The notes below the pieces were generated by a model that saw only the letters and a list, made by a program, of their open reading frames with translations, did no database searches and was not told the origin of the DNA. This document shows positions 1 through 37,556 of a stretch of DNA of 37,556 bases, in pieces. The translations under genes were made by a program, and so were the position numbers. Every line of letters begins with the position of its first letter. The stretch's first letter is position 1. The stretch lies in IMG/VR virus record IMGVR_UViG_3300027892_000076, positions 1-37,556 of that record, one strand, 5' to 3'. The DNA comes from a virus. Taxonomy: Duplodnaviria > Caudoviricetes.

Positions 1-735
1 GATGAAAATATAAACAATGAAGATTTTAGTGTAAAACAAAATAAATTCAAATTAAAAATTCCTATGGTCATTAAATCATTACAAGAACTAGAGTCCCACT
101 ATTCGGACTTTACCAAACTAGAAGCTAAAACTGCCGTTGCCTCAATTCAAGGCTTTATGGAAGAAAAAGTTAAAGAGCTTTCTGAAAAATACGCTGCTGA
201 ACTAAAACAAAAAGAAGAAGCCGCTGCCGTTGCTGAAAAAGTAAGAGCCGAACTTGAAGATAGAGCTTCTAATCTCGGAAAAGCTATCGAAGATCTTCAG
301 GCCAAACTACACGAAATCGAAGAAAAACAAGCTGCCACCTTTGCTGAACAAAAATTCAATGACCGCATGGCTTCCTTAGATGAAACTTTCGATCTAGAGG
401 AAGATGATCGTTCTATTCTCGTAGATGAAGTTAAGGCAATGAAGTCAGACGAAGCTTTCTCTTTATTTATGGACAAGCAAAAGAAGCTAATGAAAGAAAA
501 AACAAAATCATATAAAGCTGAAAAAGCTAATTATATGAAACAACAAATGGCTAAAGCTGGCCTTACCGTCGAAATCGACGAAAAAACTTTAGACGTAAAA
601 GAAGTCTTCGCTTCAGTAAAACAAGATTCTTCTAGCGTTCAAATTCCAAATACCCCTGCTATAACAGAAGATTTACGTGAAAAAACCCAAAGAGCTTTCT
701 CTGAAGGAATTTCTGTAGCTGGCGTTAAAAGATAA
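1..735 (+). CDS. Capsid scaffolding protein (ATG at 64); probably the C-terminal part of a longer prohead protease-scaffold gene truncated by the window edge
   Basis: E/K/A-rich coiled-coil 223-aa ORF directly upstream of the decoration and capsid genes. The same frame has no stop from base 1 (DENINNEDFSVKQNKFKLKIP-M). Confidence 0.7.
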   Translation, partial: DENINNEDFSVKQNKFKLKIPMVIKSLQELESHYSDFTKLEAKTAVASIQGFMEEKVKELSEKYAAELKQKEEAAAVAEKVRAELEDRASNLGKAIEDLQAKLHEIEEKQAATFAEQKFNDRMASLDETFDLEEDDRSILVDEVKAMKSDEAFSLFMDKQKKLMKEKTKSYKAEKANYMKQQMAKAGLTVEIDEKTLDVKEVFASVKQDSSSVQIPNTPAITEDLREKTQRAFSEGISVAGVKR

Positions 736-770
736 AAAAAACTAAATATTAGTATAAAATAATAAAAAAT

Positions 771-776
771 AGTGTA
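771..776 (+). promoter_or_regulatory. NGTGTA motif (representative copy; candidate phage late promoter element)
   Basis: Same motif upstream of starts at 28, 771, 2683, 3111, 6786, 10576, 11781, 13827, 26190 and 35166, with variant AGTGTT at 9571. Confidence 0.55.
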
Positions 777-808
777 TCAACTTTCAAACCAATAACTGGA
801 TATAAAAT

Positions 809-1411
809 ATGTCACAACTCAATAATACTTACGTAGACATCCTTCCCTTCAAGCAAGAAAATCCTTGGGGCGTTGTTAACTTCTACTCTCTTAATACCAC
901 TGGCTTTGGTGGTCGTTTCGTTACCGTTCTAACTGGTAATCAAGATCCCGCGCTTTCCGCTGGTGATTTTGCTGCTGTTGGCCCTGGCGCAAGCTTTGAA
1001 GGAGCCGTTAGCTTACGCTACGAGCAACCTCGCAAAGTTCGCTACGCTGCCGCTGGCGACAACAAATACGCAGTTCTCGGCCTAGCCCTAAATGGCACCA
1101 TCGAATTTGACGAACATGGTCGCAAAGTTGTTCTTCTCGATTCTTATGTTAAAGCCGAAAAACAAATCGTCGCTTCTGGCGAAACTGTTCCTGTTGCTAC
1201 CGATGGTATTTATACCCTAAAGCAAGGCGCTTACAGTGGGACTCCTCTTCCTGGCTCTGTTGGTATTATCAATGGTTCTGCTGGTCAAATCACTTTCATT
1301 GCCGCTGCTAACGCCGCTCCTTATATCGGATCTGGTCTAGACATCTGCAAAGTGCTCTCTACTTCTGGTTCTTCTTTCGGTGGATATGTCCAAGTAAAGA
1401 TCAGTCTCTAA
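809..1411 (+). CDS. Putative capsid decoration / minor capsid protein
   Basis: 200-aa G/A/V-rich beta-type protein between scaffold and major capsid gene, with the same high-expression codon style (gct, ggt, ttc, aac). Positional inference. Confidence 0.6.
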   Translation: MSQLNNTYVDILPFKQENPWGVVNFYSLNTTGFGGRFVTVLTGNQDPALSAGDFAAVGPGASFEGAVSLRYEQPRKVRYAAAGDNKYAVLGLALNGTIEFDEHGRKVVLLDSYVKAEKQIVASGETVPVATDGIYTLKQGAYSGTPLPGSVGIINGSAGQITFIAAANAAPYIGSGLDICKVLSTSGSSFGGYVQVKISL

Positions 1412-1447
1412 TCAACATAAGTAGTATAAAAAAATAAATTTATTAAC

Positions 1448-2587
1448 ATGAAAGAACAATACGGAAAAATTTCTATCAAAGCAGGTTCTGACGCTGCTAA
1501 ACTTATCGCTCAACTTGGTTCTCGTAACAAAAATGAATCCCTAGCCGCTCAAGAATCCTTTGCGGCTTTCATGGGTCCAGTTATTCAACAAGTTGTCGAA
1601 CAAGCCCCTGTCGTTGGCAATCTTTACGCCTCTGACACCTATGCCGAAGGCACCGCGCCTTCTGTTCCACTCGATGTTTATTACGATGTAAAAGATCGTA
1701 ACTTCATCAATGTTTGGACCCAATCAATCGCTGGTGGTCTTGCCACTTCCGAAGTTCGTGGTCTTGACGAACTATTCCTAAACACTTATACTCTTGATAC
1801 CGCTGTATCAATGAAGAAAAAGTATGCTCGCGAAGCTCGCGTTAATGTAGTAGCTGCTACTATGAATCGTGTTGCTCAAGAAATTCTTGTCAAACAAGAA
1901 ATCAATGCGGCTAACATTCTTCTAAAAGCCATTGCTGACGCTCAATTTGATAGCGATGAAGATGGCGTAATTGATACCCGTCAAGTTCTTCGCGCTGCTA
2001 CCGCTGGCTCTTTCGGTATGGATGATATCAATCGTCTCTTCACCCTAGCTGCCCGCACCAAACCGTCTTGGTTCGGTGGCACCCCTGTTGGTGGTTCACA
2101 AGGAATCACCCATCTCTTAGTCTCCCCTGAGATCGTAGAGAGCATCCGCGCTATTGCTTACAACCCTGTTAATACCAAAGCTGTTCCAAATACCGATGAA
2201 TCAACCGTTCTCGCCGCTACCGACTCTGTTCGTAACGGAGTTTGGAATCTAGCTGGTACCCCCAGCTTCTTTGGTGTTGAGCTAGTTGTAGCTTACGAAA
2301 TGGGCAAAGGTCGTCGTTACAATAAAGTATTCGCGAAATATGCCGCTTCTACTAGCTATGCTGGTTCTGCCTTCACCCAAGCTAACGAACAAATCATCGT
2401 TGGTCTTAACCTCGCTGGCACCAATCCGCTCGTTAAACTTAGCGAAGCTGGTGCGGAAGGTCAAACCTTCAGCCTATCACCAGACGATCAGTTCTTAAAT
2501 CGTCAAGATACCATTGGTTTCTATGGTTCAACCCGCGAAGGTCGCGCTATCCTAGATAGCCGTGGCTTAGTTGGTCTAATCTCGTAA
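1448..2587 (+). CDS. Major capsid protein (HK97-fold expected)
   Basis: 379 aa, strong high-expression codon bias, follows scaffold and decoration genes, followed by a terminator. Contains P-domain-like 'ITHLLVSPEIVESIR' and C-terminal 'IGFYGSTREGRAILD'. Confidence 0.85.
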   Translation: MKEQYGKISIKAGSDAAKLIAQLGSRNKNESLAAQESFAAFMGPVIQQVVEQAPVVGNLYASDTYAEGTAPSVPLDVYYDVKDRNFINVWTQSIAGGLATSEVRGLDELFLNTYTLDTAVSMKKKYAREARVNVVAATMNRVAQEILVKQEINAANILLKAIADAQFDSDEDGVIDTRQVLRAATAGSFGMDDINRLFTLAARTKPSWFGGTPVGGSQGITHLLVSPEIVESIRAIAYNPVNTKAVPNTDESTVLAATDSVRNGVWNLAGTPSFFGVELVVAYEMGKGRRYNKVFAKYAASTSYAGSAFTQANEQIIVGLNLAGTNPLVKLSEAGAEGQTFSLSPDDQFLNRQDTIGFYGSTREGRAILDSRGLVGLIS

Positions 2588-2610
2588 TAGAGTTAAAAAA
2601 CTAAAAATTA

Positions 2611-2640
2611 ATCTCCACTCAAAAGGTGGGGATTTTTTTT
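2611..2640 (+). terminator. Rho-independent terminator after the capsid gene
   Basis: ATCTCCAC-TCAAAAG-GTGGGGAT hairpin followed by a T run. Confidence 0.8.
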
Positions 2641-2739
2641 GTTTATTTTTTAATAAATAAAGGTATAAATTTATTGACTTTGCGTGTAATTAGCAATGCT
2701 AAGTATAACTATAAAGGAAAAAGGAAAAAAGGAAAAAAT

Positions 2740-3099
2740 ATGGTACGCACAAAAAAACTCGCTTCTAAAATCGCTACAGGAAATGTTGAAATTCAGGGTC
2801 CAGAGGACTCAATTTATTCACTAGTTGGATATAGTCAATTCCCATACAAGCAAGACACTCAAGCTGAATATGAGTCTTTTATAAGAGAAATGAATCTTGC
2901 TGATTTGCAACGTCACGCAGTTCAACAAGGTGTTATTCCAAACGCTGTATCTAGGGCGGTATTGACCGATAGATTGGTTACTAAGTTCTTGAAAGCAAAA
3001 TTTGCATTCGTTAATGTAAAGAATACGAACCCAGTAACCGCAAAATTACCAAAAAAAGACGAAGAAGATATTGCTAATTTGTTAGCTCGCGGACGTTAA
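2740..3099 (+). CDS. Hypothetical protein (119 aa)
   Basis: ATG at 2740 follows purine-rich GGAAAAAGGAAAAAAGGAAAAAAT. The longer GTG start at 2626 lies inside the terminator. Confidence 0.7.
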   Translation: MVRTKKLASKIATGNVEIQGPEDSIYSLVGYSQFPYKQDTQAEYESFIREMNLADLQRHAVQQGVIPNAVSRAVLTDRLVTKFLKAKFAFVNVKNTNPVTAKLPKKDEEDIANLLARGR

Positions 3100-3125
3100 T
3101 TTAATTATTTAGTGTATCACTCAGA

Positions 3126-3632
3126 ATGAATTGTAATTATATTTCTGGGCTGGCAAATGAAATCTACGGGGAGATAGGATCACCTTCTTCTACTAGCGTT
3201 TCTTTTATTAGTGGCAAACTACTCAGCGATTCATTCTTGGGGCAGCTTGGCGCACTAACATATAAATGCTACACAAAAGAAAGTGGATGCGTTAGTCCAG
3301 CTTTAGATCCTGGTGAGCAAGCTATTTCTTTCTTGCTTTATATTGGAAATTATTACAAAAAAGAAGTTTTAAATTATCTTGGTGCCGCTGGTGTGAAAAG
3401 AGTTTTAAGTGTTAGAGAAGGCGATAGTTCAATATCTCTTTCTAATAGCACAACAGAGGCAAAACTAATTAGAGATTTAGCAAAAGACTATACCGAACAA
3501 GCTAAAGAAGCTGCTGATTTATATAACCGTGGCTTATCTACTGCTAGACAAGTTCAATTTTACACAATAGACCAATATTCTACTGCTAACGGCTCTGAAA
3601 ATCAATATGGTCCTCAACTGGGAAGACAATAA
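3126..3632 (+). CDS. Putative head-tail adaptor/connector protein
   Basis: 168-aa mostly helical protein after the capsid genes, with an 'SVREGDSSIS' beta-hairpin segment reminiscent of SPP1 gp15/HK97 gp6-type adaptors. Confidence 0.55.
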   Translation: MNCNYISGLANEIYGEIGSPSSTSVSFISGKLLSDSFLGQLGALTYKCYTKESGCVSPALDPGEQAISFLLYIGNYYKKEVLNYLGAAGVKRVLSVREGDSSISLSNSTTEAKLIRDLAKDYTEQAKEAADLYNRGLSTARQVQFYTIDQYSTANGSENQYGPQLGRQ

Positions 3633-3635
3633 GTT

Positions 3636-4802
3636 GTGTATAATTTTTATAATGTAGCTTTATTTGTTTCTTCTGGGGACTCTTTTTCTAACCAGACTGC
3701 TACTGGCGCAATAAATCAACTTTCAAGAATACAATCTTTTGATTTTTCAATTGATTTCAATAGGGAATTAGTTCAATATACTGATTTATCTTTTGAAAAT
3801 GCAAAAAATAAAGCTCCAATAGTTAATTTTAATTATAACTATTTAGTTACAAATGGACAAAATGAAAAAAAGGTTGGTTTGCTGGTCAATAGAACAGGCG
3901 AATCACTTTTTAAAAATCTAAATACAGAAAAAAATTTCTATCTTTTAGCATCTAATAATAATAAAGAGCCAAATTTATCCAATATAGGTAGTTGTAATAT
4001 ATTTGGCCTTGGCAATTGTCTTATTAACGAATATTTAGTAACAGCGGAAGTTGGTAAGTTTGTAGTTTCAAACGTAAATGGACAAGCACTAAATGTAGAT
4101 TCTTATACTGGAAATCCAATCAATTTAACTAGTCCTGCTTTAGCCGATAATGGACAACTTTATGGAAATCAGTTCTCTATAAGATCTGGAAGTTCTTTGT
4201 TTAATGAAAACGGAAGTTTTCCAGATCAAATTTCCGCTCTTTCTCATGGTGATATAATGATGGAAATTCCAATTGATTTTGGATTTGCAACTCATATGTC
4301 TGGATCAAATTCCTGTCTTTTGCAAAACTTTACATTAAGAATTGGAATCCAACGGGATGAAAATTATATAATGGGAAAATATTCGCCAAATAGACAAATG
4401 AAGATGCCAGTATCAATTGATCTTTCGGCGGATATTATTTTAACAAAGTTACAGCAAGATTCTTTGGCGAGAGGTTGTTATGATGAATCAAAAGACATAA
4501 AGATAATAATCAAAAAACCATGCACTGATTTTTTGGCTATAGAATATTTTATAAAAGGATTAAAATTAACTACAGTTTCTTTTTCGTCCAGTATATCAAA
4601 TAGAATTGTTGGTTCTTTTTCTTGGAAAGGTTATGTAACTGACTTTAATTCTTCTAAATTAAATGTTTATGCTACCGAAGCTTTTGATAATAATTCACCC
4701 TCTTCTTATGTTCTTGATTATTGCAGTTCAATAACTGGTACAGATGAATTTGGTCAGCAATTCATTTCGGAAGAATGTTTTTATAAGAGGATACAAACTT
4801 GA
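3636..4802 (+). CDS. Tail-tube-like protein, paralogue 1 (GTG start)
   Basis: Aligns by eye with 10613..11728: LSRIQSFDFSIDFNR vs VPRAQSFSHDFTINR, FGLGNCLIN vs VSLGNASVS, ISALSHGDI vs ISAIKPGDV, and a shared C...PC motif. Confidence 0.65.
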   Translation: MYNFYNVALFVSSGDSFSNQTATGAINQLSRIQSFDFSIDFNRELVQYTDLSFENAKNKAPIVNFNYNYLVTNGQNEKKVGLLVNRTGESLFKNLNTEKNFYLLASNNNKEPNLSNIGSCNIFGLGNCLINEYLVTAEVGKFVVSNVNGQALNVDSYTGNPINLTSPALADNGQLYGNQFSIRSGSSLFNENGSFPDQISALSHGDIMMEIPIDFGFATHMSGSNSCLLQNFTLRIGIQRDENYIMGKYSPNRQMKMPVSIDLSADIILTKLQQDSLARGCYDESKDIKIIIKKPCTDFLAIEYFIKGLKLTTVSFSSSISNRIVGSFSWKGYVTDFNSSKLNVYATEAFDNNSPSSYVLDYCSSITGTDEFGQQFISEECFYKRIQT

Positions 4803-5935
4803 TTACTTATATTCCAACTGGTAAAGAATATTTGCCTTATGGGTACTGGGGCGGATTTGAGAATGCGCGTGGTCATGATTTTGTTTCTTTTGGACCTAAT
4901 CAAACTGGTATTCCATTAACTAGTGGTCAACTTTTTACTGGTTTTTGGGGAGGATATTTTCAAAATAATGAGATAAAAGTAAGAAAACTTGAAAATAATG
5001 AATTCCCAAGAAAAAACTTTACTGGAACTAAGATTGATTGGCTTGGTAATAACTTAGCTTCTTCCAATATAGATAGATTTACAAATTTCTCGATGTGTTT
5101 TGATAATTCTGGAATTCCAGTAATTGCTCTTCAAGACAACGGAGATTCTAATGTTGGATACGCTGGGAAACCAGAAGTTAGAGTTTTTTCTTTAATCAGC
5201 GGAAGTTTATTTCAAACTGGTTGGAATGGTGAATCACCAACCTTAGTTAATTCAACAAACTTAAATAATTATAGTTTTGTAACTGGAAGAGATCTTGAAT
5301 TTAGGACAGGTCAATTTACATGTTTTTACAAAAAGGGTAATCTTTTAGCAAAAAGATATGGGACAAACAGATGGAATAGGGAAATGATAGTAACTGGCGT
5401 ATCTACTAGTGGTTTAGATTTTATTACAAAATCTAGCTTTTGGACATCCAATGAGCAATCCTCGCAAAAACCACCAAGCCAGTTGTTAATGCTTTCTTCG
5501 TCCAAAGACGGTCAAGTAATAAAAGTTACTTCTACTAAAAAATATTTTGATTTTATATTAGAAGATTTTAATATTTACGATACTGGGAAGAGATTATTTT
5601 TTGAGAGTGGAGTAGGAAAAACAAAAGATATTTATTATTTAAAACAAGTTGCTGGTTACATAAAAAACAATAATACTTATTTTAATGATGGATTTGATCT
5701 ATATCAAACTGGATCTTTAACTGGTCAATCATTTTTTGTTTCTGGATTTGTTTCTGGTAACACCCTTGGTAATTTATCTATTCAGAATTCTTTAACATAT
5801 GGAGAAAATGTTTCGGGTAGTGATATACTTTCTAGAAAATACATCGGTTATATAGTAAAATTTTATTCTGGTGCAATAAATTCTGGATCAAATGATTTTA
5901 ATTTTACAGACTTTAATTCTATAGATTTTTATTAA
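4799..5935 (+). CDS. Hypothetical virion structural protein (TTG start), beta-rich and [S/T]G-rich
   Basis: 378-aa ORF with a 4-bp overlap with the upstream stop, inside the structural operon. Confidence 0.6.
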   Translation: MITYIPTGKEYLPYGYWGGFENARGHDFVSFGPNQTGIPLTSGQLFTGFWGGYFQNNEIKVRKLENNEFPRKNFTGTKIDWLGNNLASSNIDRFTNFSMCFDNSGIPVIALQDNGDSNVGYAGKPEVRVFSLISGSLFQTGWNGESPTLVNSTNLNNYSFVTGRDLEFRTGQFTCFYKKGNLLAKRYGTNRWNREMIVTGVSTSGLDFITKSSFWTSNEQSSQKPPSQLLMLSSSKDGQVIKVTSTKKYFDFILEDFNIYDTGKRLFFESGVGKTKDIYYLKQVAGYIKNNNTYFNDGFDLYQTGSLTGQSFFVSGFVSGNTLGNLSIQNSLTYGENVSGSDILSRKYIGYIVKFYSGAINSGSNDFNFTDFNSIDFY

Positions 5936-5936
5936 T

Positions 5937-6746
5937 ATGGCTACAATTTTCGAGAGAGTTCCTTTAAGCGGAGAAAACTGTTTAATTCTAGATTCAAAAG
6001 AATCTCTTTCATATCCATTCGATCTTGGAAATTGGGAAAGAATAAGAGTTGGGGTTGCACTCTCTTTAACAAGTTGGTCACAACTAAATGGAGGAATAGA
6101 ACCAGAGCAAATTGAAAATGCGGGGAGATATGATTATACAAGAAGTTTTTACTTTGGAATAAAAACAAATAATGAATCTTATCCCGATTCGAATAAATGC
6201 TCTTATATCGGAGTTGGAAGTGAAAATGTAGCACCTCCATATTATAATAATAGCCCTCTTACATTATATACTTATAATAATGGTCAAACGTGTGAAATTT
6301 ATTATGCAGTTCCAGTTATTGTACCTAGTGGAAATTTTAATGAGCAACCCGCATATACTAATTATACCCAGATAAAATTGCCTCCTACTATTAATCAAAG
6401 TGGACTAAATTCTTATTTTTGTAATATGTTTTGTTTGGAAATTAAAATAAAAAATAGAGGAACATCAAATCAATCTTATTCTATTGCTATGAAGTTTCAT
6501 CAAAATGATGCTGAATCTCAGGCAAATGGTGCTCCACCCTTTGCTTTGAATTTTCCATCTTTAAGCCAAATGAGAAAAGACTTAGCTAATATTGCATTTA
6601 CTTCATCTCCAGATACTGGTTATTTTACATCTACTTTTAATAATTCGGGAACACCAGCGCCAATACCTGATGCTTTATATATTCACAATCCATTTCTCTT
6701 CAATAGATTAAGGGTACATGGAATATTAATCGAAAAGTATTCTTAA
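5937..6746 (+). CDS. Hypothetical virion protein, paralogue A of a tandem pair
   Basis: 269 aa, clearly homologous to 6823..7626 (MATIF.RVP.SG..CL.L..KESL.YPFD.G.W ... PAPIPD..YI.NPF..NRL..H.ILIEKY). Confidence 0.75.
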   Translation: MATIFERVPLSGENCLILDSKESLSYPFDLGNWERIRVGVALSLTSWSQLNGGIEPEQIENAGRYDYTRSFYFGIKTNNESYPDSNKCSYIGVGSENVAPPYYNNSPLTLYTYNNGQTCEIYYAVPVIVPSGNFNEQPAYTNYTQIKLPPTINQSGLNSYFCNMFCLEIKIKNRGTSNQSYSIAMKFHQNDAESQANGAPPFALNFPSLSQMRKDLANIAFTSSPDTGYFTSTFNNSGTPAPIPDALYIHNPFLFNRLRVHGILIEKYS

Positions 6747-6822
6747 TGATAAGATTATTTATTTATAAATAAGAAAAATAACAAAAGTGTATTAACATGT
6801 ATAACGTATAATTTTTATTGAT

Positions 6823-7626
6823 ATGGCTACAATTTTCGATAGGGTTCCTGCCAGTGGGCATAAATGCTTGGTTTTAGAACCAAAGGAATCTCTTGTCTAT
6901 CCATTTGACTTCGGAGACTGGGAGGAGATCAGAGTTTGTGTTGCGCTTTCTTTGGCAAATGTATCTGGATTTGATCAAACTTTGCAAAACGAATCAATTG
7001 TTGGTATTTATAAAGAAGATTATGCAAAAAATTTTTATTTAGGAATAAAATCAAATAATGAATTTTATCCGAATAAAGATTCATGTTCTTATATAGGTAT
7101 TGGACCACGAATTTCTTCTTTAGGAGAGTCTTTCAATCTTAATGCTAGTATATCATATTATAATAACTCTATTGGCTACGGTTATGCTAATGTAAGTGCT
7201 TCAATTATACCAAGCGGAGCAACTGGATATAATTTTAACTTTAGTTATAATGATTTATCGACTATAATAATGCCATCACCATTTACTCTGACTGGAGAGC
7301 TAAAACTACTAGATACATATTTTTGTAATGTATTTGGAATAAAAATAAAAATAAAAGATAAAGGAACATCTAATCAAAATTTTTCTATTACTATGTTCAA
7401 TAATAATGATCAACAAGATGATCTTTTGCAGTTTCCTTCTTTACAAAACATGAAAGTTGCTCTGGGTACAATGATTGGTTCTAGTAATGAATTAACTGGA
7501 TTTTTTACATCAACATACAACAACTCAGGAGTTCCGGCTCCGATTCCTGACTCATTTTATATCTCAAACCCTTTTAATTTAAATAGATTAATGATTCACA
7601 ACATCTTAATAGAAAAATACGCTTAA
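6823..7626 (+). CDS. Hypothetical virion protein, paralogue B of a tandem pair
   Basis: 267 aa, homologous to 5937..6746; preceded by its own AGTGTA motif. Confidence 0.75.
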   Translation: MATIFDRVPASGHKCLVLEPKESLVYPFDFGDWEEIRVCVALSLANVSGFDQTLQNESIVGIYKEDYAKNFYLGIKSNNEFYPNKDSCSYIGIGPRISSLGESFNLNASISYYNNSIGYGYANVSASIIPSGATGYNFNFSYNDLSTIIMPSPFTLTGELKLLDTYFCNVFGIKIKIKDKGTSNQNFSITMFNNNDQQDDLLQFPSLQNMKVALGTMIGSSNELTGFFTSTYNNSGVPAPIPDSFYISNPFNLNRLMIHNILIEKYA

Positions 7627-7630
7627 TCAT

Positions 7631-8101
7631 ATGGCTTCTTTATTTACACTGCAAGAAAAAAATGACTTGGCATCGCTAATCGCTGATGTTGCTGATACTT
7701 GGGATAGAGATATTATAGTTTACAAGTCTCCAACTGAAATAGTTGCATTTTCAAATGAAGAATCTTTTAATAGATTTTCTAGAAATAATCAAAACTTACT
7801 AACTAATCCGCAAAATAATTTCTCAAGATCAATTATAAAGGGTAGAGTTTTATATGATCAAAAACTAAAAGATTCATTTTTAACTCCATATGTTGGAGGT
7901 TCAGAAGATGAAGCTCAGTTAAAATTAAAAAATATTGATGGAATAGCTAGAATAAAAATAAAAAAAGAATTTTATGATATTTTTAGCGAAGCAAGACAAT
8001 TGGAATTAGATGGATTTAGATTTAACGTGGAAGGAATTGGAAGACCGCATGGTTTATTCGATATTGATTATTATACATTTTACTTGAAGATAATAAAATG
8101 A
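7631..8101 (+). CDS. Putative head-closure (stopper) protein
   Basis: 156 aa with beta-barrel-like 'LELDGFRFNVEG...YYTFYLK'; first of three coupled neck-region genes. Positional inference. Confidence 0.45.
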   Translation: MASLFTLQEKNDLASLIADVADTWDRDIIVYKSPTEIVAFSNEESFNRFSRNNQNLLTNPQNNFSRSIIKGRVLYDQKLKDSFLTPYVGGSEDEAQLKLKNIDGIARIKIKKEFYDIFSEARQLELDGFRFNVEGIGRPHGLFDIDYYTFYLKIIK

Positions 8102-8718
8102 ACCCGCAGCAAATACTAAAAGAAATAAATTCACAAGCTGGGCGTATCTTAATAAAAGAAGCCGAGGAAAAAGTTCGTTTAGAAATTTTTGAACCAGCAG
8201 TTTATCAAATGCAAGACGATTTTACAAATCATCCGGTCACGCAGGAAATAGAAGCTGGCCCAACAGCGGAAAATATCAGTAATACGATAGTTGGGGTTCG
8301 TGGGGAAAGTGCAAATTTATTTTCTTTTATTGGGTTTGAAAATGGTAGCAATCCAATTTATCCTGTTTATGAAATTTTGAATGAAGGAAATCCTTCGGGA
8401 CCAAAAATGAAATATGTTCGTGGTTCACAGGAAGATAATTTAGTTTTCGATTTTGTGTTTACTGCGCCAGATCAAGAAGCAATTTTTGATGCCAGTCCGA
8501 TGCCTTGGGCTGAAGGAATATCTTGGACAGATAGAATTGAGAAAGGTATTCCAGGTATAAAGAAATTTATTTCAAAAATTGGCAAAGGAAGATCAGAGGG
8601 CGGTACTCAGAGTAGAAATTCACTAAAAAATAGTGCTACATTCAGAAGCACTTCTTACATAACTCAAATTTTAAAAAATTTTATAGAAAACGTAAAGGGA
8701 TCAAATAATAAAGTATGA
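8098..8718 (+). CDS. Putative neck / tail-completion protein
   Basis: 206 aa with ATGA overlaps at both ends, located between the putative stopper and terminator genes. Confidence 0.4.
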   Translation: MNPQQILKEINSQAGRILIKEAEEKVRLEIFEPAVYQMQDDFTNHPVTQEIEAGPTAENISNTIVGVRGESANLFSFIGFENGSNPIYPVYEILNEGNPSGPKMKYVRGSQEDNLVFDFVFTAPDQEAIFDASPMPWAEGISWTDRIEKGIPGIKKFISKIGKGRSEGGTQSRNSLKNSATFRSTSYITQILKNFIENVKGSNNKV

Positions 8719-9566
8719 AAAATCAATTTTTATCAGATGCAAAAGCATCTTTTTTGTTTTGGGCTGAAAATTCATTATTGAATGAAGCTTCTGCTTATAT
8801 AAATCACTCCTCTAAGTTATTTTACAATAAAGACTTGAGATTAAATGGGTATGAATCTTACTCATCTCCATTTAAGCAATGGGTTTATGATAAAGGTGTT
8901 TCTGGCGCGAATGTTTCCTCTGGAGTGTATTTTTCTAATAACTTCTTAAATAAACAAAGTGGGATCAAAATAGATTATGATAATGGAAGAGTTTTAATAC
9001 CTTCAAGTTATGGAACAGGACTTAATCTAACTGGAAGTTATTCTTTTAAAGAATATAATTTTTACTTATCAAATGAGACAGAGGAAGTAATTTTAACGAC
9101 TTCTAAGTTTTATCTAAATTCAAGATATGATTTAAATCCAACGGGGGCGATAGAGCCATATTCTTTTGTGACACCAGCAATTTTTATAAATGCATTATCA
9201 AATGAAAATTCTCCATATGCTCTTGGTGGTCAAAAACAAACAAAAGTTTCAATATCTATGATAGTTTTTTCTGAAACGATGGACGGCATTGATGAAGTTA
9301 TGTCATTTTTCGTTGATAAGAAAAATAAATGGATTCCGTTTATAAGCAAGAATCTTGACCCAATAAATCCATTCGGAGATGTAAAGACAGGAATGTATCC
9401 AAGTGGGTATAATTACAAGCAAATGACTTCATCTGCTGAAAACTTAAAAGATTTCTTATATATAGAATCTGTTAGAGGATCTAAATTAAGTGATTCTTTT
9501 AAGACAAACGAATCTAATTTCGTAGGAATCATAGATTTTCAGCTTACTAAAGAAAGATTTACATAA
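8715..9566 (+). CDS. Putative tail terminator / tail-completion protein
   Basis: 283 aa immediately before the tail tube genes, with 'TPAIFI...ISMIVFSE' and C-terminal 'GIIDFQL' strands compatible with terminator folds. Positional inference. Confidence 0.45.
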   Translation: MKNQFLSDAKASFLFWAENSLLNEASAYINHSSKLFYNKDLRLNGYESYSSPFKQWVYDKGVSGANVSSGVYFSNNFLNKQSGIKIDYDNGRVLIPSSYGTGLNLTGSYSFKEYNFYLSNETEEVILTTSKFYLNSRYDLNPTGAIEPYSFVTPAIFINALSNENSPYALGGQKQTKVSISMIVFSETMDGIDEVMSFFVDKKNKWIPFISKNLDPINPFGDVKTGMYPSGYNYKQMTSSAENLKDFLYIESVRGSKLSDSFKTNESNFVGIIDFQLTKERFT

Positions 9567-9602
9567 AAAAAGTGTTATTATTAAAAACAAGATTTAAAAA
9601 TT

Positions 9603-10556
9603 ATGCCATTCTATCAATCAACGCAAGTTAAAATGTCTTCGGGAACAGCGGGGACCACATTCCAAACAATTGAGCGCGTTCAAAGCGCAACAGTTGGTTA
9701 TCAAATTCCAAGAGCCGATGTAAGCCAAATCGGAAGATTCAGCCCTCTAAAAGAAAGACCAGTTGTAAATTATACTCCTGTATCTTTTTCAGTAGAAGCC
9801 GTAAAAAGCTCTAAAGAAATAGAAACTAATTTTGGCTTAGTAAATAATACTGGAATTGGAATTCTTATTGGAAGAACAGACGGAATTTCTGTGGCTGGCT
9901 TTGGGGCTAGAAATTTTGAATTTCTTAATTCACAAGCTAATACAGCTAACTACGAAAATAAATTAACTATTTTAAGTGGATGTATTAACTCTTATTCCGT
10001 AAGCGCCAATGTTGGTGATTTCGCAAAAGTTTCTGTAAATGGCGAAGGATTAGATTTAAGAGTTGAAAATTTTACAGGAGCAAAAGAAAATATTGCTGTT
10101 CCAACTGCTTTAGTTCGCAGTCAAGATATAGCAATTTCTGGAATTCAAGTCAGCGGCGCGGGATTGACTGGATTTAGCCCACAAAGTTTTAACCTTTCTG
10201 TAAATTTTACTAGACAAGCAGTTGCAATTTTTGGACAAAAATTCCCAACAAGACCAATGACCGCTATAGCCGCATCTCTTTCTATGAATGGATTCTTAGA
10301 GGGCGTTAATCCATTAAGCGGTCTTTCTCACTTTGATTGTGGAAATGCTCTTACTGGAAGCATCTTTATCACATTAGTTTCACCATGCTCTGGGGCTTCA
10401 GCCGCTACAACTTATAGAGTTGTAAATCCATACATTGATTCATTCAATCTAGGTTCTTCAGTTGGCGCATATACCTCTGCCGAGCTAAATATGTCACTTC
10501 CAATTAGCATAGATGCAAACGAAGCAGCTGATAGTTCAAATTTAATCATTACCTGA
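9603..10556 (+). CDS. Tail-tube-like protein, paralogue 2
   Basis: IERVQSATVGYQIPRADVSQIGR matches VPRAQSFSHDFTINRQDVNQLGQ of 10613; shared C...PC motif. Confidence 0.7.
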   Translation: MPFYQSTQVKMSSGTAGTTFQTIERVQSATVGYQIPRADVSQIGRFSPLKERPVVNYTPVSFSVEAVKSSKEIETNFGLVNNTGIGILIGRTDGISVAGFGARNFEFLNSQANTANYENKLTILSGCINSYSVSANVGDFAKVSVNGEGLDLRVENFTGAKENIAVPTALVRSQDIAISGIQVSGAGLTGFSPQSFNLSVNFTRQAVAIFGQKFPTRPMTAIAASLSMNGFLEGVNPLSGLSHFDCGNALTGSIFITLVSPCSGASAATTYRVVNPYIDSFNLGSSVGAYTSAELNMSLPISIDANEAADSSNLIIT

Positions 10557-10612
10557 TATAAATCAATAGAAAAAAAGTGTAAACAAAAAAACAAAACTAA
10601 ACTTATAATATT

Positions 10613-11728
10613 ATGGGCAGAAATCGCATCCTTTACCAATCTCAAGCCGTTTTTATTTCAAGCGGAACCGCAAACAGTTTCGCTTTCACAAGCGGTAACT
10701 CTGGACAGAATTTACTTCTACAAGTTCCTCGCGCTCAGTCTTTTTCTCACGACTTTACAATTAATCGTCAAGATGTTAATCAACTAGGCCAATTAGCCAG
10801 AGTTGACTCAATCATCACCGAAGCTCCTACTGTAAACGCTTCACTTCAGTATTATCCCCTAGACGGATTTGCGGAATCAGCTTTAGGATTTTTCGTTAAA
10901 GGTAATGTCTCTTGCTTAAGCGGCATTCTTTCTAAATCTACTGACCCAAAGAATCTTTTCTGTCTAGTTACCTCTGAAGGTGCAGACGCAGTAGGAAATA
11001 CTAGTAGCGGCGTTAATGGTGTTGTTTCCCTTGGCAATGCTTCAGTCTCTAACATCGCTTGGAATTTCGCTGTTGGCACTATTCCTACTTGCGATGTTAC
11101 TTTCGAGGCTCTTAACGTCAAATACGATACTGGCACTCAAAATATAGCTTCCCCTGCTGTAGCCTTGGAGAATGGAAGACCCGTTACCGGACAGACTTTC
11201 AGTATTCCTGTCGCCCAAACCTATACTGGCACTAATATCATCTCAGCCATTAAACCCGGTGACGTAACATTAGAAATCAATAATGCTGATGCTACTGCTC
11301 TTGGTATTTTCATGAGCGGTGCTAATGCTGTTCCTGTTCAAAGTATTAATATCAGCATTCCTCTTGCTAGAGAAAATCTAAATCGTCTAGGAACTCTATT
11401 CAGCTACGCTAAAGTAGAAACTTACCCAATCACTCCTACCGTTCAGATTGAAGTTCTACAAACTGAATTAAAATCAAGCGCACTAAGCAATGTTCTTTGT
11501 AACGATGAATTTACAAATTTCTCTGTTGTGTGCCGTGAGCCAAATTGTCAAGGAACTGGTGCTGTTGCGATGAGATTCGATATTCGTCGCGCTAAACTAG
11601 AAAGCCAAAATCAAAGTAATGCCGTTGGTCAAAATGCTGCAACTGTAAGCTTAAGCTATAGCTGCACAATCGGTGGACCAGAAGATAACATAAATGGTAT
11701 CTTCATTAGTGGCAAAAATGCATTCTAA
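10613..11728 (+). CDS. Major tail tube protein (paralogue 3, probably the main one)
   Basis: 371 aa, high-expression codon bias like the capsid gene, followed by a strong terminator and upstream of chaperones and TMP. Confidence 0.75.
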   Translation: MGRNRILYQSQAVFISSGTANSFAFTSGNSGQNLLLQVPRAQSFSHDFTINRQDVNQLGQLARVDSIITEAPTVNASLQYYPLDGFAESALGFFVKGNVSCLSGILSKSTDPKNLFCLVTSEGADAVGNTSSGVNGVVSLGNASVSNIAWNFAVGTIPTCDVTFEALNVKYDTGTQNIASPAVALENGRPVTGQTFSIPVAQTYTGTNIISAIKPGDVTLEINNADATALGIFMSGANAVPVQSINISIPLARENLNRLGTLFSYAKVETYPITPTVQIEVLQTELKSSALSNVLCNDEFTNFSVVCREPNCQGTGAVAMRFDIRRAKLESQNQSNAVGQNAATVSLSYSCTIGGPEDNINGIFISGKNAF

Positions 11729-11748
11729 TTAAATAGTTAGAAAAATAA

Positions 11749-11781
11749 AAAAGCCTCAGTTAATAAAACTGGGGCTTTTTT
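11749..11781 (+). terminator. Rho-independent terminator after the tail tube gene
   Basis: AAAAGCCTCAGTT-loop-AACTGGGGCTTTTTT hairpin with T tail. Confidence 0.8.
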
Positions 11782-11809
11782 GTGTATATAAGTTAAGGAA
11801 AAAGGAATT

Positions 11810-12100
11810 ATGGAAAAAAATCAAGCAGAGAAAATATTTTTATTTTCTACAAAAAGAAATATTACAAATCTATTTAAAGATTTTTTATTTATTGTAGAAA
11901 ACTTAAAAGAACAGCACGACGATGCTATGGGTAAGTTGATTGACGCCCTTCCTCAAGACCAAAAAAACAAAGTAATTCTAGCTAATCATTTCACTGACCA
12001 AGAAATGGATAGAATTAGAAAAAAAATATTAGGTTCTGGAAATGATTGTTATCGTTCAATAGAAGAACAATCTAAGAACTTTAAAGTTGATTTTTTTTAA
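11810..12100 (+). CDS. Hypothetical protein (96 aa, helical)
   Basis: ORF with an AAGGAAAAAGGAATT leader between the tail tube and chaperone genes. Confidence 0.7.
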   Translation: MEKNQAEKIFLFSTKRNITNLFKDFLFIVENLKEQHDDAMGKLIDALPQDQKNKVILANHFTDQEMDRIRKKILGSGNDCYRSIEEQSKNFKVDFF

Positions 12101-12126
12101 ACAAAAACGTATAATAAGAAAAAGTT

Positions 12127-12861
12127 ATGAAAAAGCTACACGAATTCAAAATATCAGTAGAAACCGAAGTTGAAAAAACTGAAGTTAAAAACGAAAATGG
12201 CCAAGAAATAACTGTAAAGACCAAGGTTAAAGAACCTGTTAGTTACAGTATCTCTTTAAAACAACCAGCTAGAGGAGAGAATGATAAGTTCCGTCTATTC
12301 TATGGTTCTCAAATAAAAAGAGCTATTGATGCTGGTTTAATCAGTAAATCTGTTTTGGTCAATAAACATATTGATGGTGCGGGAGCCCTATTGTCTCAAG
12401 AGACTGCAAAGAGAATCGCTCATTTAACTATTGAAGGCGAAAAAATCAGAAACGACCTTATCTCTATTGGATCAGTAGAAGATCAGAATGTCGAAAAACA
12501 AACAAAGCAATCCGATCTTCTTTCTGAACTAGTGGATATTCAAAGAGAACTTCAAGCGATTGAAACATCCAATCAAGCTATTTTCCAAAATACCGCTGAG
12601 TCATACGCGCAGGAAAGAGGGAATCTATGGTTGATATTTTATCAAACTTATATCGAAAAAGATGGTAAGTCTGAACAAGTATTTAAGGGAAATACCTTTG
12701 AAGAAAAAGAAAATTACTATTTTGATCTAGAGGAAAACTTAGACCCAATTTATATAGCTGCTAAAAATAAATTAGCTCTATTCTGGGGTCTTTATTCCGC
12801 TGGTCGTATTTCTACACCAGAAGAGTTTGAAAAAGTAGAAAAAGAATACTTGAGTGAGTAA
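12127..12861 (+). CDS. Putative tail assembly chaperone
   Basis: Charged 244-aa protein with a coiled coil, located between tube and TMP genes. Confidence 0.5.
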   Translation: MKKLHEFKISVETEVEKTEVKNENGQEITVKTKVKEPVSYSISLKQPARGENDKFRLFYGSQIKRAIDAGLISKSVLVNKHIDGAGALLSQETAKRIAHLTIEGEKIRNDLISIGSVEDQNVEKQTKQSDLLSELVDIQRELQAIETSNQAIFQNTAESYAQERGNLWLIFYQTYIEKDGKSEQVFKGNTFEEKENYYFDLEENLDPIYIAAKNKLALFWGLYSAGRISTPEEFEKVEKEYLSE

Positions 12862-13810
12862 AGAGTTAAGACAAGCGTTTGTTGACGTTTGTAATGGCTA
12901 TTCTTGTGCCGAATATAATGGGGGAACTCTTTATATTCGGCACTTGTCACATAAAGAGCATTTATATTTAGATGAACTTTATGACCAATTTAAGCAAGAA
13001 GCTTATTCAAGCGGCATAATGACCGAGAAAGAAAAGGTGGGTTTTCTTTTAAAGGAGGGGCTTTGGTCTGAAAAGAAAGAGAATGAGATAGTCATGAAGA
13101 AAGATTACGTTGTTAGATTAAAAGAATCTCTCAAATTGATAAAACTTCCATCTATCCTAAAGAAACAAATAGAAGAAACTGAAAAGCAAGAAAATGAATT
13201 AAGATTGCTAGAAAAAGAAAAGAGTGATTTGATTGGAATGACATCAGAAAGTTATGCTGATAAAGTCGTTAATGATTATTACATATTAAAATCTTTTTTT
13301 AAAGAAGACACTCTAAAAAATGCATTATTTTCTAAAGAAGAATTTGACGAAATAGAAGATACAATATTTATTGATTTATTAGCAATATATGGCAAAAGTT
13401 TAGATAGATGCGCTGATTTAAATCTAAAAAAATTAGCTATACAAGATTTTTTTACAGCTTACTATAATCTATGCGAAGATAACGCAAGTATGTTTTTTGG
13501 CAAATCAATAGTAAATTTTACATATAATCAAGTAAAACTTTCTAATTATGGAAAATTTTTCAAAAGTATTCTACAGGAAGTTGATATTAAAGCACTGCCA
13601 TCAAATATATCAAAAGACCCAGACCAATTAGTAAATTACCTAAATTCTTCAAGGAATGCAAAAGAATTAGTGAATAATAATAATCACTCTAATGTAGCTA
13701 TTGTTGGTGCTACCAAGGAAGATTTGAATATAATTGATGGCGATGGTAAAAAGGGATTACCAAATAAACCCATGTCAATGATGGAAATGTTTAAAATGCA
13801 AAATAGTTAG
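12854..13810 (+). CDS. Putative tail assembly chaperone / pre-tape-measure protein (GTG start)
   Basis: Charged 318-aa helical protein immediately before the TMP, overlapping the upstream gene by 8 bp. Confidence 0.5.
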   Translation: MSKELRQAFVDVCNGYSCAEYNGGTLYIRHLSHKEHLYLDELYDQFKQEAYSSGIMTEKEKVGFLLKEGLWSEKKENEIVMKKDYVVRLKESLKLIKLPSILKKQIEETEKQENELRLLEKEKSDLIGMTSESYADKVVNDYYILKSFFKEDTLKNALFSKEEFDEIEDTIFIDLLAIYGKSLDRCADLNLKKLAIQDFFTAYYNLCEDNASMFFGKSIVNFTYNQVKLSNYGKFFKSILQEVDIKALPSNISKDPDQLVNYLNSSRNAKELVNNNNHSNVAIVGATKEDLNIIDGDGKKGLPNKPMSMMEMFKMQNS

Positions 13811-13853
13811 CAAACCGAAATCATTTCGTGTATTATTAGAACAAAGGTAAGAA

Positions 13854-16800
13854 ATGGCAACTCCCTCGGTCACACTCTCAGCAAGAATAGAAACTGCTCC
13901 AATCTTAAAACAGATTAGAGAACTTGAAAAAACACAGAAATTAAATTTTCAAATAAACGAAAGATCTGCGCTTGCTCCTTTAGGTAGAATTAGAACTGGC
14001 GTTGACCAAGTAGGAAATTCTCTAGATGCTGCTAATCAACGTGTTTTAACATTCGGTGCTTCAGCATTTGCTTTGGGTGGAACTGTTAGAATTTTCAATG
14101 AAATAGTTAGCTCTACAATCAAGGTAGAGAAAGCTCTTTTAGATATTAATTCTGTTTTAGGTTTGTCATCAAAAGATTTATCTTCCTTTAAAAGAGAACT
14201 TTTTGATGTTGCTAGAAATGCCTCACAATCTTTTGATGCGGCTGCAAAGGCTGCGCTTGAATTTTCTCGTCAAGGTCTTGGTGCTGAAGAAACAGTAAAA
14301 AGAGTAAATTCCGCTCTTATTCTATCAAGGTTATCAGGATTGGATGCTGCAAGTGCTGTTGATTCTTTAACTAGTGCAATTAACGGGTTTTCCAAAGAAG
14401 GACTAACCTCAACTCAAGTCATCAATAGATTAGTTGCAGTTGACACTAAATTCGCCGTATCTACAAAAGACTTGGCCGAAGCTCTTTCTCGCGTAGGTTC
14501 TACCGCTCAAGACTCAGGGGTAACTTTCAATAAACTATTAGGTATCATAACTTCGGCACAACAAATTACTGCCAGAGGTGGTGCTGTAATTGGTAATGCT
14601 TTCAAAACAATCTTCACAAGGATACAACGCCCAGAAGTATTGGACCAACTTGAATCTTTTGGTATTGCCGTAAGAGATTTAAGCGGAGAAGCTTTATCTG
14701 CCGATAGAATTCTAGAAAATTTGGGTGGAACATTCGATTCCTTAACAAAGAGTCAACAACAAGTCGTAGGCGAACTTTCTGCTGGTATTTACCAAATCAA
14801 TCAATTTAGAGCGATTATAACTGATTTAGCTAGAAGTTATAGCGTTGTAGAACAAGCTACATATGCGGCTTCTTCCGCTACCGTGGAAGCGCAAAAGAGA
14901 AATGAATCCCTCAACAAATCTTTAGATAGCTTAATTCAAAATTTCAAAACAAGTGCGTCAGAAATAGGTGATTCTGTTGGTAAAATAACTATAGCTCCAT
15001 TGCTTGAGGAAATTTTATCAGGAAATAAAATCATAACCAGCTTTCTTGACTCATTTCGTGGCGCTGGCAAAGATCCTGAGATACAAAACGCAGGTGAGGC
15101 TATCGCTAGTGGATTACTAAAAGGAATTGGAAATGTAATAAGTGGTCCGGGACTAGTTACAATCGGCACTTTATTAACAACCGTTCTTTCAAAGACATTT
15201 TCAGTCATTAGAGATGACGTAGTAGGTCTTTTTCCAGGCAGAAATAAAGAACTTGAAGCAATTAGAGGTTTGAATGTCTTATTGGCTTCGGCTTCATCCC
15301 AAGATAAAACCCGTCTATCGTTAGTTACGGGAATAGTAGAAAAAGAAAAGATTATTTTAGAGATTTTAGCTAAACAAAATGCTTTACGGGCTGCACAAAA
15401 TACCCAACAAGCAAAGGAAATTTATTCTTTGGGTAAAACGTCTCCATCTGCTGTAAAACAATTAAGGTCGTTAGGTAAAACTGGTAGTTTTGCTAGTGGT
15501 TATTCTCCTATTCAGCAAGAGATGTCTGCGATAAAGAAAGGTGTTGGCGGTGCTTCGCCGTCTGCCAAACCCGTCGTAATGCCTAATTTTAATTTTGGTA
15601 ACGGCAAAAGAGGAACAGCTGTTGTAAATACAGATGAATATGTAGTTCCAAATTATGCATTCGGTGGAACTGCTGTGTTTAATAAGAACATGGTGAAAAA
15701 AATGGGTCTTCCGTCAGGCGCAAGAAAAATTAATGCGGCGGGTGGATTCGTTCCTAATTTTGCACCAAAAATGACCACTCTTTACCGTGGTATGGCTTCA
15801 CGATTTGGAATGGAAGATTCTTCAAAATTTAAATCAGCTGCATATGCTGGAAATTGGGAAGGTCTAGGATCAATTCATAGGTTTAAAGATTTGATGGATT
15901 ATCTTGCTCGCTCAAGAAATAGTACACAGCCAGGAATAGTTCCAACTACAACAAGTTTTAAACAAGGTTTGAAGTTTATGGAAGTAGATGGAGTAAAACC
16001 AAAAAAATTTAGTGAATTAAATTTTGGAGATCAACTTGGTGCTAGTAAATCTGGAGATAATCAAGCTCTTATGGTAGATCAGATAAGATCTAATAGAATT
16101 TATAGTGACCCACAGAAATTAGAAAAACTATTTAATAGATTAGGTTCAGAAAAGTTTATGCAAGTAGCTTCTGGAGGTAAAATTGGAGTAAGTTCGGATT
16201 TATTAAAAAGATATTTTAAGAGTATTGGAAATAAAGATGTATCAGATATGATAGAAACTTTTTCTTCTGAAAAAGAAGTTTCTTTATTTAATTCATTAAG
16301 TGATAAAGCAAGGCTTTATAGTCCAAAAGGAAATATTTTTCCTAAATATAAACATCCCTTTGGTGATGTTTCTATAGCTTCTGGTCATATTCCTAATTTT
16401 GCAAAAAAAACACCTTTTGAGTCTCAGTTTGAAATGTTAAATAAGCTTGGGCGTGGTTCATATAAAGATATTTATAATGTTGCGGCACTAAATAGTGTAC
16501 AAGGGGATTTATTTGAAGATAAATTCAGTGGAATGGGATTAATAAAAGGCATCGATCCAAAAGAACTAGTATTATCTGTTTTAAGAAGAAAAAATAAAGA
16601 TTTTGATAAATTACGAGCTTTAAATACATCAGGAGCATTTGCACCACAAATATTTGATACTGGAAAAGTTACTATTGGTGGAAGAAAAAAAGAAGCTGCA
16701 TTAATCGAAAGACTACAACTTATTGAGTATCCTGAAATACGAAGAATGCTTCCTGGTAGAAATGAAATTTCTGTTCAATCTAATATAGCAAAAGTTTTAA

Positions 16801-19800
16801 CTAATTACTTAAAACCATATCTAGAAGGATCTAGAAATTCGGGTTTTGCTGGCCAATATGCTGGAGATTTAAGAATTGATAATTTAGGAGTTACGAAATC
16901 AGGAGATTTAGGTGCTGTTACCGATATTTTAGCTGAATTAGGTGAATCTACTGGAAAACCTGGTCCATATGAACTAAGAAGAGCAGGGCAAGCCTTTAAC
17001 CAAGGATTAAGAGTTTTAGATGCTGGTTATTTACGTCCAAAAGGTATGGCGGATGGATTTGTTCCTAATTTTGCTAATGAAAGATTTATTAAAAGTGGAG
17101 TAGCAGAAGAATTAGCATCTGGAGTTGAAGGAACTGGATACAGATTGGGAGATTCTAATTTAGTAACAAAAAAATATAATAATCTTAGCGCCTTAAGATC
17201 AGAATACATTCTTTCAAAGATGCTTGCTAATGAAAAAGTAGCAGGTATGGAATTTTTAGCTCCAGTTGGATCATTGAAACGATCATTAGAGCGTGGATAT
17301 ACTGCAAAACCAAAAGCCAGTAATGTAAATTATCTAAGAACCTTAGAAGAAAGTGGTGCAAATAGTGGTATTATTACTTTATTATCTCGTATTATTGATA
17401 ATACTGCAACAAAAGCAATAGATCCAATTTTAACAAAAAATTTATTCGGAGCCCGTGCAGATATTCATTCTGGAAACTATGGAATAAATGAACGTGGAAA
17501 GAAAATTTTTGATAATATAATTGGCGTTGGAAAAAATAGATCTAAACAAAGAAATTCTGAAATTTTTAAGAAATTAAGTGATAGTATTATATCTCGCAAA
17601 GGATTTGCAGATAATTTTCTATCTAAAATAGAAAAAGCTGGTGGAAAAATTGAAATTTTTGATCCAGCTTATTTTAGTACAAGTTATATTGGCGAAAGTA
17701 ACGCAAGATTCATAGATAAATACAAATTAGGTAAAAAACAATCTTCATTTCCTGATTTTCTAACTCCTGAATTGGCTGGAGGTCATATTCCTAATTTTGC
17801 AAATATGCGCCTTCCTCGCGCTCAGTTAGCAGATTTACTTAAATCTAAAAAATTCCAAAGCATTTATTACACAAAGAAAAATGGAGAATCTGCAAATTAT
17901 AATGCTGCTCAATGGAGAGTGAATCAAGATCAACTTGTTGGAGCAGATGCGCCAAAAGCATATGAAAGTTGGACTGATTATGATGAGAAAACAAATAGTA
18001 TCGTTCTAAATTCCCTTAAAGAAGGGCAGGGCAAGGCTACACCGAGAAGATTTTTGCTAGATAACATAAGTCGTGTTAGAGCAAACGGCAATACTTACGA
18101 TGTATTCGCTAATGGTTATATTCCTAATTTTTCAGATCCTCTCCGTTCCGCTATTTCTCGCGAAGTAGCTGCTGGCGTAAGTTTAAAAGATATTTATATT
18201 GATAATGATAATAGAGTTAAAAGCTCTTCCAACCCAATGGGTCTACTAGTTGCGAATCGCCGCGACGAGCCATTCGATGGTTCTCAAGGTGTTTCACGCG
18301 CATTAAAAGAAGGAATTAATCCAAGAACTTATGGTGCGGCAAATGGCTTTGTTCCTAACTTTGCTGAATTTGATAAATTAACAAGTAGAACTCCATCCAA
18401 AATGGTTGGAACTAAAACTAAAGATGTATTTGGTAATGTAATAAATTACGCAGAAGTGATGGATATTGGAGGTGGACAAACGTCCGCTCAATTAAGGTCT
18501 TTATTTAGATCCTTAAGACAGGAAGGAACTAATTCCGTTGATGCTTTTAAGAAAACTACTAAAGAAATTATAGATTTATCTCAAAGTGCTAACTTAGTTG
18601 GAAAATCTTTAGAAGAAATAAAAACTAAAATTGGTGTTGCTGGGAAAAAACTTGTAACAAATCTTACTATTGCTGGTGCTACTAGAGCGGCGGAACTTAA
18701 ACAAGCAGATCAAGATCAAGCTAAATATAAAACCGAATTAGCTGCTCAAGAAGCTAGAAGCAAAGTATTAGCTCAACAATTTGCTCAAGGGAAAAAAGAA
18801 CTTCCAGAAACTGTAACACCAAGTATATCTGCCGCTGAAAAAGCACGAAGCGAACAAACTGCAAGGATTCAAAATTTAACTCCACAAACAATTCAGGCTC
18901 AAAAAGAGCAAATGTTTGCGGCTATTAGTAGGTCTAATGCCATTTATCCATCTCCGTCTATAAAAGATAGTCAAGTTAAGGAAGCTTATAAAGTAATAAA
19001 TGCAGAACAAGATGCTAAAGACGAAATTAAAAAAGCTCAAGATGCTGCTCAAGATGCTCGTAGAAGAATTCTATCTCAGCAATTCAAAGAAGGTGAATCG
19101 GAATTATTAAGACAGGTAAATCTTAAGCCTTCGGCACAAGAAATTGCTAGAAATAAGCAAATTAGAAAAATTCAAAATTTAACTCCACAGGCAATTCAAG
19201 CCCAAAAAGAGAAAATGTTTGCGGCTATTGATAAGTCTAATTTTATTCCTAAGACTCCAGCATTAACTGAAGAAGAGATTATTCAGTCTTTACAAGCAAC
19301 TCAAGAACCAGTAAGGATTTATAGAAATGGAGTTCTTTCAAGTGGTAATAATATTCCAAAACTTAGTTATGTTCCTGGTTCTTACAGATCCCCTAACTCT
19401 GCCTTAGTTCCATATAATCCAGCATCTGGTCCATCACCAGAATCTGGTCTATTGCCATCATACCCGTTTTCTAGTCAATTTTCTAATGATTTAATTAATA
19501 GAAGAGTTCGTAGAGAAAAAAATGTTACTCCTGGATTCTCTATTCCTCTGCCTACTTCCTCTAACTTTTCTGTTGGAGATCGTAGATCAGGTGGCGCTGG
19601 TCGTGTTAATACTGGCAATGGACCTATTATAGATGCCGAAGAAGTAATACCAAATTTTAGAACAACAATTAAAAAAGTTACCGATGCGATTATGGGCGCT
19701 GGAATTGCGGGAGCAATTGGCGTTGGATTAAGTGGTGGTGGTTCAGCTGGTCCAATGATAGGGGCGGCTGGTGCTATTTTTGGTGGGATTGGCGGATATA

Positions 19801-22800
19801 AATATGGCTTTAATTCTTCGTCATCTGGAGGTTCTGATAAATCAGAAACTGATTATAGCAGGTTTCGTCGTCCTACTTCTCCTACTGTTGATGCGGAAAT
19901 TATTCCTCCTCCATCTTCGCCTCCCCCACCTTCGCCACCTTCGCCACCTTCGCCACCTTCGACTCCTCCACCTGCACCACCTCCTCCACCTCCACGACCA
20001 AGCCCCCCTCTTCCTCCAGAGCCCTTATCAGATGTAACTCGTAGAGAACTTTATCTAAAGAAGCAATTAACAGGACTTTCTAACGAACAGATAAAAACTC
20101 TTTTATCGAAAGAAAGATTAGGTCCAACTGGAAGAACACAAGATATTAATTACTTACGTGATATTTTATCTTCAAAATCATACACTTCAGGTGGGGGTGT
20201 TGATCAGTCTGTTATCAATCAAACATTAGGACTTGCCAAATCAGGAACTTTAGGAACTGATTTTAATCAAAGTGTTAAAAATCTTGTTTTAAAAGGGAAA
20301 TCTTTAGAAGCCGCCTATGGAATAGCTTCTAGGAATTTAATTGCTTCTGGTGGAACAAGTAAACAACTTAATACGGCTCAATTAAAATACGCCTACTCAT
20401 TAGTTGATTTTGAAAAAGAAATAAAAGCACAAAAAGCTTCGCTTTCAAAAGAAATTCAAAATCAAAAATTATCTACAAAAGTTGATAAAGTTGGTATATC
20501 TGGTCTTACAAGAAAAGAAGGAGCGAGTTATTTTGCAGCTACAAGAGAAGGCGTATCGCAAGAATTATTTCCTGGTTATGATCCACAAGTCTTAGCTAAT
20601 GATAAAGAAGCTCAAAAACAAATTACCATAGCCGCTGCGCAAAAATATAAAAAATTAAGAATAGATGCAGATCAAGCAATAGCCGATAAAATTGGCGACG
20701 ATTATGCAATTGATCGTCAAAAAAATAAAGGACTTTTTAGTTTTGGAAATGAAATTGACAAAGCAGATACATATATACAAAATAATCCAACTCTTTCAAG
20801 AAGAGCCCAATCTTCCATAAGATCTCGCGCTCAAGGATTACAATCTATACGCGACAATAAAATATCTAATGCTGGATTTGCGGCATCAATAGCTCTTCCA
20901 TTACTTTCTGGATTCGTTCCAGAGAGAAGAGGTGGAACTACTGGCGGAATTGCTGGTGGTGCTGCGACCGGAGCTTTAAGTTTCGCTGGAACTGGTGCAT
21001 TAATTGGATCGGCAATTGCTCCCGGACCAGTTGGAACTATAGCTGGTCTTGGTATTGGTGCAGTAGTTGGTGGTGTAATTGGAGCTATAGGAAAATTAAA
21101 AACAAGCTTTGAAGAGTTTGCAAGAGATATTGAAAATAATAATGCCGTTTTCGCAAGACAAATTGAAGCCGCAAATGGTTATGTTCAACTTCAACAAAGA
21201 ATAAATGATGCAATTGACTCTGGCGCAAACCCTAATGATATTAAAAATCTTCAAAAACAACAATTTGACTCCCTAAAAGGGATAAGAGATCCAGCCGTAA
21301 GAGAAGCATTACTAGCAGGTGGTTCTGATGTTAATAAGATTTTAGCTGCCGCAAGACCATTATCTGCGGGTGCTTCAAAAACCGCGCTTGCTGGCGATGT
21401 AGTGTCAAGTCTTACTAGCGCAAGGGGAGATAGCTTTTTATCTGGGAATTTTAGCCCAGAGTCAATTTCAAATGCTGCTCAGGCATTAGCTGCGGCAACT
21501 GATTTATCAAATAAAGAAACAAGCGAGGCTTTTTCAAGGTTTAGAGAGGTATTTGAAAACGATCCATTAAAAGCATTTAAGGAATTCGCACCATCATTAG
21601 GATTAAGCGCATCTCAGATTAAACAAACAGTTGACAAATTAAAGGACAGTCCTGATGATTTGGCATTTACTTTTAGAAATTACTTACAATATGTTGATGA
21701 GTTTAATAGTCAATTGAGTGAATCTGCTAAAAATACAGAAATAATTTCTAAGATAAGAATATCTGAAGTAAAAAATAATTTAATAGCACAGATTAACAGA
21801 CAGTCTGCGCTATCGGAAATATCTAGTTCATCTATTTCTCGTCAAAGAAAAAATGTAGGTTTAGCTTCGTTAAGTCTTCTTTCTGGACTAAGTGAACAAG
21901 ATAAAATAGCTAGAGCGGGTTCTATTAATCAAAGAGAAATACAAGATCAGGGTTCTATTGGGGCAAATCGCATAATTAGCCAGCTTCAATCTTCTTTAGC
22001 GACGGTATCTGGATCTGGAAAAGCTAATTTTACTAGCGACTCATTTAAGCAAATAGAAAGTATTTCATCTACAGAAGATATAAATAAATTAATTGATACA
22101 ATTGGAAAGGGCAACAAAGAAGTTGCAGACTTACTTAGAGATGCTTCCCTTCAATTAGAAATTAATGCCGCAACAACTAAAGCTAGTTTAGACGAAGATA
22201 GAATTCAGACAAAAATAATGTCTGTTCAGTCCAAGGTTGAACAAAGAAATAGAGTTTTAGCTAATTCTACTTTCAATCCTGATACAATTCAATCATTCAT
22301 TGAATCATCTATTCTTGGAAGAACAAAGGGTCCGTCTTCTTCGGCTTTTCAACTATCAAGTATATCAACACTTGATGCTTTGGGATTACCTGAGACAGAA
22401 AGATCTACTTTAGTCAAAGAAATACTAAGAACCTCATCCGCAAAAGAGACTTATGCAGAAATTCTTTCCTCTATAATTGGAGAGCAAGTAAAGTCAGATG
22501 AAGCATCTATAAGGAAAGCTGTAAATAAAATTGAATCTGGTGAATCATATGATCTGTCTTCTAAAATAGCTGCTGAAAGAATATCAAAAGGTATTGATGT
22601 AATAAAAAGCAGACCAGAAAATGATTTATTGGATTTAAGTAGTGGCAAAACTGATGTTAGAGCATTTGCTGCTCAAGGAAAAATATCTTTTGAGACAGGA
22701 ACTTTAGCAACTAAACTTGATCCTCTTGAAAATATAGAAACATACACAAGAATAACTGCTGATTTCTTTAAAGATAGATCTGGGAAAAGCACTTCTGAGT

Positions 22801-25800
22801 ATTTTGGAATTTTGTCTGCGGAGGCTCCAAAAGATCAATCAATAGAAACACTTAGGAAAAAAACTGAAATAGAAGGAAAAATTGAAATAGAGAAACAGAA
22901 ACTTAGAGAAATGGACAGCAGAAGACTGCAATCTACTCCTGTTGATTTTGGATATAAAAATCAATATCAGCCTCCGATTATTCCATTTAGTAATATTTCT
23001 TACGATGGTTTAATTCCTAATCCGCCGATTCCAAAATTAACTGCTGAAGAAAGAAGAGCATTTGAAGAAGATAAATTGTTTGCTGCTGTTAAAAGTTATT
23101 CCACCGAATCTCGTAAGATTGACGAGGGACTTGGATTAACACCTAAACCTAAGCAAGACAGTTTAGCTGACTTTAGAGATTCTTTAAAAAATAAAGATGC
23201 AACTAAACCAGTAGAGGGCGTTAATCTTAATCTTAAAGAAATTGACTCAGCTTTATTAAGATTTGCTGTTTCATTTACAGGAGTTCAAGAAAAAATAATA
23301 TCCAATACAAATGATAGGATACAAGATTTAGAATCACAAAAAAGAAAACTAGAAATCTCTTTAGAAAAAACAAATAACTTTAGATTCTATAATCCTAATC
23401 TTCCATCAGGCCAATCTAAATTTGACCTATCAACTTATTTAAACGGAATAGGTCCAAACCCAAATAACTTTAATAATCCTAATCTTCCAAATAATCCAGC
23501 ATTTAGAGTTTCTGATGTTCCAGACTATAACGATGAAGAAGCTCAAAGAGAAATAGAGAAAGAAAAATTAAGAAATCAAATAGAAGATGCAAGAAAAAGA
23601 GCAAGAACTAATTCTGAAGCAGAATTAGAAGTTTCTAAGACTAAAGAATCTTTATATGATAGACAATTAACTCAAGCTAGAGAAGATGGAGAAAGTCGTC
23701 TTACTATTCTTGATCTTGAAAGAAAGATTACAGGCGAAAGACTTAAACAAGCTAAAATAGAAGAAAGGTATGGTGATACGTTCAACCTTGCGATACAAGG
23801 AAAAATGCAAGAGGATTCTGGTAGTAAGAGTGATCGTGCAGCAAATGTAGCTAATGCTGTTTATGAGGAATTTAAAAGTAGACCAGTTTCTAGAGAACAA
23901 TTAGAAGATTCTAAGAACGCAGAATCTTTCTATAATCAAAGATTAACTGAAGCTAAAACAAATAGAGGAAGTCGTCTTGACATTCTTGCTATTGAAAGAA
24001 GGATTACAGACGAAAAACTTAGACAAGCTAAAATAGAAGAAAGGTCTGGTGCGACATTCGGACTTACGATAAAACAAAGAATGCAAGATGCCGCTGCTAG
24101 TATGAGCGATCTTTCAGATGTAGCTAATACTGTTTTTGATTCATTTGAAAGTAGAGCGGGTAATTCGTTTGGCGATTTCGTAACTGGAGCAAAAAATGCA
24201 AAAGATGCTTTCAGGGACTTTATAGGAGGAGTATTGAATGATACCGCAAGAGCATTTGCATCTAAAGCTGTTCAGCAGTTTATTGGTGCTGGATTTCAAG
24301 CTGCTGGAGTTGTCTCTCCCTTTGCGGCAGGTGGACCTGTTAAGAAATATGCGGGTGGACCTATTCAAAAATATGCTTCTGGTGGATCTGTTCAAGCCTT
24401 ATTAACTAAGGGTGAATACTACATATCACCAGATTCTGCTAATGCTATTGGAAGAGAAACTCTTGATTCCATAAATAATGGAACAATGAAAAAATATGCC
24501 TCTGGAGGCAAAGTTTTCGGCGGAATGAATTTCGTTGTTAACGATGGTTCAGGAATAAAAGATGACGTTGCTGCTACTCTTCAGTCTGGCGGCTATGTAA
24601 TCAAGAAAAGTTCTGTTGAAAAATATGGTCAAGATTATATCAAAAGTTTAGCCGAAGGCAAAGTTCAGAAGCGTATTATTGGTGGTATACTAATTGGCAT
24701 GGCCATTGGTGCTGCCGTTGGTGGTGTGGTTGGTTATGCGACTGGGGGCAAAAAAGGCGCAATAACTGGGGCTATTATTGGTGGTATTGCGGGTGGCATT
24801 GGTGGATATCTATATGGTGCGCCTGGTGCTGGAGGCTCCGTAAGTTCTGGAAGTTCTGGAAGTTCTGGAAGTTCTGGAGTTTCTGTAAATTCCCCTTCCG
24901 CTGGTGTTGGCGTTGGTCCTGGATCTACACCTTCATCAGCTACTTCTTTCGGGGTGGTTGGTCAAGGTTCAAGTGTTGCTGGTGGAAATTCCTTGAGTAA
25001 TTTTTCATACGGTAGTGAAGGCAGCTTCGCCTCGATGGGAGGTGGTCAAGCTGCCATTAGCGCGGGTCAAGTTACTGCATTTCCTGCTGCTGGAGCACCT
25101 GCATATGCAGCGAGTGCTGCGACACCTGCATATTCGCTTAAGGGTGCTTTAGCAAGCGTAGGTATAGCTACCGCTCTTGGTTTTGGTGCTCAAGCTCTTC
25201 AGCCTAAAATTAAATCAAGTTCAACAGCTTCTATCCCTGCTGGCGCTCAATTAAGAACAGAGTCGGAAATGAAAGATGGCGAATTTGCATTCTTAGAGGA
25301 AAATCCTCAAGGCGGATACACTCTTGCTGGATATGCAGGGGCTCCAGCTACAAGAAGATATTCAAGGGGCGGCATGGTTTCCAATGAAGTACCTTTGGCT
25401 TCTGCTCTAAGTAAATATGCAAATGGTGGGAAAGTTTCATCAAGTGTATCTTTAGCTTCTTTGAAACCAGTTTCAAACAGGTTCCAAGAAAACAATGAAA
25501 TATTTAAGCAAATTTCAAGTAGAAATAATAACGGAACCTTATCAGATATGTCTATGGCATCTATTTCTAATAAGTATTCAAATGGGAATAAAATGGTTTC
25601 TAATGATATGCCCATAGCTTCTGCACTAAATAAATATGCAGATGGTGGAGAAGTTTCATCAAGTGTATCTTTAGCTTCTATGTCTAATAACTATTCAAGT
25701 AGTGGAAAGACACCCTTGGCTTCTATTTCTAATAAAAATAGTAACGGAATGTTATCAGAAATGTCTATGGCATCCATGTCTAATAAGTATTCAAATGGCA

Positions 25801-26189
25801 ATCAGATGATTTCAGATGTATCTATTCCATCAACATATAAGAGATATGCAAATGGTGGAGAAGTTTCATCAAGTGTATCTTTAGCTTCTTCTTTCAATAG
25901 ATATGCAGAAGGTGGAGAGGTTTCAGATACTCCTTCGCCAGTTTCCATATCTAAATCAGAAAATTCTACTCAGAATATTGTATCAAGTCCATCTGTTTAT
26001 ATTAAGATTGATATAAATAATAATGGACAAATGTCTTCTGAAACCAAAGAAGATAAGGGTAAGGATTCACCATTTGGCGAAGATTTTGGTCAAAAACTAT
26101 CTCGTCAAGTAAGAGATATAGTTAAAGATGAAATGACTCAACAATCTCGCGTTGGTGGAGTGAATAGTCAAATAAGAAGGACTAAATAA
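13854..26189 (+). CDS. Giant tail tape measure protein (4111 aa) with internal enzymatic cargo domains
   Basis: N-terminal TP901-type TMP core (EKALLDINSVLG...FSRQGLG...DLAEALSRVGSTA...IGNAFKTIFTR), coiled coils, Gly-zipper hydrophobic segments and C-terminal 'YAxGG' and 'LTKGEY' TMP motifs. Canonical position between chaperones and the gpM-like gene. Confidence 0.92.
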   Translation: MATPSVTLSARIETAPILKQIRELEKTQKLNFQINERSALAPLGRIRTGVDQVGNSLDAANQRVLTFGASAFALGGTVRIFNEIVSSTIKVEKALLDINSVLGLSSKDLSSFKRELFDVARNASQSFDAAAKAALEFSRQGLGAEETVKRVNSALILSRLSGLDAASAVDSLTSAINGFSKEGLTSTQVINRLVAVDTKFAVSTKDLAEALSRVGSTAQDSGVTFNKLLGIITSAQQITARGGAVIGNAFKTIFTRIQRPEVLDQLESFGIAVRDLSGEALSADRILENLGGTFDSLTKSQQQVVGELSAGIYQINQFRAIITDLARSYSVVEQATYAASSATVEAQKRNESLNKSLDSLIQNFKTSASEIGDSVGKITIAPLLEEILSGNKIITSFLDSFRGAGKDPEIQNAGEAIASGLLKGIGNVISGPGLVTIGTLLTTVLSKTFSVIRDDVVGLFPGRNKELEAIRGLNVLLASASSQDKTRLSLVTGIVEKEKIILEILAKQNALRAAQNTQQAKEIYSLGKTSPSAVKQLRSLGKTGSFASGYSPIQQEMSAIKKGVGGASPSAKPVVMPNFNFGNGKRGTAVVNTDEYVVPNYAFGGTAVFNKNMVKKMGLPSGARKINAAGGFVPNFAPKMTTLYRGMASRFGMEDSSKFKSAAYAGNWEGLGSIHRFKDLMDYLARSRNSTQPGIVPTTTSFKQGLKFMEVDGVKPKKFSELNFGDQLGASKSGDNQALMVDQIRSNRIYSDPQKLEKLFNRLGSEKFMQVASGGKIGVSSDLLKRYFKSIGNKDVSDMIETFSSEKEVSLFNSLSDKARLYSPKGNIFPKYKHPFGDVSIASGHIPNFAKKTPFESQFEMLNKLGRGSYKDIYNVAALNSVQGDLFEDKFSGMGLIKGIDPKELVLSVLRRKNKDFDKLRALNTSGAFAPQIFDTGKVTIGGRKKEAALIERLQLIEYPEIRRMLPGRNEISVQSNIAKVLTNYLKPYLEGSRNSGFAGQYAGDLRIDNLGVTKSGDLGAVTDILAELGESTGKPGPYELRRAGQAFNQGLRVLDAGYLRPKGMADGFVPNFANERFIKSGVAEELASGVEGTGYRLGDSNLVTKKYNNLSALRSEYILSKMLANEKVAGMEFLAPVGSLKRSLERGYTAKPKASNVNYLRTLEESGANSGIITLLSRIIDNTATKAIDPILTKNLFGARADIHSGNYGINERGKKIFDNIIGVGKNRSKQRNSEIFKKLSDSIISRKGFADNFLSKIEKAGGKIEIFDPAYFSTSYIGESNARFIDKYKLGKKQSSFPDFLTPELAGGHIPNFANMRLPRAQLADLLKSKKFQSIYYTKKNGESANYNAAQWRVNQDQLVGADAPKAYESWTDYDEKTNSIVLNSLKEGQGKATPRRFLLDNISRVRANGNTYDVFANGYIPNFSDPLRSAISREVAAGVSLKDIYIDNDNRVKSSSNPMGLLVANRRDEPFDGSQGVSRALKEGINPRTYGAANGFVPNFAEFDKLTSRTPSKMVGTKTKDVFGNVINYAEVMDIGGGQTSAQLRSLFRSLRQEGTNSVDAFKKTTKEIIDLSQSANLVGKSLEEIKTKIGVAGKKLVTNLTIAGATRAAELKQADQDQAKYKTELAAQEARSKVLAQQFAQGKKELPETVTPSISAAEKARSEQTARIQNLTPQTIQAQKEQMFAAISRSNAIYPSPSIKDSQVKEAYKVINAEQDAKDEIKKAQDAAQDARRRILSQQFKEGESELLRQVNLKPSAQEIARNKQIRKIQNLTPQAIQAQKEKMFAAIDKSNFIPKTPALTEEEIIQSLQATQEPVRIYRNGVLSSGNNIPKLSYVPGSYRSPNSALVPYNPASGPSPESGLLPSYPFSSQFSNDLINRRVRREKNVTPGFSIPLPTSSNFSVGDRRSGGAGRVNTGNGPIIDAEEVIPNFRTTIKKVTDAIMGAGIAGAIGVGLSGGGSAGPMIGAAGAIFGGIGGYKYGFNSSSSGGSDKSETDYSRFRRPTSPTVDAEIIPPPSSPPPPSPPSPPSPPSTPPPAPPPPPPRPSPPLPPEPLSDVTRRELYLKKQLTGLSNEQIKTLLSKERLGPTGRTQDINYLRDILSSKSYTSGGGVDQSVINQTLGLAKSGTLGTDFNQSVKNLVLKGKSLEAAYGIASRNLIASGGTSKQLNTAQLKYAYSLVDFEKEIKAQKASLSKEIQNQKLSTKVDKVGISGLTRKEGASYFAATREGVSQELFPGYDPQVLANDKEAQKQITIAAAQKYKKLRIDADQAIADKIGDDYAIDRQKNKGLFSFGNEIDKADTYIQNNPTLSRRAQSSIRSRAQGLQSIRDNKISNAGFAASIALPLLSGFVPERRGGTTGGIAGGAATGALSFAGTGALIGSAIAPGPVGTIAGLGIGAVVGGVIGAIGKLKTSFEEFARDIENNNAVFARQIEAANGYVQLQQRINDAIDSGANPNDIKNLQKQQFDSLKGIRDPAVREALLAGGSDVNKILAAARPLSAGASKTALAGDVVSSLTSARGDSFLSGNFSPESISNAAQALAAATDLSNKETSEAFSRFREVFENDPLKAFKEFAPSLGLSASQIKQTVDKLKDSPDDLAFTFRNYLQYVDEFNSQLSESAKNTEIISKIRISEVKNNLIAQINRQSALSEISSSSISRQRKNVGLASLSLLSGLSEQDKIARAGSINQREIQDQGSIGANRIISQLQSSLATVSGSGKANFTSDSFKQIESISSTEDINKLIDTIGKGNKEVADLLRDASLQLEINAATTKASLDEDRIQTKIMSVQSKVEQRNRVLANSTFNPDTIQSFIESSILGRTKGPSSSAFQLSSISTLDALGLPETERSTLVKEILRTSSAKETYAEILSSIIGEQVKSDEASIRKAVNKIESGESYDLSSKIAAERISKGIDVIKSRPENDLLDLSSGKTDVRAFAAQGKISFETGTLATKLDPLENIETYTRITADFFKDRSGKSTSEYFGILSAEAPKDQSIETLRKKTEIEGKIEIEKQKLREMDSRRLQSTPVDFGYKNQYQPPIIPFSNISYDGLIPNPPIPKLTAEERRAFEEDKLFAAVKSYSTESRKIDEGLGLTPKPKQDSLADFRDSLKNKDATKPVEGVNLNLKEIDSALLRFAVSFTGVQEKIISNTNDRIQDLESQKRKLEISLEKTNNFRFYNPNLPSGQSKFDLSTYLNGIGPNPNNFNNPNLPNNPAFRVSDVPDYNDEEAQREIEKEKLRNQIEDARKRARTNSEAELEVSKTKESLYDRQLTQAREDGESRLTILDLERKITGERLKQAKIEERYGDTFNLAIQGKMQEDSGSKSDRAANVANAVYEEFKSRPVSREQLEDSKNAESFYNQRLTEAKTNRGSRLDILAIERRITDEKLRQAKIEERSGATFGLTIKQRMQDAAASMSDLSDVANTVFDSFESRAGNSFGDFVTGAKNAKDAFRDFIGGVLNDTARAFASKAVQQFIGAGFQAAGVVSPFAAGGPVKKYAGGPIQKYASGGSVQALLTKGEYYISPDSANAIGRETLDSINNGTMKKYASGGKVFGGMNFVVNDGSGIKDDVAATLQSGGYVIKKSSVEKYGQDYIKSLAEGKVQKRIIGGILIGMAIGAAVGGVVGYATGGKKGAITGAIIGGIAGGIGGYLYGAPGAGGSVSSGSSGSSGSSGVSVNSPSAGVGVGPGSTPSSATSFGVVGQGSSVAGGNSLSNFSYGSEGSFASMGGGQAAISAGQVTAFPAAGAPAYAASAATPAYSLKGALASVGIATALGFGAQALQPKIKSSSTASIPAGAQLRTESEMKDGEFAFLEENPQGGYTLAGYAGAPATRRYSRGGMVSNEVPLASALSKYANGGKVSSSVSLASLKPVSNRFQENNEIFKQISSRNNNGTLSDMSMASISNKYSNGNKMVSNDMPIASALNKYADGGEVSSSVSLASMSNNYSSSGKTPLASISNKNSNGMLSEMSMASMSNKYSNGNQMISDVSIPSTYKRYANGGEVSSSVSLASSFNRYAEGGEVSDTPSPVSISKSENSTQNIVSSPSVYIKIDINNNGQMSSETKEDKGKDSPFGEDFGQKLSRQVRDIVKDEMTQQSRVGGVNSQIRRTK
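15765..16376 (+). other. TMP cargo domain 1: ADP-ribosyltransferase-like (R-S-E clade)
   Basis: TTLYRGM (R at 15786), IVPTTTS...GLKF (15936), SSEKEVSL (E-x-E at 16269-16277), in canonical order. Confidence 0.7.
16404..17048 (+). other. TMP cargo domain 2: protein-kinase-like fold
   Basis: KLGRGSYKDIY Gly-loop (16446), APQIFD, ALIERL hinge, GDLRIDNLG catalytic loop (16866), RVLDAG DFG-equivalent (17019). Confidence 0.7.
17076..17774 (+). other. TMP cargo domain 3: second protein-kinase-like fold
   Basis: ELASGVEGTGY Gly-loop (17112), LVTKK beta3 Lys (17169), SEY helix-C Glu, ADIHSGNYG catalytic loop (17460), IEIFDP (17661). Confidence 0.7.
17802..18107 (+). other. TMP cargo domain 4: WYL/Sm-like SH3 beta-barrel
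   Basis: FQSIYYTKKNGE...IVLNSL...RRFLLDNISRVRANGNTYDV resembles the F/Y-x-K-K-D/N-G ... R-x-F-x-x-D-x-I pattern of small phage WYL-like proteins. Confidence 0.55.
18744..19250 (+). repeat. Internal duplication in TMP, 303-nt (101-aa) period
   Basis: IQNLTPQTIQAQKEQMFAAI (18867) vs IQNLTPQAIQAQKEKMFAAI (19170); ATTCAAAATTTAACTCCACA is identical in both. Confidence 0.9.
19905..20024 (+). repeat. Polyproline tract in TMP including (CCACCTTCG)x4
   Basis: PPPSSPPPPSPPSPPSPPSTPPPAPPPPPPRPSPPLPPEP; perfect 9-bp tandem at 19926-19961. Confidence 0.95.
23634..24150 (+). repeat. Internal duplication in TMP, 276-nt (92-aa) period
   Basis: SRLTILDLERKITGERLKQAKIEER vs SRLDILAIERRITDEKLRQAKIEER; CAAGCTAAAATAGAAGAAAGG at 23748 and 24024. 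Confidence 0.9.
24843..24878 (+). repeat. (AGTTCTGGA)x4 tandem encoding (SSG)4 linker
   Basis: Read directly from sequence. Confidence 0.9.
25350..25925 (+). repeat. C-terminal Ser-rich degenerate repeats of TMP ([KR]Y[AS]xGG.VSSSVSLAS)
   Basis: The 29-bp AAGTTTCATCAAGTGTATCTTTAGCTTCT is identical at 25432, 25651 and 25861; KYSNG, KYADGG, RYANGG and RYAEGG recur. Confidence 0.9.
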
Positions 26190-26216
26190 AGTGTATTAAA
26201 GTAAAAGGATTAAGGC

Positions 26217-26969
26217 ATGGCAGTTCAAAATATATTTTTTCCATATTCAAGTTCAGCAAATTACAAGAAATTCGATGTAATTAGAGGGACTTCGGTTTCT
26301 GATGCATATTATTTTTATGCAACTCAGGATTCATCGAATCAAAATCCAAATTCAATCTTTTCATATAATGTAACTTCTTACGTTACAGATGATAATAAAA
26401 CTACGGTTTTTTTTACAAAAACTGGTCTTGGTACTAATCTTGGTCCTAATTTCGCCGCAGGATCTTTGATAGCTGTTTCGGCAACATTTTTGGGAGAAGC
26501 TAATTTTACTGGAATGGCGATAAATGGTGGATCAGGTTTTGTAGAATTTATAAATGAAAGGCAATATGGTAATGGAGGGGCTGGAGGCTTAGTAAAAACT
26601 TCACTTAGTCATTCTTGGACAAGTGGTTTTATGTTTATTCCATCTTATTCTTCATCGCAAGAAATAAAAGCAAGAAAAAATGAAGCTAAATTTGGTGATG
26701 GATATTCTCAAAGACAAAGAGACGGATTAAATAGCGTAAATTATAATTGGAGATTAAACTTTGAAAATAGAAGTGATAGAGAAGCTAGAGCTATATCTAC
26801 TTTTGTGGAAGACAAAGCTGGTATAGAATGGTTTAATTTACTTATGCCAGTAAATAACTTGACAAATAATCCAAGTAATAGGTATATTGCTGACTCAGCA
26901 CAAATAACAACCAATTCATACAACTTAAACACAATATCTGTTGATATACAACAAGTATTCGATATATGA
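26217..26969 (+). CDS. Lambda gpM-like minor tail (distal tail) protein with N-terminal extension
   Basis: Signature AKFGDGYSQRQRDGLN...WRLNF...F; directly after the TMP. Confidence 0.85.
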   Translation: MAVQNIFFPYSSSANYKKFDVIRGTSVSDAYYFYATQDSSNQNPNSIFSYNVTSYVTDDNKTTVFFTKTGLGTNLGPNFAAGSLIAVSATFLGEANFTGMAINGGSGFVEFINERQYGNGGAGGLVKTSLSHSWTSGFMFIPSYSSSQEIKARKNEAKFGDGYSQRQRDGLNSVNYNWRLNFENRSDREARAISTFVEDKAGIEWFNLLMPVNNLTNNPSNRYIADSAQITTNSYNLNTISVDIQQVFDI

Positions 26970-27874
26970 GTAAAACAGTAACAAATCTAGAAGCAACAAA
27001 ATTTAATCCAAGCGCATTATTGTCTTTGTACGAATTAGATGCATCAAGTTTAGGAGGTCCGATTTTACGTTTTCATGATGGATCTTCAAATAATTATAAA
27101 AATATAACTTTCAATGGAATTGAATATACTGCTTTTCCGGTATTCCTAGAGGGATTTGAATACGATGGAAAAGGGTCTTTGCCTAGACCGAAACTTAGAG
27201 CGGCTAATATAAATGGTTTCGTTTCTTATTACATACTTAATGGAAATAATTTAATAGGAGCTAAATTTTCAAGAAAAAGAGTTTTTTCTAGATTTATAGA
27301 TGCTGTAAATTTTGATAATGAAATAAATCCTTATGGCCTAGCAGATCCAGAAGCAGCTTATGCTGATGATATATTTTTCATAAATAGAAAAATAACAGAA
27401 AATAAAGATTATGTTGAATTTGAACTAACAACTGCATTAGAAATAGATAATGTAAAAATTCCAAATAGAATGGTTTTTGCTCGTATATGTGGCTTTAAAT
27501 ATAGAGATTCTTCGTGTGGATATACTGGCGATCCAGTTGCTGATAGAAATAATAAAGCTATGACTGGAGGTGCTGGAACTTATGGCTTTACACTTATTCC
27601 TAGAGGAGAATATAATGAATCTTTTACTTATAATTTAGGACACTTTGTTTCATTAACAAGTACGTTAAAAGAAACTTTAGGAGAAAAAATTTTTTATGTT
27701 GCTAATCAAAATGGCATAATTGGAATTGAAAACGGTCCAATAAAATCTCCTGGCAAATGGGTTGCTGATTTTTGTTCAAAAAATATTGGAGGATGTAAAA
27801 AAAGATATCCATCGCCACAAGTTTTAAAATTTGGTGGATTTCCTGGCGTTGCAAGAGGACCATATGTAATATGA
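26966..27874 (+). CDS. Lambda gpL-like minor tail protein (Fe-S cluster cysteines)
   Basis: LYELDAS, GSLPRPKL, VEFEL, four Cys (ICGFKYRDSSCGYTG; FCSKNIGGCKKRY) and C-terminal FGGFPG. Confidence 0.9.
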   Translation: MSKTVTNLEATKFNPSALLSLYELDASSLGGPILRFHDGSSNNYKNITFNGIEYTAFPVFLEGFEYDGKGSLPRPKLRAANINGFVSYYILNGNNLIGAKFSRKRVFSRFIDAVNFDNEINPYGLADPEAAYADDIFFINRKITENKDYVEFELTTALEIDNVKIPNRMVFARICGFKYRDSSCGYTGDPVADRNNKAMTGGAGTYGFTLIPRGEYNESFTYNLGHFVSLTSTLKETLGEKIFYVANQNGIIGIENGPIKSPGKWVADFCSKNIGGCKKRYPSPQVLKFGGFPGVARGPYVI

Positions 27875-28554
27875 CAAGTAAAATTTATCAGGAGATTATT
27901 ACTCAAGCTGAATCTTCCGATGAAGAAATCGGTGGCTTTATTTATCTTGAAGGATCTCAAGCAAAAATAGAAAAGTGTGAAAATATCGCATTAGATAAGA
28001 AAAATTTTTTTGAAGTATCTGCTGATGATTATATTAAAAACTCAAAAAGAGATTTGTACGCTATTTATCATTCTCATGTAGATTCGGACTCTAATTTTAG
28101 CGAACAAGATTTAGAAGTATCTGAAGAATCATGCTTACCTATTTACGTTTATTCAAAACTTGATAAAAAAATCAATTCTTATATTCCTTTATCTTATGAT
28201 TATGGAGATTTTCAAGGTAGAAAATATATACGGGGATTTAATGACTGTCATAGTTTGATTAGAGATTTCTATAAAAAAGAAAAAAATATTTTATTACCTG
28301 ATTGCATAAGAGACGAATCATTTAGAGAAAATAATTTTACCATAGTCATCGAAGAAATGAATAAATTTTTTGAAAAAATTGATGATTTTAAGTTTGGTGA
28401 CTTGTTTGTATTTTCGCAAAAAGGTAATGAAAAACATCTAGCAGTTTATTATGGTGATGGGAAAATTCTTCATCATTGCATAGGAAGACTTTCTGCGATA
28501 GAGGAAATAGGAATTTTAGGTAAAAATTTTATTGGAGGTTATAGATTAAAATGA
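27871..28554 (+). CDS. Lambda gpK-like tail tip assembly protein (JAB + NlpC/P60)
   Basis: EEIGG...IYHSH...FSEQD JAB motif, then DCHSLIRDFY...HLAVY...ILHH NlpC/P60 motifs. Confidence 0.9.
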   Translation: MTSKIYQEIITQAESSDEEIGGFIYLEGSQAKIEKCENIALDKKNFFEVSADDYIKNSKRDLYAIYHSHVDSDSNFSEQDLEVSEESCLPIYVYSKLDKKINSYIPLSYDYGDFQGRKYIRGFNDCHSLIRDFYKKEKNILLPDCIRDESFRENNFTIVIEEMNKFFEKIDDFKFGDLFVFSQKGNEKHLAVYYGDGKILHHCIGRLSAIEEIGILGKNFIGGYRLK

Positions 28555-29228
28555 ATGAACTTGTAAATATCCATTTAGGTGGAAAATTAGGCAAAATTTT
28601 CGGAAAACTCTGGAAACTCGATGTTTCTAGCCCAGCAGAAGCAATAAGGGCTATTTGTATAAATACGGACGGTAAATTTCGGGAGTATTTCGAGACAGAA
28701 GGTAGAAATAAGCATTATAAAGTATGCGTTGGTAATAAAAAAAATAGTTTATCTATAGACGAAATAAAGGGAAAAACTGGAAAATCAGATATATATATTA
28801 TACCAGTAGTAAAAATGTCTGGAGGTGGGGGACTTCTTCAATTAATTATTGGAATAGTTCTTATAGTAGCGGTAGTTGCTACTGGTGGACTCGCCGCTGC
28901 TGCTTTTGGTTCGTTTACAGGGCCAATGCTTTATGCTGGTGTCGCTATGGCTCTTGGTGGTATAGTAACAATGCTTACACCTGTGCCAAAAATGAATGGT
29001 GGTAATGGTGCGGGCGATGAGAGAACGTCAAGTACTTTTCAAGGGAACGCTACAACAATAAGTCAAAATACTCCTGTAGGTTTAATTTATGGAAGAATTG
29101 TAATTGCACCTTTGCCTATTGCTTTATCTCTTGATAATTATCCGCAAGACAATAAAAATAAAGCTAATATCACAATACCCATTGCAATAGAAAATCCAGA
29201 TGGATCATTCTATTATTCTTACGCTTAA
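28551..29228 (+). CDS. Lambda gpI-like tail assembly protein
   Basis: LGGKLGKIFG...SPAEAIRA...IIPVVKMSGGGG ubiquitin-like N-terminus, hydrophobic segment, PVGLIYGR. Confidence 0.88.
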   Translation: MNELVNIHLGGKLGKIFGKLWKLDVSSPAEAIRAICINTDGKFREYFETEGRNKHYKVCVGNKKNSLSIDEIKGKTGKSDIYIIPVVKMSGGGGLLQLIIGIVLIVAVVATGGLAAAAFGSFTGPMLYAGVAMALGGIVTMLTPVPKMNGGNGAGDERTSSTFQGNATTISQNTPVGLIYGRIVIAPLPIALSLDNYPQDNKNKANITIPIAIENPDGSFYYSYA

Positions 29229-29262
29229 GGTTTAGCATTTAATATTTAACATTTAAAAAATT

Positions 29263-32200
29263 ATGGGATTTGGAACAGAAAACAAACCACCTAGAGCCCC
29301 TAGACCGGGTTACATGTGGAAGTGGACAAACGATACGTGGGTTGAAATTGTAGATCCAAAAAGCCAAGTGTACACAAGCTTTGTATCTAACGCTGGATCA
29401 TATTCAAATCTAACTAGCACAAATAGCCAAGCCGGATTCGTAAACCAATTATTTACCGCAGAGGTTCAATCAACGCTTCTATCTAGATCTGTATATAAGA
29501 TAACAGATCTAATAGGAGAAGGTCCGATAAGTGGCTTTTTTCCTAATACTGGAGCTTATGGAAAAGATCCCCTTACATCAACTTACTTTGATGGCGTTAG
29601 GGTAAGAAACTTCGATGGAAGTTATAACTTTAATTTAACAGGAATAGCTGAAAAAGATGGAGATGACGCTTTTGAATTTAATTATACATTAGGAACACCA
29701 AATCAACCAGAAATTACTGGTTATAGTAAAAACGAAACCTTTATAGCACTCCCTTCTAATACAAGGGTTTCAAAAATGCCCAAAGGTGTAGGTGGATCAA
29801 AAGATTTAGTAGTAAATCTTCTAAAGAAAGAATTTCCAGATACAGTTGGACTTAAAATAACTTTTAAAGTTCCAGCTTTATTTAGCATGGCTGATGATGG
29901 AAAAAAGTCTGGACTTCAAATATTATTTTCTATAAAAGGATCTAAGGATGACGGTCCAGAATTTGATATACTTCCATCGAGAATGGTATCAATATACAAT
30001 GCTTCAACTAAAGCAAGAGAAGAAGTTTCAAAAAAATTTGGAGCAATAGTTGGACTTGCAAATTCTACGTATTTAACAACAAGAAATATATTTCATATTT
30101 CACTAGCGGAAAAATGGACAACTTATAAAATAAGAATAGTAAGAGAAAGTGAAAATTCAGTAAGTGAAAGAAATCCAAGTGAATTGTATGTTGAATCAAT
30201 TGCTGTAATAGGAAATAATAGATATTCATATCCAAGTTCCGTTTTAACAGCGATGAGTATCAATAGTGATAACTTTTCTCAAATACCAGCAAGAGCTTAT
30301 GATGTGCTCGGACTTTTAGTATCTATTCCAGAGGGCTATACTCCACCAAGAATAAATGGAAATGGGAGTTACTCTTCCGCAATATATCCTGCTATCTGGA
30401 CTGGAACTTTTTCAAGTCAAAAGCAGTGGACAAATAATCCAGCATGGATATTTTACGATATAATTACTAATAAAAGATATGGCCTTGGAAATTATTTAAG
30501 TGAAGATTTAATAGATAAATGGGCTGTTTATGAAATAGCTAAATTTTGTGATGAAATGGTTAGTGATGGAAAAGGTGGAACAGAACCAAGATTTACATGT
30601 AACGCTGTAATTCAAGGTGCCAAGGCAGCATATGATTTATTGCAAGATTTAGTTTCTATTTTCCAAGGAATGACATATTGGGGAAATGGAAAAATATGGG
30701 TAAATACATCTAAGACATATCCTACTGTTTATAATTTTACAAATGCAAACGTAATAGACGGAAGATTTTTATATTCTGATACAGCAAGAAATACAAGATC
30801 TACTGTAATAAAGGTAAAATGGAGAGATCCAGATTTACTATATAGAGAAGATATAGTATGTTTAGAGGATGTTAATGGAATTCAAAAATATGGCTATATT
30901 GAAAAAGAAATTGAGTCTTTTGGTTGCACTTCTAGGGGACAAGCGATAAGATTTGCGGAATTCATTTTACAATCAGAAAGAAATTTAACAGAAACTGTAA
31001 CATTTCAAACTGCTTTTGAAGGACTCTATATGAGGCCAGGAGATAATTTTAATATTTATGATAATTTCGTAAATAATAAAAATCAAGGTGGAAGAATATT
31101 ATCAATATCTAGTGGAAATAAATTAATTAAACTAGATAGGGATATTTCTATTAATAGCCAAAGAACTTACGAGTTAAGTTTAATTAATCCTGTTTTTAAT
31201 ATTGATACTGCAAGTGGAGCTTATGCAAGTGGAATAACTGGATCTAATCAGTTTAATTTAATAAGAAATTCTCAAATTGAAAAAAGAGATGTTCAAAGTT
31301 ATAATTCGGGATCTTCATTAGTTACGGTATCTTCAGCTTTTAGTAGCGGAGTCGAAAATGGTGCCATTTGGATGCTAAATTGTACTTCTACGGGAGAATA
31401 CAATGAATCTTCTCGTTTATTTAGATGTTTAGCAACTGCTGAACTGCAACCGGGTATTATAGAAATCTTAGGAGTTGAGACTACTACAGGATTAGCGTTA
31501 TCAACTGGTTATTCATCGGAAAATGTATTTTATGAACAACCAGTATTGCAATCAATAAATCCTCCATCTGGTTTAACTGTTTCTATTTATAGTGGAATAA
31601 ATAATGGAGCTTTTCAATATGATCCATTATTAACATGGAGCGGATCAAATTCTTCAAATGTAGCTGGATATATAATATCGGGACAAATTGCATCTGGACT
31701 TTTTTCTGATGTAGCCGAAACAACAAACACAAGTTATCTTGCTGATTTTACAGATAGTGGATTTTATAGATATAGAGTAGCTGCGGTAAGTGATGAAGGG
31801 GCATATTCTTCATTTATTACAGGAGGAATTTTATTTTCAACTACAACTAATCCACTAGGAGGACCACCTATAATTTCGGGTGTAGTAATTGAGGATCAAG
31901 ATACAAATGGCTCATACGGAACAACTGGATATGTGGGTAGAGATGTTTTATTTTCTTGGGAATTAGAAGTTGGCGCGAATGGTTATTATTCACCAAAGAC
32001 AGTATTCTTTTCTGGATATCAAGTATCAATTCTTAACCCTACAACAAATGCGGTTCTTTTAACAGAAAATATAACTGATATCGGGAATAGAATTTATTAC
32101 GCAACACCAGATCGTCTTACTGAATTGGGTCTTTCTGGAAGATTAGTTAAAACAAGAATAGTTGTCGTAGATAGATTTGGTGGTAAAACTACTCCAGTTG

Positions 32201-32982
32201 ATACTTCATTTAATAATCCTCCACCAAGACACCCAATAAATAGTGGGTTTTATCAAATGCCAGGAGGGCTGCAATTTAATATACAAAAAGACCCTCTTGA
32301 TGTAGATATAAGCGGCTGTTATTTATGGGTTAATACAAGCCCATCATTCACTCCTACATTTAATAATCCAACAAAAACATTTTCGATCACAGAAGGATTT
32401 TTACAAAATTCATTCACCAGTGATTTTTATACTTGGTTTTCGTTAATAGATACATTCGGAACAACTGGTTCTAATATCTATGGTCCTGTTTTTGTTTCTT
32501 CAGCTATTCCAATAGTAACTGGTGTTGCAGCGTCAAACTCTACTATGTTAAAGGGTGGAGTTAATATTAGTGGAGTTGGTGGAGTAAAAGTAACGCAAAG
32601 TGAGGTAACTAACACAATTCTAATTAGTGGCGAAAGACCTTTCTTTAATTTAGGATTTTTCTTAACTGAAATGCCAGATGAAACAGGAGTTGCAATTGGA
32701 GAGTTAATTTCTTCAAGACCATTTATCTTTACTGGATATTCCGTTAGTTGTAGAACTGTTGGAAGCTCAAATTTAAGTGGAAACTTTTATTATTGCGGGC
32801 TAGATAATGCAAATACTGTTTCTCTTGGTGCTTTTGGTTTGGTCGCGGGTGAAACAAATAAAACGCAAGGACTGCCTTTTGCGAATGTTCCAGCTTCTAG
32901 AAAAATTGGCTACAACTTAACATCCCTAGCCAATGCATCGCAAAAAGTCAGTATAGGGTTATTTGGTTACGAAGTCACATAA
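29263..32982 (+). CDS. Lambda gpJ-like central tail tip / host-specificity protein
   Basis: DLIGEGPISG, WTNNPAWIFYDII...RYGLG, FCDEMVSDGKGGTEPRFTCN, FGCTSRGQAIR, FnIII-like YRYRVAAV. Confidence 0.92.
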   Translation: MGFGTENKPPRAPRPGYMWKWTNDTWVEIVDPKSQVYTSFVSNAGSYSNLTSTNSQAGFVNQLFTAEVQSTLLSRSVYKITDLIGEGPISGFFPNTGAYGKDPLTSTYFDGVRVRNFDGSYNFNLTGIAEKDGDDAFEFNYTLGTPNQPEITGYSKNETFIALPSNTRVSKMPKGVGGSKDLVVNLLKKEFPDTVGLKITFKVPALFSMADDGKKSGLQILFSIKGSKDDGPEFDILPSRMVSIYNASTKAREEVSKKFGAIVGLANSTYLTTRNIFHISLAEKWTTYKIRIVRESENSVSERNPSELYVESIAVIGNNRYSYPSSVLTAMSINSDNFSQIPARAYDVLGLLVSIPEGYTPPRINGNGSYSSAIYPAIWTGTFSSQKQWTNNPAWIFYDIITNKRYGLGNYLSEDLIDKWAVYEIAKFCDEMVSDGKGGTEPRFTCNAVIQGAKAAYDLLQDLVSIFQGMTYWGNGKIWVNTSKTYPTVYNFTNANVIDGRFLYSDTARNTRSTVIKVKWRDPDLLYREDIVCLEDVNGIQKYGYIEKEIESFGCTSRGQAIRFAEFILQSERNLTETVTFQTAFEGLYMRPGDNFNIYDNFVNNKNQGGRILSISSGNKLIKLDRDISINSQRTYELSLINPVFNIDTASGAYASGITGSNQFNLIRNSQIEKRDVQSYNSGSSLVTVSSAFSSGVENGAIWMLNCTSTGEYNESSRLFRCLATAELQPGIIEILGVETTTGLALSTGYSSENVFYEQPVLQSINPPSGLTVSIYSGINNGAFQYDPLLTWSGSNSSNVAGYIISGQIASGLFSDVAETTNTSYLADFTDSGFYRYRVAAVSDEGAYSSFITGGILFSTTTNPLGGPPIISGVVIEDQDTNGSYGTTGYVGRDVLFSWELEVGANGYYSPKTVFFSGYQVSILNPTTNAVLLTENITDIGNRIYYATPDRLTELGLSGRLVKTRIVVVDRFGGKTTPVDTSFNNPPPRHPINSGFYQMPGGLQFNIQKDPLDVDISGCYLWVNTSPSFTPTFNNPTKTFSITEGFLQNSFTSDFYTWFSLIDTFGTTGSNIYGPVFVSSAIPIVTGVAASNSTMLKGGVNISGVGGVKVTQSEVTNTILISGERPFFNLGFFLTEMPDETGVAIGELISSRPFIFTGYSVSCRTVGSSNLSGNFYYCGLDNANTVSLGAFGLVAGETNKTQGLPFANVPASRKIGYNLTSLANASQKVSIGLFGYEVT

Positions 32983-32985
32983 AAT

Positions 32986-35166
32986 ATGTATCCGAATAAT
33001 AATATATCGCAAACTATTTCTGATTTATCGTTCATAGATTATGGATCTAGTTCGGGAAAGTGGCGTGCGAATAGAATAGTAAAAATTGATCCAGTTTCAT
33101 TTTATGAAAATGGACTTATTTTAAGTGGAAAAGGTTATTTTAAAAAATCTTTTGGTAATAACAACAATAATTTTGATGATTATTTAGTTGAATTTTACGC
33201 AAGTGGAAATAATTACGAGATTGATTTTATCAATGTAGATCAACAAACTAATTTATCCATAGAGAGAACTGGTAATTCTAGTGGTGGATTTTTACTTAAC
33301 TATAGAGGATCTCCGACTTCTTTTTCTGAAACAGGGGCTACTGGATTTTATTCTTTTAATTTTACAGATACTACATCAAATCCGCCTTATCTTTTTGGAA
33401 AAGCAAATGGATTTATACAATACAAGTCTAATACTTTTAATTTAAATACTAATCCAAATGGTTATTTTGGTGGTAGGTGTTGGTGGTCGCAGTACTCTAA
33501 TGCTGTTAACAAAGACCCTCTTCCGATTGCAATTAATAGTATTGGAACTCCTGCTTTTTATTTAGATTCATTTACTATTGACTTTTTATCTTACCCATAT
33601 GGAGATCCCCGCTGTGGTCTAGTTTTTTTAGCTACTAGATCAAGCGCAGGTCTTCCACTTGCAGATATTGCAACATCACCGATGGCGGCGCGATATCCAA
33701 GTAAACTTGATCTAAAGCCATTATTTTTTTATAAAACGGGAACTAGTATACGTTTATCTAATAATAATTTGGATATATTATCTATGGAAGTTACTAGTGG
33801 AGCTTGGAATCATATATCAATAACATTAAATAAAGTAGGGGTTAATAATTATCTTTCTGGATATACAGATGGAATTTTGCAAAGCACTTATACGCAAGTT
33901 GGAAATTTATCTTATGGATACTCATTACCTATAAGTGGATTAAATATAACTGAACTTAGATATAGTGCTTTTGTGGCAGCAGGCTTACTTATTGATGAAA
34001 TAAGAGTGTGGTCTGGAGCAAAATCTTATAGTGAAATAAATAATTTAAAATATATAAGTTTACAATCAGATCCATTTTTATATAATGATTCAGATTTATT
34101 ATATCATGTCACAGTTGGTGCAATATACACTAAAGATAAAAGTGTGAGTTTTTATAAAAATGGAAATTTATTAAAAACAAATTCAATAAAGAATATTTAT
34201 ACAGAGTATTTAGATTACTCCAATATAAAAGTAACTGGTCAATGTGAGTTTGATGAATTTAGATTTTGGTCTGGTGTTAGAACTTCTGGGCAAATATCAC
34301 AACAAGCTAAAAGTGGGATAGGAATGGATCTTTTTCCTAGATTTCAGGGAGGAGCTTATGGGAGAATGAATCCTACTATGACCATAAATACTAATACTTT
34401 ATTTACTCAAAGTGGTTATTTTACAAGTGGTTTTATACTAGACTCTAATGTGAATTATTATGTTGATGAACCAAAAGTAGACATATATAGTAACGGGGTA
34501 TATTTAAAAAATCTTACATTTGATTTTTTGATTAAAACAAAACATAATGGTCTGAATTATGGCATTAATAAATTTATGGTTTTTAGACCAGGATTAGCAG
34601 CTGGCGGTGACCTACTACAACTTACTTGGAATGCTGGAAATCCTAGCGTACTAAAAATGGATTATGATCTTGATGGACCTCTACTTGGTCCATATAGATA
34701 TATTGAATTTGGTAATACAAATAACATATGGAATCATTATTATTTTACAATGAATATAGTTGGATCTAATTGGCTTGTATCTGGATATCGAAATGGAGAG
34801 AATTTTTCGATGGGTTCTACTTTTTCATCTATTCCTAGTAGTGAAGCATTTGGCTCAAATCTTTTATTTGCTGGATTATATTTTCAACTCGACACCAGTG
34901 GTCCAGCCATTCCTTTTTCTAATGGTATTGCAACTGGACAGGAATTAATTTTAGATGAATTTAGGTTTTGGTCTGGGATAAAAACTAGTGGGCAAATGAA
35001 TGAACTTAGATTTAATAGATTAGGCTCAAAAACAGAATGGATGAATGATCCTAATCTATTGATATATACCCCATTTAGTAAATCTGAATTTTATCCAGAA
35101 GATGTTAATACAGGAAATTTATTTAATTATCGAAGTAGCGGCTTATACTCTTATCCATCAATTTAA
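32986..35166 (+). CDS. Tail-associated protein with LamG/concanavalin-A-like repeats (putative receptor binding)
   Basis: WNHISIT...DEIRVWSG, DEFRFWSG (twice) and WNHYYFT, the W-x-H and DE-x-R-x-W signatures of LamG-like domains. Confidence 0.75.
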   Translation: MYPNNNISQTISDLSFIDYGSSSGKWRANRIVKIDPVSFYENGLILSGKGYFKKSFGNNNNNFDDYLVEFYASGNNYEIDFINVDQQTNLSIERTGNSSGGFLLNYRGSPTSFSETGATGFYSFNFTDTTSNPPYLFGKANGFIQYKSNTFNLNTNPNGYFGGRCWWSQYSNAVNKDPLPIAINSIGTPAFYLDSFTIDFLSYPYGDPRCGLVFLATRSSAGLPLADIATSPMAARYPSKLDLKPLFFYKTGTSIRLSNNNLDILSMEVTSGAWNHISITLNKVGVNNYLSGYTDGILQSTYTQVGNLSYGYSLPISGLNITELRYSAFVAAGLLIDEIRVWSGAKSYSEINNLKYISLQSDPFLYNDSDLLYHVTVGAIYTKDKSVSFYKNGNLLKTNSIKNIYTEYLDYSNIKVTGQCEFDEFRFWSGVRTSGQISQQAKSGIGMDLFPRFQGGAYGRMNPTMTINTNTLFTQSGYFTSGFILDSNVNYYVDEPKVDIYSNGVYLKNLTFDFLIKTKHNGLNYGINKFMVFRPGLAAGGDLLQLTWNAGNPSVLKMDYDLDGPLLGPYRYIEFGNTNNIWNHYYFTMNIVGSNWLVSGYRNGENFSMGSTFSSIPSSEAFGSNLLFAGLYFQLDTSGPAIPFSNGIATGQELILDEFRFWSGIKTSGQMNELRFNRLGSKTEWMNDPNLLIYTPFSKSEFYPEDVNTGNLFNYRSSGLYSYPSI

Positions 35167-35180
35167 GTGTAATATAAAAT

Positions 35181-36251
35181 ATGTCATATTTAACAAAGCA
35201 ACAATTAATAGACAAAGTTAATTCAGACTTTGCATCTGGAAAGCCGAATAAAATTACCGCAACTGACTTACGTGGAGTAATGTTAGATTACGCGGATTCA
35301 CTCACTAATATTCAAGATAGCGATTTTGATTCAGTTACATCTAAAGTTGGAAAATCTTTAATCGAGTCACTTAAACAGGTTTGGCCTAGTAACGCTGGAA
35401 CTTTTCACTTTGCGACAACAGCTGCCCCATCAAAAACTGTATCGGTAAAAACTACTACTGGATACGCTAGACTTATAGGTAGTAACGGTTCTCTTGAGAC
35501 TGTAGCAGGAACAGGAAATCCATCTGCTGTAATAAGCGTAGTATTCCCAGAAAGCGGCAGAATAAGAGCTTTTGGTATTGTATCTACAACAAGTAGCGGA
35601 AGCGTTAGGAGTGGAAATATTACTTATATATCTGCAATTGAGCAAAGAATTGTTACTTTTGATGGATCTAGTTTGATTAATTTAGCTAGTCTTTTTTTAC
35701 AGAATAATCAATTAACGAGTTTTGATGGAAGTAATTTATCCTCTTTGGCTATCTTGTATTTAGCTGGAAATAAAATTAAAGATTTTTCATCTACTGGTTT
35801 AAGTTCATTAACACAGTTAAGTATTGGTGCTAATAATTTATCTTCATTTTCAGCATCTAATTTAACTAATTTAACATATCTAGAATTAGCATCAAATAAT
35901 ATTAAACAATTTAATACAACAGGTCTTGCAAATTTATACACTTTAGATTTAAATGCCAACCCTATTAAAGAATTTAATGGTAGTGCATTAACAGGTTTAG
36001 CAGAAATCGATCTTAGTAACTGTCAATTGACTGCATTATCAGGTTTACAATCTACTTTATTATTCATAGTAGATATATACAATAATCTTTTAACTAGTCA
36101 AATATTAGATAGTATATTTAATAATATACCAGAATATGCATATAATAATAGTGGAACTTTTAATTGTTCTACGAACACTGGTCAACCCACTAACTCATCT
36201 CTTGCTGCAAGAAATGCCATGATTGCTGGATTATGGACGATAATAACTTAA
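35181..36251 (+). CDS. Leucine-rich repeat protein (seven 21-aa LRRs)
   Basis: LxxLxLxxNxL repeats at about 35649-36089, e.g. LTSFDGSNLSSLAILYLAGNK. Confidence 0.85.
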   Translation: MSYLTKQQLIDKVNSDFASGKPNKITATDLRGVMLDYADSLTNIQDSDFDSVTSKVGKSLIESLKQVWPSNAGTFHFATTAAPSKTVSVKTTTGYARLIGSNGSLETVAGTGNPSAVISVVFPESGRIRAFGIVSTTSSGSVRSGNITYISAIEQRIVTFDGSSLINLASLFLQNNQLTSFDGSNLSSLAILYLAGNKIKDFSSTGLSSLTQLSIGANNLSSFSASNLTNLTYLELASNNIKQFNTTGLANLYTLDLNANPIKEFNGSALTGLAEIDLSNCQLTALSGLQSTLLFIVDIYNNLLTSQILDSIFNNIPEYAYNNSGTFNCSTNTGQPTNSSLAARNAMIAGLWTIIT

Positions 36252-36253
36252 TT

Positions 36254-36646
36254 ATGAAATATATATTTATAAAAAAATCTACTGGTAATTATATTAGAAA
36301 AATAGATGCACAGCATGGTATTTTACGTGAAGTAGCTGATAGCGCAAATGTAGAGCCAGCATCATCACTTGTTAATCCTAATGACTTTGAATTAATTAAA
36401 GAGCAAGAACAAGTTAATATAATATCAAAAGAAATATCTAAACTAAGTATAAAACGTAAATTGGAATCTTATGGAAAATGGGACTCTTTTAAAGCATTTT
36501 TATCTACAGTTCCATCTATTGATGATGAATTTTGGCTTGCTCAGTCATTAAAGACAGATGATCCAATTTTTACTCAATATTCAGGAATAATTAAGAGTCA
36601 AATTGGATTATCCGATGAGCAATTTAATGCTCTTATTAATGATTAA
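36254..36646 (+). CDS. Hypothetical protein (130 aa), possibly tail fibre assembly-related
   Basis: ATG 2 nt after the LRR stop. C-terminal 'FW.AQSL...DP......IGLSDEQFNAL' resembles small phage tail-associated proteins. Confidence 0.6.
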   Translation: MKYIFIKKSTGNYIRKIDAQHGILREVADSANVEPASSLVNPNDFELIKEQEQVNIISKEISKLSIKRKLESYGKWDSFKAFLSTVPSIDDEFWLAQSLKTDDPIFTQYSGIIKSQIGLSDEQFNALIND

Positions 36647-37401
36647 TTCTTTTTAAGAAGTCCAATTAATGTAAAGACTTCATTAGGTGGAATGTCTTTT
36701 AAGGAATTCCAGTTATTTGGATCGCTCTTGATTTTATCACTATGATATTTTATCACTGTTGATTTAAGCAAATCAAAGCTAACTTTTGGCTTTTTTGAAT
36801 CCATAATAGCCTTTAACATTGAGTGCGGATCTACAGTCGAGTTTTGAATGATAGGAGCAGATACAGTTTCAAACTGTGCCTCTTCTTTGCTTAGGATAGT
36901 TATTCTTAAAGCATTTCTTAAGCACCTTACAAATGCTCTATTTTCAGCAATAGCCGCTAAGTAGTAAGCCCATTCACCCATCTTGTTTTTTCCTATCGCA
37001 CCAGAATTATTCATAGTAGCTTCTCCTATTCCTGAGAAAACAAGCTCTTTCATATCTGTTTCAAAGTTTGGAGCAAAGGTAATTTCGCATTCTACGGAAA
37101 CAGAACCATTGCTTCCATAAACAGGTCTTGAATACTTTAACTTAGAATAGCCGCGCAAATCGAGAAGGTATCTAGAACCAACAAGAAGAGTTAATTTTTG
37201 GTGGTCTTCAACTTCATTCGGCGTAACCTCAGAAAGTGGTTTTCCAAGTTTTTCGACAATTTGATTTTCGTAACTCTTATTTATGACAAAGTGATTTGGC
37301 AAAAGCATCTTTGCCCAATCTACACTGCCATCTTCTCTAAAGATGTATTCTAAATTTGAACGGAGACCATATTCATTACGCGCAATTAGTTTTGGAGTCA
37401 T
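36643..37401 (-). CDS. Putative Rad52/Sak-like ssDNA-annealing protein
   Basis: SVECEITF...FSGIGEA...LAAIAENRAFVRCLRNALRI resembles the Rad52-fold 'AETRA..RA.R..LGI' helix. Converges with the structural operon (shared TTAA). Confidence 0.5.
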   Translation of the reverse strand: MTPKLIARNEYGLRSNLEYIFREDGSVDWAKMLLPNHFVINKSYENQIVEKLGKPLSEVTPNEVEDHQKLTLLVGSRYLLDLRGYSKLKYSRPVYGSNGSVSVECEITFAPNFETDMKELVFSGIGEATMNNSGAIGKNKMGEWAYYLAAIAENRAFVRCLRNALRITILSKEEAQFETVSAPIIQNSTVDPHSMLKAIMDSKKPKVSFDLLKSTVIKYHSDKIKSDPNNWNSLKDIPPNEVFTLIGLLKKN

Positions 37402-37407
37402 TATTAC

Positions 37408-37436
37408 ATGATTAGAGAATACGGTTAGAAAGTCAA
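37408..37436 (-). promoter_or_regulatory. Candidate sigma70-type promoter giving a leaderless transcript
   Basis: Minus strand TTGACT-17 nt-AATCAT-6 nt-ATG (37401). Confidence 0.45.
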
Positions 37437-37440
37437 GGGA

Positions 37441-37554
37441 TTACTCTTGAATGAAGTAAAAATGTTCTTGCTCTTTCCAGAACTCATTATCATTGACTAC
37501 ATTAGAAAAATTTCTATTTAAGTCACTTGTTGGTAAATTATTAGATAGGTTATA
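37441..37554 (-). CDS. 3' end of an upstream minus-strand gene (partial)
   Basis: Open frame from the window end, YNLSNNLPTSDLNRNFSNVVNDNEFWKEQEHFYFIQE*, with stop at 37441-37443. Confidence 0.55.
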   Translation of the reverse strand, partial: YNLSNNLPTSDLNRNFSNVVNDNEFWKEQEHFYFIQE

Positions 37555-37556
37555 TT

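Follow-up and report, generated by a model that had tools for sequence, protein, structure and literature searches.

A motif-fenced array of exchangeable domains in a phage tape measure protein, a possible magazine of injected effectors

Why should the tape measure protein (TMP) of an uncultured lake phage be interrupted by a series of unrelated domains, each fenced by the same short peptide? The window, meaning the whole 37,556-nucleotide stretch that was analysed (IMG/VR record IMGVR_UViG_3300027892_000076), contains a TMP reading frame at 13854–26189 (+) that encodes 4111 aa. This is the longest gene in the tail module, it is followed by lambda-like tail-tip and distal-tail genes, and its product has hydrophobic segments. 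The N-terminal core (about aa 1–545) is of the TP901 type, matching PF10145 (E=2e-25, aa 120–303, 90 bits against a cut-off of 33.2) and TIGR01760 (E=7e-34, 117 bits against 28.8), and eight PHROG TMP families match the protein. Glycine-rich hydrophobic segments identified in hydropathy windows (20862–21107 (+)) are a candidate membrane-channel part, and a C-terminal region with [FY]-[AS]-x-G-G repeats (24321–25916 (+)) includes a Gly-zipper hydrophobic segment at 24672–24752.

The delimiter is a nine-residue peptide, A-x-G-[FYH]-[VI]-P-N-F-[AS]. Six copies of its first eight positions, separated by 204, 215, 233, 102 and 68 aa, had been proposed from the sequence, and we recovered both the copies and the spacer lengths: pattern matches begin at aa 629 (15738–15764), 842 (16377–16403), 1066 (17049–17075), 1308 (17775–17801), 1419 (18108–18134) and 1496 (18339–18365), all on the + strand. 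The pattern G[FYH][VI]PN[FY] has six matches in the TMP frame and zero in the window's five remaining frames. The copies are not a chance occurrence, because composition predicts 2.7e-5 per protein (for a motif defined post hoc), and the array is not an assembly artefact, because the relatives L181 and L182 differ from it at 1 and 2 of 2877 bases and contigs from run X5 tile it. The array is internal to the TMP (aa 638–1418 of 4111) and is laid out as scaffold A, a variable number of motif–cargo units and scaffold B.

Scaffold domain A (15489–15764 (+), aa 546–637) is the conserved left boundary of the array, with a degenerate motif at its start and motif copy 1 at its end; across 20 relatives aligned with it, identity to the window is 49–90%, and dN/dS against L001 is 0.14. 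Scaffold domain B (18108–18365 (+), aa 1419–1504) is the conserved right boundary and includes motif copies 5 and 6. It has residues that are invariant across 62 sequences, and its profile retrieves 999 proteins (E<=0.001) from a set of 1.84 billion representatives. An initial comparison of A with B aligned only the motif; with deeper alignments, hhalign scores the two as homologous (95% over 85 columns, a score partly driven by the motif). Because the 68-aa segment counted as a fifth cassette in the original prediction belongs to this conserved scaffold, homologous to A, the window carries four cargos and not five. The A profile has no match in the PDB, and the B model, which was folded jointly with the neighbouring cargo and is barely a test, yielded nothing above Z 3.1 in the B range. 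A complex prediction for A with B scored 0.01, which is not evidence either way. Neither domain shows profile similarity to the C-terminal aromatic-A-x-G-G domain (<1%), and A, B and the capsid protein are without a match among 50,697 GenBank phage records. Five matches sit in bacterial metagenome-assembled genomes from four different groups and are probably mis-binned phage contigs.

The first cargo, c1 (15765–16376 (+), 204 aa), had been proposed to be an ADP-ribosyltransferase (ART). Enzymes of the R-S-E class have an Arg on strand 1, an S/T-x-S motif and a terminal catalytic Glu, and c1 has residues that fit these motifs: R8 and E171 are invariant in 5/5 aligned sequences, of which two are just 18% identical, and a P-T-T-T-S / S-A-S-T segment is aligned. 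Foldseek and profile searches of the PDB were without a match, and on a poor model (pLDDT 50.7) the low-scoring VIA matches to ART subunits (Z 3.0, 104 aligned, rmsd 4.1; Z 2.7, 112 aligned, rmsd 4.6) are tied with short helical matches. The best ESM Atlas score, 0.88, is a lead only, and dN/dS is 0.78. The catalytic motifs weakly suggest an ART-like domain.

Cargos c2 (16404–17048 (+), 215 aa) and c3 (17076–17774 (+), 233 aa) both look protein-kinase-like, in agreement with the two kinases originally proposed. In c2 we identified a Gly loop, D-L-R-x-x-N and D-A-G motifs and an ESM feature score of 0.95 to Pkinase/RIO1/ABC1 clusters; the beta3 Lys is not evident in the two sequences compared, and the PDB profile search is weak (E>=0.19). 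In c3, G16, D129, N134 and D196 are invariant in 11/11 sequences and E43 is present in at least 90%, so that the Gly loop, the alphaC Glu, the catalytic D-x4-N and the DFG-position Asp are all represented. The c3 family profile matches MAPK13 (E=0.003), and most of the lower-ranked matches are kinases as well. These motifs and matches support a kinase-like assignment for c3 and, less firmly, for c2.

The last cargo, c4 (17802–18107 (+), 102 aa), is predicted with moderate support to be a WYL/Sm-like beta-barrel, much as had been suggested. Its model points to a helix and a five-stranded barrel, and Foldseek returns viral matches (probability 0.96–1.0, E 0.01–0.03), one of them named as a WYL domain; VIA gives Z up to 3.6 to SspB, 2.9 to BrxR and 2.7 to PafBC. 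These structural matches are weak, none going beyond E 0.001 or Z 5. A match to phrog_2267 (E=1e-4) is the sole PHROG match among the four cargos, none of which has a significant match in Pfam, NCBIfam or PADLOC. Word-seeded homologue searches, which are weak evidence, returned no usable relative and no stand-alone orphan for c1 or c4, and searches of viral contigs returned only already-known relatives.

Across relatives, the contents of the array change while the TMP around it stays constant, a pattern that the original prediction had named as support. We identified 92 distinct A–B arrays holding 173 cassettes in 27 families and 37 architectures, with up to seven cassettes each. Only 2/88 cassette representatives pass a Pfam cut-off; GNAT and SNase cassettes of relatives are above theirs, and most cassettes are unannotated. 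Close pairs were picked from a quick tree used for that purpose only, after which core identity and architecture were measured directly: 18 of the 24 pairs with TMP cores at least 90% identical differ in cargo architecture, and L049 and L056, which share 448/450 core residues, have no closely similar cassette in common. Domain boundaries respect the motif, as proposed, with 43/61 internal alignment ends falling within 15 aa of a copy (5.5 expected), against 2/68 at decoy sites (9.0 expected). Cassette order is cyclic among the window (c2 before c3), P0059 (c3 before F4) and L001 (F4 before c2), at 77–87% identity, so deletion alone cannot explain it. In run X18, one contig has 417 additional letters inserted between c4 and B, flanked on either side by matched motif stretch. 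By these comparisons, cargos are gained, lost and reordered fast, with breakpoints at the motif. Ordinary recombination between phages infecting one cell together probably moves them, and joints survive only if they are in frame and preserve the peptide.

The best reading of this arrangement is a tail-lumen effector magazine, a TMP-borne variant of polyvalent proteins. We put the probability at roughly 0.5 that the TMP is a magazine of four modules that is loaded into the tail tube, leaves it ahead of the DNA and is probably cleaved at the peptide. From tape-measure biology, the array-bearing TMP would thread into the tail tube and be ejected with its cargos into the host ahead of the genome. 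A candidate cut at the motif would then free the predicted kinase, ART-like and WYL-like effectors, which may act on host defence or host-takeover targets. The cytoplasm would be their site of action, because kinases need ATP and an ART needs NAD+. In the predicted model the motif sits in low-confidence, linker-like stretches. That the motif is the scissile site, and which protease would recognize it, are the least secure steps. More tentatively, and at somewhat less than even odds, a large clade of aquatic tailed phages may use the TMP as a reloadable magazine, in which any motif-fenced domain is packed unfolded, enters the host ahead of the genome and is freed by a single processing code, with a payload that is replaced more quickly than other parts of the virion.

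The enzymes suggested for the array have counterparts among proteins that phages deliver or express singly. T7 gp0.7 is an early-expressed, stand-alone kinase used in host takeover. T4 Alt is an ART for host takeover that is packaged in the head and injected with the DNA, also as a stand-alone protein (PMC5512222). The activities are thus like those predicted here, but scans of Pfam, PHROG and NCBIfam families turned up no link in sequence between c1–c3 and either protein.

Polyvalent proteins are closer in design. As described by Iyer et al. in 2017 (PMC5512222), they place several unrelated domains, predicted to be effectors, in a single large virion protein that is presumed to enter the cell with the DNA, and their architecture differs among orthologues, as in the TMP array; both show 2–15 unrelated domains per polypeptide that vary in this way. 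ART and GNAT domains are among their reported cargos (PMC9503650, PMC7824862), and candidate conflict enzymes here are the kinase-like c2 and c3, the weakly ART-like c1 and the GNAT and SNase cassettes of relatives. Unlike them, the array has an essential TMP in the tail lumen as its chassis ('tape measure' occurs 0 times in the main text of PMC5512222), one conserved peptide at every joint and two homologous scaffold fences, and the window TMP lacks the zincin HExxH that polyvalent proteins often carry.

Among TMPs, T5 pb2 is cut between its hydrophobic stretch and an enzymatic domain; this domain remains in the tail, from which its expulsion has been proposed (10.1101/2022.09.20.507954). Lambda gpH is cut and ejected (PMC12617516), and lambda TMP is labelled by a TurboID-ManZ fusion during injection (PMC13190303). 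Both proteins undergo one C-terminal cut during assembly and T5 carries one fixed muralytic domain (lambda none), whereas the array is internal and hypervariable, with up to seven predicted cytoplasm-type enzymes, a repeated joint and putative cutting. Mycobacteriophage TMP motifs 1–3 (for example in TM4, PMC1796659) are also variable enzymatic inserts, with proteolytic activation suggested; they are cell-wall hydrolases, few per protein, and that account describes no repeated delimiter. MuF-fused effectors and polymorphic toxins similarly join exchangeable enzymatic effectors to a structural protein (PMC5512222, PMC9503650), but with a C-terminal toxin, a head or secretion chassis and stand-alone cassettes. 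The cargos here are internal and tandem instead of a single variable C-terminal toxin, and no immunity-like gene lies downstream: the next gene encodes the tail protein phrog_14, and the next ORFs in relatives encode recurring tail-type proteins. Our literature searches found no description of a motif-fenced TMP cargo array. If the magazine reading is right, the TMP, usually seen as ruler and channel, would double as a general means by which long-tailed phages inject proteins, and as a natural design for putting a chosen protein into a phage tail. Hundreds of uncharacterised cassettes would then be candidate host-takeover or anti-defence enzymes that act at the very start of infection. This repeated peptide makes testable the long-standing question of where and how TMPs are cut, that of lambda included (PMC12617516).

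The strongest competing account, unlikely as we judge it, is that the cargos are delivered uncut. The motif would then serve for docking or for keeping register, with the tail chaperones, the tube wall or the A and B domains of neighbouring chains as its partners, and the enzymes would work while still attached to the TMP after its ejection, at the point where the DNA enters. Membrane-associated defences aimed at TMPs are an example of what such tethered cargos might target, and host defences acting at the TMP during injection do exist (PMC13190303). The motif lies at both ends of A and of B and also flanks scaffold domains in TMPs that have A but neither B nor an array (L020–L024), so it may predate cargo carriage and be structural. 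It is also confined to the TMP in one complete relative, where it was not found in head proteins, and was not found outside the TMP in five records. In addition, no protease common to the array-bearing loci was found among the types checked (JAB/NlpC, subtilase and, in the window TMP, HExxH). A gpK-like JAB/NlpC protein occurs in only 3/98 loci with at least 2.5 kb past the TMP, and a subtilase beside the G004 terminase in 2/32 records (1/10 near-complete ones), and we rejected both as the general motif protease. Against delivery of uncut cargos, the motif stands at every cargo–cargo joint, with 505/541 strict copies across 191 TMPs falling within the span from A to B, which is beyond what tethering needs, and T5 provides a precedent for a TMP cut that frees an enzyme.

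A different use of cutting, which we regard as improbable, is that the TMP is cleaved at the motifs during tail assembly and that the cassettes act late in the producer cell or are discarded, without being injected. Lambda and T5 TMPs are indeed cut in assembly, with lambda possibly losing half of its gpHC copies (PMC12617516). Separate genes would suffice for late-acting proteins, however, the internal ruler position puts the cassettes in the tube lumen, and the cleaved piece of T5 stays in the tail.

The array might instead be a tolerated insertion site for selfish elements, in which the nuclease of one cassette family, F0, homes into the essential TMP gene and other cassettes hitch-hike with no delivered function. 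F0 is present in 82/92 arrays and is the sole cassette in 46; its residues G, D and K are invariant, and F and E are nearly so. By its motifs F0 is a putative PD-(D/E)xK-like nuclease; its profile matched no nuclease in the PDB. Several relatives also have large in-frame terminase insertions, and homing nucleases are reported to cluster at and interrupt TMP genes (10.1101/2023.03.23.533998). We nevertheless consider this account quite improbable: F0 is missing from the window, L001 and L149; the kinase-like c2 and the barrel c4 are, by their dN/dS (0.26 and 0.27), under purifying selection; and the joints have neither a DNA-level site nor splicing residues. Inteins and other Hint units combine a Hint domain with a Cys, Ser or Thr nucleophile at the junction. 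A and B match no Pfam family, the window motif copies contain no Cys or Thr, and Ala follows the Phe in 89% of pattern-admitted copies (5/6 in the window); a self-splicing unit was rejected on these grounds.

Finally, the idea that the motif is an exchange site at the DNA level, an integron-like recombination site read in frame, has the breakpoints and a Pro codon common to the six window copies in its favor, but it is largely refuted and very improbable, since at 481 motif sites the codons chosen for Gly, Pro, Asn and Phe are close to background usage, copies in the same gene are no more alike in synonymous codons than expected (1816 observed against 1773.5 expected, of 3588), which indicates no homogenisation, and nucleotide conservation does not extend beyond the encoded residues. 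Because its synonymous codons are free, the motif behaves as a peptide signal, and selection acts on the peptide and not on the DNA.

L163, which seemed to be an array with zero cassettes, was a pattern miss and contains degenerate motifs and a c1 homologue. Joints that seemed to skip c2 or c3 had sides of only 24–25 bases, which are probably the motifs of other phages, and were set aside. RNA run X20 yielded contigs only, covering 12/30 bins, and was not counted as evidence of expression.

Family profile scans of the window, a 37,556-base virus record containing a phage morphogenesis module, identify a tape measure protein (TMP) of 4111 aa whose core is of the TP901 type (13854–26189, + strand). 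A pattern count in this protein recovered the six copies of the motif A-x-G-[FYH]-[VI]-P-N-F and the spacers reported in the original prediction: copies start at aa 629, 842, 1066, 1308, 1419 and 1496, separated by 204, 215, 233, 102 and 68 aa, where composition predicts 2.7e-5 copies. The array is not a chimera, because two other assemblies are near-identical to it (1 and 2 mismatches per 2877 bases) and contigs of a separate run tile it.

Two scaffold domains conserved across relatives flank the array: domain A (aa 546–637), the stretch 5′ of and including motif 1, and domain B (aa 1419–1504), the last 68-aa segment with its two motif copies. Everything between them varies among relatives. 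Because the 68-aa segment belongs to B, the window carries four cargos (c1–c4, in order); the first four of the five cassettes originally proposed are variable, whereas the fifth is scaffold. A and B are homologous in deep alignments (hhalign, 95% over 85 columns); shallow alignments aligned the motif alone. A is bounded by the motif also in TMPs that have no array. In some TMPs (G004, L020, L025 and L150), A- and B-like motif-bounded domains repeat along the protein: L020 has three copies of A, and the G004 TMP (L264:7306–19998, − strand) has 13 loose motif copies in the portion that was fetched. Such proteins may hold more arrays nearer their C-terminus.

This architecture is real and widespread. 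With a profile of B, 301 of 322 candidate stretches from viral contigs gave a match, as did 303 of 386 from metagenomes and 6 of 8 from prokaryote genomes, the last being MAGs from four unrelated groups that are probably mis-binned. In a set of 1.84 billion representative proteins, the profile hit 999. The 50,697 GenBank phage records contain no match to A, B or the capsid protein. From 179 loci and the window, excluding ORFs for which the fetched DNA contained just one of the two scaffold domains, we obtained 92 distinct A..B arrays, which hold one (47), two (21), three (14), four (7) or seven (2) cassettes; one array scored as empty is a pattern miss. Their 173 cassettes form 27 single-linkage families and 37 architectures, the kind of cargo variability that the original prediction named as support. 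Among 88 cassette representatives scanned against Pfam, six had a match at E ≤ 0.01, and two passed the curated cut-off (SNase and GNAT).

Cassettes turn over at the motif. Architecture differs in 18 of 24 pairs of TMP cores that are at least 90% identical, so that, as foreseen, a constant TMP carries variable cargo; the loci L049 and L056 have 448 of 450 core residues in common and no closely similar cassette. In the 43 arrays with at least two cassettes, alignments that end internally do so mostly near a motif: 43 of 61 such ends are no more than 15 aa away, where 5.5 would be expected, compared with 2 of 68 at masked decoy sites (9.0 expected). This bears out the predicted domain boundaries. 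Among the closest relatives, L001 has the order c1-F4-c2-c4 and the partial P0059 has c3-F4-c4 (F4 being a family found in relatives), against c1-c2-c3-c4 in the window, and the common cassettes are each 72–99% identical. The orders c2 before c3, c3 before F4 and F4 before c2 form a cycle, which rules out deletion from a single ancestral array. In a contig from run X18, 417 additional letters separate c3-c4 from B, and the motif stretch is matched at both sides of this insert.

The cargos resemble the predicted enzymes to differing degrees. The expected two kinases correspond to c3, kinase-like by sequence, and, more tentatively, to c2. All 11 sequences of c3 keep G16, D129, N134 and D196, and its profile has MAPK13 as top PDB match (E=0.003). 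c2 carries Gly-loop, D-x4-N and D-A-G motifs and scores 0.95 against kinase clusters on language-model features, but its PDB profile matches are weak and no β3 lysine is seen in its sequence. For c4, the suggested WYL-like barrel agrees with a model of a helix and small barrel and with Foldseek matches to small proteins of phages, of which some carry the name WYL domain (probability 0.96–1.0), but E values are only 0.01–0.03 and SspB, BrxR and PafBC match at Z 2.7–3.6. The ADP-ribosyltransferase (ART) label for c1 is a lead rather than a result. The Arg and terminal Glu expected of R-S-E ARTs are kept in 5 of 5 sequences, but the c1 model is poor (pLDDT 50.7), Foldseek found no match for it, and in a wide structure search the sole alignments over 100 residues, from this poor model, were to ART subunits (Z 3.0 and 2.7). 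Relative to L001, dN/dS values are 0.12 (core), 0.14 (A) and 0.28 (B); values of 0.26 and 0.27 show that c2 and c4 are not filler, and 0.78 indicates that c1 is relaxed or diversifying. The G+C content of c1–c3 (15765–17774) is 0.30–0.33 (third positions 0.10–0.12), lower than in scaffold and core (0.38–0.43; third positions 0.22–0.28), which fits a foreign origin.

TMPs occupy the lumen of the tail and exit upon infection. Some are cut: lambda gpH during assembly, by an enzyme and at a site both given as unknown in the available part of PMC12617516, and T5 pb2 with its freed enzymatic domain retained in the tail (10.1101/2022.09.20.507954, available part). On these grounds we favor, at a probability of about one half, a reading in which the cargos would be built into the ruler, leave the tail before the DNA, probably be released at the motif and then, in the cytoplasm, modify host proteins. 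The array layout, the turnover of cassettes and selection at the peptide level are established by the sequence comparisons above, whereas loading, ejection, cutting and activity are inferred. The boldest form, an injection magazine in the tail lumen that would be opened by a single release code, is more tentative. Against cutting, the search for a shared protease yielded none: a gpK-like gene is present at 3 of 98 loci and a subtilase in 2 of 32 records, and the window TMP contains no HExxH. The motif, moreover, bounds A even without an array. In the main rival, the cargos would be delivered but stay tethered, and the motif would serve as a peptide for docking. This reading draws on host defenses known to operate at the TMP while it is injected (PMC13190303, in the portion available); we consider it unlikely. 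Release of cassettes in the producing cell is less likely than either ejection with release or tethering, and we think it improbable. Slightly less credible still, and again behind both of those readings, is a selfish nuclease island (compare the accessible part of 10.1101/2023.03.23.533998); family F0, whose invariant residues we take to be PD-(D/E)xK-like, occurs in 82 of 92 arrays, is absent from the window and has no match in the PDB.

The motif is a peptide signal. Over 481 distinct sites in 157 ORFs, its Pro uses CCT/CCA at 0.49/0.33 (0.45/0.38 for background Pro before Asn), its Asn uses AAT at 0.67 (background 0.70) and its Gly uses all four codons; copies within a gene have 1816 synonymous codons in common in 3588 comparisons (1773.5 expected). 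With synonymous codons at background, the proposed exchange site fails at the DNA level, and a DNA recombination site, behind both ejection with release and tethering, is very improbable. Strict copies number 541 across 191 TMPs, and 505 of them lie inside A..B. In five viral records, among them G004 (complete, 194.5 kb), every match belongs to a cluster at the TMP region, one record having none; a looser pattern found none in G004 non-TMP ORFs of at least 110 aa. In a c4–B model, the motif sits in low-confidence stretches.

The architecture is apparently undescribed so far: searches of the open literature yielded no motif-fenced variable enzyme array in a TMP, though a case could stand in subscription papers or in the architecture lists that supplement Iyer et al. 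2017. The literal motif turned up in these searches in one unrelated paper. In the parts of these sources available, single hydrolases are described as embedded in TMPs (PMC1796659) and TMP glycine zippers are linked to translocation (PMC10240207). Judged likewise from partial sources, the window TMP resembles polyvalent proteins in its working (PMC5512222, PMC9503650, PMC7824862) but is built on a TMP and lacks their HExxH metallopeptidase motif. Unlike polymorphic toxins, it has neither a single C-terminal toxin nor an immunity gene directly downstream.

The lambda-like tail-tip module (26217–32982; gpM/L/K/I/J-like, with a JAB-NlpC gpK) varies across the clade, since a gpK-like match was seen in just 3 of the 98 related loci whose flank was long enough, and the motif system is kept. 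The TMP C-terminus (24321–25916) has about ten [FY]-[AS]-x-G-G repeats, the last five near-tandem, Ser-rich units, with no profile similarity to A or B. The fast-diverging region 3′ of B (18366–20100; dN/dS 0.65 across 400 aa) contains an internal duplication of ~60–100 aa, a tract rich in Pro and a hydrophobic stretch rich in Gly; other strains differ here by insertions of 30 nt and a deletion of 303 nt. By sequence resemblance, the head-tail region holds three tube-like genes (3636–4802, 9603–10556 and 10613–11728) and a paralogous pair of 267–269-aa genes (5937–6746 and 6823–7626). Terminase large subunits of G001, G005, G011, G017, G030, G034 and G036 contain large in-frame insertions, probably inteins (frames of 1027–1577 aa versus about 623). 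G004 (194.5 kb) also encodes DUF1501, a ClpB/C-like ATPase, a subtilase adjoining terminase and a C92 papain-like amidase (L270:3809–5086, L271:6163–8616, L274 and L272:6426–6986), together with a long ORF block that by appearance resembles glycan-modifying enzymes.
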